The translations under genes and the position numbers were made by a program. A DNA stretch of 32,000 nucleotides from Candidatus Lokiarchaeum ossiferum (GTDB taxonomy: Archaea > Asgardarchaeota > Lokiarchaeia > Sigyniarchaeales > Promethearchaeaceae), in assembly GCA_025839675.1 (NCBI GenBank), contig CP104013.1, forward strand, positions 4,860,001-4,892,000, read 5' to 3'. Within the stretch, counting starts at the first letter, position 1; the number at the start of each line of letters is the position of its first letter. Below are positions 1 to 32,000 of the stretch, piece by piece. The notes under the pieces were generated by a model. That model did not search any database. It saw only the letters and a list, made by a program, of their open reading frames with translations, and was not told where the DNA came from.

Positions 1-1615
1 CGGTAATTTGTCCATTATCTTCTCCATCATTAGTGTCTGCGGCTAAAATCATTGCGGAATTTTGTAAATAACTCCCTCCTGGTGCGACGATATCAGGTTT
101 AGCTACATCGTCTGAATCATACCAAAACTTACCTTGACCATCCAAATTTTCACCTTGACTACTATAATAGGTAATTTGATCTTGATCATTTGTTGCTCCT
201 ACAACAATTGCCTTTTGATTTTTTGCAAGCATATTCATGTTGGAATTGATTCCGTTATTGCCTGCTGCAATAATCACCATTGTACCATTATCAATGACGT
301 TATCTATCAAACTTGATATTTTTTGAGCAAGTAATTCATCCATATCGAAATTTCCAACGCTAAGAACCGTCACAAAAATACGATATTTCGTATTGTTATG
401 CCAGACCCATTCTAAAGCAGAAAGTAAATCTGATGAATATCCTAGCCCAGTCGAATTTAAAACTTTTAATGAAGTTATTTTAGTTTCTGGGGCAATACCA
501 GCGAAATTTGCAAATCCCTTTTCATAATTTTCAGGAGTAAAGGTAATATTAAGTTGGAGATCAAATTGAGGGTTTTTTCCCAGTTCTACTGAATATACAA
601 TGTAGATGTCAAATAAACCCACTTTTTTACTTTCATCAAAAGGTCCAGAAGTATCCCAAGATACGTCTAAAGAATTAGATGCGCTAGTATTAATTAATTG
701 ACCATCTTTATAAAATTTTAAATTATATTTCGAGAGATCGATTATATTACTCATCTTTCCCTTAATTTCAAGGTTATCTAATGCTTCAGAGTCCATTTCA
801 AAGGAAGCTAATTTAAGAGAATAGTCTTGGGGAATAATGTGATGAGGGTAAAAAAGATCAAAATGATTAAACCTACCTCCAACGCTTATATAATATCCAT
901 CCCCGCTGTGATTCATCTCAAAAGATTTATTTGCAGATCCAACTGCAATGGATGCAATGCTAGTTCCATGTCCATTAGAATCAATTGGTTCTGTCTCATT
1001 TTCTTCTGAAAAATCTTTCCAACCAATAATAGATCTAGAGAAGTTTAAGTCTCCAAACCCATTTTCAAATCCAATGAATGCATCATCAATACCAGTATCT
1101 AAAAATGCAATCGAACCATTAGATGTTCCATTAAATATCATATTATCTCCTACTGTTGCAGGATAGATATTCAGCTGGTCATGAACTGTATTCATCTGAG
1201 TTTGGATCATTGAATCTTCTACAACTGTCATATTAGGGGTTTGAGATGTAAATAATTTTAAGTTACCTTCAGAATTATTTATCTGGCCAGCAAAACCAAC
1301 GATATTTTCCCAAGGACCTTCCATCAAAATACCCCCACAATTGGAAAAGTTGCTTAAAATGTCATTCATATTAGATTCCATAGAATCAAACAAAAAGACA
1401 TATCTATGAGATTCATTATCATAAACTGAGTTATCTTCTAAAATACTCTGAGATTGAATTTGTGTTACTGGAGTTATTATCTCTTCACTTAATTCTATAT
1501 TTTTGTTGGTGGAATAATCCAATGCTTCTGTCAAATCAAAAATTGGTGTTGAAAAGAGAATCATTACAAATATTATGATTATATTCATAGGCTTTTTTTT
1601 AGACAATGCTTTCAT
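1..1615 (-). CDS. Subtilisin-like serine protease (peptidase S8), N-terminal part; the 3' end lies beyond the left window edge
   Basis: Absent from the ORF track because it runs off the window. My minus-strand translation from ATG 1615 (alternative in-frame ATG 1588) gives MKALSKKKPMNIIIIFVMILFSTPIF (basic N-terminus plus hydrophobic signal/anchor). It continues with AFLDTGID (catalytic Asp motif), DSNGHGTSIASIA (His motif), GIAPETKITSLKVL and IIAAGNNG (oxyanion Asn). A ~120-aa insert lies between the His motif and GIAPETKITSLKVL. The Ser motif is not reached. The start overlaps the stop of the upstream gene in an ATGA (1612-1615). Confidence 0.85.
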   Translation of the reverse strand, partial: MKALSKKKPMNIIIIFVMILFSTPIFDLTEALDYSTNKNIELSEEIITPVTQIQSQSILEDNSVYDNESHRYVFLFDSMESNMNDILSNFSNCGGILMEGPWENIVGFAGQINNSEGNLKLFTSQTPNMTVVEDSMIQTQMNTVHDQLNIYPATVGDNMIFNGTSNGSIAFLDTGIDDAFIGFENGFGDLNFSRSIIGWKDFSEENETEPIDSNGHGTSIASIAVGSANKSFEMNHSGDGYYISVGGRFNHFDLFYPHHIIPQDYSLKLASFEMDSEALDNLEIKGKMSNIIDLSKYNLKFYKDGQLINTSASNSLDVSWDTSGPFDESKKVGLFDIYIVYSVELGKNPQFDLQLNITFTPENYEKGFANFAGIAPETKITSLKVLNSTGLGYSSDLLSALEWVWHNNTKYRIFVTVLSVGNFDMDELLAQKISSLIDNVIDNGTMVIIAAGNNGINSNMNMLAKNQKAIVVGATNDQDQITYYSSQGENLDGQGKFWYDSDDVAKPDIVAPGGSYLQNSAMILAADTNDGEDNGQIT

Positions 1616-4600
1616 GATCCATTCTCCTCCGTTGTGAGTTCTTCTAAGAATTCTTTTAGATTTTTCTTTTTCCATGCAATATCTCTCAAGGATTGGCCAA
1701 AAAGGAGAGATTCCCTTCTCTCTAATTCTAAATCTTCCCTTGAATATTGTGATTTTTTATAATATGTAAATCCGATTACACTCGCTCCCACAATTATAGG
1801 AAGAATTATAATCAAAATGGATTCAAAATAAGATTGCCTAACCATTATTGTCATAACTGGGCTTTCGATAGTCCTTTTATAAATATAACAATAGTTTAAT
1901 TCTGCAGGGTTGATCTGATAGATTCCATTTTTGTTTAAGGTTCGTAAATGATATGTGAAGGTGATAGAATCACCCGGTTTTAACAATTCATAATTTCTAA
2001 TCATACTTCCATCTTCCAACGTAAATCCTTCTGCACTATAACATCGTGTATCATCGATTGTAAAATTACCCATATCAATATTTCCAGTATTGATTAAGGT
2101 TACAGTAATAGAAATGATATCTCTATGCACTGCATTCACAGTATTTAGATCTTTTGACAGAGATGCATTAAAAACTCCTAAATGGAGCAGATTACTGAAT
2201 GACTGCTTCATAAATTTTGTTTCTATTTTTGAATTTATTGTCAATTGAGGGAGTGTGTATCCTCTATAGTTATCTTTCCGATAACTTAAAGTGATTAATC
2301 GGTCTTCTGATGGGACTAAAGAAGATATCCAGATTAAATCGGTCTCATTTAGAAGTGTAAATCCCGTGATATTAGAGTTAAGAGGTATTTCAATATCTAA
2401 GAATGTTGTGGGTTCCAAATTCTTTATTCTAATTTGAACTTCAAATACATCATTTATTTCTGGCGCATTTTGGTCAAAATTGGAGATATATTCAATGCTT
2501 AGGGCATGTTTATGCGGAGTATCACTCGCTGAAAAGTATCTCACAGGTGCGGAGAGGTATTGGTTATTACTCTGTACTCTTTTTATGGTGGAATTTTCCA
2601 TTCTTTCTTCATCTTGCCAAGTTACTGTTGCACTTGGTAAAATTCTGCTATTAGGAACAATAAAATCGAAGGTAATATTTTCATATGAATCTCCTGCATT
2701 TAGAAAATCAAAATAAATGAACAATTTATCACCTATTAATGTAAAATTTCCTGCTGTTGCAACTAAATAGTAACTTTCATCTGTAAATACTTCGGCAATA
2801 TTGTTAATTTCTTTGATTTTACCTGGTAAATCCAGTTCTAAGCTTATATTTTTTGCAGAAGTCATCCCTACATTTGAGATCGATATATTGTAGGTCATTG
2901 TTTCTCCAATTTTTTTATTATATTCATCCATATGCACGAGGGTATTGAGAGAACTTCTATCATCAGTATTTAAAATAAAACTATTAGAATGACTTAGATA
3001 TTGTGTTCCTAACTCCGAACAATATTGAATAATCGCTTGATCATGAAAGATTTCTTGATTGAGTCTCGTTTGAAAAAGCAGCTGAAAATAATCAATATCT
3101 ACTGTAAATTTTTCAGAATTTTCAAATGTAACACGAAGAATTATCGAATAATTTTGATTTTCTCGGTAAAATTCTGAAAGTTCATAATTAATGCTAGAAA
3201 TTGTGAAGTTAATTTTTTCAGGCTCATTTACAGAATAAATTCCAGGAATTGAGATAAATTCATCCCCTTCCTCCCCAGTATCCTGATCAAAATTATAAAT
3301 CTCCAAAGATAAAGTTGTTGAGTTTAATGAATTTTTAAAATACGCTTCAATACCTAACCCATCCAAGCTATTACTTGAATTAATATCAAAACTACTTTCA
3401 TTTTGGAACATAAAATATGTTTGAATTTGATAGGAAGACCCAATTTTTTGAGATTGAAGATTTAAGGTCGTCGAATCATTTTCTTGATATGTTCCAGAAA
3501 TATAAGTATTATCAATTATCGAACCGTATGAAATGACGGGCGATATCCCTTCTATTGAAGAAATATTTAGTGAATTGAATGATTCAAATTGATCTTCTAA
3601 ATTTCCTGTTGCTGCAGATATAGGAATTGTAAAATTATCTCCAGGCATAATTTTCCAATTAGATGGATTAAAAATACTGTCCGAAGAATTAAAGGATTGA
3701 GGATTGTTTGCAATGGTACCAAATGCCTCTGGATTGTCTTCTAAGATTTCTGCAAATTCTGGAGAATAAGGATAGATCATTTCTAAATTTGTTAGAATAT
3801 TTGTCATTTGAGGGTATGTAATATCATAAGTGCCCGAATTATTTGAATCTATATTGAAAAATCGAGGTTCTTCATTGTGAAAAAGATCAGTTAAATTATA
3901 TCCAAGGGTTTCAGTAGTATGAATAATGGCATCACTATCATAACCCAAAAGCTCAAAGAAATTTTGATTAATATCTAAAAGAGTGATTTCTTTTGTTGGA
4001 TCATTAGTTATACCTAAATTGGAAATATCTCTTTTTTGACCCCAAATTTCATCCAATCCACGATTTTCCACAAATATTTCGATTGATGGTTGTTCATCAT
4101 CAAATAATACATTAGATGCGTTTCCTTCTGCTATTTTTTTTTCAATATATAATGAAGGTTCATTTATAATAGGGCGATAGATACAAACAAATTGATCCAG
4201 TGGGGCGATCGTTGAACCTGGAATTCCGAAATTACTTCCAATTCCGCCTAATAGGCTAAGAAAATTAATCGGATCTGAATCATTTGCCAAGTTTTGGACC
4301 GTTGTTGTCAATCGCGTCAAAGATTCGTTTGTTGACCACTGAATCTTGAAGGAATAATTCTTAAAACTCGATAAATCAAATTCATCATCAAATAAAAATA
4401 GAATACTTTCTATCCGTTGGAGATTATAATCTTCAAAGTCAAAGTAACTCGGTTGAGTGGAAATGATTTCAGATGAGATAAACCCAATGTCAATTAAACT
4501 AAGTGAGATTCCATCCATGGAATTGAAACATTTTGAAGAAATTGCTAAATTTTCTCCTTTATAATTGAGTGCTGTAAATAGATCAAATTTATATTCATGT

Positions 4601-5604
4601 TCCCCCACTTCTGAAAATCCTTCTTTATTGCCTTCGTATTGAACTGAATAAATTACAACGTTATCCAGTTCATCTAAATAGGATATTGTGTTATCGTCTT
4701 CTTCATCTTCTTCCTCAATTTCTTCTTCTTCTGGAGGTAATAATTCATTGGGTGAAATATTATCATTGGATGGCCCTTGGGATGAACCTCCACCATCCAG
4801 TCCAAAATTAAATAGTGATGATGAAGTATCAATTGCTGATAGATCCATATTAATTGGAGTATTATAGGGAGCAATTGCTTCTAATTCATTTTCCAACATC
4901 GAATAATGTTTCAAGAATAGAAGACTTGAGCTGAGATGCTGATTATCTAGATAATTTTGGCTTAGAAGTCGATTATCATCGAAAGCACCCCAGTATCCAT
5001 CTTGAGGGGTATTTGAAATTGTCGTTTCAAAATAATTTTTCCAATTTGGGGTGGCACCGTAAAAAGGATAGAAATATCCTCGTTGAGAATCTTCAATAAC
5101 ATCATGAAACAAGAGATCTACTTCAAATAAATCCTGAAATATATCTAACGCTCGGGTTTTACGGGTCTGAACTAAATCGTAGGTGGATCTATTGTCATAA
5201 TATAAAAAGCCCGTTAAGGATAAATATGAGAGTTCAATGGTCTTCAAATCATTGGTGGTTGCCAATTCCGGATTAAGTACTGGTGAAATTCCATTAGAGA
5301 TAGAAAAATAGAATGAACTCCGGAAAAAAGCTGGATCTGAAAGATCGACTCGTTCAAAAATATTTGTGTCATTTGTGATATAAGATTGACGCACTAAGCT
5401 CTCTTTACCTGCTATATTTACAGCAATTTGTTCCGCAAATAATTCATTACCTGATATATCTGATGTTTTTGGGGATTGATGTCTTTCACTATCCTTTACT
5501 GGAATAATTTGTTCAATATTTTCTGTAATTGCAATAGAACTCAATGGAAATATGCATAAGACCATCAAAAGGATTCTAAGATATTTTAATTTGGTTGATT
5601 TCAC
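1612..5604 (-). CDS. Large (1330 aa) extracellular, C-terminally membrane-anchored, probably heavily N-glycosylated surface protein (S-layer/adhesin-like); function unknown
   Basis: GTG start at 5604, preceded by the SD-like GGAGGGG (minus strand, 5615-5621). Signal peptide MKSTKLKYLRILLMVLCIFPLSSIA. One C-terminal TM helix (ILIIILPIIVGASVIGFTYY) followed by a ~50-aa charged tail. Many N-x-S/T sequons. A G/S/P plus poly-acidic linker (GLDGGGSSQGPS...PPEEEEIEEEDEEDDN). Three CARDB/DUF11-like beta-sandwich signatures near the C-terminus (YNISISNVGMTSAKNISLELDLPG, FEVQIRIKNLEPTTFLDIEIPL, ISITVTLINTGNIDMGNFTIDD). No catalytic motif recognised. Confidence 0.7.
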   Translation of the reverse strand: MKSTKLKYLRILLMVLCIFPLSSIAITENIEQIIPVKDSERHQSPKTSDISGNELFAEQIAVNIAGKESLVRQSYITNDTNIFERVDLSDPAFFRSSFYFSISNGISPVLNPELATTNDLKTIELSYLSLTGFLYYDNRSTYDLVQTRKTRALDIFQDLFEVDLLFHDVIEDSQRGYFYPFYGATPNWKNYFETTISNTPQDGYWGAFDDNRLLSQNYLDNQHLSSSLLFLKHYSMLENELEAIAPYNTPINMDLSAIDTSSSLFNFGLDGGGSSQGPSNDNISPNELLPPEEEEIEEEDEEDDNTISYLDELDNVVIYSVQYEGNKEGFSEVGEHEYKFDLFTALNYKGENLAISSKCFNSMDGISLSLIDIGFISSEIISTQPSYFDFEDYNLQRIESILFLFDDEFDLSSFKNYSFKIQWSTNESLTRLTTTVQNLANDSDPINFLSLLGGIGSNFGIPGSTIAPLDQFVCIYRPIINEPSLYIEKKIAEGNASNVLFDDEQPSIEIFVENRGLDEIWGQKRDISNLGITNDPTKEITLLDINQNFFELLGYDSDAIIHTTETLGYNLTDLFHNEEPRFFNIDSNNSGTYDITYPQMTNILTNLEMIYPYSPEFAEILEDNPEAFGTIANNPQSFNSSDSIFNPSNWKIMPGDNFTIPISAATGNLEDQFESFNSLNISSIEGISPVISYGSIIDNTYISGTYQENDSTTLNLQSQKIGSSYQIQTYFMFQNESSFDINSSNSLDGLGIEAYFKNSLNSTTLSLEIYNFDQDTGEEGDEFISIPGIYSVNEPEKINFTISSINYELSEFYRENQNYSIILRVTFENSEKFTVDIDYFQLLFQTRLNQEIFHDQAIIQYCSELGTQYLSHSNSFILNTDDRSSLNTLVHMDEYNKKIGETMTYNISISNVGMTSAKNISLELDLPGKIKEINNIAEVFTDESYYLVATAGNFTLIGDKLFIYFDFLNAGDSYENITFDFIVPNSRILPSATVTWQDEERMENSTIKRVQSNNQYLSAPVRYFSASDTPHKHALSIEYISNFDQNAPEINDVFEVQIRIKNLEPTTFLDIEIPLNSNITGFTLLNETDLIWISSLVPSEDRLITLSYRKDNYRGYTLPQLTINSKIETKFMKQSFSNLLHLGVFNASLSKDLNTVNAVHRDIISITVTLINTGNIDMGNFTIDDTRCYSAEGFTLEDGSMIRNYELLKPGDSITFTYHLRTLNKNGIYQINPAELNYCYIYKRTIESPVMTIMVRQSYFESILIIILPIIVGASVIGFTYYKKSQYSREDLELERRESLLFGQSLRDIAWKKKNLKEFLEELTTEENGS

Positions 5605-5614
5605 TTTTCATTTT

Positions 5615-5621
5615 CCCCTCC
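5615..5621 (-). promoter_or_regulatory. Shine-Dalgarno-like sequence of the 1330-aa surface protein gene
   Basis: The minus strand reads GGAGGGG 10 nt upstream of GTG 5604, inside the 17-nt spacer after the permease stop. Confidence 0.5.
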
Positions 5622-8486
5622 CTATAATGTTTCCCTAAATATTTCAATTAGGTTTTTATTCCGAAGTTTTCTCATAATTAACTTCAACCCTAAGTAAAGT
5701 GATAATATTGACACCCCGTAAATAATTCCAACAATATCCCATGGTATTTTTATCATTTGGGGTGTCTGTGTAAATAATGTCATGTTTTCAGATAATCCTA
5801 AAGCCATAATTGTTCCAATTATTCCTCCCGAAGTAGAGGATGCCAATAGAATAATCAAGTTTTCTACTAAAAACAAATTTTCTACTTCACGACCATGCAA
5901 ACCTAAGGTTCTTAAAATTCCTATTTCACGAGTTCTCTCTAAAATAGATGAGTAGGCAGAAGTCAAGAGTCCAAAGATAGCAATAATAATTGTTCCTAAT
6001 TGAATTAACAAAAACATATATTTGATTACTAAAAATTCAGACTCGGCGTATTCGATGTCCTCGCTTGTTCTATCAATTCTGAGATTTTCTTCTTCAAAAA
6101 TAGTTTCTAAATTTTGTTCAATTATGGTGTGATTATATCCTTCTTTGACTTTAACAAAAATCTTGTCTACAAATGCATCATCTCCGCCTGGAATATTTAA
6201 ACATTTTATATAATTTATATTGGACATGATAACTCCTCCTGTTCCTCCTCCAAAAAGGCCTGCTTCTCTAATCCGGGATAAACCTGGACAATTTTTAAGA
6301 ACACCTACTACTTTACAAATATATGCGCTTTCTTCTGTTCCTCGAGTGAAGGTTAATCTTGCAAGATCATCTTTTCGGATTTTTAATTGACTTGCAGTTG
6401 ATGAAGATATAATGATGTTAATGATCTCTTGATTTTCCTCAAAAATCTGGCTGAATGCTTCATCTTTGTTTCCAGTGGCAAAAACCAAATGAGACTGCAT
6501 CTCTGTTGAGATTGTATCCTTAAAATTTTTATCTATTCCATAGAGCCATATATTGGTGGATGTAAAATCGATATAATCCCCCATGGTGACTCCAAAATCT
6601 TTATTTTCTTCTGAGTAAATATTTTCAAGATCATTTGTTGATGCTAGTAAGGATGATGCTCTCTCAATACCCTCGACTTGCATTATTTGCTCTTGCAATT
6701 CAACAGTGGGTGCATTAATATTATAAGTGCGGGGGCGAATCACAATATCAGATCCACTTTCATAGGCAATTAAGCCTCCAATTTGATTTACTTGAATTTC
6801 CACCATACTAGTCGCGAACATGATGAAACTGAAACTAAGTATAAACATAATAATTGTGCTTAAATTTCGACGTTGGTGGCGATGAATTGTGATTTTAACA
6901 ATATTCATAATTTTTTGCATCAAAGGTTCGAAAATCATCACCAGCAATTTTAAAAAGAAGGGCATTATTCCAACTGCCATTAAAGATACTCCAACTAAAA
7001 ATGTAACAAGTGTTCCCACTAAGATACTTGCTAATAATGCAATTTTAAGTGACAGCATTATTTTTGGAAGTAAAAAGAATACAAAACCACTGTTGGCAGC
7101 TACAAAGAATCCAAAGACAATCAATTTTACATTTGCACTACCTTCTTTTTTAATTTTATATAATTCATCACTATGACGATAAGGGTTTATGGATTCTACT
7201 ATGCTCATTCGCATTACTTTTACTGCGGGGGCTATTGATACAATTAGACTAACGCCGATACCGATTAAATAACTCATCAAAATGGATGTTGGTTGTGCCA
7301 CAAAAACAATATTTGACGCATAACCGTCAGGTATTTCTCTTTCTAACAATGTAAGCGCGACTTTATCAACAAATATTCCTGCGCCGAATATTCCCAATGT
7401 GGTTCCAATTAAAATTATGAGCATTGCTTGCAAAACAACTAACTTTATGTTGTAACTCTTTCTGGCTCCTAAAACTCGATTGATCCCATATTCTCGTATT
7501 CGCTCTTCAACCGATGTAGATAAAATTCCATTTATTAAAATTCCGCTGATCAACATTGAAACAAATCCAATTACGACAAATAATATATTCATTCCCAATG
7601 AGAACATTTCAGAGACATAAAGTAATTCTAACTTTGGATACTCAATATTCCATGGATCCAATCCGATTAATAATTGCATGTCTGCCCCTAATTTAGTTAT
7701 TAAAGCTTCTGTGTTTTCAATATCTCGAATATCATAAATATCTTCACCATTTTTGAATATCATGACGAGTGAATTTGTTTTATTAACCCAATCCATTTCT
7801 CTATATGCAACATTATAGAGTTGATTTGCTGTCTCACCCCACCAACTCATATCTACGACTATATCACTTTCGCGTCCAAGTGGAAATTTCAAATCGGAAT
7901 TAAATCTGCTTAGAATTGTTAAATTTACAGAAGAATTTAACCCTGGTAAAAAAATATTAAATATTTGTCCTTCAGTTAGATTAAATCTCTCCGCAAATTC
8001 CATTTCCACTAAACAACTATTCACCGGGATACCTTCACTTAAATTAAGGGTTGGGGATATATCTATGAATGAACCGAACGAAATATCCTCTTCAAGCTTT
8101 ACATCAAGCGCCCCAAGTTGAGCCCACCTTTCATCTTCCATCGGATTTGATATTGACCCATTTGTTCGGCCCCACATTGTTGTTCTTGGGAGAAAATGTT
8201 CTATTTCGTCAAATTCCTCATGAATTAAGGCTTTAATATTGGGATAATCAAAATAATCTGATCTATTTTCTTCTTCCCCTGCATAATGTCGAACCGAGAG
8301 TCGTAGGTCTTGGTTTCCGCAATCTGCCGTTAAAAAATCAATAAATCCGTATGAAACAGAATCTGTTATAAAAGAGACGGAGGTAAGCAAGAATAAACTA
8401 ACTGCAATCCCCATTACTCCTAAAATTGTTCGAGTTTTTTGTCTAAATAAATCTTTAAAGGCGTACGAATAGAGAAATGAATCCAT
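5622..8486 (-). CDS. ABC transporter permease, fused double FtsX module (MacB/LolCE/FtsX type VII ABC family) with two large extracytoplasmic domains
   Basis: Two FtsX-type signatures: RIREYGINRVLGARKSYNIKLVVLQAMLIILIGTTLG and RTREIGILRTLGLHGREVENLFLVENLIILLASSTSGGIIG. Each follows a ~250-aa non-hydrophobic segment flanked by TM helices. I prefer ATG 8486 (MDSFLYSYAFKDLFRQKTR..., with GAGGA 7 nt upstream) over the track's TTG 8504. Confidence 0.85.
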   Translation of the reverse strand: MDSFLYSYAFKDLFRQKTRTILGVMGIAVSLFLLTSVSFITDSVSYGFIDFLTADCGNQDLRLSVRHYAGEEENRSDYFDYPNIKALIHEEFDEIEHFLPRTTMWGRTNGSISNPMEDERWAQLGALDVKLEEDISFGSFIDISPTLNLSEGIPVNSCLVEMEFAERFNLTEGQIFNIFLPGLNSSVNLTILSRFNSDLKFPLGRESDIVVDMSWWGETANQLYNVAYREMDWVNKTNSLVMIFKNGEDIYDIRDIENTEALITKLGADMQLLIGLDPWNIEYPKLELLYVSEMFSLGMNILFVVIGFVSMLISGILINGILSTSVEERIREYGINRVLGARKSYNIKLVVLQAMLIILIGTTLGIFGAGIFVDKVALTLLEREIPDGYASNIVFVAQPTSILMSYLIGIGVSLIVSIAPAVKVMRMSIVESINPYRHSDELYKIKKEGSANVKLIVFGFFVAANSGFVFFLLPKIMLSLKIALLASILVGTLVTFLVGVSLMAVGIMPFFLKLLVMIFEPLMQKIMNIVKITIHRHQRRNLSTIIMFILSFSFIMFATSMVEIQVNQIGGLIAYESGSDIVIRPRTYNINAPTVELQEQIMQVEGIERASSLLASTNDLENIYSEENKDFGVTMGDYIDFTSTNIWLYGIDKNFKDTISTEMQSHLVFATGNKDEAFSQIFEENQEIINIIISSSTASQLKIRKDDLARLTFTRGTEESAYICKVVGVLKNCPGLSRIREAGLFGGGTGGVIMSNINYIKCLNIPGGDDAFVDKIFVKVKEGYNHTIIEQNLETIFEEENLRIDRTSEDIEYAESEFLVIKYMFLLIQLGTIIIAIFGLLTSAYSSILERTREIGILRTLGLHGREVENLFLVENLIILLASSTSGGIIGTIMALGLSENMTLFTQTPQMIKIPWDIVGIIYGVSILSLYLGLKLIMRKLRNKNLIEIFRETL

Positions 8487-8500
8487 TTTGCTTTCCTCAA

Positions 8501-9529
8501 TCAATCATCGAGATTTGATCTTTCCTTGGATATGTATAAAACACCGCTGTTGATTTTTCCTTTGATATCTTCCTTCTCAACTAATTCTGCCATTAGATCA
8601 TCAAAATGTAATGGGAGATTGCTGATAATATCTGGATTTATTTGTTCTCTAATTTTAGAGAATCTTATCTCATAATTATGGTCTTTAATAGACTCGCGAA
8701 CTGTTTTTAATATTTCAACTTCACATTTTTCCTTGTATTTTGCTTGTAAATCCAATCTCGCAGAGCGCATTTCTTCTGTCTCTTTTAATCCCGAAACTTC
8801 GAGTCCTTTAACTATTTTCCCATCTCTAATATGGACAATACGCGTGCAATATTCTGAAACTGCTGCATCATGGGTTGCAGCAATAAATGTGGCTCCTTTT
8901 CTATTTAAATCTCTTAATAAGTTAAGAATTTCAATTCCTGTTTTTGAATCTAAATCACCCGTAGGCTCGTCCAGCATAACAATGGACGGATCATTAGCAA
9001 AAGCACGGGCAATGGCAACTCTTTGTTGTTCTCCTCCTGATAACTCGGATGGTGTGTGGTGTGCCCGTTCATCTAACTTTACTAATTTTAAAAGTTCCAT
9101 TGCCTTGCGTTTACGTGCTCTTTTAGATAATGTACCTTGAAAATGTAATGGGATCATAACATTTTCCAATGCGCTCAAAAGGGGTAAGAGATTATAAAAT
9201 TGGAAAACATAACCGATCTTATCTCGTCGTAAATCCGCAAGTTGATTTTCATTCAATCGGCTCATGTCCTGTCCATCAAGATAGATTTTACCCCGAGTGG
9301 GATAATCTAAACCACCAATTAAGTTGAGGAGAGTTGTTTTTCCACATCCGCTAGGTCCCATTAGCCCGGTAAATTCTCCCGGTTTAATTTTTAAATCGAT
9401 TCCTCGAAGTGCAGGAACGGCAGTAGCCCCGAGAAGGTAAGTTTTATGCACTCCTTCTACTAAGATTTTATAAGGCGTATTGATGGTTGAAATATCATCA
9501 GTTTTACTAATTGGTTTTTTGATTACCAT
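8501..9529 (-). CDS. ABC transporter ATP-binding protein (MacB/LolD/FtsE-like) with a ~110-aa C-terminal extension
   Basis: Walker A GPSGCGKTT, ABC signature LSGGEQQRVAIARA, Walker B IVMLDEPTGDLD and H-loop AATHD. It lies directly upstream of the FtsX permease. Residues ~235-342 extend beyond the canonical NBD. Confidence 0.92.
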   Translation of the reverse strand: MVIKKPISKTDDISTINTPYKILVEGVHKTYLLGATAVPALRGIDLKIKPGEFTGLMGPSGCGKTTLLNLIGGLDYPTRGKIYLDGQDMSRLNENQLADLRRDKIGYVFQFYNLLPLLSALENVMIPLHFQGTLSKRARKRKAMELLKLVKLDERAHHTPSELSGGEQQRVAIARAFANDPSIVMLDEPTGDLDSKTGIEILNLLRDLNRKGATFIAATHDAAVSEYCTRIVHIRDGKIVKGLEVSGLKETEEMRSARLDLQAKYKEKCEVEILKTVRESIKDHNYEIRFSKIREQINPDIISNLPLHFDDLMAELVEKEDIKGKINSGVLYISKERSNLDD

Positions 9530-9869
9530 GGAGAGTCATCTTTTTTTTTATCAATGGATCAGATATATAGATTCAATCCTAAATGCATTATTTTATTTAA
9601 GACATCACTAAAAAATGACATTGATCGGTTTTTATTAAATGAAAAAAAGTTGATCTAGTTAAAAAACTTATTTCCTTCATTTTTTAAGAAAAAAAGGGGT
9701 GAATTTGTTATGCTTTTAACTTAAATAAAAAAGATAAATATTTTGCAGAATTATAAAATATTCGTTCTGTCGATAATCTTCTCTAAAATCTCAGAAATCT
9801 TCCGATTGGATTATTTGAGAAAAATTGATAAAAATAAAAATGATTTGGGAAAATTATGTTCTCTTTTCA

Positions 9870-11411
9870 TTAAATAAATTGCAGTACATCTTTTTCAATA
9901 AGTGAGAAACCTTGTGCATCTTCAGCCAAAATTGTTTCTAATAATTTCACCTTCAGTGATTTTATCTGCAATTGGCTTTCCATGCTAAGAGCATTTTCAT
10001 CAACTTGATTAAGTTTACTGTATATTCCTTTTGCCTCATTTAAATCAAAGGGAGTAATGTCTGACGTTATTTTCAAATACTTTGCAACAATGGATTTAAT
10101 GAGATCAACAGCATCAGGAATAAAATCCAAAAATTTCGTGGCATTGCCTGTTTTCATAAAACTCGCTAAATAAGGCTCATAATTCTGCATAAAATCTTCA
10201 AACATTATCGAAAAATCTTCCTTAACAAACTCCATATCCAAATCTGGGTGGGTGAAAATTGTTAAAGTTAGATTTTTTTTCGAGAGTGAAGACATTTTTA
10301 TATTCCCTCCTTGAACTCGAAAGCTAGATAGATCTTGAACATTTATTTCTTCAGCAAATTTAGACATTGCATTCAAAAACATTGGAATTAATTCTAAATC
10401 AAATTGGGGATTATCGGCTTTATTCAATGCGTCTCTCAAAGAACATTTCTTTGTTTCTGCAACAATCAACGTTTTTCCATTAGAATCACTGATCATAATG
10501 CCGTAAATTAATTTTTCTGGTTCAAATTTCTGGTCTTCACTCACTGGGGCTGCTTTTTTGCTAGCCAGATCCTTATTAGAGAGATCCAAGAATGATTTTA
10601 AGACTTGTTCGTAATATACCTCACCTTTTTCTGTTAAATAGACCAGGGTTTGTTTATCCATTTTTTTAGTTCTTAGAAAATTTGCTGTCTCATAAGAGCT
10701 AATTAAGGTTTGTAAAGTTGATTTTGAAGTTTCAAGATTCGATATCAGCCGTTCTAAACTTAAAACTTTTTGAGTTTTCAATGTATTGAAGAGATTAATA
10801 TTTAATTGAATAAGTTTTGTGTCCATTTCACCTTCATTATCAAGTCCCGATTTTCTGAAAACATCTACAAATGCATTGATTGTTGTGTAAAGATGTTCTG
10901 GCTTAATGGAAGTATAATATATGTTTAAATCTGTTTTGTAGTTCTTTTTTATTTCCTTTTTATAAGCTTCAATATGATCTTTAATTTTTAATAATTGAAT
11001 TTCATCAATTAAATCAATTTTATGGATAAGAAAGAAAATATTTGCTTGTTTGGATTGAACTGGTTGTAAAGCAATTGCTTTTCTTATATAATCAACAGTG
11101 ATTTTTGGAGCATGCCTTGAATCCAAGATATTTAAAATTATATCACTATCATTGAAAACATTTTTATCTTCAGAAAACCATCTTTCTTGTTCTTGACCTG
11201 CTAAGTCAAAAACACCTAAGTTTTGTAATAAATTATACGAATAGTTTTCAAATCCATAAGTTGGTTCAATAGGATTTTCTAACAACTTAAATAATGATTC
11301 TCCTTCAAATAACCATTTCCGGATAGTTGATTTTCCAACACCCGAAGGTCCAACAAATACAATTTTTTTTGACAGTATAGATCTCTTCCTTTTAATTGAA
11401 TGTAATAACAA
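9870..11411 (-). CDS. Rag/Gtr-like small GTPase with a central winged-helix-like segment and a C-terminal roadblock/LC7-like domain (513 aa)
   Basis: G1 GPSGVGKS (aa 21-28), G2 region EPTYG, G3 DLAGQE (aa 69-74). G4 is HKID rather than NKxD (aa 130-133, in IFFLIHKIDL). G5 region is YYTSIKPEHLY. HKxD and TSI..E.LY match my recollection of RagA (IFCLVHKMDL, FRTSIWDETLY). Residues ~216-270 (LSLERLISNLETSKSTLQTLISSYETANFLRTKKMDKQTLVYLTEKGEVYY) look like a wHTH. Residues ~300-400 show a beta-alpha-beta-beta-alpha roadblock-like pattern (LIYGIMISDSNGKTLIVAE...LTLTIFTHP). Confidence 0.72.
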   Translation of the reverse strand: MLLHSIKRKRSILSKKIVFVGPSGVGKSTIRKWLFEGESLFKLLENPIEPTYGFENYSYNLLQNLGVFDLAGQEQERWFSEDKNVFNDSDIILNILDSRHAPKITVDYIRKAIALQPVQSKQANIFFLIHKIDLIDEIQLLKIKDHIEAYKKEIKKNYKTDLNIYYTSIKPEHLYTTINAFVDVFRKSGLDNEGEMDTKLIQLNINLFNTLKTQKVLSLERLISNLETSKSTLQTLISSYETANFLRTKKMDKQTLVYLTEKGEVYYEQVLKSFLDLSNKDLASKKAAPVSEDQKFEPEKLIYGIMISDSNGKTLIVAETKKCSLRDALNKADNPQFDLELIPMFLNAMSKFAEEINVQDLSSFRVQGGNIKMSSLSKKNLTLTIFTHPDLDMEFVKEDFSIMFEDFMQNYEPYLASFMKTGNATKFLDFIPDAVDLIKSIVAKYLKITSDITPFDLNEAKGIYSKLNQVDENALSMESQLQIKSLKVKLLETILAEDAQGFSLIEKDVLQFI

Positions 11412-11412
11412 C

Positions 11413-11766
11413 TTATTGATTCTTTTTTTTCAAATCTGTAATTGAACTTTTTAAATCGGATATCCCATCACGATATTTTTGATTTAATCGTTTAAATTCT
11501 TGTTCAAGTTTGATTATCTCATTTAGTAGGGGGTTTTTAATAATTTCTGTTTTATATTTTGATATAACTTTTTTCAATTTATAATTTTGGTCTACATAAA
11601 TGATGGAACAAATTTCTTCGCTTGATAAATCTTTTTTGTGAATGTGAACTACTGGAAATGGTTTTTTTTTAAATTTTGGGTTGTTGGAGTGTAAAATCTT
11701 GTGAGTATGTTCTTTTTTACATAATTCACAAAAATATGTAATATTTATCTCTTTCTCAACAGCCAT
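11413..11766 (-). CDS. Hypothetical small protein: N-terminal Cys/His cluster plus C-terminal coiled coil
   Basis: 117-aa ORF whose stop lies 1 nt from the start of the Rag-like gene (likely co-translated). It contains CELCKKEHTHKILH (C-x2-C-x3-H-x-H-x3-H). The C-terminal heptad-like segment is IIKLEQEFKRLNQKYRDGISDLKSSITDLKKK. No family recognised. Confidence 0.5.
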   Translation of the reverse strand: MAVEKEINITYFCELCKKEHTHKILHSNNPKFKKKPFPVVHIHKKDLSSEEICSIIYVDQNYKLKKVISKYKTEIIKNPLLNEIIKLEQEFKRLNQKYRDGISDLKSSITDLKKKNQ

Positions 11767-11884
11767 TCAAAAACTTCCTATTTTTATACCTTTGTTTGGT
11801 CCTAACTTTGTTTTATTTATTGCTTTTAGAAATCTTTTGAGAAAAATTAGAAAATATTTTGTAAATTAAAAATTAGAGAAAAAA

Positions 11885-13348
11885 TTAGTTATTTGAATTC
11901 CAGGACATTTTCTTTCGAATACCACCTATGCCTTTTAATTTCAATGCGTTGGCCATTTGAACGGTTTCTTCAATCGTATGAGCACATGGAATGTGCTGAA
12001 GTTCTAAAGCGTCTCGAATTAAGTCATATTTTGGAGTCCAAGGAACATAGGCAATGATTGGTTTTTTGTATTTATTTCCAACTTTGTTGATAGCTCTCCC
12101 TAAACCCATGGTTAACTGCGGTACTTGAGGTACCAATAAAGTTAGTATCATTTCAACATTTGGAGCATTAAACAAGTATTCCAGAATATTCACAATATCG
12201 TCGTCTGTTCCTGATCCAGTAATATCTATTGGATTGTTAAGTCCTGCAATTCGAGATGCAATTGGATTCAATAAAAATGATATGTCTTCTTTTTGTCTTT
12301 CTGTGAATTTTGTAAGGCCTAAACCATATTTGTCCAAGAGATCTGCACAAAGAACGCCGTGTCCTCCTGATACTGATAAAACTGCAATTCTATCCCCATG
12401 AATGGCCATAGTTGAATATTTTCTGAATGGATTTGCAAGCATAGAGTAGGTTTTCAATGTCATCTGCAGATCTTGTTCGTTAATTGGGTTTACAATACTA
12501 TATTGTTTGTAAGCTCCCTTCATAATGCTACCGTCTGCGGCTAAAGAGCCTGTGTGTGAACCTGCTGCCGCTTTTCCTGCAGAAGTTGTCCCTCCCGAAT
12601 AAACAACCACGTCTTTTCGAGATTTTCGTGCCTCTTCACAGAAACGTCTTCCATCTCCCAAATGAAAGCCTTCCAAGTAAAATGTGATGACGTCTGTGGT
12701 ATTATCTTTTTCAAAATATTTAAGGAGCATCGCTTCGTTCACCATTGCTTTGTTCCCAATGGATACAGCTGTGCTTACACCAATATTTCGTTCTTTGAGA
12801 CTAATAAAAAATTGATCAATTAAAACTCCTCCACTTTGGCTAATTACAGCAACATTTCCCGCTTTTGGTTTAACCAATCGTTCAGATGGGAGAAATAATG
12901 TGTCTAATATCGGAGGACTGTATATACCGACGCAATTTGGGCCTATGAAAGGCATATTATAATCAGAGCATATCTTAACTAATTCATTTTGCATTTTCAT
13001 ACCTTCCCGCCCTGCTTCACTGAACCCTCCTGCAATAATAACTGCTCCCTTAACACCTAATTCTGCTGCCTCTTGAATCACACTTTTAGTATTCTTGGCG
13101 CTAACGGCAACTACTGCTAGATCTGGAATTTCTGGTAACTTATCAAATGACCGGTAAACTTTATGGCCATCAATTTCATCAGCACGTGGTGTTATTCCAT
13201 AGGTTTTAACACTCATTTCCATAAGATTTTTAGAAAATATGGCATTTCCAGGGTTGTCCGAATTTCTGGTCGAGAGGCCTATTACGGCCATTGACTTAGG
13301 TTTAAAGATGAAATCCAAATTATATTGCTGATCGTCATCTGATGGCAT
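11885..13348 (-). CDS. acdA: Acetyl-CoA synthetase (ADP-forming) alpha subunit / CoA-binding succinyl-CoA-synthetase-like protein
   Basis: CoA-binding N-terminus (KSMAVIGLS...NPGNAIF), LAVVAVSAKNT, GVKGAVIIAGGFSEAG, FIGPNCVGIYSP and VAVISQSGGV. The phospho-histidine motif AAAGSHTGSLAA is present. Length is typical of archaeal ACD alpha. No beta (ATP-grasp) subunit is adjacent. Confidence 0.85.
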   Translation of the reverse strand: MPSDDDQQYNLDFIFKPKSMAVIGLSTRNSDNPGNAIFSKNLMEMSVKTYGITPRADEIDGHKVYRSFDKLPEIPDLAVVAVSAKNTKSVIQEAAELGVKGAVIIAGGFSEAGREGMKMQNELVKICSDYNMPFIGPNCVGIYSPPILDTLFLPSERLVKPKAGNVAVISQSGGVLIDQFFISLKERNIGVSTAVSIGNKAMVNEAMLLKYFEKDNTTDVITFYLEGFHLGDGRRFCEEARKSRKDVVVYSGGTTSAGKAAAGSHTGSLAADGSIMKGAYKQYSIVNPINEQDLQMTLKTYSMLANPFRKYSTMAIHGDRIAVLSVSGGHGVLCADLLDKYGLGLTKFTERQKEDISFLLNPIASRIAGLNNPIDITGSGTDDDIVNILEYLFNAPNVEMILTLLVPQVPQLTMGLGRAINKVGNKYKKPIIAYVPWTPKYDLIRDALELQHIPCAHTIEETVQMANALKLKGIGGIRKKMSWNSNN

Positions 13349-13496
13349 AAAGAAAATAAATCTTGCGCAAAAATTAAATCTTCCGAACTAATATCCTTAA
13401 CATTGAATTTACGTGCAATTTGAATGAAACCGAAATAAGTTTCGTATTAAGTGATCAAAAAACCAAATTACCATCGGAAAAAAATTGAAAAAATTC

Positions 13497-13671
13497 TGTT
13501 GAAAAACTTAGAAATCTTTTACTTTTTAATGGAATTTTCCATCAAAAAGTTTGCAAACAGATGGTATTAAATATTTTGTTGAAAAAAAAAACTTAGGAAA
13601 CTCAACATACAAAAAATGGAATTTCAAATGAGATTGTTTTTTTTTTGTACCGAAATGTTGCAAACAGATGG
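13497..13671. repeat. Degenerate tandem duplication of a three-part promoter-region module, upstream of and overlapping the start of the RHH-like ORF
   Basis: Module copy 1: tgttgaaaaacttagaaa (13497-13514), aatggaattt (13528-13537), ttgcaaacagatgg (13551-13564). Copy 2: tgttgaaaaaaaaaacttaggaaa (13577-13600), aatggaattt (13615-13624), ttgcaaacagatgg (13658-13671). The last atg of copy 2 is the ORF start at 13668. Copy 1 contains the perfect 10-bp palindrome gtttgcaaac. Confidence 0.7.
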
Positions 13672-13910
13672 AAACACTTGATAAAGGCGAGAAAATGACT
13701 AAAAATTTGAATTTGAAGGTTGATGAAAGTTTATTTTATGAATTTCATAGACTTAAAGGATTATTAAGGGCGGGAACAAATCAAGATTGTTTAAGGAAAT
13801 TACTTCAGATATCGGATGAAAAAATGAAAGATTTTGAGTTTAAACCAGATCGGGATGAGTATTTAAAAACTTTGGATCTGAAATATGTTCCTCTTTCTGA
13901 GAAAATTTAA
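13668..13910 (+). CDS. Small hypothetical protein, possibly ribbon-helix-helix (CopG/Arc-like) DNA binder
   Basis: 80-aa ORF with an alternative start at ATG 13695 (MTKNLNLK...). The pattern is a beta-strand (KNLNLKVDESL), a helix (FYEFHRLKGLL), a turn and a helix (CLRKLLQISDEKM). It is followed by a T11 run at 13930-13940. The family assignment is inference only. Confidence 0.45.
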   Translation: METLDKGEKMTKNLNLKVDESLFYEFHRLKGLLRAGTNQDCLRKLLQISDEKMKDFEFKPDRDEYLKTLDLKYVPLSEKI

Positions 13911-13929
13911 AGATATCTTGTAGATCTAA

Positions 13930-13940
13930 TTTTTTTTTTT
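13930..13940 (+). terminator. Oligo-T tract (T11) after the RHH-like ORF
   Basis: A T11 run lies 20 nt after stop 13908-13910, preceded by the short palindromes agatatct and agatct. Confidence 0.45.
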
Positions 13941-14050
13941 CCATAGTTTTATTCAAAACTTTTTCTCACATTACTTACATTGGTTTATGAAAATGTTTAT
14001 AGGGTTCGTAATTCATGTTTCATTATAGAAAAAGAAAGGTATAGTAAAAA

Positions 14051-15520
14051 ATGTCTAATCTTAATTCGAATGAAGTTTCCATTCCACCAGAAATTATTGA
14101 TACTTTTAAAAAAACGGGGTTAGGATATTCTTGGTTGATCAAAGGACAAGCGGGAGTAGGGAAAACAACCTTCGCTCTTAGTCTATTACACTTTTTTAAA
14201 AAATATGAGCCTATATATTTATCCACGCGTGTGGCTCCTGCGAGCATATATGCACAATTTCCTTTTTTGGAAGGCAGATTGCAGGATTTTAACATTTTGG
14301 ATGCAACAAGGACTTATATTCCTCCCGTAAATCAACCTGAGCGTATGAAAGATCATTTGAACAATACTCTTAGGTTTTCATCAGTTCCCGATTTCTTAAA
14401 AATAATATACGAAAAAGTGGCACAATATGAATCCCCCGTTATAGTAATTGATTCTTGGGATGCGATTGTTGGTCAAAGTAATGATGAAAGGAAAAATATT
14501 GAAACCTTATTAACTGAATACATCCGCAACACTAATGCAAAATTGATCTTTATTGCTGAATCTGATAGTATAAGCCTTTTGGATTTTATTGTTGATGGTA
14601 TTCTTACTCTCAAGGATGAATCCGTCGCGGGAAGAACCCTTCGAACAATCGAAATAAATAAAATTCGTGCTGTGGAACGCCGTCAAAAAGCGTATGCATA
14701 TACTTTATTCAATAATCAATTCCAATATATTTCTCTCTTTGAAAAGGATAAACAAATCCCAATAACACCTTTTGAAATAACAACGGATAAAAACGATTTA
14801 TTTTCAACAGGAAATGCACCTTTAGATGAGATTTATAATGGAGGTTTACGTCCAGGAACTTTTAATTTATTAGAAGTAGAATCAACCGTTCCAATATCAT
14901 CAATTTCATCGATCTTCATTGGCATGTTATGTCAATTTATTCAACAAGGAAGAGGTGCTATTGTACACACGACTGATGGGATTAATTCTGATTTAATTGA
15001 CAAGAAACGCCTATTTCTCTATTTACAAACAGATACCATTAGTAGAAACATGCGAATACTACAAACTCAAATCAGCGATAGAAAAGAGATTCGCCCTTAT
15101 ATTCGGTTGGTTGACGATGTTTCATACAATGATATCTTTTTTGATACATATTCGAAATTATCAAGTATTTCCAAATTTCAACCTGTATTTGCTGGAATTT
15201 CTTATGATTCCTTACAGTTTATGGTCGATTTTAATAAAGCAATGCGCGATTTCGAGAATCATTTAAAATTAATTAGGAATTCCAATGTGATTGAATTAGG
15301 TATCATTAATTCTACTTCCCCAGGGCAAGCTAAAGCGTCTCAAGATTTGGGAGCATTAACAACAAATTTATCATATATTGCTTCTACACATATAAAAGTG
15401 ATAGAAAGACACGGCTCCATATTTTTGTATGCGATTAAGCCAAGAAGCTCTTGTCTTTTTGCTATGAAGACAAATTATGATAAAGGGTTTCCTCAGATTG
15501 AATTGTTACCTGTTGTTTAA
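14051..15520 (+). CDS. KaiC/GvpD-like RecA-superfamily ATPase, tandem-domain, with a degenerate second nucleotide-binding domain
   Basis: Domain 1 has IPPEIIDTFKKTGLGYSWLIKGQAGVGKTTFALSLL (Walker A, aa 32-39) and a Walker B-like VIVIDSWD (aa 130-136). Domain 2 starts with the KaiC-type lead-in STGNAPLDEIYNGGLRPGTFNLL. Its P-loop position reads EVESTVPISS, with no GKT. Confidence 0.75.
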   Translation: MSNLNSNEVSIPPEIIDTFKKTGLGYSWLIKGQAGVGKTTFALSLLHFFKKYEPIYLSTRVAPASIYAQFPFLEGRLQDFNILDATRTYIPPVNQPERMKDHLNNTLRFSSVPDFLKIIYEKVAQYESPVIVIDSWDAIVGQSNDERKNIETLLTEYIRNTNAKLIFIAESDSISLLDFIVDGILTLKDESVAGRTLRTIEINKIRAVERRQKAYAYTLFNNQFQYISLFEKDKQIPITPFEITTDKNDLFSTGNAPLDEIYNGGLRPGTFNLLEVESTVPISSISSIFIGMLCQFIQQGRGAIVHTTDGINSDLIDKKRLFLYLQTDTISRNMRILQTQISDRKEIRPYIRLVDDVSYNDIFFDTYSKLSSISKFQPVFAGISYDSLQFMVDFNKAMRDFENHLKLIRNSNVIELGIINSTSPGQAKASQDLGALTTNLSYIASTHIKVIERHGSIFLYAIKPRSSCLFAMKTNYDKGFPQIELLPVV

Positions 15521-15523
15521 GAC

Positions 15524-15530
15524 GAGGTGA
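15524..15530 (+). promoter_or_regulatory. Shine-Dalgarno sequence of the Rab-like GTPase gene
   Basis: GAGGTGA lies 4 nt upstream of ATG 15535, in the 14-nt spacer after the KaiC-like gene. Confidence 0.6.
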
Positions 15531-15534
15531 GAAA

Positions 15535-16035
15535 ATGAATATACAAAGAAAAGTGTGCCTTCTTGGTTCTGATGGTGTTGGAAAAACTTCTATTATTGTC
15601 AGATATACTAAGGGAACTTTTTCAAATTCTTATCTAGTAACTCTAGGCGTTGACTTTTACGAAGTGAAATTTTCCAATCCAAAAACCTCTGATATGCTTT
15701 CAACCCAAATTTGGGATTTGGCATCACAGAAAAATTTTCAATTCATGAGAGCACAGTATCTTTCCTATGCAAATTATATTATTATTGTAGTCGATGCGAT
15801 GAGGCATGCTGATGAATATATTGTCCCATGGATTAACGATGTTCGGAAACATGCTGGTAAAGAAGTTCCTTATATAATAGTTTTAAACAAAGTTGATTTG
15901 ATAGATGCTGAGACATCTAAAAATTTGGTTTTAAGATTGAAAAATCAATTCAATGTTCCTATTTTTAATACTTCCGCTAAAACAGGGGAAAATATTCATG
16001 AAATCTTTGAATATGTCGCTGAATGTCTTTGGTAA
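15535..16035 (+). CDS. Rab/Ras-like small GTPase (166 aa) with a non-canonical switch II (DLASQ)
   Basis: G1 GSDGVGKT, a Rab-like switch I TLGVDF, G3 WDLASQK (canonical is WDTAGQE), G4 NKVD and G5 TSAKTG. The strong SD GAGGTGA (15524-15530) lies 4 nt before the ATG and 14 nt after the KaiC-like stop. Confidence 0.88.
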   Translation: MNIQRKVCLLGSDGVGKTSIIVRYTKGTFSNSYLVTLGVDFYEVKFSNPKTSDMLSTQIWDLASQKNFQFMRAQYLSYANYIIIVVDAMRHADEYIVPWINDVRKHAGKEVPYIIVLNKVDLIDAETSKNLVLRLKNQFNVPIFNTSAKTGENIHEIFEYVAECLW

Positions 16036-16301
16036 CGAATCTTTTTTAAATGCAATATTTTTGTTAAGATATTTCTAATTAAAATTCTTATCAAAAAATC
16101 ACTCTTTTTCTTAAAATTTAAGTATATAATCAATTGGTTCTAAATTCTTTATGAAAGTGGTTTAAAGGAAAAATGGTAGACTGTTGATTATCATTTTTAA
16201 TCATCTATTTAAATTGAAATTTAAAGTCTCCCTTCAATATTTAAAAACCCATCCTTAAATAATAGTTCATCTCCAAAAAAAATAATTTGTATCAGGATAG
16301 A

Positions 16302-17639
16302 ATGGAAATGGTAATTGGATTAGTATTAACTCATTGGGACACCCAGTTAGGTCCTTTAATAATGGCAAGATATCCAAATAATTTTCAAGTATCTAAAGAT
16401 GAAATCAACAAAATATTAATGACACATTCAATTTCTAAAGAGATGACAAATGAAATAGTCGAAATTCGTTTGAAAGAAAAAATTTTTCTCAGTTATTGTC
16501 CAAAAAAGCAAATTCCAGTCAATGGATATTCTATGATGATTATTGTTCTCCATTTAAATGAAGAATTATTGTTTGATGGAATAAAAAATCAATTAAATGA
16601 AATTGGTGAAAATTTATTCAATCGTTCTGGTAATGAGCAAATTAAAGAATTTCACCAGTATGCATCCAAATTTTTTCAAAAAAAATCATCACGAAAAATA
16701 TTATTTATAGGATCTAGCGCAGTAGGTAAAACTTCAATTAAAAAACTATTTTTTGAGGGAATACCTTCTGAATCTCTTTTGGATTTGCCCCTTGAACCAA
16801 CTTATGGATTAGTACAATTTAATTATGATTGGCTAGATTTGGATCTTGGTGTTGCAGATCTGGCAGGTCAGGAAATGGACCATTTTTTAAACGAATCATT
16901 CGAATCGGAGATTGATCCATTTGATTCTGTTGATGCAATTCTCTACATCTTCGATTCAACTTATTGGGATACAAATTCTCGTGAAATCGTACAACATATA
17001 CAGAAGATTCTAGACATAAATACAAGTAGAGATCTAAAATCCCAGTTTTTTGTTTTTTGTCACAAACTGGATTTAATTCCAACTTATGATCAACAATCCT
17101 TCAAGAATGAAATAAAATATACCTTGCCAGCATCGGTTCAGTCTAATCTCTTTTTTACAAGCATTAAATCTGACATGCTCCATCAACTAATTAGATCAAT
17201 GCAAGTAGTAATTGGTACCCTCTCACCACAAACCAATTATCTCGAAGAAATATTATTTGAGACTATTTCAGAAAAAAGGAATACTGCAGTAATTATTTTA
17301 AATGAAAAAAGAATTTTACTAAGTGCTTCGACTGAAGATTTTAAAATAATTAACTATTCTCACATCTTTTCATTCATTTCATCAATGAATTTGCTTCTCG
17401 ATGATTTCAAAAGTGAATTCACTCAATTACAACTTAAAGGAAACCGTTTTAATTTGCATTTTTCCTCGATAGAATGGTTGTCAGAGGGTGAATGTATCAT
17501 TTTAATTAGTGAATGCTTATCTTTTAAGGAATTAAGTCTACTAAAAGAGAGTATTCAATATAGTTTAATATATTTAGAAACTTCCTACGAAAAATCTTCA
17601 GATAATCTAAACATAGATCAAAAAAATTCATCCAAATAA
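16302..17639 (+). CDS. Three-domain protein: folliculin-like longin domain, Rag/Gtr-like GTPase and a Rag-CTD-like roadblock domain
   Basis: The track starts at TTG 16287. I prefer ATG 16302 (MEMVIGLVLTHWDTQLGP), by analogy with the N-terminus of the 163-aa paralogous domain at 30544. GTPase motifs: G1 GSSAVGKT (16710-16733), EPTYG, DLAGQE (16857-), HKLD (17061-17072, in FVFCHKLDLI) and FFTSIKSDMLH. The C-terminal ~115 aa alternate helix and strand in the same order as the RagA C-terminal roadblock domain (LEEILFETISEKRNTAVIILNEKRILLSAS...FTQLQLKGNRFNLHFSSI...ECIILISEC...). Confidence 0.72.
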   Translation: MEMVIGLVLTHWDTQLGPLIMARYPNNFQVSKDEINKILMTHSISKEMTNEIVEIRLKEKIFLSYCPKKQIPVNGYSMMIIVLHLNEELLFDGIKNQLNEIGENLFNRSGNEQIKEFHQYASKFFQKKSSRKILFIGSSAVGKTSIKKLFFEGIPSESLLDLPLEPTYGLVQFNYDWLDLDLGVADLAGQEMDHFLNESFESEIDPFDSVDAILYIFDSTYWDTNSREIVQHIQKILDINTSRDLKSQFFVFCHKLDLIPTYDQQSFKNEIKYTLPASVQSNLFFTSIKSDMLHQLIRSMQVVIGTLSPQTNYLEEILFETISEKRNTAVIILNEKRILLSASTEDFKIINYSHIFSFISSMNLLLDDFKSEFTQLQLKGNRFNLHFSSIEWLSEGECIILISECLSFKELSLLKESIQYSLIYLETSYEKSSDNLNIDQKNSSK

Positions 17640-17651
17640 AGGTAAATCCAA

Positions 17652-18314
17652 ATGAGCATTAATAAAAACAATTCAAAATTAAAAAAAAATTCCGATATTG
17701 CAGTTCCCAGAGAAGTTAAAAATAAGGTAACTTTGCGAATTGAAAATGTCGTAGCTAGCGTAAAAGTGGGCACTTTTATAGATCTCAATAAACTATTAGA
17801 AAAATATAAAGATATTGAAAAGAAAGAAAATTTTCCAGGATTAGTCGTAAAAATGAAAAATCCTAAGGCAACCATATTGATTTTCTCTTCTGGTAAGATG
17901 GTGGCCACAGGTGTTCGACTTGTCAAACATCTTCCCATAGTTGTGGAAAAAGTCGTCAAAAAGATGGAAAATGCAGGGATTGAAATTGAGATGGAACCAG
18001 AGGTAAAAATTGAAAATATCGTTGTGCGTGGAGATTTCCATCAAACTATAAATCTCGATTTAACCTCCTTATCTTTAACTCGGGCAATTTATGAACCTGA
18101 AGTTTTTCCTGGATTAATTTATAAAATACCTGATCCAAAAATATGCTTCCTCATTTTTAGTTCAGGTCGAATTATCTGTACAGGTGCGAGTGATGAAAAT
18201 GTTATCCGAAGTTCAGTAAAAAAACTTGCTTTAGATTTAAAACGGCAAGGTGTACTCGGAAATACTAAAAAAAAAGTAGGTCAATTAGATCTTGATTTAC
18301 TGGACTTGTTCTAA
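17652..18314 (+). CDS. tbp: TATA-box binding protein (TBP) with a ~30-aa basic N-terminal extension
   Basis: Two TBP repeats: IENVVASVKVGTFIDLNKL...NFPGLVVKMKNPKATILIFSSGKMVATG and IENIVVRGDFHQTINLDLTSL...YEPEVFPGLIYKIPDPKICFLIFSSGRIICTGA. Acidic/hydrophobic tail LDLDLLDLF. The start is 12 nt after the stop of the upstream Rag-like gene. Confidence 0.93.
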   Translation: MSINKNNSKLKKNSDIAVPREVKNKVTLRIENVVASVKVGTFIDLNKLLEKYKDIEKKENFPGLVVKMKNPKATILIFSSGKMVATGVRLVKHLPIVVEKVVKKMENAGIEIEMEPEVKIENIVVRGDFHQTINLDLTSLSLTRAIYEPEVFPGLIYKIPDPKICFLIFSSGRIICTGASDENVIRSSVKKLALDLKRQGVLGNTKKKVGQLDLDLLDLF

Positions 18315-18658
18315 TGGTTTTTTTTTGGTATCATGCATATAAATGATACAGGTACTTCATTCTCATTAACATAGCCATGAGGTTCATTTGGTGGCATATA
18401 AACAAATTCGTTCTTAACAAGTTTTTCTTTTTCTCCATCGTTTGTTAGTAGGAACATTTCCCCAGAAAGAATATACATTTCATGTTCCCAAGGATGTTGA
18501 TGGATCCCAATTTTTCCACCTGGGGCTATTTCAAATCTCCGCATTATAAAATTTGGGGCTTCTTCTTCCGAAATAAATACTCGAATATTGGTGCCTGTGG
18601 ACTCAAATGCTGTTACTTCTGTAGGTTCAATTTTTTTGAAATGAAAGTGTTTTGCCAT
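18311..18658 (-). CDS. Cupin domain protein
   Basis: The cupin metal-binding motifs are G-x5-HxH-x3-E (GGKIGIHQHPWEHEMY) and P-x-N-x-PHG (PPNEPHGYVN). 115 aa. Its 3' end overlaps the TBP 3' end by 4 nt in convergent orientation. Confidence 0.85.
   Translation of the reverse strand: MAKHFHFKKIEPTEVTAFESTGTNIRVFISEEEAPNFIMRRFEIAPGGKIGIHQHPWEHEMYILSGEMFLLTNDGEKEKLVKNEFVYMPPNEPHGYVNENEVPVSFICMIPKKNH
18318..18326 (+). terminator. Oligo-T tract (T9) 4 nt after the TBP stop, embedded in the 3' end of the convergent cupin CDS
   Basis: The plus strand reads taa tgg ttttttttt gg. The same bases encode PKKN of the cupin on the minus strand. Confidence 0.4.
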
Positions 18659-18663
18659 TGTTT

Positions 18664-20337
18664 TTATTCTCCTTTATCCAAATTCTGTGTCTGGTTTTCC
18701 AAGTCACTCAAAGTAGATTCGCGTTCTTTAATTATTTCTTCAATATGTGTCTGAATTTCATTCTTTTCTTCAGTTTTTTGTGATATTTCATGTTCTTTTT
18801 TTTCAATATCGCTTTCCAATTCAAAGATGCGGTCTTGGAGCTCAGTTAACATTATTTCCAAATTTAATTTCTCATTTAATACCTTTTGCCTATCATCATT
18901 AATTGTTTTTATCTGAGCAGTGAGCATTTTGTTTTTTTCATCTGTTTCCTTAATGGATTGTGCTAATAGATTATTCTCTTCAAAATATTCATTAATAGTT
19001 TCTCTTAATTTTTCCATTTCTTCCCCATGGTTATTCTCAATTTGGACTTTCTGCTCTTTTTCTGATTCTATAGCTGCTAAATTCTTTATCAAATCTTCGT
19101 TGGCATTAGTAAGTTTATTAATGATAAATTGGAATTTTTCTTCTTTTTTCTTGGAAAGTTGGTTAACTTCATTTAACTGAAAATCAAGTTTTTCTTTTTG
19201 TTTTTGAATTTCTTTAATTTTTGTATCTTTCTGTGCGAGTTGGAGAGTTAAACTATCAGTAACCAACAAAATTTGATCTTGTAATCGAGAGTTTTCTTCT
19301 TCTAAGTGATCATATTTTTGAATTTTCTGCCGAAGTTCTATGATTTCCGTTCTTAACTTTTCTAAATTTGGAGTGTTATCAATTTGATTTGGTTGTTCTG
19401 AAAGCAAATCTGCATCTTTTGGTGACATTTGAGGGGTTATTAATGGTGCAGGTGCCGGTTTCGGCTTTGGAGTTGATTTAATTCCATCTCCTGAAAGTGG
19501 TATTGGATCTGGATTGCTTGGGCTAACATTAGCTGGAAGAGGCCTTCCAAATAAATCTCTTTTAATAGTGGCAGATTCTTGTTGTTCTGCTTCAGGTCTA
19601 GGATTAAAATCAATAATTGTTTCTAAATCTAATTCATTTTCAATCTCATCTTGGATTTTTTTTTGTTTAATACTTTCACGAAATTTAGCCACTGTTTCTG
19701 GTTCTTGTTTTTCTTCCTCATTATCATCGAGGGGTGATTTTCGGGGATGAAATTCTGTTTCACCTGTTCGTATTGCTGGTAGATTTTTAATCTGAACTGG
19801 ATCCTTTCCATTTTTAATTTCAGTAATTATATATTCCATTTGACGTTCATGAGCTAAAATCAAACCCTGTTCTTCAATATCCACTATATTTATATAAAAT
19901 GCAAATTGGCCTTTGACAATTGTATCATATACAATTATTTGGGGCTCAATTGGATTTTTGAACACGTATTTCATATTTTCCATTGGAATTAATTCTAATC
20001 GTAATCCTGCCATCAGTTTTTGGAGATATTGAAGCAATTCAGCACGAGGTTTTATTATTTTGGAGAATTCACTTGATAGATAAGATACTATATTTGGAAA
20101 ATCTTTTGGAAGGATACATTTTCCAGTGTTTTCACTTTTCTCAATTGCCTTATCATAATCTTTTTTCTTTCCTTTTACTTTTTTTACTGGGGGTTCCAAT
20201 ACAATAAATAATAAACCACTACCTGATCGAGTGTTGTATCTTTCAATTTTATATCCAAAACCTGGTGCTGGTGTTGAATTCGATGCTATACGGACATAAA
20301 GGTGATGTATTCGGCTGATTGCGGTAGTTAGATCCAT
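18664..20337 (-). CDS. Hypothetical protein: ~190-aa N-terminal globular domain, acidic/Pro-rich linker, ~230-aa C-terminal coiled coil
   Basis: 557-aa ORF. The linker reads PSNPDPIPLSGDGIKSTPKPKPAPAPLITPQMSP. The C-terminal half is K/E/Q/L-rich with heptad character (LRTEIIELRQKIQKYDHLEEENSRLQDQ...). No TM segment and no recognised catalytic motif. Confidence 0.6.
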   Translation of the reverse strand: MDLTTAISRIHHLYVRIASNSTPAPGFGYKIERYNTRSGSGLLFIVLEPPVKKVKGKKKDYDKAIEKSENTGKCILPKDFPNIVSYLSSEFSKIIKPRAELLQYLQKLMAGLRLELIPMENMKYVFKNPIEPQIIVYDTIVKGQFAFYINIVDIEEQGLILAHERQMEYIITEIKNGKDPVQIKNLPAIRTGETEFHPRKSPLDDNEEEKQEPETVAKFRESIKQKKIQDEIENELDLETIIDFNPRPEAEQQESATIKRDLFGRPLPANVSPSNPDPIPLSGDGIKSTPKPKPAPAPLITPQMSPKDADLLSEQPNQIDNTPNLEKLRTEIIELRQKIQKYDHLEEENSRLQDQILLVTDSLTLQLAQKDTKIKEIQKQKEKLDFQLNEVNQLSKKKEEKFQFIINKLTNANEDLIKNLAAIESEKEQKVQIENNHGEEMEKLRETINEYFEENNLLAQSIKETDEKNKMLTAQIKTINDDRQKVLNEKLNLEIMLTELQDRIFELESDIEKKEHEISQKTEEKNEIQTHIEEIIKERESTLSDLENQTQNLDKGE

Positions 20338-20349
20338 TTTTTTCCCTAT

Positions 20350-20799
20350 TTATTTTTCATTACAAAATATTTGACAGATATTTGTTAATTCTTCTTGCAA
20401 AAATTCAATTGGTAATTCTTTGAAATTTTCTAAAAGTACAACCCTATCTGAATCCGAAATTGCTTCCAATTCTTTCAAAAATTGATTTAATATTATTTCC
20501 TTTTGTTCTGGTGCAATTTTAATCTGCTTCAAGGTTTTGGCTACTTTGATGACATAATTTATATCGTTTTGACTTAACGATTTTCCTTCAGGTGATATTT
20601 CTGAAATTTGATTAAAATTGAGCCAAGGTGCAATTTGATTTATCGACATTGAATAACTATTACGAATCATCTCTTCTCTTGTGTCTTGTTCAATTTTGGA
20701 AAGATTCTTTAGTAGTTTTTTTTGAAAATTTCGTAACTGTTCAATATTTTTTCTGATTGCATCTTTAGAAGACATTATATTATCTATCCATTTGCTCAT
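20350..20799 (-). CDS. Hypothetical alpha-helical protein (149 aa)
   Basis: The ORF is tightly spaced between the divergent TBP paralogue (56 nt upstream) and the coiled-coil gene (12 nt downstream). No motif recognised. Confidence 0.5.
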   Translation of the reverse strand: MSKWIDNIMSSKDAIRKNIEQLRNFQKKLLKNLSKIEQDTREEMIRNSYSMSINQIAPWLNFNQISEISPEGKSLSQNDINYVIKVAKTLKQIKIAPEQKEIILNQFLKELEAISDSDRVVLLENFKELPIEFLQEELTNICQIFCNEK

Positions 20800-20855
20800 T
20801 TTTAATTTTTTGATGAAATTGTTATCTCAAAAAGGAGTAAAAAGGATAATTTATC

Positions 20856-21524
20856 CTAAAAAAAGAGTTGATCATCATCAAATGGATCATCATCATTAAC
20901 GCGAATAAAAAGATCATTCTCAAAAATATCTGAAATAAGATTTTTTAACGAGTTTTTAACCATATCCATTGATTTCATACCCAATCCAATGATTTTACTA
21001 TTAGAAAAGATTAAAAATGTCCCGCCTGTCGTTGGTTTGATAATTGCTGCTGGAAATTGTTCAGGTTCATATAAGCAATTTGTTAAAGTTAAACAAGCCA
21101 TTTCTAAATTAATTATTTTTCCTAATTGGGACATTACTACCAGATTTTGAATCTCTGTTGTCATTTCTGAAAATTCGAGCTTACCCTTATTACGCAAGTG
21201 ATCGATTATTTTTAATCGTAAAGGCTCAATAGTTTCTCTTTTTTTAATACCTGTTAAAATTAATTTACCATTTTTAAATAAAATAACTGAAATTTCATCA
21301 ATTTTGAATAAAACGCATGGAAATCTATTCAGTCTTTTGACAGTAATCCGCTTTTCTAGTTCTTCGAAATTTATTTTAGATTCAGGATCTGGACGCGTCA
21401 TCTTCGCTAAACACACAATATTAATTATTTTGTATGGAAAATTGGTTGCATCGTCTGTTAAAGTTTCTTCTAATGATCCAGGATAAACATCGATTTGATT
21501 TGGGGGTAATTCTATAAGTTCCAT
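20856..21524 (-). CDS. Divergent TATA-box binding protein paralogue (TBP-like, 222 aa)
   Basis: The two-repeat TBP pattern is retained but diverged: IINIVCLAKM...NRFPCVLFKIDEISVILFKNGKLILTG and IQNLVVMSQLGKIINLEMACL...YEPEQFPAAIIKPTTGGTFLIFSNSKIIGLG. All four Phe positions equivalent to the DNA-intercalating Phe residues are present. Acidic N-terminus and an acidic tail DDDPFDDDQLFF. Confidence 0.8.
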   Translation of the reverse strand: MELIELPPNQIDVYPGSLEETLTDDATNFPYKIINIVCLAKMTRPDPESKINFEELEKRITVKRLNRFPCVLFKIDEISVILFKNGKLILTGIKKRETIEPLRLKIIDHLRNKGKLEFSEMTTEIQNLVVMSQLGKIINLEMACLTLTNCLYEPEQFPAAIIKPTTGGTFLIFSNSKIIGLGMKSMDMVKNSLKNLISDIFENDLFIRVNDDDPFDDDQLFF

Positions 21525-21802
21525 TTTGTTAATACTCCTTTATATTTTTTAAGTTTTAGTTTTTAATGCATTTCTGCATTTTAGTTTAAATTTCTTTGTT
21601 TGAGAGTATGTAGTTCTTGTGAAAACCAACTAATAAATATCTTTTGCAATTGGAATAATATCTTCGTATTTGTAATAATTCTAGCACAAAGTTTTGTAAT
21701 GATTACAACTTGTCTTTGAGGCATAAAAATTATTCTATAGGAGAGATCATTCTATGCCCATAAGAAAATAAGGATAAAACTTTTTTTTAATTAATTAAAA
21801 AA

Positions 21803-22081
21803 TTAATCTCCGGACATTTCTAGTAATTCTCCGAAGGCTTCACGTTCATCTTCTGTCATAGATTTATTTTTTTTATTTTGTTCTTCAATCACTGCAGTCC
21901 GAAGTGCTCGTTGTTTTTCTGTTTTTTTACTTTTTTTAGCGGCAGCTGCTTTCTTATATTGATCGAGTTTTACTTTTTCCTTTTCCTTTATTGGGATGCT
22001 TGTTTTACAAACTCGACAGAACAACTCATTTGTTCTTTTCTTTGGGAGTAAAATATTCCCACATTCGGCACAAAATTCCAT
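21803..22081 (-). CDS. Zinc-ribbon protein resembling only the N-terminal ribbon of RPB9/RpoM/TFS, followed by a Lys-rich and then an acidic tail
   Basis: MEFCAECGNILLPKKRTNELFCRVCKT is a C-x2-C-x15-C-x2-C arrangement in the FC.eCGn.L.P context typical of the RNA polymerase M/TFS N-terminal ribbon. There is no second (TFIIS-type) ribbon. The remainder is KKAAAAKKSKKTEKQ...EDEREAFGELLEMSGD. Confidence 0.55.
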   Translation of the reverse strand: MEFCAECGNILLPKKRTNELFCRVCKTSIPIKEKEKVKLDQYKKAAAAKKSKKTEKQRALRTAVIEEQNKKNKSMTEDEREAFGELLEMSGD

Positions 22082-22451
22082 TTATATGTTTCTCCGGGGA
22101 TAATCGCTTGTTCCTTTTTCGGGGTTTATTAAATATATATTGTTTTTAAACTATCCTCTCTATTTAAATGTATTCACAACCGACTTTTTCAAATAGTTCC
22201 AACAAATTTTACTAATCGAAAATCCTAAATTGGAAGAAATTCAAACTCAAAGTGGCATAGTTGTTTTAAAGTGGTTCATGGAAAAAACATTGCTTTTTCT
22301 TTATCAAAAATTATTTTTTTATTTCCTATTAAGGAAAAAATTAATGTTTTTGATAAAAATTTAGAACATATTTGAGAAAAGACCGTCATTTTCATTTTTT
22401 AAAATGGAATAGAAGAAAAATCATTAAATCGGAATTCGTTCTATTAACATT

Positions 22452-23210
22452 ATGGGAGTAAAACCAATCAAAAAAACTTTTTCAGTATCGATACAAGCTC
22501 ACCGGGGGTTTAATAAACGATACCCTGAAAATACTCTTCTTGCTTTTCAAAAAGCAATTGAAGCTAAAGCTGATTATGTTGAATTGGATGTTCATTTAAC
22601 TGTGGATCATCATATTGTTGTGACTCATGATTATCAAACACAAAGAGTCGCAGATCAAGATTTGATCGTTGCAAAATCTACTTTGAAGCAGCTGAAAACC
22701 TTAGATTTTGGACAAAAACAGAAAATTCCGACTTTACAAGAAGTATTTGATTTATGCAAAGGGAAAATTGGAATCAATATTGAAATAAAACATTCTGGAT
22801 TGGCAAGGCCTGTAAATGATTTAATTATTGCAAATGAAATGGAAAACCAAGTGATCATCTCTTCTTTTGTTCACTCTGAAATTGCTGCGATTAAAAAATT
22901 AAATTCCAATTTAATTTGTGCTTCCTTAGAACCAACCGCTTCAAGTAAACTTGGATATCTTCTATCCATTTTCAAGCGCAAATCTTTCATTGAAAATGCT
23001 AAAAGATTGAATGCCGATGCAACTCATCCTTATACAAAGCTTGTAAACAAAAAGTTCTGTGCATTGGCTCATGCAAACAATTTGCTTGTAAATCCTTGGA
23101 CTAGCGATTCCCCTAAGGAATGGCAGCGTCTGATTGATGTTGGTGTAGATTCCATTATTACAAACGATCCTCTATCACTTTATGCTTTTCTGGAACAAGC
23201 TTCAAAATAA
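22452..23210 (+). CDS. Glycerophosphodiester phosphodiesterase (GDPD family)
   Basis: AHRGFNKRYPENTLLAFQKAIEAKADYVELDVHLTVDHHIVVTHD is the canonical GDPD N-terminal catalytic region (HR...E.D...H). Length is 252 aa. Confidence 0.9.
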   Translation: MGVKPIKKTFSVSIQAHRGFNKRYPENTLLAFQKAIEAKADYVELDVHLTVDHHIVVTHDYQTQRVADQDLIVAKSTLKQLKTLDFGQKQKIPTLQEVFDLCKGKIGINIEIKHSGLARPVNDLIIANEMENQVIISSFVHSEIAAIKKLNSNLICASLEPTASSKLGYLLSIFKRKSFIENAKRLNADATHPYTKLVNKKFCALAHANNLLVNPWTSDSPKEWQRLIDVGVDSIITNDPLSLYAFLEQASK

Positions 23211-23270
23211 TAATTTCTAACATGAGGTAAGCAAATCTTTTTTTTGTTTGTTTTCTATCTTATAATATCC

Positions 23271-24113
23271 ATGTCAAAACATTTGACTCCCGAAGAAATT
23301 GCTGATAAATGGGCTGAGAATGAAGTCCAATTACCTCGAATTCCATTCTTTTTGATAAATTTGTATCAATTTATTATGCCAATCTTTGTTATCATGCTCG
23401 TGGATGGAATAATATTTTATTGTTATGAAACTTTTCAAGTTTCTATACTGCTCCAAATTATCATATTTCCATTTCTTTTCATCTCCAATATATATTTGAG
23501 CATTTGGTCAATGTCAAAATTTTGTAAAATCTTGCATAAATATTGGGATCGAAAAAGTCCAGCAAGAGAGGCGGTATATTCACGTAAATTTAAAAATGGT
23601 AATGTTACGGATCCAGCGGTACATTATTATCACCTTAGAGGATTTATGTATAAATGGCCTGTATGGGTGGCAAAAAAATCATTTTTTCCTTGGATGATTA
23701 ATTTTGTTCTTCGAGATATGGCAGATAATAAGATTCACCGGAACGCAATGTACGGGGATTGTTATGTTTCCTTGGAATTCACTGATCTGCAAGATCAATC
23801 TGTTGTTATGGAAGGTTGCTGCATATCAAGTCATGTGGTAGATAGTATTTTTGGAAATTTAACTGTTCAAAAAGTTACAATTGAAAAACAAGGGGTTTTG
23901 CATGCTACGGGGGTAATGGCTCCGGGGGGAATTATTTCCGAAGGTATGGCCGTTGGTCCCCGTTCCTTTGTTGTAAAAAGACAACATGTGAGAAATGAAA
24001 ATGCGAACTTTGTTTGGGGCACTCCTGCACGCAAATTTGAATATCGATCATTTTATGATTTGATACCTGAAGATTTCAAATCTCGAGCACGAATCGTGTC
24101 TAATGAAGAATAA
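23271..24113 (+). CDS. Membrane protein with a C-terminal left-handed beta-helix (hexapeptide-transferase-like) domain
   Basis: Two or three N-terminal TM helices (FFLINLYQFIMPIFVIMLVDGIIFY, ILLQIIIFPFLFISNIYLSIW). The C-terminal imperfect hexad-like repeats (VVMEGCCISSHVVDSIFGNLTVQKVTIEKQGVLHATGVMAPGGIISEGMAVGPRSFV) end in W-G-x-PA. I prefer ATG 23271 over the track's TTG 23244. Function unknown. Confidence 0.5.
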   Translation: MSKHLTPEEIADKWAENEVQLPRIPFFLINLYQFIMPIFVIMLVDGIIFYCYETFQVSILLQIIIFPFLFISNIYLSIWSMSKFCKILHKYWDRKSPAREAVYSRKFKNGNVTDPAVHYYHLRGFMYKWPVWVAKKSFFPWMINFVLRDMADNKIHRNAMYGDCYVSLEFTDLQDQSVVMEGCCISSHVVDSIFGNLTVQKVTIEKQGVLHATGVMAPGGIISEGMAVGPRSFVVKRQHVRNENANFVWGTPARKFEYRSFYDLIPEDFKSRARIVSNEE

Positions 24114-24172
24114 ATCAAAATTCAATCATTTTATCAATTTCAGGGTGAATTAGAATCTTAACAAAAAAAATC

Positions 24173-25300
24173 TTGATTACTGGAGGTGCTGGATTTATAG
24201 GAAGTCATTTAGCGGATTTTTTGCTCCATAAAGGCCATGAAATAATTGTTTTTGATTCTTTAGATCCACAAGTCCATCATGGACGGAATCTACCTCCTGA
24301 CTACCTTTCGAAACAAGTTAAATTTATTCATGGGGATGTTAGAAATAGCGAACAACTTGCAGAAAGTCTCCAAGATATTGATGTTGTTTACCATCTTGCT
24401 GCCGCTGTTGGTGTAGCGCAATCAATGTATCAAGTTCAAAAATTTATTGATGTTAATTCCCATGGAACAGCAAATTTACTGGATGTGCTAATTAATAAAC
24501 CCAATCATGTTAAAAAATTAATTGTTGCTTCTTCGATGTCCATATATGGGGAAGGATCCTACAATTGTCCGACGTGTAAAAAGATTGTAAATCCCAAAGT
24601 TCGACAGTTTGTCACTGAAAAAACAAAAGATTGGGAATATTCATGTCCTATATGTCAAAATAAATTAATTCCGTTCCCAACTAGGGAAAACAAACCTGCC
24701 GATTGCTCTACTGTATATGCTCTCTCTAAAAAAGAACAGGAAGATCTTTGTATGATGATCGGCAAGACATATGGTCTGAATACTACTGTATTACGTTTTT
24801 TTGGAACTTATGGAAGCCGTCAAGCATTGTCCAATCCCTACACTGGCGTGTGCGCGATTTTTTCCACTGCTCTCTTATCAAATAATCGTCCTATTGTATA
24901 TGAAGATGGGAATCAAAGTAGGGATTTAATTCATGTTAAAGACATTGTTCAAGCTTTAAATCTTTCAATGGAACGCTCAGAATCAAAACATGAAATCTTT
25001 AATGTTGGAACTGGGAAATCCGTTTCAATTTCTGAAGTTGCTACAATTTTAAGTAATGCATTGGGAAAAAAAATTCATCCTGAAATTTCCTATAAATTTC
25101 GATCAGGCGACGTTCGACATATATGTGCTGACATATCAAAGATTTCAGAAAAACTTGGATTTAAACCTCAATATTCATTTTCTGAAGGTATTTCTGAATT
25201 AATCCCTTGGATCAAAGAAAAATTTATTCTCAATGGTGGAAATATTGTTGATAATTCAGTTAAAGCAAAGTTAGAATTAGAGAAAAAAGGGTTAATATAG
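24173..25300 (+). CDS. NAD-dependent sugar-nucleotide epimerase/dehydratase (extended SDR) with an inserted Cys4 zinc-ribbon-like segment
   Basis: Rossmann motif TGGAGFIGSH, a catalytic Ser region (ASSMSIYG) and YxxxK (YALSK). The insertion is NCPTCKKIV-x19-YSCPICQNKL (24566-24655). The only canonical start is TTG 24173, because an in-frame TGA sits at 24146-24148. This truncates the usual beta-1 strand, although the in-frame upstream codons read IRILTKKI. Confidence 0.85.
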   Translation: MITGGAGFIGSHLADFLLHKGHEIIVFDSLDPQVHHGRNLPPDYLSKQVKFIHGDVRNSEQLAESLQDIDVVYHLAAAVGVAQSMYQVQKFIDVNSHGTANLLDVLINKPNHVKKLIVASSMSIYGEGSYNCPTCKKIVNPKVRQFVTEKTKDWEYSCPICQNKLIPFPTRENKPADCSTVYALSKKEQEDLCMMIGKTYGLNTTVLRFFGTYGSRQALSNPYTGVCAIFSTALLSNNRPIVYEDGNQSRDLIHVKDIVQALNLSMERSESKHEIFNVGTGKSVSISEVATILSNALGKKIHPEISYKFRSGDVRHICADISKISEKLGFKPQYSFSEGISELIPWIKEKFILNGGNIVDNSVKAKLELEKKGLI

Positions 25301-25343
25301 AAAAAAATGAAAACATAAAAAAATTTTCAAAGAGATACGGGAT

Positions 25344-25904
25344 TTATTCCGTTTGCAAACCAAATTTCTTCAAACGATTAATTATGATTTTTTCTGCTTC
25401 TTCTATTTTTAATCGATCTTCGGCAGAAATCTGTGTGTTTCCCCCATAAAAAGTATCGACTAATGTGTGGAAAATTGTTTCATTAAGATCATTTTTGTTA
25501 TATCTATGTATTCTTTTGGATGTTCCCTCAAAAGTATCCATACTGCGGGAAGCAATTACATCTATTCCTGTGCCTAAGATGTTTTTTATAAGAACATCTC
25601 CCATTTTGATAGGTGCTTGGCAAACTACATCATTTACAACTTTGATGCTTCGTAATAGATGTTGTTTTGGAATAGGTTCCACACTTCTTACTGGAATTAC
25701 TGGGAGTGTCGCACCTTCTATCCGCATAGTAGTAATCAGCATGCGAACTGGATTAGTATATTCACTTTCTCCATATGTTAATCCACGCGGGCATTGATTT
25801 CCCTTAATGTGCAACTCGCCCTCTTTATCACGCCAAACTGTTAAACGACATGAATTAGGACATATTACACATATGATTTCGCGTTCATTTATTCGTTCTT
25901 CCAT
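25344..25904 (-). CDS. DUF1667-family Cys-rich protein, third component of the GlpA-like oxidoreductase trio
   Basis: N-terminal CVICPNSCRLTV...GNQCPRG. It sits 2 nt downstream of the FAD/NAD oxidoreductase gene, the typical three-gene arrangement. Confidence 0.75.
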   Translation of the reverse strand: MEERINEREIICVICPNSCRLTVWRDKEGELHIKGNQCPRGLTYGESEYTNPVRMLITTMRIEGATLPVIPVRSVEPIPKQHLLRSIKVVNDVVCQAPIKMGDVLIKNILGTGIDVIASRSMDTFEGTSKRIHRYNKNDLNETIFHTLVDTFYGGNTQISAEDRLKIEEAEKIIINRLKKFGLQTE

Positions 25905-25906
25905 TT

Positions 25907-27235
25907 TTAGTCACCCTCCAACATCGTTTTTTCAATGATATTTATTGTCTGCTTCTTCTCTGTAACATTCACTGTGATTTCATCTCCAACATCTTCTGGG
26001 TTTAGCTTAGCATTGATATTGATCATTTCTGATGGTAGAACAAATTTGTGTCTCCTTGAATAAATAACCTTCCCCTTTGAAATTATTTGGGTACGTATAT
26101 TCGATCTTGGATTTTTTACTCGATAAGAAAATTTAATGACTTTTTCGGATGTGAGATCATCAATCCGTTCTGGTACGGTATAGCCTACATTTGTCCCCGG
26201 CTTAATCGTAACTGATCTACATGTTTCAAGAGTGGGTATTAGTAACTCCTTTTTCGCGTATAGGGCTGCATTTTTTCCTGCTTGTTCCGCTTCTTCTGTT
26301 ACCCAATCAACTAAGTCGTGAACTTGTAATACATTTCCACATGCAAAAATTCCCGGTATTGTGGTTTGAAGATACTCATTTACATTAGGACCTCCATTAT
26401 TTGCAATATCACATCCTGCTGTCGCGGAAAGTTCATTTTCGGGGATTAGTCCTACACTAAAGAGAATTGTATCACAATCGAAATGCTTTTCCGTCCCAGG
26501 AATTGGGCGCCATTTTTCATCAATTTCTGCAATTGTTGCACCTTCTACGCGTTCTTTTCCCCGAATATCAATGATTGTATGCCGTAAATATAAGGGTATT
26601 CCATAATCATCAAGGCATTGGACTTGATTTCGTTTCAAACCGCTTGGATAGGGAAGCACTTCGGATACTGCGAGCACTTTCATCCCTTCTAATATACATC
26701 TCCGTGCCATGATCATACCTATATCTCCAGATCCCAAGATTAATACTCGGTGTCCTGGAATATATCCTTCCATATTGATAAAACGCTGGGCTTGACCTGC
26801 TGGAAAAATACCTGCTGGACGGGAACCTGGGATGTTAATGGCGCCTCTGGTGCGCTCTCTACATCCCATGGCCAAAATTATTGCTTTTGTTTTGACATGG
26901 AATAATCCTGTTTTAGAATTAATAACTGATACAATTTTATTTGGTGTTAAGTTAATAACCATTGATTTCAGCATAATTTTTACATTCGATTGACCAATCA
27001 TGTCAATAAATCGCTGAGCATATTCAGGTCCTGTTAATTCTTCTTTGAAATGTTTTAATCCAAAGCCATTATGGATACATTGTTGAAGAATTCCTCCCAA
27101 TTCATTATCACGCTCTAAAACTAGTACAGAACATCCTTCTTGGTCTGCTTTCAAAGCTGCAGCAAGACCTGCAGGACCTCCTCCAATAACTACAACATCA
27201 TATTGAATTTCTTTAATCTCATTATTTGCGCTCAT
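25907..27235 (-). CDS. FAD/NAD(P)-dependent pyridine nucleotide-disulfide-type oxidoreductase
   Basis: Dinucleotide fold DVVVIGGGPAGLAAAL...LERDNELGGIL, a second fold at RVLILGSGDIGMIMA, and GIFACGNV near the C-terminal FAD contact. Confidence 0.85.
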   Translation of the reverse strand: MSANNEIKEIQYDVVVIGGGPAGLAAALKADQEGCSVLVLERDNELGGILQQCIHNGFGLKHFKEELTGPEYAQRFIDMIGQSNVKIMLKSMVINLTPNKIVSVINSKTGLFHVKTKAIILAMGCRERTRGAINIPGSRPAGIFPAGQAQRFINMEGYIPGHRVLILGSGDIGMIMARRCILEGMKVLAVSEVLPYPSGLKRNQVQCLDDYGIPLYLRHTIIDIRGKERVEGATIAEIDEKWRPIPGTEKHFDCDTILFSVGLIPENELSATAGCDIANNGGPNVNEYLQTTIPGIFACGNVLQVHDLVDWVTEEAEQAGKNAALYAKKELLIPTLETCRSVTIKPGTNVGYTVPERIDDLTSEKVIKFSYRVKNPRSNIRTQIISKGKVIYSRRHKFVLPSEMININAKLNPEDVGDEITVNVTEKKQTINIIEKTMLEGD

Positions 27236-27249
27236 AATTATTCTTCCTC

Positions 27250-28722
27250 CTATAGATTTTCTCCTTGATATATTTCCGAATTCAAGTTCTTAGAACGTTT
27301 AAATACAACTTGTGAATCTCCGCCGGTTTTAGTGATCTGCTCATAGATCATTTCACATTCCCGTGATATAATCTTCATGATTTTTGCTTGGCAGAATCCT
27401 CCTTGACATCTCCCCATCCCTGGACGTAATCGCCGTTTGACCATATCTGTATTTGTACACGGGATAAGTGTATGGCAAGATTTGACTATTTCTGCTTCTG
27501 TAACTAATTCACAGCGACAAATCATATTTCCCCATTGTGGATTTTCTTCGATTTTTTTGGCTAATTGAGCTTCCGATAAATCAGCATAGCGAACCTGTTT
27601 TTTACGGGTAGCAATATAATTGTCTTTTTCTACTAAAACATATTTACATTCATTTTTAATTATCGTCTCTACTTTCTCTGCAATCGCTAAACATGAAGAT
27701 AATCCTGGTGAATCAATTCCTGCCGCATGGATGAAGTTAGTAACTGAAGAAAGTTCAACGATGAAATCGTGACGTAATGTGCTTGCACGAATGCCTGCAA
27801 AATTGGTGATGTGTTTTCGGAATGGAAGATCTACCAATTTCATACCTCCTGTTAAAATTTCATTTAATCCTTCGGTAGTAGTCTGATTTCCTTCCACATC
27901 ATTAATTTCATCGGCATTTGGTCCTACATAAAAATTTCCATGGAGAGTTGGACCTACAACAATTCCTTTAGAAACCACTGTTGGACATGGAAAAAGAATT
28001 TTTTTAAGTGGAAGGGAATTTTTATCGAACATAATATATTCTCCTCTGCGAGGAATGATGTTGAAACTTTCATCTCCGACCATTTTTGCGATTTTATCAG
28101 AATATATCCCTGCAGCATTAATAATGGTTCTAGCTGTTATTTTTCTTCCATCAGTCGAATGAATACTAAATTCATCTGCTTCACGTTTGATGAATCCAAC
28201 ATTATATTCTAAAAATAGTTTTACTCCATTGGCTACACTATTTTCTGCTAAGGCGATAGTAAGTTCCCATGGAACAATAATTCCAGCTGTTGGAAAATGT
28301 AGTACTGCTATAACTTCATTTTTCAGATTAGGTTCTAATTCCTTGATTTTGATAGGATCGTCAATAAATTCGACTTCAACATTACGATTTATACTTTTAG
28401 TAAGTTCTCCTTGTAATGTCTTAACTTCATTTTGATTCGTTGCGCAAAATAATGCCCCTGTGCGTTTATAATCTACGCCAAGCTGAGGACAGATTTCATC
28501 AAATAATTCATTTCCACGAAGACTTAAGGATTCTTTCAAAGATCCTTTGGCAGTAAAATATCCTTGATGGATAATACCACTATTTGCTTTGCTTGTCCCC
28601 ATAGCAACATCTGCGTCTTTTTCAATTAAGGCTATTTTTAAATTATACTTGGCCAAACGTTGAGCGATTGAAGTGCCCACGCATCCAGCACCAATGATTG
28701 CAATATCATAATCCATTTTCAT
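27250..28722 (-). CDS. FAD-dependent oxidoreductase of the GlpA / glycerol-3-phosphate dehydrogenase-like (DAO) family with a C-terminal BFD-like [2Fe-2S] domain
   Basis: DIAIIGAGCVGTSIAQRL...IEKDADVAMGTSKANSGIIH (FAD fold). The C-terminal ICRCELVTEAEIV...RRLRPGMGRCQGGFC is a BFD-like Cys4 motif. It is the first gene of the trio. Confidence 0.8.
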   Translation of the reverse strand: MKMDYDIAIIGAGCVGTSIAQRLAKYNLKIALIEKDADVAMGTSKANSGIIHQGYFTAKGSLKESLSLRGNELFDEICPQLGVDYKRTGALFCATNQNEVKTLQGELTKSINRNVEVEFIDDPIKIKELEPNLKNEVIAVLHFPTAGIIVPWELTIALAENSVANGVKLFLEYNVGFIKREADEFSIHSTDGRKITARTIINAAGIYSDKIAKMVGDESFNIIPRRGEYIMFDKNSLPLKKILFPCPTVVSKGIVVGPTLHGNFYVGPNADEINDVEGNQTTTEGLNEILTGGMKLVDLPFRKHITNFAGIRASTLRHDFIVELSSVTNFIHAAGIDSPGLSSCLAIAEKVETIIKNECKYVLVEKDNYIATRKKQVRYADLSEAQLAKKIEENPQWGNMICRCELVTEAEIVKSCHTLIPCTNTDMVKRRLRPGMGRCQGGFCQAKIMKIISRECEMIYEQITKTGGDSQVVFKRSKNLNSEIYQGENL

Positions 28723-28924
28723 TTCAACTCTATTACTATCGAAAATTATTTTGTCACTAATAAATTCTGTGGGATTTTTTTCGGAAAAAAAGTAAAAAAA
28801 TCACTTAATTCTTCGTTATCCCCGCGATATCATATTTTTTATGTTTTGAGATGGTTAGATTCCTTTATTATTTTTTAGAAAAAGATGAAATTGAGTTCAT
28901 AAATGATCATGGGCGTGATCACCT

Positions 28925-30283
28925 ATGGAAACCAAACTTACCAAGGAAGAACTAATTGAGAAGTCCAAAATCCCTTCAAAAAATGCGATGAAAATGCATC
29001 CATTTTATAAAGGGAAATTACAAGTAATGCCTCGTTGCTCCGTACGCGATTTTCAAGATTTTGGGATCTGGTATAGTCCAGGTGTAGCAGCACCTTGTAA
29101 TGATATTTATCAGAATCCAGAAACCGTTTACAAACATACAAGTAAGTGGAATTATGTGGCGGTGGTTAGTGATGGGACTCGCGTGTTAGGTTTAGGAAAT
29201 ATTGGGCCAGAAGCGGGATTGCCTGTAATGGAAGGGAAGGCCTTGTTGTTCAAATATTTGGGTGGTGTTGATGCATTTCCCTTATGTGTTGGGCCTAATA
29301 TGGATGCTGAACAAATAATCCAATTAGTGAAATGGATTCAACCAACCTTTGGGGGAATAAATTTGGAAGATATTCAAAAACCTAAATGTTTCAAGGTATT
29401 AGATGCCCTTCGGAAAGATCCTGATATTCATATTCCGGTTTGGCATGACGATCAGCAAGGAACTGCGTGTGTTACTGTTGCAGGAATGATTAATGCTTTG
29501 AAAGTAGTAGGCAAAAAGCGAAAGGATGTAAAAATTGTGTTTAATGGTGTGGGAGCAAGTAATTTTGCTATACAACGATTGCTAGGAACTGCCGGATTTA
29601 ATACAAGAAGTGCTCTATACGTTGATTCTCGAGGTATTCTTTATAAAGAACGGGAAGATCTTCTTTCTCCTGACAATTATAAATATGAAATTGCGCAAAG
29701 AAGCAATCGTGAACAAATTCAAGGTGATTGTGGAACTGCTCTTGAAGGAGCGGATGTTCTGATCTCATTATCCAGATCTGGTCCCGGAGTTATCCAAAAA
29801 GAATGGATTTCAAAAATGGCAAATGATGCTGTGGTATTCACTTGTGCAAATCCTGTTCCTGAAATATTTCCATGGGATTCAAAAGAGGCGGGTGCACGAA
29901 TTGTGGCGACTGGAAGATCTGATTTTCCAAATCAAGTTAACAATTCAGTTGGATTCCCTGGAATATTTCGTGGTACTTTAGATGTTAGAGCAACAACAAT
30001 TACTGATGAGATGTGTATTGCAGCCGCTGAAGAACTTGCCAAATTTGCTGCTCACAAGGGTATTAGTGAGAATTATATCATTCCTACTATGGAAGATATG
30101 CAAGTTTTTATTGATGAGGCAGTTGCTGTTGGTCAAAAAGCAATTGAACAGAATGTTGCTCGAATTCGACTTTCTGCGGATGAAGCAAGGGATATTGCCA
30201 CCAAACTCATTACTGATTCCCACGATCAAACAAAATTGTTAATGAAAGAAGGATTTATTCCAGAATATCCAAATTATCTTTAA
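28925..30283 (+). CDS. NAD(P)-dependent malic enzyme (short prokaryotic type)
   Basis: VVSDGTRVLGLGNIGPEAGLPVMEGKALLFKYLGGVDAFPL, FGGINLEDI, HDDQQGTA, FNGVGASNFA and NNSVGFPGIFRG are canonical malic-enzyme motifs. Confidence 0.92.
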   Translation: METKLTKEELIEKSKIPSKNAMKMHPFYKGKLQVMPRCSVRDFQDFGIWYSPGVAAPCNDIYQNPETVYKHTSKWNYVAVVSDGTRVLGLGNIGPEAGLPVMEGKALLFKYLGGVDAFPLCVGPNMDAEQIIQLVKWIQPTFGGINLEDIQKPKCFKVLDALRKDPDIHIPVWHDDQQGTACVTVAGMINALKVVGKKRKDVKIVFNGVGASNFAIQRLLGTAGFNTRSALYVDSRGILYKEREDLLSPDNYKYEIAQRSNREQIQGDCGTALEGADVLISLSRSGPGVIQKEWISKMANDAVVFTCANPVPEIFPWDSKEAGARIVATGRSDFPNQVNNSVGFPGIFRGTLDVRATTITDEMCIAAAEELAKFAAHKGISENYIIPTMEDMQVFIDEAVAVGQKAIEQNVARIRLSADEARDIATKLITDSHDQTKLLMKEGFIPEYPNYL

Positions 30284-30297
30284 TTCTTTTGGTGTAA

Positions 30298-30311
30298 TTT
30301 TTTTTTTTTTT
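30298..30311 (+). terminator. Oligo-T tract (T14), a candidate archaeal intrinsic terminator after the malic enzyme gene
   Basis: An uninterrupted run of 14 T starts 15 nt after the stop codon. Archaeal RNAP is known to terminate at oligo-T tracts. Confidence 0.55.
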
Positions 30312-30543
30312 AAATTTAATTATTTGTTAAAATAATTCTAATTACAAAAATGGAAAAAAAAACGTTCGATTAAATGGAAGATTTGGTCTTTTAACGAATG
30401 TCATTTGATAGCTATTTATAACCTTAGGTTAAAACTATTCCAATTGCTCACCCATAAATGAGATTTCTTCCACATCTATTTTAAAGAATTAATATGTATT
30501 CTTTTGAATGAATTCATCATCCGAGGGATAGGAACACGAATCT

Positions 30544-31035
30544 ATGTCTTCACATGACATCACTGATATGGAAATTGGTATTGCTTTAAGCCATTATCAT
30601 CATAAACTTGGGCCCCAATTTGTTGGAATTAGTTTCAACTTTACTTCATTTGATTCCATCAGTCAGTATAATATTCTTCAAGATTCAATATCCTCACGAT
30701 CGAATGACCTTGCCTTATTTGTGAACAATAAGGAAGGAACCCCCTATACTATCCGAATTAAGAAAATTAAAATATTGGATCCCTTAGCTCGGGGCGGGGT
30801 ACAAAGATATGCTGTAGTACTATTAATTCCAAGTGATTTACAAAAATTTGATTTTAATATCGAGGAAATTGCAGAAGATTTAATAGATAAATTGTCCCAA
30901 GGTGCCAACATTCATCAATCTTTAAATGCATGGCATACATTATTGAATGATCAATTTGGGGCAATCAAACCTGATGAAGAGCTTAAAATTGTACGACGTA
31001 TTAAACCCAAAACTCAAACTTTAGACTTATTTTAA
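30544..31035 (+). CDS. Stand-alone folliculin/Lst7-like longin-domain protein (163 aa)
   Basis: The N-terminus MEIGIALSHYHHKLGPQF parallels the N-terminus of the 16302 gene (MVIGLVLTHWDTQLGPLI) and, from memory, human FLCN (AIVALCHFCELHGPRTLF). ILDPLARGGVQRYAVVLLI parallels FLCN IKDSLARGFQRWYSIITIM. R83 is encoded at 30790-30792. The strand/helix order is longin-like. The assignment is by eye, not by profile search. Confidence 0.55.
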   Translation: MSSHDITDMEIGIALSHYHHKLGPQFVGISFNFTSFDSISQYNILQDSISSRSNDLALFVNNKEGTPYTIRIKKIKILDPLARGGVQRYAVVLLIPSDLQKFDFNIEEIAEDLIDKLSQGANIHQSLNAWHTLLNDQFGAIKPDEELKIVRRIKPKTQTLDLF

Positions 31036-31044
31036 TTTTTTTTT
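31036..31044 (+). terminator. Oligo-T tract (T9) immediately after the folliculin-like longin gene
   Basis: T9 directly follows stop 31033-31035, and a further T5 follows 4 nt later. Confidence 0.45.
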
Positions 31045-31261
31045 ATTATTTTTGATTACGTTGCTTCCTATCCTTCTAAACGTCTATTATTCTTCTTAAA
31101 TTCTTATTTGGTAAATTATTTTGAAAGTGATTTTGAATCATCGATTTGATATTATTCAGAATGGATGAGGTCAAATTTGATTATTATTCATCTTATTCTA
31201 AAATAATGATGAAATTCATTTTAAGTTCAACTGTCTTTTCTAGTCAATAACAGTGATTTCT

Positions 31262-32000
31262 ATGGGAAATGAAAAATATACGTATGTACCATTCGAAGCA
31301 TTATGGCAACTCGAAAAAGATTCTTTTATTGGCATGGGTGTTCCAGATGAGGATGCAAAAATTTGTGCGGATGTGTTATTTGAAGCGGATAAACGAGGTA
31401 TTGATAGTCACGGTGTTGGACGACTATTTATGTATTATGCACGTGTTCGCCGAGGACAACAAAAAGCTACCACAAAAATAACGGTGGAACGTGAGAAAGC
31501 TGGAACTGCTCGATTGGCTGCTGATAATGGTATGGGGCAACCTGTATCTCATAAAGCGATGCAAATGGCGATTGATAAAGCAAAAAAATGTGGAATTGGG
31601 ATGGTGACTGTTGGAGAATCTAATCATTATGGGATTGCAGGTTATTATTCTCTTATGGCTTCAGAACAAGGGTGTATTGGTATAACTGGTACAAACGCAC
31701 GTCCATCTATCGCTCCAACTTGGTCTGTTGAACCGATGCTTGGAACAAATCCCCTTACTATTGCATTTCCAACAGATTATGAACCTACGGGAGGTCATTG
31801 GTTTGCTGATCATGCCACAAGCATTACTCAACGAGGAAAAATTGAGTGGTATGCGCGATTAAATAAACCTGCTCCAAAAGGTTGGGTGATAAACTCTTCT
31901 GGAGAGAATCCTACTGATACAAACCAAATTCTTAAAGATATGTTAGCAAAAAAAGCTGCTCTTACTCCTCTTGGAGGTAGTGGTGAAGAATTGGGTGGTT
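31262..32000 (+). CDS. Ldh2-family malate/L-lactate/L-sulfolactate-type dehydrogenase, N-terminal part (continues beyond the window)
   Basis: Not in the ORF track as such, because it is open at the window end. My translation from ATG 31262 reads MGNEKYTYVPFEALWQLEKDSFIGMGVPDEDAKICADVLFEADKRGIDSHGVGRL...GESNHYGIAGYY...EPMLGTNPLTIAFP...HATSITQRGKIE...LTPLGGSGEELGG. These are typical Ldh_2 family motifs (SHG, NH.G, G.NP, G..KG context). Confidence 0.85.
   Translation, partial: MGNEKYTYVPFEALWQLEKDSFIGMGVPDEDAKICADVLFEADKRGIDSHGVGRLFMYYARVRRGQQKATTKITVEREKAGTARLAADNGMGQPVSHKAMQMAIDKAKKCGIGMVTVGESNHYGIAGYYSLMASEQGCIGITGTNARPSIAPTWSVEPMLGTNPLTIAFPTDYEPTGGHWFADHATSITQRGKIEWYARLNKPAPKGWVINSSGENPTDTNQILKDMLAKKAALTPLGGSGEELGG

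Follow-up and report, generated by a model that had tools for sequence, protein, structure and literature searches.

Rag GTPases form the core of eukaryotic nutrient sensing. Rag/Gtr proteins are obligate heterodimers of two Rag paralogues that pair via their C-terminal domains and, in the canonical proteins of ~300 aa, the G domain is joined directly to the C-terminal domain. Asgard archaea carry many Rag-like genes. Among these, Tran et al. (2024; PMC10933270) described the architectures G-R, L-G and L-G-R, as well as G domains with '?' domains of unknown function, and, for two MK-D1 Rag-like GTPases encoded as an operon pair, predicted heterodimers formed through the roadblock domains. [quoted passage not shown]

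We analysed a 32,000-nucleotide stretch of DNA from Candidatus Lokiarchaeum ossiferum, hereafter the window, which encodes a 513-aa Rag/Gtr-type GTPase and a 117-aa protein, both present as an earlier note on this DNA, made from the sequence alone, had given them (Table 1). Like the eukaryotic Rag/Gtr proteins (RagA-D, Gtr1/Gtr2), the 513-aa protein has HKxD and TSI motifs, a C-terminal domain of the roadblock/longin superfamily and no lipid-anchor motif, but it differs from them by the insertion of an ~80-aa winged helix and a 25-aa linker, by a helical C-terminal extension of ~115 aa and by a genomic context without TORC1/Ragulator, where an ABC transporter (paralogue group A, that of the window) or two-component kinases (group B) adjoin instead. 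With the Asgard Rag-like GTPases it shares the phylum and the fusion of a Rag-like G domain to roadblock/longin domains, whereas the solved Loki Rag proteins (8yl2, LokiRagO; 8zla, LokiRagM) are ~290-320 aa long and lack the winged helix. The kinds of part found in conservons recur as well, with group-B loci adding kinases and a response regulator, but here a single chain unites three of them and the GTPase is Rag-type, not MglA-type. The order G domain, winged helix, longin/roadblock domain (G-wH-RB) is most likely a new architectural variant of the Rag-type switch. Neither 'winged' nor 'HTH' occurs in the text or in one supplementary file of Tran et al. (2024), and our literature search returned nothing on LokiRagO or LokiRagM, nor on an Asgard Rag protein with a winged helix.

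Table 1. Positions of the features discussed, numbered from the first letter of the window.
Feature	Position	Strand	Description and basis
Conserved downstream block	1612-9529	-	ABC ATPase, FtsX permease, 1330-aa protein; Pfam and NCBIfam
1330-aa TRAP_beta/DUF11 surface-type protein	1612-5604	-	Pfam, NCBIfam
Duplicated FtsX permease	5622-8504	-	Pfam, NCBIfam
MacB/LolD-type ABC ATPase with C-terminal extension	8501-9529	-	Pfam, NCBIfam
Oligo-T runs, archaeal-terminator-like	9817-9840	-	~30 nt past the GTPase stop, read from sequence; putative terminator
513-aa ORF, Rag/Gtr-type GTPase	9870-11411	-	TTG start per NCBI annotation; G domain, winged helix and longin/roadblock domain, then C-terminal helices
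Helical C-terminal region, residues 397-513	9873-10223	-	Five helices in AlphaFold models
Longin/roadblock-superfamily alpha/beta domain, residues 300-396	10224-10514	-	Strand-strand-helix-strand-strand-strand; Foldseek, conservation
Linker, residues 275-299	10515-10589	-	Low confidence: pLDDT <50 at 278-295; identity 0.18 within group
MarR-like winged helix, residues 196-274	10590-10826	-	AF2 order H-S-H-H-S-S-H, PDB profile, Foldseek; between G domain and alpha/beta domain
G domain, residues 14-188	10848-11372	-	Pfam Gtr1_RagA, RagA/Gtr1 alignment; P-loop GPSGVGKST, switch I T51, DLAGQE, HKID (G4), TSIK (G5)
Likely true start region of the GTPase	11373-11390	-	AGGAAG 11385-11390 (Shine-Dalgarno-like), ATA 11376-11378, CTG 11373-11375; where homologues begin
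117-aa ORF	11413-11766	-	N-terminal Cys/His part, C-terminal coiled-coil-like helix; lineage-specific, homologues in close relatives
450-aa Rag-like paralogue	16287-17639	+	N-terminal longin-like region, G domain, roadblock C-terminal domain; best candidate dimer partner

Domain organisation and family distribution

Pfam, PDB profile searches, two AlphaFold models and Foldseek agree on the layout of the 513-aa protein. Its description in the earlier note as a second Rag-like GTPase is borne out by a match of residues 16-177 to Gtr1_RagA (PF04670; 52.6 bits against a cutoff of 22, E 5e-14) and by its best PDB sequence matches, which are RagA/Gtr1 (E 5e-8). A Foldseek search with the full-length model retrieved Gtr1, RagA and RagC as well as the Lokiarchaeota Rag-like crystal structures 8yl2 and 8zla, with alignments to full-length Gtr1/RagA extending over about 394-414 columns. 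The P-loop and DxxGQ motif are intact. G21, G26, K27, T51, D69, G72, Q73, H130, K131 and D133 are invariant in the homologue alignment, as is T167 of G5 across 39 homologues, with S168 and I169 nearly so. HKID and TSIK align to HKMD and TSIW of RagA, the Rag-type HKxD replacing NKxD at G4.

The earlier note had also proposed a winged helix-turn-helix at residues ~216-270, inserted between the GTPase and a roadblock-like domain and followed by a C-terminal extension. Both the fold and the layout agree with structure prediction, in which the extension is helical. The elements of the winged helix (helices 198-214, 219-226, 230-242 and 261-273; strands 216-218, 246-251 and 254-259) are modelled at pLDDT >90. 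Its profile matches the MarR-family structures 1s3j (1.5e-6) and 3bja (4.6e-6), Foldseek returns AF1382 (TM 0.72, rmsd 2.7), MarR, NadR and Sso10a, and Pfam winged-helix families give sub-threshold matches in 12 of 29 members. The inserted domain is real and is conserved as a domain. Its core is detectably homologous to MarR-family factors, shares their topology and retains the L-T-x-x-G motif after the wing; in contrast to those factors, it lacks the MarR dimerisation helices, which lie outside the profile match, does not keep the D-x-R arginine motif of the wing across the homologue alignment, sits in the middle of a GTPase and has a recognition helix that is not conserved.

The alpha/beta domain beyond the linker carries the best-conserved family-specific motif, ELIPMF..A..KF..EIN. 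When modelled as a separate segment, it matches sigma-adaptin/zeta-COP longins, LAMTOR and MK-D1 roadblock structures in Foldseek, its best matches being divided between longins (AP2 sigma, 8.9e-4; zeta-COP) and roadblocks (LAMTOR; MK-D1 roadblock, ~8e-3), while the order of strands and helices appears longin-like. A Pfam scan of residues 397-513 returned no match, and the models suggest that the first two helices of this region probably pack on the alpha/beta domain.

About 60 full-length homologues (56 counted) of about 490-526 aa were found, nearly all in Lokiarchaeia, and they fall into groups A and B. The same search returned a Ca. Lokiarchaeum ossiferum entry with 100% identity to the 513-aa protein. 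Searching 1.84 billion proteins with the non-GTPase part yielded only 88 clusters at 50% identity, most of them ~500 aa long and with the same layout. The 49 genomic loci examined are nearly all from Promethearchaeota, and the G-wH-RB GTPase is encoded by L. ossiferum as well as by P. syntrophicum, the two cultured Asgard species.

The upstream gene and the start of the GTPase

All homologues of the GTPase begin 12 codons after the TTG of the window, with M-S/A-K-K. Residues 1-11 of the annotated protein have a pLDDT of 35 in the AlphaFold model and, in the closest relative (L008), the extension upstream of the homologues' start has no canonical start codon. Translation therefore probably starts within the region at 11373-11390 rather than at the TTG at 11411.

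Three related genomes also carry the 117-aa ORF 5' of their GTPase gene, with 35-76% identity, and for this reason we regard it as a real gene. Its ATG is preceded by an AGGAAG box, as is found in the likely start region of the GTPase, and the two genes are probably co-transcribed. The earlier note had named the encoded protein as an obvious partner, translationally coupled to the GTPase across 1 nt and bearing a CxxC-x3-HxH cluster. Put most strongly, it would be an obligatory partner, for example a zinc-binding adaptor, and its position on the same strand just upstream, its retention in the three relatives and its own ribosome-binding-type box are consistent with this. However, only four homologues were found in 5.8 billion proteins, there was no significant match in Pfam, NCBIfam or PDB, and the gene is missing upstream of the Harpocratesius and Promethearchaeum orthologues and of those in a deeper Lokiarchaeial clade. 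The cluster does exist in the window's protein, but only C13 and H43 are invariant among the four homologues; C16, H20, H22 and H41 are not conserved, and a four-ligand zinc site is therefore unlikely. Similarly, the 1-nt spacing is literal for the TTG start, but with that start in doubt the gap is otherwise ~35 nt. Strict coupling is disfavoured because the gaps in relatives are 29 nt (L007) and 54 nt (L009) and because the TTG is doubtful. We thus hold an obligatory partnership to be quite improbable, and the idea of a general partner is not supported; we take the 117-aa gene to be a recent accessory confined to the close relatives of Lokiarchaeum.

Gene neighbourhoods and a candidate partner

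The paralogue groups occupy two different contexts. In the window and in 13 of the 13 other group-A loci fetched, the GTPase gene is followed by the ABC ATPase, the FtsX permease and a protein of ~1,300 aa, and this block is kept even where the upstream context differs. The group-B cassette consists of a response regulator and a Rag pair, with two histidine kinases flanking; no ABC neighbour is present at group-B loci and no kinase at the window's own locus. The spacers between the GTPase and ABC genes measure 90-341 nt and, in the window, include the oligo-T runs, which suggests that the ABC operon is transcribed separately from the GTPase gene. As a separate unit, its adjacency could reflect local regulation or only inherited gene order.

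The 450-aa paralogue is itself Rag-like (Pfam Gtr1_RagA, E 1.5e-18; Gtr1 structure match over residues 136-433). The motifs that the earlier note had seen in common between it and the 513-aa protein hold up, as BLASTP aligns the two at 34% identity over 177 aa (E 1e-24), including VGKS/T..K..FEG, EPTYG, DLAGQE, HK[IL]DLI and TSIK. In 28 group-B loci, a longin-G-roadblock paralogue lies directly upstream of the G-wH-RB gene, with a gap of -8 to +38 nt; one group-B operon pair is formed by the genes at 4688-5980 and 6001-7533 of L006. In group A, it lies ~5 kb away in a conserved block, in the window and 7 other fetched loci (among them L002 and L010, both Harpocratesius, L007, L008, L009 and L015). 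This longin-GTPase-roadblock paralogue is a better candidate partner than the 117-aa protein, and the roadblock-mediated pairing that Tran et al. (2024) predicted for MK-D1 speaks for it too. Two observations count against the pairing: P. syntrophicum and the deep group-A clade have no longin-G-roadblock gene within flanks of 6-10 kb, and BLASTP detects no sequence similarity between the alpha/beta domain of the 513-aa protein and the roadblock domain of the 450-aa protein.

Possible roles of the winged helix

Building on the observed domain identities, family distribution and gene neighbourhoods, we favour, at a probability of about 0.5, the reading that the 513-aa protein is one half of a RagA/RagC-like pair whose MarR-derived winged helix serves at the protein level as a regulatory or adaptor module. 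The protein would be a Lokiarchaeia-specific Rag/Gtr-type switch in which the winged helix was inserted before a longin/roadblock-type dimerisation domain, and it would dimerise through that alpha/beta domain, most likely with the 450-aa longin-G-roadblock paralogue. The winged helix would most likely relay or control the nucleotide state, comparable to the exchange factor MfpC/CvnC. The output of group A would probably be tied to the adjacent operon of the MacB-type ABC transporter and giant surface protein, while the sister group B would be wired to two-component kinases.

Among prokaryotic MarR-like winged helices, most are DNA binders, and MarR-type repressors adjoin efflux pumps. The GTPase could be a GTP-switched transcription factor, in which the roadblock domain pairs two winged helices on an operator, the G domain gates binding and the adjacent ABC operon is regulated. 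Besides the MarR-like profile, fold and post-wing motif, this is consistent with the invariable position of the GTPase gene directly upstream of the same ABC operon, and with the window protein itself, which has a basic wing, RTKKMDK (an RTKK..K cluster), and a net charge of +3. Across 39 homologues, however, the mean net charge of the domain is ~0 (helix 3, -0.6; wing, -0.4), and it is the least conserved folded part of the protein, with a mean pairwise identity in the window's group of 0.36 versus 0.56-0.58 for the G and roadblock/longin domains. Recognition helix and wing vary among orthologues that share one downstream operon, with wings in some that are acidic or have no basic residues (VEEETL in P. 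syntrophicum; IDNSTN), and both the missing dimerisation helices and the group-B paralogues without an ABC neighbour also argue against this reading.

Of 12 orthologous loci, 8 carry a palindrome noticed by hand, TTCTA-N6-TAGAA, at a distance of 56-112 nt before the ABC start, and its density in the orthologous spacers is 2.7 per kb compared with 0.05 per kb over all loci. Nonetheless, it is absent from the window's own GTPase-to-ABC spacer and from 11767-11884, and no conserved operator was found in the spacers flanking the window's GTPase. Nor does the palindrome follow the recognition helix: it is found in L007 but not in the window, although their helices are almost the same, and it is found in L015 and Harpocratesius, whose helices differ. 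An unbiased 9-mer motif search of the 12 orthologous GTPase-to-ABC spacers performed no better than on shuffled sequence because of their AT richness. Taken together, we consider a GTP-switched transcription factor unlikely. DNA binding by the winged helix as a conserved, sequence-specific binder is not supported, nor is the direct link from nucleotide state to DNA that the earlier note had envisaged, given the low conservation, the neutral mean charge, a wing arginine motif that is not kept and the acidic wings of some orthologues. That note had made its proposal depend on a helix-turn-helix geometry or basic surface and on a neighbour conserved beside orthologues; the geometry is present, but there is no conserved basic surface, and only three close relatives keep the 117-aa neighbour.

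A different reading was suggested by LRRK2 (8tzf_A), whose alignment of 464 columns (E 5e-7, rank 33) is the longest that Foldseek listed for the full-length model, and by a weak Pfam Roc match to the G domain (E 1e-4). COR-A holds a winged-helix-like subdomain and COR-B is a dimerisation device; on this view the G domain would correspond functionally to Roc, the winged helix to COR-A and the alpha/beta domain to COR-B, in a dimerisation-activated GTPase whose resemblance to Rag is secondary. We regard this Roco-like reading as very improbable and set it aside: the Roc match (22.9 bits) falls below its cutoff of 27 while Gtr1_RagA is well above threshold, the top structural and sequence matches are all Rag/Gtr, the HKxD and TSI motifs are Rag-type, and the segment model retrieves longin/roadblock folds and no COR. 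A conservon-type system proper (histidine kinase, roadblock, DUF742 and MglA-type GTPase) was also rejected for the window, where the GTPase is Rag-type and the locus has no kinase; only group B is kinase-flanked.

According to Tran et al. (2024), Asgard GTPases can seldom be matched to regulators from gene order. The G-wH-RB family is exceptional in having a defined extra domain, a tightly coupled Rag paralogue in ~28 loci and two reproducible contexts, one with two-component kinases and the other with a MacB-type ABC transporter and a giant surface protein, and its presence in both cultured Asgard species offers concrete pairs open to biochemistry. Two further-reaching versions are, in our judgement, rather improbable: that the winged helix binds nucleic acid, with a Rag dimer coupling GTP/GDP to transporter transcription, or that the polypeptide is a fused chain of GTPase, helix-turn-helix GEF and roadblock GAP/dimeriser. 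If the former were true, the closest archaeal relatives of eukaryotes would have, in a DNA-binding Rag dimer, a one-protein forerunner of nutrient signalling through Rag; if the latter, a fused G-protein system wired to two-component kinases would connect the conservons of bacteria with the Rag-Ragulator logic of eukaryotes.

An Rfam scan of the whole window returned no RNA families. The C-terminal extension of the ABC ATPase found no match in a PDB search and has a weak match to DUF7347. At the P. syntrophicum orthologue locus, we observed a TTCTAATTATTTAGAA site.

Domain architecture and family distribution

The earlier note described a 513-aa Rag-like GTPase and a 117-aa protein encoded directly upstream, and both open reading frames were found in our ORF listing. 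The GTPase is 100% identical to a Candidatus Lokiarchaeum ossiferum protein annotated as "ADP-ribosylation factor-like protein". No ORF of at least 60 aa lies on the opposite strand of 9870-11766. The window (GC ~30%) encodes TBP, one Rab/Ras-like GTPase and two Rag-like GTPases in all, and no Rfam family was found anywhere in it.

Features of the window and their coordinates
Feature	Position	Strand	Remarks
Double-FtsX permease and 1330-aa protein	1612-8504	-	always after the ABC ATPase
ABC ATPase	8501-9529	-	C-terminal ~100 aa extension at 8501-8830
513-aa ORF	9870-11411	-	TTG start
117-aa ORF	11413-11766	-	ATG start
KaiC/GvpD-like P-loop ATPase (489 aa) and Rab/Ras-like GTPase (166 aa)	14051-16035	+	14 nt between the two genes
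450-aa Rag-like paralogue	16287-17639	+	annotated TTG start

On sequence, the G domain is of the Rag type. Residues 16-177 match Pfam Gtr1_RagA (E 5e-14; 52.6 bits, cutoff 22), with Arf, Roc and Ras scoring far lower, and among PDB sequences human RagA and yeast Gtr1 match best (E 5e-8 to 4e-7). Across 39 full-length homologues, the P-loop, switch I threonine, DLAGQE, HKxD and TSI are invariant or nearly so, the last two aligning with RagA as the Rag forms of G4 and G5. The motifs said to be common to the 513-aa and 450-aa proteins were also borne out (34% identity over 177 aa, E 1e-24).

The winged helix proposed between the G domain and the roadblock-like domain is real. Using the 39-sequence alignment as input, AlphaFold2 (mean pLDDT 82) predicted helices at 198-214, 219-226, 230-242 and 261-273 and strands at 216-218, 246-251 and 254-259, all with pLDDT >90, in the order typical of winged helices; modelling residues 196-513 separately gave the same order. 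A PDB search with the single sequence retrieved the MarR protein 3bja (E 7e-4, residues 189-279), and a segment profile built from 29 homologues matched 150 PDB sequences at E ≤1, mostly MarR, ArsR and Z-alpha winged helices, among them 1s3j (1.5e-6) and 3bja (4.6e-6). Searched member by member against Pfam, the segment matched HTH_34 in 12 and HTH_45 in 8 of 29 homologues, and TrmB, MarR or TFIIE in others. Foldseek with the segment model returned AF1382 (TM 0.72, rmsd 2.7 Å), BpsR, NadR, MarR and Sso10a.

A disordered linker (278-295) is predicted to follow, then a strand-strand-helix-strand-strand-strand unit (302-387) and, after it, long helices. The best Foldseek matches of the full-length model were full-length Gtr1, RagA and RagC (E 1.6e-13 downward), in alignments of 390-414 columns, which therefore include the G domain as well as the C-terminal domain. 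Crystal structures of two Rag-like proteins from Lokiarchaeota, 8yl2 and 8zla, also matched. Since the segment model matched longin folds (AP2 sigma at 8.9e-4, zeta-COP, Mon1-Ccz1) as well as roadblock folds (LAMTOR, MP1/p14, the MK-D1 roadblock structures 7yh1 and 9jq8), we label this alpha/beta domain longin/roadblock-superfamily, without choosing between them. The last ~115 residues are helical in the model and had no database match.

All 56 full-length homologues (486-526 aa) are from Lokiarchaeia/Promethearchaeota. Among 1.84 billion representatives, only 88 clusters matched residues 196-513, most of them ~500 aa long with the match at positions ~185-500. A genome scan yielded 49 loci, nearly all from Promethearchaeota. 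The two outliers lie on contigs that are short or may be mis-binned: L027 (an Odinarchaeota-labelled MAG, 3.6 kb) and L044 (a Patescibacteria-labelled MAG), whose neighbouring histidine kinases, response regulator and Rag-like genes look Lokiarchaeial, making mis-binning likely. The family comprises group A, which includes the window protein and shares at least 34% identity with it, and group B, at ~30%; P. syntrophicum MK-D1 has two paralogues, at 50% and 30%. Fusion of Asgard Rag-like GTPases to roadblock/longin domains is already known; in the literature searched, we found no description of the G/winged-helix/longin-roadblock/helical architecture, nor of the family's two conserved genomic contexts and coupled partner.

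Two conserved genomic contexts

In the window and in 13 of 13 other fetched group-A loci (14 loci in all, from about a dozen genomes, identity down to 34%), the GTPase gene is followed by the same three genes, even at loci with wholly different upstream genes. These encode a LolD/MacB-type ABC ATPase (332-343 aa), a duplicated FtsX permease of ~950 aa (a fused double FtsX of 960 aa in the window) and a ~1300-aa TRAP_beta/DUF11/CARDB protein, with CARDB-like repeats in the window. The set is a MacB-like module for export or mechanotransmission that includes a giant surface protein and is kept throughout Lokiarchaeia. The C-terminal extension of the ATPase, kept in all orthologues, matches DUF7347 weakly (E 0.002-0.005) and nothing in the PDB, and may serve in docking or regulation. 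Spacers of 90-341 nt separate the GTPase and ABC genes, and oligo-T runs follow the stop codon of the window's GTPase gene, so separate transcription of the ABC operon is likely. Lokiarchaeum and Harpocratesius relatives keep an upstream block of CoA-ligase-like, KaiC/GvpD-like ATPase, Rab-like GTPase and 450-aa Rag-like genes. The ATPase and Rab/Ras-like pair beside the 450-aa gene is kept in loci L002, L007-L010 and L015.

Group B is very regular: a longin-G-roadblock Rag paralogue (~430 aa) is immediately followed by the winged-helix GTPase gene, with a gap of -8 to +38 nt in 28 of 29 loci. A response regulator precedes the Rag pair and two histidine kinases follow it, all three encoded on the opposite strand. 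The tightly coupled Rag pair points to a putative RagA/RagC-like two-GTPase unit, and so does the 450-aa paralogue found nearby in group A. For two Rag-like GTPases encoded as an operon pair in MK-D1, Tran et al. 2024 (PMC10933270) predicted heterodimerisation through roadblock domains; the extra domains are given there only as "?" and a winged helix is never mentioned. The main value of the family lies in offering pairs of candidate partners that can be tested in cultured Asgard archaea.

Role of the winged helix

The kinase context of group B recalls actinobacterial conservons, which combine a small GTPase with a histidine kinase, a roadblock GAP and a DUF742 protein (PMC4316618, PMC13621833); in these systems MfpC, the helix-turn-helix component, has been demonstrated to act as a GEF (PMC11343762). 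Asgard longin-type regulators are, moreover, often wired to two-component systems (Liu et al., bioRxiv 10.1101/2020.10.19.343400). Taken with the Rag pair, these analogies lead us to favour a protein-level regulatory role, in which the winged helix would act on protein rather than on DNA. DNA binding is a live rival, given the MarR descent, the retained L-T-x-x-G motif and the basic wing of the window protein (RTKKMDK, net charge +3), but we consider it unlikely. Over 39 homologues, net charge averages -0.1 in the domain, -0.6 in helix 3 and -0.4 in the wing, the MarR-typical wing arginine is lost, and orthologue wings read, for example, VEEETL (MK-D1), IDNSTN and YGSDQV. The winged helix is also the least conserved folded part of the family, with mean identities of 0.36 within A, 0.29 within B and 0.19 between groups, compared with 0.56, 0.52 and 0.40 for the G domain and 0.58, 0.49 and 0.36 for the alpha/beta domain.

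An operator search bears on the same alternative. Eight of 12 group-A loci, from five clades (L013, L014, L011, L009, L007, L010, L002 and L015), carry a palindrome, TTCTA-N6-TAGAA (≤1 mismatch), 56-112 nt 5' of the ABC gene that follows, for example TTCTAATTATTTAGAA in MK-D1 and TTCTAATTATATAGAA in L009; in L013 it lies ~57 nt 5' of the ABC start (11064). Enrichment at this position is ~50-fold over the fetched loci as a whole, the looser pattern (TTCTA, 0-8 nt, TAGAA; exact) occurring at 2.7 per kb in the spacers versus 0.05 over all fetched loci. The palindrome was not found in the window's spacers, including 9530-9869, nor in L008, L003 or L012, and an unbiased k-mer search was uninformative. 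Its presence does not track the recognition-helix sequence, so it cannot be assigned to the 513-aa protein; it is likely an operator or promoter element that L. ossiferum and its closest relative have lost. One-mismatch matches in the window (4 against 2.7 expected) were not above chance. One of them, TTGTATCAGGATAGAA at 16287-16302 (+), lies at the annotated TTG start of the 450-aa ORF, whose homologues align from residue 7-8 onward only.

The upstream gene and the GTPase start codon

The 117-aa protein had been put forward as a partner candidate bearing a CxxC-x3-HxH cluster; comparison gives no support for a partner shared across the family. Homologues lie directly 5' of the GTPase gene in three related genomes only (L008, 76%; L009, 38-40%; L007, 35%), and a profile search of 5.8 billion proteins found just four members. 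Residues C13, PFP36-38, H43, E51, I52, Y57 and the coiled-coil positions are invariant in the family; C16, H20, H22 and H41 vary, making a conserved zinc site unlikely. This is probably a real, young accessory gene; an AGGAAG box of its own lies 8 nt ahead of the ATG.

The 1-nt gap between the two genes is probably an artefact of extending the GTPase ORF to the first TTG. Homologues all start at M-(S/A/V)-K-K, corresponding to codon 13; residues 1-11 have a pLDDT of 35; and at the codon-13 position, ATA-CTG follows an AGGAAG box at a distance of 6-9 nt. In L008 (88% identity), the frame is shifted by one base relative to the window, the stretch from the stop of the small gene to the conserved CTG contains no ATG, GTG or TTG, and the gene caller cut the GTPase to 418 aa. 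At the conserved start position, L. ossiferum (11373-11411, -) and L008 (7719-7760) have CTG after ATA, with a AAAAGGAAGAGA box upstream of the CTG, and all other homologues have ATG or TTG; in L007, GAGGAAG precedes the ATG. The two CTG genomes may use non-canonical initiation. The gap between the two genes is likely ~35 nt, still compatible with co-transcription.

At the position of the 117-aa gene, Harpocratesius has no ORF, a HicAB pair occupies the other strand in a deeper clade, and MK-D1 has an unrelated 175-aa longin-like gene (L001 5130-5657) upstream of the GTPase orthologue. The MK-D1 protein has an IGL...H....LGP motif in common with the N-terminus of the 450-aa protein (BLASTP E 5e-5, 18 aa) and may be a stand-alone longin-like domain.

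Follow-up and report, generated by a model that had tools for sequence, protein, structure and literature searches.

Eukaryotic Rag/Gtr GTPases form heterodimers (RagA/B with RagC/D; Gtr1 with Gtr2). At the archaeal locus described here, two diverged paralogues, A and G, are likewise encoded together. Both are Gtr1_RagA-family GTPases in which HKxD replaces NKxD, and G matches Gtr1 along its whole length and has a roadblock C-terminal domain. Unlike Rag/Gtr proteins, G adds an N-terminal longin domain and A adds a winged helix insert and a helical tail; the setting is archaeal, with no TOR or Ragulator context, and the A-G heterodimer is a proposal.

A second group of relevant systems comprises the longin GAP complexes (FLCN-FNIP, GATOR1 NPRL2-NPRL3 and C9orf72-SMCR8) and the Asgard GP-motif longins (PMC12290439). 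Similarly, a free 163-aa protein in our region has a beta1-beta2 loop with a GP motif, and one of its arginines corresponds to FLCN R164, the longin of G has a WDxxxGP motif spaced as in C9orf72, and the longin genes lie beside, or are fused to, Rag-family GTPase genes. In contrast to those complexes, the 163-aa protein is a longin domain alone, with no DENN module and a sub-threshold Pfam Folliculin match, the other longin is part of the same polypeptide as the GTPase that it presumably serves, and the GAP role is putative.

The closest archaeal counterparts are the LGR, LG and GR Rag-like GTPases of strain MK-D1 and LokiRagO/LokiRagM (PMC10933270; 8yl2, 8zla, 9m28), which come from the same phylum and share the longin-GTPase-roadblock design. 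Tran et al. 2024 (PMC10933270) reported an AF2-predicted roadblock-roadblock heterodimer for one operon-encoded MK-D1 Rag-like pair and modelled longin-GTPases as homodimers. The crystallised LokiRag proteins, however, have no detectable sequence kinship with A or G and were absent from the phmmer matches at E ≤ 1. In bacterial MglA-MglB, too, a Ras-like small GTPase is regulated by a roadblock/longin-fold dimer encoded beside it (the roadblock GAP), but here the GTPases are of the Rag rather than the MglA family, GTPase and platform domains form one protein, and the candidate arginine finger lies on a folliculin-type longin. Domain architectures of this kind and Asgard GP-motif longins are already published. 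The conserved gene pairings reported below appear to be novel; the papers that we read contained no description of a conserved G-type/A-type operon or of a folliculin-type longin/Rag operon.

Domains and families of A, G and the 163-aa protein

We analyzed a window of 32,000 nucleotides from the chromosome of Ca. Lokiarchaeum ossiferum (Table 1). All genes named in a preliminary description of positions 9870-18314 were present where it had placed them, among them two Rag-like paralogues of different architecture. Both are indeed Rag/Gtr-family proteins: Pfam Gtr1_RagA was matched by A with E 5e-14 (52.6 bits, cut-off 22) and by G with E 1.5e-18 (above cut-off), and is the top Pfam family for 28 of 28 A-family and 11 of 11 G-family members. 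Their similarity to each other is confined to the GTPase domain (34% identity, E 1e-24), and their HKID (A) and HKLD (G) motifs occupy the site of HKMD in RagA and Gtr1.

Table 1. Features of the window (positions count from its first nucleotide)
Feature	Positions	Strand	Length or residues	Motifs, matches and remarks
S8 peptidase, partial	2-1600	-		next after the 1330-aa gene
TRAP_beta-domain protein (giant secreted protein)	1612-5604	-	1330 aa	Pfam/NCBIfam
FtsX permease	5622-8504	-		Pfam/NCBIfam
ABC ATPase	8501-9529	-		Pfam/NCBIfam
A	9870-11411	-	513 aa	Rag GTPase, winged helix, predicted roadblock/longin-like domain, helical tail
A helical tail	9876-10139		425-512	
A roadblock/longin-like domain (predicted fold)	10149-10508		302-421	bb-a-bbb-a
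A winged helix	10593-10820		198-273	disordered linker after
A GTPase	10848-11369		15-188	GPSGVGKST, DLAGQE, HKID
ORF B	11413-11766	-	117 aa	stop 1 nt ahead of A start
C, acetate-CoA ligase (ADP-forming) alpha-like	11885-13348	-		Pfam CoA_binding_2, Succ_CoA_lig
ORF D	13668-13910	+	80 aa	within divergent intergenic region
E, KaiC/GvpD/ArlH-superfamily RecA-like ATPase	14051-15520	+		Pfam
F, Ras-superfamily small GTPase	15535-16035	+		Pfam Ras 3.8e-31; start 14 nt past E stop
G, NEF87_004167	16308-17639	+	443 aa	longin, Rag GTPase, roadblock
G longin domain	16308-16679		1-124	W10-D11...G15-P16
G Rag GTPase	16689-17222		128-305	GSSAVGKTS, DLAGQE, HKLD
G roadblock C-terminal domain	17226-17603		307-432	
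TBP paralogue	17652-18314	+		Pfam TBP 2.6e-45; NCBIfam TATA-box-binding protein 3e-54
Free folliculin-type longin candidate	30544-31035	+	163 aa	KLGP, DPLARGG
GP motif of the 163-aa protein	30610-30615	+	G23-P24	
Candidate arginine finger of the 163-aa protein	30790-30792	+	R83	in DPLARGG

The reading frame of G is open from a TTG at 16287, upstream of the annotated start, and its product is identical (100%) to the L. ossiferum protein. G could be aligned to full-length S. pombe Gtr1 (residues 3-297), roadblock C-terminal domain included. Its AF2 model (pLDDT 79) has the layout bb-a-bbb-a-a / GTPase / a-bb-a-bbb-a, and the best Foldseek matches were full-length Gtr1, RagA and RagC (E down to 4.5e-18; target-normalised TM-scores of the top matches 0.70-0.73). 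The fused longin of the preliminary description is borne out by the N-terminal longin fold of the model and by the C9orf72-like WDxxxGP motif, whose spacing is that of W33-D34...G38-P39. WDxxxG is found in 45 of 47 G-type proteins, and the corresponding C9orf72 residues are called essential in PMC12290439. Across the G-type family, the longin loop position holds Arg in 25 of 43 proteins and Lys in 15; the arginine is missing in G of the window, so its loss is lineage specific. The asymmetric longin GAP suggested earlier, which was built on this arginine-less G, is not supported.

The AF2 model of A (pLDDT 81.5) contains a MarR-like winged helix (H-b-H-H-wing) at pLDDT above 90, and residues 189-279 match a MarR-family PDB entry at 7e-4. 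Full-length Gtr1 and RagA were the best Foldseek matches; they share about 396 aligned columns with the model, which implies an alignment that covers the GTPase as well as the C-terminal domain and skips the winged helix inserted between them. A roadblock-like C-terminus had been proposed for both proteins. This holds for G by alignment with Gtr1, whereas the C-terminal domain of A is roadblock/longin-like at the level of its predicted fold, with no sequence match to roadblock or longin families.

The 163-aa protein is strongly conserved (55 relatives), and its GP and D..ARG motifs occur in all 34 family members in the fetched loci. Pfam Folliculin (PF11704) gave sub-threshold matches in 23 of 26 members (best 3e-4; window protein 0.022), and the family HMM places R83 opposite FLCN R164. 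Based on these matches and motifs, we regard it as a candidate longin, consistent with the arginine-bearing free longin described previously at 30544. Searching its profile against 1.84 billion representatives retrieved just 19 relatives, and none of these links the family to eukaryotic folliculin; in a profile-profile comparison only 17-20 columns aligned with the longin of G.

Gene pairings in related archaea

In L. ossiferum, G and A are 5 kb apart, each ending one of two divergent gene strings, and the 163-aa gene lies 19 kb off; elsewhere the same types of parts form tight operons. Loci in which a G-type gene immediately precedes an A-type gene on the same strand number 27 in other Promethearchaeota; the two genes are spaced by -26 to +38 nt, and in several pairs the stop codon of the first overlaps the start codon of the second. 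These are paralogous G2->A2 operons, the window genes being G1 and A1. A folliculin-type longin gene is directly upstream of a gene for a short Rag protein in 17 loci (gaps -7 to +94 nt); these short proteins, of roughly 292 aa, carry the same winged helix after the GTPase. Because related archaea hold the same protein types in tight operons, the two ancient Rag relatives of different build and the folliculin-like regulator encoded here probably function jointly. The G2->A2 operons are set among two-component signalling genes.

The relative position of A and G is kept in the seven G1-type loci that reach A (L001-L005, L010 and L014), which include the genus Harpocratesius; thus synteny is conserved in relatives and the paralogues are not scattered. 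In MK-D1, no G-type gene was found within 10 kb of the A orthologue. The gene order there is malic enzyme -> 163-aa -> A -> ABC, and the 163-aa orthologue (DSAG12_01735) adjoins the A orthologue (DSAG12_01734), 343 nt upstream. In the Lokiarchaeum/Harpocratesius lineage, roughly 11 kb of additional genes, E, F and G among them, separate the 163-aa gene from A.

GTPase domains of the same type are more alike (39% identity for A1-A2, 36% for G1-G2) than those of A1 and G1 (31%), and neither a G1+A1 nor a G2+A2 clade was recovered in any of 100 NJ bootstrap replicates. Judged from these sequences and the paired operons in 27 genomes, the A/G split is old and a recent local, lineage-specific duplication is rejected. 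The pairings in other genomes also make the two types very likely partners in function. In a rough NJ tree, RagA and RagC cluster together (82/100) and fall outside all three Lokiarchaeal groups (A, G and short type), so the A/G pairing looks like a parallel duplication and not the RagA/RagC split.

A possible heteromeric pair and the alternatives

On balance, we favor a reading in which two ancient Lokiarchaeia Rag/Gtr lineages are present at the locus and the G and A types make up a heteromeric GTPase pair. If RagA/RagC and Gtr1/Gtr2 are a guide, contacts between the C-terminal beta-alpha-beta platform domains would hold A and G together. The longin domains would pack on the GTPase domains and determine which nucleotide state these adopt. 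Given its GP motif and its arginine aligned with FLCN R164, the free longin would act as a GAP supplying the arginine finger. The winged helix of A might bind DNA or protein, and the conserved ABC exporter cluster beside A is a candidate target. Several observations count against this reading: A and G do not share an operon in L. ossiferum, the A orthologue of MK-D1 lacks a G-type gene within 10 kb, PDB entries show Lokiarchaeal Rag-like proteins as homotetramers (8yl2) or monomers (8zla, 9m28), Tran et al. modelled longin-GTPases as homodimers, the C-terminal domain of A does not resemble roadblock or longin families in sequence, and the longin assignment of the 163-aa protein draws on sub-threshold Pfam matches and motifs.

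The strongest alternative, which we consider unlikely, is that rearrangement alone brought together two independent modules, each with a homo-oligomeric Rag-like protein: A with the ABC/FtsX exporter, the giant secreted protein, the S8 peptidase and the folliculin-type longin, and G with E (KaiC-like) and F (Ras-like). No other neighbourhood of A-type set-1 genes is as widely conserved as the ABC/FtsX/1330-aa/S8 cluster: it lies in the same order downstream of A orthologues as distant as 34% identity, and also in MK-D1, where G, E and F are not nearby. E, F and G form a separate co-directional string (E-F gap 14 nt) within the 11 kb inserted relative to MK-D1, and homo-oligomeric Loki Rag structures are known. 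Full independence of the two types is, however, hard to reconcile with the G2->A2 operons in 27 genomes, which show that co-expression of both architectures is under selection.

It is less probable still that A is a GTP-switched transcription regulator, with a DNA-binding winged helix that controls neighbouring operons (for example the ABC exporter or the acdA string) and with GTPase and platform domains that act only as a sensing and dimerisation module. The confidently modelled MarR-like fold with its PDB match, the same winged helix in the short Rag-like proteins and the signalling genes around the G2->A2 operons fit a regulator. However, only one residue, K231, is basic in the candidate recognition helix (residues 230-242, SKSTLQTLISSYE), and Pfam winged-helix models match few A-family members, all below threshold. 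Moreover, the winged helices of eukaryotic Rag regulators such as NPRL2/3 make protein contacts.

Chance clustering is the most improbable explanation: small GTPase genes are so numerous in Lokiarchaeal genomes that it would need no functional cause, further GTPase, longin and roadblock ORFs are scattered across the fetched loci, and, according to Tran et al. (PMC10933270), GTPase genes of MK-D1 do not generally share operons with roadblock or longin genes, but operon statistics (overlapping pairs of both architectures in 27 loci, folliculin-type longin/Rag pairs in 17) already disfavor it and the window arrangement is kept across genera.

The neighbouring genes

The preliminary description treated the 8.5 kb as one island. 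As a single functional unit it is less well supported: the linkage of G with the acdA-like, KaiC-like, Ras-like and TBP genes is limited to one narrow clade of broadly collinear genomes (collinearity extends beyond 20 kb), MK-D1 retains A without these genes, and the most conserved neighbours of A lie outside 9870-18314. The absence of mobile-element genes was upheld, as the ORFs scanned across the window included no transposase- or integrase-type family; no tRNA was found either.

E is a KaiC/GvpD-like ATPase, as proposed (GvpD_P-loop 8e-17, 62 bits; KaiC 5e-14, 53 bits; both above cut-off), with KaiC PDB matches at 8.5e-6. It adjoins G in the eight G1-type loci fetched with upstream flank (L001-L006, L010 and L014), and the E-F-G order is kept in the same loci; in L079, ORFs match the E/F/G/A arrangement in size and order. 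F, previously called Rab-like, belongs to the Ras superfamily and not to Rab specifically. C, the acdA-like gene, has the two Pfam domains given in Table 1, and its match to the acetate-CoA ligase alpha model (TIGR02717, 1e-98) falls below the equivalog cut-off. C is co-directional with and upstream of B and A, adjoins A only in Lokiarchaeum/Harpocratesius-type loci, and is context only for the Rag-like genes.

ORF D, formerly described as RHH-like, has no family match in Pfam or NCBIfam; it is kept in L001 and L005, on the opposite strand in L001. ORF B, likewise with no match in either database, has a probable coiled coil after a C-x2-C / H-x-H stretch, and is kept in L001 and L005 (35-76% identity) and absent from Harpocratesius. 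The TBP gene, which the preliminary description did not mention, starts 12 nt past the G stop and adjoins G only in the window, L005 and L006.

Architectures of the two Rag-like proteins

Both A (the Rag-like GTPase with a winged helix) and G (the longin-Rag GTPase-roadblock protein) score above the gathering threshold of the Pfam family Gtr1_RagA (PF04670; 52.6 bits for A and 67.5 bits for G, cut-off 22), which bears out the preliminary description of two Rag-like paralogues with different architectures. Gtr1_RagA is the best family for all 28 members of the A family and all 11 members of the G family, and the closest solved relatives of both proteins by sequence are Gtr1 and RagA. HMMER alignments place HKID of A and HKLD of G opposite HKMD of RagA and Gtr1, and the switch II motif (DxxGQ), which reads DLAGQE in both A and G, opposite DCGGQ. 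All four proteins thus have HKxD as their G4 motif, where most GTPases have NKxD. H130, K131 and D133 are invariant across the A family, as are K253 and D255 across the G family, in which the G4 histidine is replaced by asparagine in two members. A differs from Gtr1 and RagA by an inserted winged helix and G by an N-terminal longin.

G is identical to NEF87_004167 of L. ossiferum (100% identity) and A to another protein encoded by that genome, so the window is chromosomal DNA of a cultured Asgard archaeon. G aligns to Gtr1 residues 3-297, i.e. through the roadblock C-terminal domain. Its AlphaFold2 model (pLDDT 79) consists of a longin-type domain, a GTPase and a roadblock domain. Residues 1-124 are predicted to adopt the ββ-α-βββ-α-α order of the longin topology with pLDDT of ~70-86 (strands 2-11, 15-22, 49-55, 58-64 and 75-82; helices 30-42, 83-103 and 108-124), and residues 307-432 form an α-ββ-α-βββ-α roadblock domain. 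Foldseek searches with this model placed full-length Gtr1, RagA and RagC chains at the top (E down to 4.5e-18), with a target-normalised TM-score of ~0.7 against full-length Rag chains; among the other hits are 8yl2, 8zla and 9m28, Lokiarchaeal Rag-like structures that were deposited recently.

The model of A (pLDDT 81.5) has five parts: the GTPase (15-188), the winged helix (198-273; MarR-family PDB match, 7e-4), a disordered linker, a ββ-α-βββ-α domain (302-421) and a helical tail. Its best Foldseek matches are full-length Gtr1 and RagA, with ~396 aligned columns against targets of 290-300 residues, which we read as both the GTPase and the C-terminal platform domain being superposed, with the winged helix left as an insertion between them. 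Profile searches of Pfam and the PDB matched the platform domain of A to no roadblock or longin family, and its profile resembles that of the C-terminal domain of G only weakly (P 0.009), so the term roadblock-like applies to A at the fold level only. Of the roadblock-like C-termini first proposed for both proteins, that of G is borne out by the Gtr1 alignment, the model and the Foldseek matches, and that of A is suggested by the predicted fold but not by sequence.

Gene neighbourhoods in the window and its relatives

In L. ossiferum the genes form two divergent strings, acdA-B-A and (D)-E-F-G-TBP, with A and G at string ends (see table); the TBP gene starts 12 nt past the stop of G and the free longin gene is 19 kb distant. 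The gene inventory of the preliminary description was correct, except that this TBP gene inside its span went unmentioned. The reported lack of mobile-element genes was confirmed: ORF and family scans of the window found neither transposase- or integrase-type families nor a tRNA. The KaiC/GvpD-like assignment of E likewise held (GvpD_P-loop 62.2 bits, cut-off 24; KaiC 52.7 bits, cut-off 26.6), and its Walker A motif reads GQAGVGKTT. As E falls far under the cut-offs of the NCBIfam KaiC and ArlH equivalog models, we place it only as a member of the KaiC/GvpD/ArlH superfamily. Other labels had to be loosened. The name acdA is valid as a family-level call, but the score is under the equivalog cut-off; F, described as Rab-like, belongs to the Ras superfamily (general Pfam Ras model, 3.8e-31), but no more specific call is possible; in a published phylogenetic study, none of the Asgard sequences came out as a specific sister group of Rabs (bioRxiv 10.1101/2024.02.28.582541). 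The ribbon-helix-helix (RHH-like) label of ORF D found no support in any family search. A scan for bacterial-type promoters and terminators, a model ill-suited to an archaeon, gave 41 hits versus 44 expected and 0 terminators.

Features of the window
Feature	Position	Strand	Description
Left-end genes	within 1-9529	-	partial S8 peptidase; 1330-aa TRAP_beta-domain protein; FtsX permease; ABC ATPase
A	9870-11411	-	Rag-like GTPase with winged helix, 513 aa
B	11413-11766	-	117-aa ORF
acdA	11885-13348	-	acetate-CoA-ligase-alpha-like
D	13668-13910	+	80-aa ORF
E	14051-15520	+	KaiC/GvpD-like ATPase
F	15535-16035	+	Ras-superfamily GTPase
G	16308-17639	+	longin-Rag GTPase-roadblock protein, 443 aa
TBP	17652-18314	+	TBP paralogue
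Cupin			right of G and TBP
557-aa and 149-aa genes	18664-20799	-	557-aa protein without family match; 149-aa protein
Second TBP	20856-21524	-	TBP paralogue
Lipid and sugar genes			further right
DAO/Pyr_redox_2/DUF1667 trio			further right
Malic enzyme			precedes the free longin gene
Free longin	30544-31035	+	163-aa folliculin-type longin candidate

Several relatives, among them one that is 82% identical and two Harpocratesius genomes, share the gene order ABC/FtsX, A, acdA-like, KaiC-like, Ras-like, G, coiled-coil, 149-aa, TBP and, further along, 163-aa and malic enzyme. When metagenomes were scanned with the G alignment, a single locus came up, and its ORFs match in size and order. Synteny, which had been suggested as a check, is thus conserved, but these genomes are collinear over >20 kb that includes obviously unrelated genes, so the conserved order says little about function.

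In MK-D1 (Promethearchaeum syntrophicum), the A orthologue, DSAG12_01734 (50% identity), is flanked on one side by the ABC/FtsX/giant-protein/S8 cluster. On its other side the orthologue of the 163-aa protein, DSAG12_01735, lies 343 nt upstream on the same strand and is itself preceded by the malic enzyme gene. The neighbourhood of DSAG12_01734 contains none of the acdA-like, KaiC-like, Ras-like and G-type genes. The proposal that the whole 8.5 kb forms one signalling island is unsupported; MK-D1 keeps A without these genes. It may be that the acdA-like gene, E, F and the TBP gene are bystanders, although E and F, which lie upstream of G and 14 nt apart, are still reasonable candidates for co-function.

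Several further observations concern this region. Downstream of A-type genes of the window type (set 1) there are, without exception, genes for an ABC ATPase, an FtsX permease, a TRAP_beta/CARDB-like protein of ~1300 aa and an S8 peptidase. The linkage of A, ABC ATPase, FtsX and giant protein persists down to 34% identity (the window's left end and loci L007/L013, L008/L018, L017 and L019), and this cluster, which lies outside the span first proposed, is the most conserved neighbourhood of A. ORF D, which lies between the two divergent strings, is conserved at 58-87% identity, has no counterpart in Harpocratesius and, in locus L001 (7431-7652, -), lies on the opposite strand relative to its flanking genes. 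The 557-aa protein has a Glu/Lys-rich, probably coiled-coil C-terminal half, and the 149-aa protein has a weak Syndetin_C match (7e-4). Their genes are kept convergently downstream of G in the window-type G loci that reach that far, and ORFs of similar size occupy this place in locus L079. The last residues of the TBP paralogue directly downstream of G read LDLDLLDLF and those of the 163-aa protein TLDLF, with LDLF, LDMF and LNLL as C-terminal family variants; these LDLF-like ends may be a shared short linear motif.

Free and fused longin domains

A 2025 survey names a GP motif in the β1-β2 loop and an arginine finger as the hallmarks of the GAP-type longins FLCN, NPRL2, SMCR8 and C9orf72, specifying W33-D34 and G38-P39 of C9orf72 and R147 of SMCR8, and describes Asgard longins with GP and arginine (PMC12290439). 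The 163-aa protein of the window contains KLGP and DPLARGGVQRY, and GP and ARG are both present in all 34 of its family members from the fetched loci. The arginine finger of such GAPs lies in the loop before β5 (FLCN R164, SMCR8 R147), and in the family HMM alignment R83 of DPLARGG aligns with R164 of human FLCN (579 residues, R164 within LARG). The protein thus shares with FLCN the GP motif and the arginine, but its match to Pfam Folliculin (PF11704) is below threshold (15 bits versus a cut-off of 23.3, E 0.022). The same model matches 23 of 26 family members, all below threshold (best 3e-4). Apart from these, profile searches of Pfam and the PDB with the family gave no meaningful match, and none to a folliculin in the PDB; a search of its profile against 1.84 billion representatives gave 19 relatives and no bridge to eukaryotic folliculin. 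The most distant relatives (P0147-P0150, 145-157 aa) have kept KLGP and lost ARG, so arginine-free forms of the free longin exist.

The fused longin of G begins with MVIGLVLTHWDTQLGP, in which W10-D11 and G15-P16 (WDTQLGP) have the same spacing as the W-D and G-P pairs of C9orf72. WDxxxG is found in 45 of the 47 G-type proteins that we collected, and the proline is kept in only 6. At the loop position of the FLCN arginine, 25 of 43 distinct G-type sequences have arginine and 15 have lysine; glutamine, the residue in the window's G, occurs only in the L. ossiferum lineage. The missing arginine is therefore a local peculiarity and no design principle. The contrast drawn earlier, between an FLCN-like longin that has the arginine and another that lacks it, is accurate at the motif level for this genome but is lineage-specific, not family-wide. 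Sequence comparison did not establish whole-domain homology between the 163-aa family and the N-terminus of G, since hhalign aligned only 17-20 columns with a probability of 7-20%. As far as their sequences go, the two longins share a motif and only those first columns.

Rag-like gene pairs in other genomes and their interpretation

Species-representative genomes were scanned with the A alignment and all ORFs were then annotated by domain HMMs. In 27 loci, the gene next after a G-type gene (longin and Rag GTPase, ~435 aa), in the same orientation, is an A-type gene (~510 aa), with gaps of -26 to +38 nt; contig ends hold further, incomplete examples. A second arrangement, seen in 17 loci, has the gene of a folliculin-type longin (~225 aa, GP and ARG both present) immediately upstream of a ~292-aa Rag and winged-helix gene, with gaps of -7 to +94 nt.

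The A-type and G-type genes of these operons (A2 and G2) are paralogues of the window types (A1 and G1). A and G of the window share 34% identity, confined to the GTPase domain, and mean GTPase-domain identities are 39% for A1-A2, 36% for G1-G2 and 31% for A1-G1. We computed 100 neighbour-joining bootstrap replicates with saturated distances capped; the trees are rough, and only strongly supported or strongly rejected groupings were used. G1 is monophyletic in 99, G2 in 94 and RagA plus RagC in 82 of the 100 replicates, and neither G1+A1 nor G2+A2 forms a clade in any (0/100 each), so the split between A and G is older than that between the window-type and operon-type sets. A recent local duplication of A and G was rejected on the bootstrap together with the GTPase-only identity. 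Eukaryotic RagA and RagC fall outside the Lokiarchaeal groups in a crude neighbour-joining tree (weak node support, 32/100), a placement under which the A/G pairing would be a parallel duplication.

On the best reading of these data, proteins of the G type and the A type work as partners. Most simply, and by analogy with RagA/RagC, they would join as a heteromer via their platform domains, a pairing to which the operons of the 27 loci lend indirect support. The folliculin-type longins would be regulators of Rag-family GTPases in these archaea, probably GAPs. Contact between A and G, GAP activity of the longins and what the winged helix does are all inferences.

Asgard RagGtr GTPases are already well documented, and the PDB holds crystal structures of two Lokiarchaeal Rag-like proteins. 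Tran et al. 2024 (PMC10933270) listed Rag-like GTPases of MK-D1 with LG, LGR and GR architectures and, for one pair from an operon, modelled a heterodimer joined by roadblock domains; they remarked that GTPase genes generally lie outside operons with longin or roadblock genes. In the searchable literature we found no account of the G-type/A-type operon, of the folliculin-type longin/Rag and winged-helix operon, or of a C9orf72-like WD motif in a fused longin. The survey of Asgard longins (PMC12290439) asked outright whether the clients of those with a GP motif and arginine finger are Arf-related or Rag/Gtr GTPases, and left this open. The gene pairings point to Rag-family GTPases: a folliculin-type longin stands directly upstream of a Rag and winged-helix gene in the 17 loci, the orthologue of the 163-aa protein adjoins the A orthologue in MK-D1, and in the G type a WD/GP longin is fused to the Rag GTPase. 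For two cultured organisms, concrete protein pairs can now be named for expression and assay, and the explicit question of that survey becomes an experiment with named proteins. If G-type and A-type proteins truly heterodimerise, the logic of two unequal Rags plus a longin GAP in eukaryotic nutrient signalling would be archaeal in origin or would have arisen twice.

A more ambitious reading, which we consider unlikely, is that the eukaryotic Rag/longin-GAP switch has a full prokaryotic counterpart in Lokiarchaeia. Its parts would be a heteromeric Rag pair, one member with a built-in C9orf72-like longin, and a trans-acting folliculin-like arginine-finger longin that regulates the pair, with output via the winged helix or the exporter next to A. 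GTPase control of the FLCN/GATOR1/C9orf72-SMCR8 kind, paired with Rag GTPases, would then predate eukaryotes and be open to study in cultured L. ossiferum and MK-D1.

The surroundings of the operons show recurrent features. Common neighbours of G2-A2 operons are a CheY-like receiver gene (~123 aa) in divergent orientation and convergent PAS/GAF histidine kinase genes (loci L024-L060; for instance 8149-8520, 11563-13629 and 13680-16595, all -, in L036), which suggests a link of the Rag-like pairs with two-component signalling. Near several of them we also noted by eye a ~155-aa roadblock/LC7-like ORF (5146-5601, -, in L036) and a ~400-aa ORF with a longin/roadblock-like N-terminus followed by a long coiled coil (5788-7008, -, in L036), with similar ORFs in other loci. 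The folliculin-type longin operons often stand back to back with the gene of a ~490-aa protein, in which residues 108-250 form a GTPase domain and the C-terminus is of low complexity and Pro/Lys-rich (16628-18200, -, and 18399-19871, +, in L036; also L051, L052 and L065). Typical Lokiarchaeial A-type, G-type and folliculin-type longin genes also occur on contigs binned as Patescibacteria (L055), Bathyarchaeota (L050 and L054) and Odinarchaeota (L068 and L069). These contigs of unrelated phyla probably reflect mis-binning of metagenome-assembled genomes, and the Odinarchaeota case could be real.

Follow-up and report, generated by a model that had tools for sequence, protein, structure and literature searches.

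A single gene of Candidatus Lokiarchaeum ossiferum encodes, on one polypeptide chain, an N-terminal longin domain, a G domain of the Rag/Gtr family and a C-terminal roadblock domain (CTD) of the Rag type. An earlier note on this DNA had proposed such a chain, and the layout is confirmed by the agreement of AlphaFold2 (AF2), Foldseek, Pfam and PDB profile searches. We refer to the protein as LGR (longin-GTPase-roadblock). Its gene and the neighbours considered here lie in a window of 32,000 nucleotides, the whole stretch of DNA that was analysed (Table 1). With reasonable, though by no means full, confidence we read LGR as a lineage-specific Rag/Gtr GTPase with a longin of the GAP class, which would dimerise with a co-encoded Rag-like paralogue (GXLX, a class code of Tran et al. 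2024, PMC10933270) and receive its arginine from a partner longin.

The architecture itself is not new, because Tran et al. 2024 (PMC10933270, section 7 and Suppl. Fig.) already listed it in strain MK-D1 (Promethearchaeum syntrophicum), with WP_147663503.1, WP_147663355.1 and WP_147663364.1 as examples. The L. ossiferum protein is a member of this catalogued class and resembles the MK-D1 proteins in domain order, Rag-like GTPase class and phylum. The earlier description consists of one sentence and supplementary alignments, and leaves longin subtype, motif, missing arginine and gene linkage unanalysed. New here are the WD-G(P) motif and the assignment of the longin to a subtype that lacks the arginine, the operon-like pairing of the LGR and GXLX genes, and an arginine-finger longin beside a Rag-like GTPase in another genome. 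The contribution is a longin subtype at motif level and gene-linkage evidence for partners, not a new class of system.

Table 1. Features of the LGR gene and of neighbouring genes in the window (res, residues of LGR).
Feature	Position	Strand	Remarks
LGR open reading frame	16302..17639	+	445 aa from 16302; 443 aa from 16308
N-terminal longin domain, res 3-126	16308..16679	+	b-b-a-b-b-b-a-a; no N-terminal helix, two C-terminal helices
W12-D13-x3-G17-P18 motif, b1/b2 junction	16335..16355	+	spacing as in C9orf72 W33-D34/G38-P39
b4-b5 loop PKKQIPVNG, res 67-75	16500..16526	+	arginine-finger site of FLCN and the 30544 protein; without Arg
Rag/Gtr-family G domain, res 129-307	16686..17222	+	Pfam, PDB profiles, motifs, neighbour-joining tree
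Roadblock CTD, res 309-425	17226..17576	+	a-b-b-a-b-b-b-a; equivalent of RagA/Gtr1 CTD; AF2, HMM alignment, Foldseek
C-terminal tail, res 426-445	17577..17636	+	pLDDT <50; low confidence, probably disordered
GXLX Rag-like paralogue, 513-aa ORF	9870..11411	-	N-terminal Rag-like G domain, middle region, longin-like domain
KaiC/GvpD-like ATPase	14051-15520	+	Pfam; conserved upstream of the LGR gene
166-aa Ras/Rab-like GTPase	15535-16035	+	Pfam; conserved upstream of the LGR gene
Stand-alone longin-like 163-aa protein (30544)	30544..31035	+	conserved HYHHKLGP (GP motif) and DPxARGG (candidate arginine finger R83)

Reading frame, family and domain layout

The reading frame is uninterrupted and offers three possible starts, at 16287 (TTG), 16302 (ATG) and 16308 (ATG). 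A run of 445 stop-free codons is expected by chance with a probability of about 1e-12, given a stop-trinucleotide frequency of 0.060 in the window. The protein is 100% identical to NEF87_004167 of Ca. Lokiarchaeum ossiferum (NCBI; 443 aa, start 16308), whose annotation goes no further than hypothetical or Arf-like. Since 32 of 38 homologues start at the residue equivalent to M3 of LGR, position 16308 is the better-supported start. The motifs quoted in the earlier note are all present, namely VIGLVLTHWDTQLGP (residues 4-18), IPVNGYSMMIIVL (71-83), FCHKLDL (252-258) and TSIK (286-289). The chance that the fusion reflects a misassembly, a missed stop or a frameshift is negligible: the identical sequence is part of a 6.0-Mb complete-genome contig, and the same architecture recurs in 37 full-length relatives from many 50%-identity clusters and independent MAGs. 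This conservation refutes an assembly artefact, in favour of which we found no point. A scan for bacterial-type promoters and terminators around the gene returned 27 sites (26.7 expected) and 0 terminators, which is uninformative for an archaeon.

The architecture is common to at least 37 sequence clusters, and every member with an organism name is lokiarchaeal. Labels of distant family members are few; they read 'Promethearchaeota' or are KEGG-style, such as 'Ras-related GTP-binding protein A/B'.

The full-length AF2 model (pLDDT 82.7, pTM 0.68) consists of a bbabbbaa unit (residues 4-125), the G domain and an abbabbba unit (residues 309-425), with a very short linker (residues 126-128) between the last longin helix and b1 of the G domain. 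The 37 best PDB matches of this model in Foldseek are all Rag/Gtr chains, almost without exception full-length ones (E down to 2.4e-18, target-normalised TM 0.70-0.74, approximately 300-317 columns). The order of secondary-structure elements in the CTD is that of RagA, as previously claimed, and the profile alignment described below runs into the RagA CTD. The C-terminal tail (residues 426-445) differs among the aligned homologues or is missing from them. Pfam searches with the isolated N- and C-terminal thirds of LGR give no match even at E<=10, and NCBIfam holds no model for LGR, the 30544 protein or the GXLX paralogue.

Rag/Gtr affinity of the G domain and CTD

The Pfam model Gtr1_RagA (PF04670) matches LGR with 67.5 bits (E=1.5e-18; cutoff 22), while the other small-GTPase models reach 28.2 bits (SRPRB) and 25.3 bits (Arf). 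Of 33 family members, 31 match Gtr1_RagA and 28 match Arf. A search of the PDB with the LGR family profile places Gtr1 (5e-19) and RagA (6e-18) first, with matches that span G domain and CTD, followed by RagC (1e-7), SR-beta (4e-4) and Arf (0.02). The alignment connects query residues 128-400 with RagA residues 7-277, and extends to residue 258-288 in Gtr1. In RagA as in Gtr1, the aligned region crosses from the G domain into the CTD without a break on one and the same PDB chain. It had been stated that in eukaryotes all three modules sit on separate polypeptides; this is wrong, as G domain and CTD share one chain in every Rag. Because these two domains are already fused in eukaryotic Rags, only the longin is added in LGR.

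Nucleotide-binding and catalytic motifs are intact: G1 GSSAVGKT (137-144), G2 T167, G3 DLAGQ (186-190; including the Gln in DxxGQ), G4 HKLD (254-257) and G5 TSI (286-288). The corresponding residues are invariant or nearly so across 33-38 family members, with H254 in 32 of 38 and K255, D257 and T286 in all 38. The combination of HKxD and TSI, put forward as a Rag hallmark, holds up: among the reference GTPases compared it occurs only in RagA, RagC and Gtr1.

We also calculated a neighbour-joining tree (44 sequences, 178 columns, 200 bootstraps, MglA as outgroup), a crude distance method with limited sampling. The Asgard sequences form a clade with RagA, Gtr1 and RagC (88% bootstrap) that leaves out Arf, Sar1, SR-beta, Ras/Rab/Ran and MglA. 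The G domain is placed with Rag and not with Arf, SR-beta or MglA, and so the grouping that the earlier note had named as evidence against its assignment does not arise. Within the clade the Asgard proteins branch as the sister group of the eukaryotic Rags as a whole, and not of RagA specifically. Among the Rag-like GTPases that radiated in lokiarchaea, LGR represents a lineage-specific elaboration; we do not regard it as directly ancestral to the eukaryotic Rags.

It is very improbable that the G domain is in truth that of an Arf/SR-beta-like archaeal GTPase with a superficial likeness to Rag. The Pfam models Arf and SRPRB do exceed their thresholds, Arf in most of the family; NCBI and UniRef label a 98%-identical protein 'ADP-ribosylation factor-like', and Tran et al. 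(PMC10933270) find the class structurally near Arf as well. However, Gtr1_RagA scores approximately 40 bits higher, the PDB profile E-values lie about 15-17 orders of magnitude apart, and the motif pair is specific to Rag among the references. The bootstrap value of the Rag clade and a contiguous roadblock CTD, homologous in sequence to the RagA CTD, likewise contradict an Arf-like identity, which is disfavoured by Pfam, PDB profiles and tree alike.

LGR shares with RagA/B and Gtr1 (and with RagC/D and Gtr2) the HKxD and TSI motifs, an extended switch II region and the contiguous C-terminal roadblock; RagA and Gtr1 are its best matches in both sequence profile and structure. Eukaryotic Rags, in contrast, have no N-terminal longin. 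They function upstream of TORC1, where RagA/B and RagC/D form obligate heterodimers on Ragulator/EGO. Two Asgard proteins with crystal structures, LokiRagO (8yl2) and LokiRagM (8zla, 9m28), also combine a Rag-like G domain with a further domain, and 8yl2 is among the top structural matches of LGR (target-normalised TM 0.69-0.71, 20% identity). With approximately 290-320 residues they are not three-domain proteins, and they are distant paralogues of LGR (16-20% identity); in the library searched, no paper on LokiRagO or LokiRagM was found.

The N-terminal longin

The longin was also modelled separately (pLDDT 88.8, pTM 0.85). The top six Foldseek matches of this model are all NPRL2 or NPRL3 chains of GATOR1, with query-normalised TM of 0.55-0.67 and E-values from 2e-4; an archaeal longin, C9orf72/SMCR8, Lst4, VAMP7 and Ykt6 follow, the C9orf72 chains with query-normalised TM of 0.44-0.58. 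All these E-values are modest (2e-4 and weaker), and generic longins (VAMP7, Ykt6), a DENN longin and roadblocks are also among the matches. We rejected a roadblock fold for this domain because of its longin topology and the order of the Foldseek matches. Judged by the model, the domain is predicted to belong to the structural class of the longin GAP complexes (NPRL2/NPRL3, C9orf72/SMCR8, FLCN/FNIP). The earlier note had called it folliculin-like; the GAP-complex class stands, but the specific assignment goes too far, with NPRL2/NPRL3 as the best structural matches and an hhalign E-value of 0.58 against FLCN.

Sequence comparison adds a motif. At the b1-b2 junction, LGR has the pattern WDxxxG(P), conserved in the family for W (34 of 38), D (33 of 38) and G (34 of 38) but not for the proline (P/S/T/A). 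GP and WD motifs are known in longin GAPs, where the b1-b2 junction forms the catalytic pocket, and C9orf72 has W33-D34...G38-P39 (PMC12290439). The WD lies four residues upstream of the GP in both proteins. We checked the C9orf72 sequence against PDB 6lt0_C and also verified those of NPRL2 and FLCN. By hhalign, the LGR longin family aligns with C9orf72 at E=3.3e-4 (probability 38%, 44 columns, a single target sequence) and with NPRL2 at E=4.5e-3 (probability 7.7%). On Pfam, the LGR longin has no match to the Folliculin, NPR2 or SMCR8 families at E<=10, and PDB sequence searches with the N-domain, either as a single sequence or as a 34-sequence profile, returned only spurious designed-protein matches and no longin.

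The arginine finger of the catalytic GAP subunits (FLCN R164, NPRL2 R78, SMCR8 R147; PMC12290439) has no counterpart in LGR. In the hhalign alignment, the ARGG of the 30544 family faces PVNG of LGR, with V73 opposite the arginine, and across the 38 family members the b4-b5 loop holds no conserved arginine. Compared by eye with NPRL2 (YSMMIIVL vs YSRNALLF), LGR has M78 opposite R78. The statement that the LARG-equivalent position holds no arginine is therefore borne out, both against LARGG of 30544 and in the 38-member alignment. The accompanying proposal of an FNIP-like partner fits poorly: FNIP2 has no GP motif (PMC12290439) and the LGR longin carries the WD-GP pattern of C9orf72, which makes FNIP a poor analogy; moreover, LGR contains no DENN module, the G domain following directly on the longin, and the longin of Lst4, a homologue of FNIP, ranks no higher than 22 in Foldseek.

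The longin GAP complexes GATOR1 (NPRL2-NPRL3), C9orf72-SMCR8 and FLCN-FNIP share with LGR the longin fold and the G(P) at the b1-b2 junction. GATOR1 and FLCN both have Rags as their client GTPases. These complexes are separate regulators, whereas the LGR longin is fused to its GTPase, has neither an arginine finger nor a DENN or other C-terminal module, and does not reach a significant sequence-profile match with them. One could regard the LGR longin as a generic dimerisation, recruitment, adaptor or membrane-targeting module, with a GAP-longin likeness at the level of the fold and no role in GTP hydrolysis. The modest Foldseek scores, to which VAMP7, Ykt6, a DENN longin and roadblocks come close, and the lack of a significant profile link to any GAP longin agree with this; furthermore, Tran et al. 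(PMC10933270) predicted longin-longin homodimers for longin-GTPases. We nevertheless think a purely generic module unlikely, given that the six leading structural matches are all NPRL2/NPRL3, that WDxxxG(P) stands exactly at the site of the catalytic pocket of longin GAPs, and that longins with GP and Arg adjoin Rag-like GTPase genes in the same lineage.

Neighbouring genes and candidate partners

The likeliest partner of LGR would be the GXLX paralogue (approximately 510 aa), as gene linkage suggests. It matches Gtr1_RagA in Pfam (5.3e-14), and in each of the seven assessable loci the LGR gene has a GXLX homologue within 6 kb. In four distant loci (L004, L005, L006, L008) the GXLX gene follows the LGR gene directly, with a gap of 1-5 nt. 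In MK-D1, WP_147663503.1 (LGR) is five accession numbers past WP_147663498.1 (GXLX), and the distance in the window is five genes; orthology is read here from the numbering only. Since the longin-like region of GXLX, inspected by eye, has neither the GP motif nor an arginine in the corresponding loops, GXLX is rejected as arginine donor.

A candidate for the catalytic partner is the stand-alone 30544 protein. Its R83 is conserved in at least 90% of the family alignment, and the protein resembles the FLCN sequence DSLARGFQRWYS that surrounds R164; the match to Pfam Folliculin is weak and under threshold (E=0.022), and a local hhalign against the R164 region yields E=0.058. Longins with GP and Arg are present in Asgard archaea (PMC12290439). 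These stand-alone proteins of FLCN/SMCR8 type, to which 30544 belongs, share with LGR the lineage and a predicted b1-loop-b2 with LGP, yet differ in their length of approximately 160-220 aa and in a conserved ARGG; in 30544 HYHH precedes the GP where the LGR longin has WD. The LGR longin had been described as a paralogue of the 30544 protein. The two do align in register, but the claim is overstated, the kinship being weak (BLASTP E=0.004 over 45 aa; hhalign E=0.026, probability 1.9%). In three genomes the LGR gene and a 30544 homologue are 4.5-13 kb apart, a loose linkage within general block synteny among relatives. In another genome (locus L007), a gene for a longin with GP and ARG is separated by 17 nt from the gene for a Rag-like GTPase downstream of it.

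From these associations a mechanism can be proposed. LGR would act as a GTP/GDP switch and dimerise via its roadblock CTD, as Rags do, most likely with the co-encoded GXLX paralogue. Its arginine-less longin might serve as the non-catalytic half of a longin-longin platform, comparable to C9orf72 or NPRL3, and an arginine-supplying longin such as the 30544 protein would be needed to stimulate GTP hydrolysis on the Rag-like G domain. Dimerisation through the CTD, the identity of the partner and the position of the longin are all inferences. AF2 dimers through RB/longin domains have been described for MK-D1 relatives, and roadblock proteins are common in Asgard archaea (PMC10933270).

The earlier note had instead suggested a self-contained unit. 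In such a unit the longin would control the G domain of its own chain as a GAP or GEF acting in cis, in the manner of MglB on MglA, and an external partner would not be required. The fusion itself, the very short linker and the conserved WD-G(P) motif are in line with such a unit, and many systems use roadblock/longin dimers as platforms for GAP or GEF activity (PMC10933270). MglA-MglB indeed shares the general logic of a small GTPase with a regulator of roadblock/longin fold, but the LGR G domain falls outside MglA, the outgroup of the tree, and its N-domain has longin and not roadblock topology. A G domain of the Ras fold begins on the side that points away from its switch regions. With a tether of three residues, the longin is then unlikely to reach the nucleotide pocket of its own chain. 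The missing arginine finger also argues against self-sufficiency, known longin GAPs are two-longin heterodimers with the arginine on the partner (PMC12290439), and a second Rag-like gene, so closely paired with that of LGR in operon fashion, points to hetero-assemblies. Regulation in cis therefore appears distinctly unlikely to us, and we retain the assembly in trans with GXLX and an arginine-supplying longin.

A more specific version of the assembly in trans can only be advanced as a speculation that we hold to be rather doubtful. Here the LGR longin would be the archaeal counterpart of the arginine-less GAP subunit, closest to C9orf72 by its WDxxxGP, and would pair with a 30544-family longin as an ancestral two-longin GAP on the LGR-GXLX dimer. 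If true, both the partnership of Rags with longin GAPs and the division of longins into a catalytic and a non-catalytic kind would predate eukaryotes, and the non-catalytic longin would at first have been physically fused to its client GTPase. Rags and longin GAPs (GATOR1, FLCN-FNIP, C9orf72-SMCR8) are central to nutrient signalling at the lysosome of eukaryotes. LGR, the GXLX paralogue and a stand-alone candidate arginine-finger longin are encoded within 21 kb of one cultured Asgard archaeon, a purifiable set of proteins with which to probe whether longin-GAP control of Rag-like switches preceded eukaryotes.

Gene order is also conserved on the upstream side. The succession of ATPase, Ras/Rab-like GTPase and LGR seen in the window is found as well in loci L001, L002, L003 and L011.

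Reading frame, fold and Rag affinity of the LGR protein

The gene for the longin-GTPase-roadblock (LGR) protein is an open frame on the + strand with possible starts at 16287 (TTG), 16302 (ATG) and 16308 (ATG) and a stop codon at 17637-17639. At the stop-trinucleotide frequency of the window (0.060), 445 stop-free codons have a chance probability of ~1e-12, and the encoded protein matches NEF87_004167 from Candidatus Lokiarchaeum ossiferum at 100% identity. Because the latter is annotated with 443 aa and most homologues start at the equivalent of M3 (residues counted from 16302), the start at 16308 is slightly better supported than that at 16302. The G+C content of the window (~29-34%) and the presence of TBP genes are both as expected for this archaeon.

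The protein was modelled with AlphaFold2 from an 18-sequence family alignment (full-length mean pLDDT 82.7, pTM 0.68). According to the distinction between longin and roadblock topologies in PMC10933270, residues 4-125 follow the longin pattern; the topology is unchanged when this domain is modelled on its own (pLDDT 88.8, pTM 0.85).

Features of the LGR protein (AlphaFold2 model), of the window and of related loci
Feature	Position	Strand	Remarks
Longin domain	residues 4-125		b-b-a-b-b-b-a-a; no N-terminal helix, two C-terminal helices
G domain	residues 129-307
Roadblock domain (complete)	residues 309-425		a-b-b-a-b-b-b-a
Low-confidence tail	residues 426-445
GXLX paralogue	window 9870-11411	-	513-aa ORF; Pfam Gtr1_RagA 5.3e-14 on residues 15-176
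KaiC/GvpD-like P-loop ATPase	window 14051-15520	+	489 aa
Ras/Rab-like GTPase	window 15535-16035	+	166 aa; Pfam Ras 3.8e-31; 14 nt after ATPase gene
30544 protein	window 30544-31035	+	163 aa; candidate arginine-finger longin
Three-gene Rag-like clusters (~290-aa form, LGR, GXLX)	L004 4576-8864; L005 6001-12341; L006 3003-7298; L008 2145-8505

The best Pfam match is Gtr1_RagA (67.5 bits, E = 1.5e-18), with SRPRB and Arf ~40 bits lower, and the Gtr1_RagA model matches 31 of the 33 full-length family members. Searched against all PDB sequences, the family profile finds Gtr1 (5e-19) and RagA (6e-18), with weaker matches to RagC (1e-7), a Rab-like protein (4e-6), SR-beta (4e-4) and Arf (0.02); the Gtr1/RagA alignments span the P-loop to RagA residue 277, deep in the roadblock CTD. 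With the full model as Foldseek query, the first 37 matches are all Rag/Gtr chains, nearly all full-length (best target-normalised TM 0.70-0.74), among them an Asgard RagA-like GTPase solved by crystallography (8yl2). Motifs G1-G5 are complete and conserved in the family (GSSAVGKT, T167, DLAGQ, HKLD, TSI). Among the reference GTPases compared, whose sequences were checked against PDB entries, HKxD together with TSI is found in RagA, RagC and Gtr1 only.

The earlier note had named as adverse a grouping of the G domain with Arf, SR-beta or MglA. Such a grouping did not occur in a crude neighbour-joining tree of 44 G domains (178 columns, 200 bootstraps), which places the G domain with the Rags: all Asgard sequences (LGR, the ~300-aa G+roadblock form and the ~510-aa class) form a clade with RagA, Gtr1 and RagC (88% support) that leaves out Arf, Sar1, SR-beta, Ras, Rab, Ran and MglA, with the eukaryotic Rags as sister to all Asgard sequences together. 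The tree is consistent with the profile and fold evidence, by which we assign the G domain and CTD to the Rag type. The single chain with longin, Rag-type G domain and roadblock, first read from a frame and motifs that are real and were all found where the earlier note had placed them, is confirmed by AlphaFold2, Foldseek, Pfam and the PDB profile search; the interpretation built on it holds in part.

The longin domain and arginine-bearing longins

Sequence searches with the LGR longin (Pfam, NCBIfam, PDB) matched no curated family. By structure, the six best Foldseek matches in the PDB are NPRL2/NPRL3 longins of GATOR1 (query-normalised TM 0.55-0.67, E = 2e-4 to 9e-4), followed by a lokiarchaeal longin crystal structure, yeast Npr proteins, C9orf72/SMCR8, Lst4, a DENN protein and the SNARE longins VAMP7 and Ykt6. 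As modelled, the N-terminal domain is a longin to which GAP-complex longins are structurally nearest, by modest margins.

Conserved positions in this domain are few: W12 (34 of 38 full-length relatives), D13 (33), G17 (34), P25 (all 38) and Y76 (33). The stretch W12-D13-x3-G17-P18 is located at the b1-b2 junction, exactly where FLCN, NPRL2, SMCR8 and C9orf72 carry a GP motif that FNIP2 and NPRL3 lack; C9orf72 requires W33-D34 for its GAP activity (PMC12290439). The C9orf72 sequence YWDNILGP (verified) compares with HWDTQLGP in LGR. Matches of the LGR-longin profile to C9orf72 (E = 3.3e-4, probability 38%, 44 columns), NPRL2 (E = 4.5e-3) and FLCN (E = 0.58) are none of them decisive.

The b4-b5 loop reads PKKQIPVNG, and hhalign sets PVNG opposite ARGG of the 30544 family. 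The LGR longin has no arginine finger, nor is any arginine conserved in this loop across the family alignment, and the earlier reading as an arginine-less, non-catalytic partner therefore stands. The label folliculin-like is not the best description, given the structural preference for NPRL2/NPRL3 and the poor FLCN profile match; neither is FNIP-like, since LGR has the GP that FNIP2 lacks. Of the six eukaryotic proteins, C9orf72 is the one whose pattern (GP-class, arginine-less, WD-bearing) LGR matches.

Backing for the proposed kinship of the LGR longin with the 30544 protein is weak: BLASTP gives E = 0.004 over 45 residues, and hhalign E = 0.026 at a probability of 1.9%. The 30544 family (55 matches, the named ones all lokiarchaeal) conserves HYHHKLGP and DPxARGG, with the arginine in at least 90%. 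The protein resembles FLCN DSLARGFQRWYS around R164, its Pfam Folliculin match is below threshold (E = 0.022), and we consider it a candidate catalytic-type longin. Three genomes have a homologue of it near the LGR gene, at distances of 4.5, 5.6 and 12.9 kb; this proximity falls inside general block synteny and is weak evidence. In the relative locus L007, a stand-alone 220-aa longin (5313-5975, +) with GP (DHILGP) and ARG (ENARGK) motifs is encoded 17 nt upstream of a 292-aa Rag-like GTPase (5992-6870, +). Judged by these motifs, the pair is an operon-like split arrangement of a putative catalytic-type longin and a Rag-like switch.

Prior description and spread of the architecture

The architecture had been taken for an unreported three-way fusion. 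The LGR layout is already present in the survey of 74 small GTPases of MK-D1 by Tran et al. 2024 (PMC10933270), with protein labels LGR, LG, GR and GXLX (Supplementary Fig. 6b) and AF2 dimers via RB or longin domains (Supplementary Fig. 8). The protein thus belongs to a kind described in 2024, and the longin alone is added to the standard Rag layout. An enrichment of Gtr1/RagA GTPases and of NPRL2-like longin domains in L. ossiferum had been noted in 2022 (Rodrigues-Oliveira et al., PMC9834061). Crystal structures among the Foldseek matches (8yl2, 8zla, 9m28, 8yqg, 9jq8; released 2024-2026) cover lokiarchaeal Rag-like GTPases ("LokiRagO" tetramer, "LokiRagM" monomer), a Roadblock-Longin protein and an MK-D1 roadblock; a literature search found no paper on LokiRagO or LokiRagM.

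An exhaustive profile search yielded 777 relatives at E<=1e-3. Among the best 150 and the earlier matches, in which the architecture was read, at least 49 combine longin and G domain, and at least 37 are full-length LGR proteins (~420-450 aa). All organism-named members belong to the phylum Promethearchaeota, Loki lineage. Longin-less forms exist and interleave with LGR forms in the neighbour-joining tree; one is a 305-aa G+roadblock protein (P0013) encoded mid-way along a 219-kb contig, where no longin gene adjoins it.

Gene neighbourhood and proposed working

In four close relatives (L001, Harpocratesius; L002, L003, L011), genes for a KaiC/GvpD-like ATPase, a Ras/Rab-like GTPase and LGR follow each other on one strand, the pair being kept directly upstream of LGR. 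In these loci, as in the window, the ~510-aa Rag-like paralogue GXLX (class code of Tran et al. 2024) lies ~4-5 kb upstream on the opposite strand; in the window copy, the long C-terminal extension looks by sequence like a winged-helix region, then a longin-like domain, then a helical tail. In the more distant relatives L004, L005, L006 and L008 (32-34% identity), the GXLX gene begins 2, 5, 1 and 5 nt after the LGR gene, respectively, with a third Rag-like gene (~290 aa) within a few kb. This repeated tight pairing is the best available clue to the LGR partner and parallels the Rag heterodimer principle.

By sequence and model, LGR is a switch protein of the Rag family: its catalytic machinery is intact, its CTD is of the Rag type, and its GAP-class longin has no arginine finger. 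By analogy with Rags and with the AF2 predictions for its MK-D1 relatives, it would dimerise via the CTD, with GXLX as the likely partner. Its longin would be the non-catalytic member of a two-longin platform, dependent on another longin in trans for the arginine. The N-terminus of Ras-fold proteins points away from the switch face, and the modelled linker between longin and G domain has only ~3 residues; we therefore consider action of the longin on its own nucleotide pocket less likely than on that of a partner. Three features stay of interest: the longin signature (WD-G(P), no Arg), the operon-like pairing of LGR with GXLX, and the co-occurrence with GP+Arg longins. Taken together, they bring the question of how Rag/longin-GAP regulation arose within reach of experiments in a cultured Asgard archaeon.

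The window also holds two TBP paralogues 2.5 kb apart (17652-18314, +; 20856-21524, -), one canonical (Pfam TBP 2.6e-45) and one divergent (3.5e-20); both are syntenic in L003, the divergent one alone in L001, L002 and L011. They flank a conserved 557-aa protein (18664-20337, -) in which a Pro-rich linker joins a structured N-terminal part to a long, coiled-coil-like C-terminal half; the protein matches no Pfam family and is kept next to LGR in L001-L003 and L011 (30-35% identity). A 1330-aa ORF (1612-5604, -) with a TRAP-beta-like domain (Pfam PF05753, 5e-09; residues 1149-1239) and DUF11-type repeats adjoins genes for an FtsX-like permease (5622-8504) and an ABC ATPase (8501-9529).

Follow-up and report, generated by a model that had tools for sequence, protein, structure and literature searches.

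A single-domain longin protein of Candidatus Lokiarchaeum ossiferum with likeness to folliculin and NPRL2 and a putative arginine finger

We analyzed a stretch of 32,000 nucleotides from contig CP104013.1 of Candidatus Lokiarchaeum ossiferum (hereafter the window) and found in it a small protein, NEF87_004181, that probably belongs to the FLCN/NPRL2/SMCR8 homology class of longin GAPs. Its longin fold, its GP motif, an arginine between strands 4 and 5, and class members as its closest structures are the marks of this class. The explanation that we favor as a whole, and hold to be slightly better than an even bet, is a single-domain longin GAP with R83 as its finger that acts on a Rag/Gtr-like GTPase. 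Taken separately, it is evenly balanced whether the protein is an arginine-finger GAP, and a substrate among the Gtr1/RagA-type GTPases is possible if somewhat doubtful.

The open reading frame and the codon for R83 (30790-30792) lie where a preliminary description of this DNA had placed them. An exact-sequence look-up returned the product as UYP47896.1 of Candidatus Lokiarchaeum ossiferum, a "hypothetical protein", and members of its family carry no folliculin or SMCR8-longin label in NCBI or UniProt. The gene and its parts are as follows:

30544..31035, plus strand: longin gene NEF87_004181, ATG start, 163 aa, stop included (ORF list and translation)
30284..30543, plus strand: AT-rich intergenic region upstream of the longin gene (read from the sequence)
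30577..30633, plus strand: hairpin of strand 1, loop, and strand 2, residues 12-30 (DSSP of AF2 models, invariant columns, hhalign)
30655..30702, plus strand: helix 1 (residues 38-50) plus what follows up to S53; contains the conserved QDSISSRS
30778..30795, plus strand: D79-P-L-A82-R83-G84 loop between strands 4 and 5, with the putative arginine finger R83
30964..31032, plus strand: C-terminal tail (residues 141-163) predicted to be disordered, with LDLF at its end (pLDDT <50)

In the intergenic region a T-run directly follows the stop codon of malic enzyme. TATA-like elements (TTTAAA/TTAATA) ~45-65 bp 5' of the ATG are the presumptive promoter of the longin gene. Another T-run follows the stop of the longin gene itself, which looks monocistronic. 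The protein had been described as stand-alone, and it does consist of a longin domain only, with no Pfam match to a DENN domain or to Folliculin_C. In full-length folliculin and SMCR8, by contrast, a DENN domain follows the longin. Its C-terminal tail is variable, with a hydrophobic-acidic C-terminus retained within the Lokiarchaeum/Harpocratesius clade (alignment columns 201-217).

Structure prediction gave a confident longin fold of two strands, a helix, three strands, and two helices (DSSP of the AF2 model: E12-19, E23-30, H38-50, E55-61, E67-78, E86-96, H106-118, H123-137), with pLDDT 80 for the full protein and pLDDT 90.4 and pTM 0.84 for the core. R83 sits between strands E67-78 and E86-96, a topology that would leave it exposed and spatially next to the GP motif. 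When the PDB was searched with Foldseek, the best five matches were FLCN or NPRL2 for either model (E 2.5e-5 to 6e-4). The FLCN chains among the best matches were 8dhb_J, which came first (E 2.5e-5), 6ulg_L, and 6nzd_H, while NPRL2 (9o5a_H, 9o5d_D) supplied the second and third matches and the best eukaryotic superposition (TM ~0.5, rmsd 4.3 A). Yeast Npr2 (8adl_S, 9h4q_T) took ranks 5 and 7 with the full-length model, and ranks 8 and 9 with the core. Of these chains, 6ulg_L, 6nzd_H, and 8adl_S were identified by sequence, and those of 8dhb, 9o5a, 9o5d, and 9h4q at the level of the entry, the chain letter being assigned from chain length. TM-scores were modest (0.35-0.52), and the highest, 0.60, was to another Lokiarchaeal longin, 8yqg_B. 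No SMCR8, C9orf72, MglB, or roadblock structure appeared in the top 50. The expectation that folliculin would rank above generic roadblock/MglB folds was thus borne out, with NPRL2 alongside it, and because NPRL2 is about equally close, "longin-GAP class" is a safer label than "folliculin orthologue".

The sequence signal for folliculin is weak but specific. The sole Pfam match of NEF87_004181 was Folliculin (PF11704; 15 bits, E 0.022, residues 53-121), which falls below the gathering threshold of 23.3 bits; 28 of the 31 proteins in the family show this sub-threshold match, with E 3e-4 at best. Neither NPR2 (PF06218, at E <= 10) nor Robl_LC7 matched the protein in Pfam, so that the profile search pointed to folliculin and to no other family. 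When we aligned the family profile with a 20-sequence metazoan FLCN alignment using hhalign, the probability was 54-68% with R83 paired with R164, and it rose to 71% over 101 columns after the FLCN insertion (residues 29-112) was removed. The probability was down to 30% with a broader family alignment, 8% in global mode, and 2.8% against the lone human FLCN sequence; a single human sequence is uninformative here, and a folliculin alignment is therefore required. The hhalign score of 37.7 nevertheless exceeded all of 60 column-shuffled controls (13.7 +/- 3.2, maximum 24.3), and the match therefore exceeds chance. Searches of PDB sequences with phmmer (protein) and hmmsearch (family profile) returned noise alone, namely Src SH3 and cadherin at E ~1. 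The folliculin/Lst7 assignment of the preliminary description accordingly holds at the level of the FLCN/NPRL2 longin class and is less safe at that of orthology, given the sub-threshold Pfam match, the hhalign probabilities of 30-71%, and the equal closeness of NPRL2.

The residues that pair are those expected of the class. NEF87_004181 carries LSHYHHKLGP (residues 15-24) and DPLARGGVQRYAVVLLI (79-95), and human FLCN carries LCHFCELHGP (7-16) and DSLARGFQRWYSIITIM (160-176, with R164) in PDB chains 6ulg_L and 6nzd_H, just as the preliminary description had given them. In the hhalign alignments, H17, Y18, G23, and P24 paired with FLCN H9, F10, G15, and P16, and D79, A82, R83, and G84 with D160, A163, R164, and G165; the conserved Q123, S128, and S130 of FLCN are matched by Q46, S51, and S53. 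The spacing of the two segments had been called identical, which is true inside each segment, where the alignment is gapless, and untrue of the distance from GP to arginine (59 residues vs 148 in FLCN), which differs because FLCN has an insertion of ~85 residues after strand 2. In FLCN, Arg164 is the catalytic finger and the loop of residues 10-16 touches RagC, with F10D eliminating GAP activity (PMC9473554). The hairpin of residues 12-30 in NEF87_004181 appears by alignment to be the counterpart of this loop; it holds the invariant Y18, K21, G23, and P24, with the GP motif at 30610-30615.

Conservation within the family follows the same residues. Across 25 orthologues, with identity down to 37%, Y18, K21, G23, P24, D79, A82, R83, and G84 do not vary, and the GP and ARG motifs both occur in all full-length orthologues. 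The check on R83 conservation that had been proposed earlier thus came out in favor of the preliminary description. Both motifs are present in 70 of the 88 family sequences, the other 18 being fragments or members of two diverged paralogue groups. G23-P24 is kept even in distant paralogues, and the arginine is lost from four of them (P0076-P0078, P0080), so the conservation of the GP hairpin runs deeper. NEF87_001449 is a paralogue without the arginine, a degenerate tandem longin copy (P0019) occurs in other genomes, and the neighborhood of a further paralogue, NEF87_003783, was uninformative. The family is small and, in the searches made here, restricted to Lokiarchaeia, where both cultured species, P. 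syntrophicum and L. ossiferum, encode it. When 1.84 billion representatives were searched exhaustively with the HMM, 20 hits came back, and apart from P0079, a repeat protein (subtilase with PKD domains) that we rejected as spurious, they were small proteins of Lokiarchaeia; no eukaryotic FLCN, NPRL2, or SMCR8 and no other Asgard longins were found by this profile search at E <= 1e-3. A further word-indexed search using the family alignment gained only close Lokiarchaeial relatives, and a related-locus search with a family alignment gave 11 loci, all from Promethearchaeota.

These patterns could also belong to a non-catalytic longin platform of the scaffold, GEF, or effector type, in which DxxARG and GP are conserved for folding or dimerization, a reading that we regard as rather improbable and yet the strongest of the alternatives. 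Longin and roadblock dimers are mostly platforms or GEFs (PMC10933270). The highest TM-score belongs to 8yqg_B, a Lokiarchaeal longin dimer without known activity, the longins of DENN-family GEFs (6ekk_B, 8p0v_M) are among the Foldseek matches, and the GP hairpin outlasts the arginine in the paralogues noted above. However, no full-length orthologue has lost the arginine, which lies in the same DxxARG context as FLCN R164, and the top structures are the arginine-bearing FLCN and NPRL2, with the non-catalytic FNIP2 (6ulg_N) ranking just 23rd-25th. The GP motif, which closes the loop that leads into strand 2, is, moreover, specific to GAP longins and reported missing from non-GAP longins (PMC12290439).

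If the protein is a GAP, its target has to be sought among the small GTPases. The window encodes two Rag-like GTPases, one of them fused to a longin domain, as the preliminary description had it, and the longin gene lies between the two metabolic genes that it had named:

9870..11411, minus strand: Gtr1/RagA-type GTPase with a C-terminal extension, 513 aa (Pfam PF04670, E 5e-14)
16287..17639, plus strand: fusion of a longin domain, a Gtr1-RagA GTPase, and a C-terminal domain, 450 aa (PF04670, E 1.5e-18, residues 137-351)
28925-30283: malic enzyme, upstream of the longin gene
from 31262, running off the window: Ldh_2, downstream of the longin gene

The central-carbon setting had been offered as a functional clue. 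The synteny of malic enzyme and longin gene is conserved, yet the two are separate transcription units, and we do not count it as evidence of longin function. The 513-aa GTPase is an orthologue (50% identity; BLASTP, MK-D1) of the gene that immediately follows the longin gene (DSAG12_01735) in Promethearchaeum syntrophicum, which makes it a candidate substrate. The fusion is a candidate substrate or dimer partner; its N-terminal hairpin, VIGLVLTHWDTQLGP, has the GP motif with no arginine at the finger position, and its N-terminal longin-like segment matched the family profile over 22 columns in hhalign (E 1.5e-4).

Both Rag-like genes of the window lie 13-19 kb from the longin gene and share no operon with it. 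Elsewhere the linkage is closer: a Gtr1/RagA-type gene is directly downstream or one gene off in three Promethearchaeum genomes (L001, L010, L018), five other genomes (L002, L003, L015, L016, L020) have a longin-Rag fusion gene at a distance of 1-8 kb, and ~8 of 13 informative genomes have Rag-like genes within 10 kb. The linkage is missing in several clades (L004, L009, L011, L012), and it may be inherited synteny among related genomes.

An arginine-finger GAP for a non-Rag small GTPase, whether Arf-related or Rab/Ras-like, would account for the same motifs, in the manner of SMCR8-C9orf72, which acts on Arf. We think this unlikely, the two closest kinds of structure being Rag GAPs and not SMCR8, and the only immediate gene adjacency being to the Gtr1/RagA type in the three Promethearchaeum genomes. 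On the other side, in L004 and L009 the GTPase genes ~5-7 kb from the longin gene are of the Ras/Roc type and not Rag-like, and a Ras-like GTPase gene (15535-16035) adjoins the longin-Rag fusion in this window. Arf-like and Gtr1/RagA GTPases are both enriched in L. ossiferum (PMC9834061), and the choice between an ArfR and a Rag partner for Asgard longins is left open by PMC12290439. A third alternative, that the folliculin likeness is convergent or fortuitous and the protein a PAS/LOV-like or profilin-like sensor unconnected to GTPase control, is very improbable: many LOV/PAS domains are in the Foldseek list (E 1e-3 to 2e-2) and the curated families are all below threshold, but the LOV/PAS superpositions are poor (rmsd 10-16 A, TM 0.3-0.4), the order of secondary structures is that of a longin, and three separate conserved motifs match FLCN in order and far above shuffled controls. 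We rejected the PAS/LOV and roadblock/MglB readings on topology and poor superposition.

A single-domain GAP of the kind that we favor could work as follows. The longin protein would pair with a second longin domain, for which a further molecule of the same protein, NEF87_001449, and the longin at the N-terminus of the Rag-like fusion are candidates. The dimer would dock onto the nucleotide pocket of a Rag/Gtr-like, or possibly Arf-like, small GTPase through the Y18...G23-P24 loop, and R83 of the strand 4-strand 5 loop would then be inserted as an arginine finger and accelerate GTP hydrolysis. All three elements of this scheme are inferred, namely that the protein dimerizes, that it is a GAP, and which GTPase it acts on.

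A more specific version, which we offer as speculation with a low probability, is that the Lokiarchaeia-specific longin is the catalytic half of a two-longin GAP, the non-catalytic half being an arginine-less paralogue or tandem copy or, in cis, the GP-only longin of the fusion. Were this so, the division of labor seen in FLCN-FNIP, NPRL2-NPRL3, and SMCR8-C9orf72 and the regulation of Rag would already have existed in Lokiarchaeia, the system could be reconstituted from two cultured organisms, and the conserved place of the gene beside malic enzyme could point to a connection with nutrients.

The longin-GAP/Rag switch is the core of eukaryotic amino-acid sensing upstream of mTORC1, and a pre-eukaryotic form of it has so far been proposed from genome surveys only. 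If a Rag-like GTPase of archaea were shown to be stimulated by the protein through R83, this would be the first biochemical evidence of such a form. The family is a practical entry point because the protein is a tiny single domain (163 aa) with all diagnostic residues, has two cultured hosts, and is encoded beside a candidate substrate in P. syntrophicum.

Among known systems, FLCN and Lst7 are the catalytic subunits of the GAP for RagC/D (Gtr2), and NPRL2/Npr2 is the arginine-finger subunit of GATOR1/SEACIT, the GAP for RagA/B and Gtr1. SMCR8 is the other catalytic member of the class in eukaryotes. Such eukaryotic longin GAPs are heterodimers with a non-catalytic longin (FNIP/Lst4, NPRL3, C9orf72); we identified no FNIP/Lst4-like partner for NEF87_004181. 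With FLCN the protein shares the longin fold, the first Foldseek match (8dhb_J), the sole Pfam family, and the aligned GP and DxxARG residues, whereas the ~85 residues that FLCN inserts after strand 2, Cys/His motif included, are missing, as is the C-terminal DENN domain. Lst7 likewise has no DENN domain. The cellular setting also differs from that of FLCN, as L. ossiferum has neither a lysosome nor mTORC1. NPRL2, too, has a GP hairpin (TLGP) and an arginine in its strand 4-strand 5 loop, which we take to be the finger R78. The context of the arginine is YSRNA in NPRL2 but the FLCN-like DxxARG in NEF87_004181, which also lacks the C-terminal domains of NPRL2. The likeness to NPRL2 is structural only.

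MglB and other Roadblock/LC7 proteins of bacteria and archaea follow the same overall superfamily plan as NEF87_004181, with a small dimeric platform of the alpha/beta type controlling a small GTPase. Roadblock domains start with an N-terminal helix, whereas our model opens with two strands, and MglB is not known to have an arginine finger. The Lokiarchaeota Roadblock-Longin protein of PDB 8yqg is of the same archaeal class and of similar size (TM 0.60) but has no sequence similarity detectable in a profile search of PDB sequences.

The closest relatives in kind are other Asgard longins, and the impression given by the preliminary description that such a protein was new did not survive. Liu et al. 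(2020/21) reported FLCN-like and many NPRL2-like longins (asCOGs) in Asgard archaea, and the L. ossiferum genome paper found "NPRL2-like longin domain" proteins to be enriched in this organism (PMC9834061). Our literature search found no paper naming the locus tags or PDB entry 8yqg. The Asgard "Folliculin/SMCR8 longin domain-containing" proteins described in 2025 have, by description, the same GP and arginine-finger motifs and were hypothesized to be GAPs for Rag or Arf-related GTPases, with Heimdallarchaeia and 15 database models highlighted (PMC12290439). This class of Asgard protein, already described computationally, gains with NEF87_004181 one family from Lokiarchaeia, together with paralogues that have no finger arginine.

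The longin protein NEF87_004181 is encoded by an open reading frame of 163 codons with an ATG start (30544-31035, + strand), and an exact-sequence look-up matched it to UYP47896.1 of Candidatus Lokiarchaeum ossiferum B-35, annotated as 'hypothetical protein'. Counting from the translation places the putative arginine finger, R83, within L81-A82-R83-G84 and its codon at 30790-30792, so both the frame listed in our ORF search and this residue lie where the preliminary description had put them. The neighbors it had named were likewise all present in the window:

28925-30283: malic enzyme, upstream of the longin gene
from 31262, running off the window: Ldh_2, downstream of the longin gene
9870-11411, - strand: Gtr1/RagA-type GTPase
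16287-17639, + strand: Gtr1/RagA-type GTPase, longin-fused

The longin gene looks monocistronic, because one T-run comes after the malic-enzyme stop and another after its own stop, and the 260-bp spacer on its 5' side is AT-rich with TATA-like elements. In nearly every related locus, malic enzyme has upstream of it a conserved cluster that lies here at 25344-28722 (- strand) and encodes an FAD oxidoreductase (DAO type, with a BFD-like [2Fe-2S] domain) together with Pyr_redox_2 and DUF1667 proteins. The longin protein and a TBP-domain protein (17652-18314) both end in a hydrophobic-acidic LDLF tail behind a disordered stretch (LDLF at 31021-31032; LDLDLLDLF at 18285-18311). Within the longin family, the Lokiarchaeum/Harpocratesius clade keeps variants of this tail (LDLF, LNLL, LDMF, IDLL) and Promethearchaeum does not; the tail could represent a short docking motif or be due to chance.

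A word-indexed search returned 55 relatives, and a second search using their alignment returned 67. All were unnamed proteins of 120-216 aa from Promethearchaeota/Lokiarchaeia, among them DSAG12_01735 of Promethearchaeum syntrophicum MK-D1. When 1.84 billion cluster representatives were searched exhaustively with an HMM, only 20 proteins reached E <= 1e-3, none of them eukaryotic, and 185,579 species genomes scanned by pattern yielded 11 loci, in Promethearchaeota throughout. The family is thus small and lineage-restricted.

AlphaFold2 with the family alignment modeled the full protein at pLDDT 80 (core near 90; residues 141-163 disordered) and residues 9-141 alone at pLDDT 90.4 and pTM 0.84. 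The modeled protein has a longin fold, with two strands, a helix, three strands and two helices in that order, which differs from the order in roadblock domains. In the model, G23-P24 closes the loop ahead of strand 2 and R83 lies in the loop between strands 4 and 5; this topology would bring both loops to the same edge of the antiparallel longin sheet.

We compared the model with the PDB using Foldseek. The best match of the full model was 8dhb_J from the active FLCN GAP complex (E 2.5e-5), followed by 9o5a_H and 9o5d_D (GATOR1), 6ulg_L, 9h4q_T, 6nzd_H and 8adl_S, and then by the Lokiarchaeal longin 8yqg_B. For the trimmed model (residues 9-141), the first five matches were again FLCN/NPRL2-type chains, with 8yqg_B sixth. 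PDB sequence searches identified 6ulg_L and 6nzd_H as folliculin and 8adl_S as Npr2, and found folliculin in 8dhb, Npr2 in 9h4q and NPRL2 in 9o5a, 9o5d, 7t3b and 9v0j; 8dhb_J, 9o5a_H, 9o5d_D and 9h4q_T were assigned by chain length. The best matches are FLCN, NPRL2 and Npr2 chains, and therefore the subunits that carry the arginine finger in each of the two Rag GAPs. FNIP2 (6ulg_N) ranked 23rd-25th, and the DENN longins DENND1A and DENND10 were also lower. SNARE, TRAPP, adaptor, SRP-receptor, Mon1-Ccz1 and roadblock/MglB structures were absent from the top 50, as were SMCR8 and C9orf72; LOV/PAS domains were listed with poor superposition. At about 0.5 to NPRL2/FLCN and 0.60 to 8yqg_B, the TM-scores were modest, and the ranking was driven by the combined 3Di and amino-acid score, not by a large TM gap.

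Sequence comparisons also pointed to folliculin. The human strings that the preliminary description had quoted are accurate against PDB chains 6ulg_L and 6nzd_H, where ALCHFCELHGPR is FLCN residues 6-17 and KDSLARGFQRWYSIITIM is the segment containing R164. Each segment aligns without gaps. Its 'identical spacing', if taken as the distance between the motifs, does not hold for human FLCN, because that distance is 59 residues here and 148 in FLCN, which has a long insertion after strand 2. The single Pfam match of NEF87_004181 was Folliculin (PF11704; E 0.022, 15 bits, under the 23.3-bit threshold). This family was matched by 28 of 31 members searched (best E 3e-4), among which no other longin family recurred. 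Aligned by hhalign to 20 metazoan and fungal folliculins, the family profile matched from strand 3 to helix 2 with R83 on R164 (probability 54-68%, E 5e-5 to 1e-4; probability 30% with a broader family alignment). Removal of FLCN residues 29-112 extended the alignment to 101 columns (probability 71%), pairing H17/Y18 with FLCN H9/F10, G23/P24 with G15/P16, Q46/S51/S53 with Q123/S128/S130 and D79/A82/R83/G84 with D160/A163/R164/G165. Every one of these positions is strictly or almost strictly conserved in one family or the other, and most of them in both. The hhalign score was 37.7, against 13.7 +/- 3.2 (maximum 24.3) in 60 column shuffles.

The matched residues have known functions in FLCN. 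Arg164 acts as the catalytic finger and sits beside BeF3 in RagC, loop 10-16 touches RagC and determines specificity, and F10D abolishes GAP activity (PMC9473554). The GP motif is reported to be specific to the GAP longins FLCN, NPRL2, SMCR8 and C9orf72 (PMC12290439). Across 25 orthologs, with identity down to 37%, the invariant columns include E10, G12, Y18, K21, G23, P24, D47, S48, D79, A82, R83, G84, P96 and W130.

Both KxGP and ARG were present in 70 of 88 family sequences, and the other 18 were fragments, a tandem-duplicate type (P0019/P0020, with GS and SPKG in the motif positions) or diverged paralogs (P0076-P0078, P0080) that keep KLGP and have lost the arginine. L. ossiferum encodes three family members; besides NEF87_004181 these are two distant paralogs outside the window, NEF87_003783 (P0071; locus L024, 8001-8531), which keeps GP and ARG, and NEF87_001449 (P0078), which has KLGP but no finger arginine, its loop reading YDYRYQGD. 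The arginine-less P0076, P0077 and P0080 are from other Lokiarchaeia. The tandem duplication, seen in GCA_030592305.1 and relatives, lies between malic enzyme and Ldh_2 (locus L005, 10001-10594 and 10983-11465; also L007 and L008). Its downstream copy, P0013, keeps KLGP and ARG, and P0019, the copy upstream of it (197 aa, with P0020 resembling it), reads ELGS and SPKG, having lost both diagnostic motifs together; the two would fit a catalytic/non-catalytic pair.

Rag-like genes lie within 10 kb of the longin gene in about 8 of 13 informative genomes. In MK-D1, a 496-aa Gtr1/RagA-type GTPase gene is directly downstream of the longin ortholog, followed by genes for an ABC ATPase, an FtsX permease and a 1324-aa TRAP_beta-like protein; the longin-GTPase arrangement recurs in two further Promethearchaeum genomes, one with an intervening gene. 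The window ortholog of this GTPase (9870-11411, 50% identity) keeps these partners but lies 19 kb from the longin gene on the opposite strand. Lokiarchaeum- and Harpocratesius-type genomes have the order malic enzyme, longin, (UbiA), Ldh_2, TBP and two unknown genes, after which the longin-Rag fusion, the Ras-like GTPase and the GvpD/KaiC-like ATPase form a convergent block at 5-8 kb from the longin gene. In one MAG (L016), a second longin copy is 1.2 kb from a longin-Rag fusion, and other clades (L004, L009, L011 and L012) have no Rag-like neighbor. This linkage is suggestive only, because the genomes are related and the synteny may be inherited. GTPase genes of MK-D1 are generally outside operons with longin or roadblock genes (Tran et al.).

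Two conserved blocks in the window contain the Rag-like genes:

14051-17639, + strand: GvpD/KaiC-like P-loop ATPase (489 aa), Ras/Roc-like small GTPase (166 aa) and longin/Gtr1-RagA/C-terminal-domain fusion (450 aa)
1612-11411, - strand, in transcription order: Rag-like GTPase with a long C-terminal extension (513 aa), ABC ATPase (342 aa), FtsX-type permease (960 aa) and giant protein (1330 aa)

The first, with gaps of 14 bp and 251 bp, has the same gene order in L002, L003 and L020. The second is colinear with MK-D1 (L001) and L010 and couples a Rag-like GTPase to a MacB/LolCDE-like transporter; the MK-D1 ortholog of its giant protein has a weak TRAP_beta match, and a 117-aa ORF (11413-11766) is just upstream of its GTPase gene. 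Malic enzyme, longin and Rag-like GTPase genes are contiguous in Promethearchaeum, and 9870-30283 of the window is rearranged relative to it and to L002/L003. The GvpD-Ras-Rag block is inverted and separated from the malic-longin pair by about 10 kb (18.3-28.9 kb) that includes the DAO/Pyr_redox/DUF1667 cluster and a gene for a 557-aa coiled-coil protein.

The preliminary reading of a folliculin/Lst7-type longin held for the class and the conserved arginine but not, as yet, for function or novelty. NEF87_004181 was correctly identified, and proteins of its kind had been described computationally before, the idea being present in three publications. FLCN-architecture proteins in Heimdallarchaeia, many 'NPRL2-like longin' families in Asgard archaea and Rag GTPases fused to longin domains have been reported (Liu et al., bioRxiv 10.1101/2020.10.19.343400), and 'NPRL2-like longin domain' proteins are listed as enriched in the L. 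ossiferum genome paper (PMC9834061). Fifteen Asgard longins were reported to retain both the GP motif and the arginine finger, arranged in the same way, and were suggested as possible GAPs for Rag or Arf-related GTPases (PMC12290439, Traffic 2025). Our literature search found no publication naming NEF87_004181 or its MK-D1 ortholog, and none that tested an Asgard longin GAP biochemically. Our analysis adds the restriction of this family to Lokiarchaeia, the conserved aromatic residue equivalent to FLCN Phe10, the arginine-less paralogs and, in Promethearchaeum, the position of the longin gene directly beside a Rag-like gene. The protein also lends itself to testing, as it can be studied in two cultured Asgard archaea.

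NEF87_004181 most likely belongs to the longin-GAP class, as a minimal protein that resembles Lst7 in having only a longin domain. We propose that it would dimerize via this domain and bind a Rag/Gtr-like GTPase through the Y18...GP loop, and that R83 would then be delivered as the arginine finger. Our comparisons show the fold, the likeness to the class and the matching residues, and from these we infer the dimer, the catalysis and the type of substrate. The arginine is lacking in NEF87_001449, in the degenerate tandem copy P0019 beside P0013 and in the GP-only longin fused to a Rag-like GTPase. We hypothesize that these relatives might recall the non-catalytic partners in the pairs FLCN-FNIP, NPRL2-NPRL3 and SMCR8-C9orf72.
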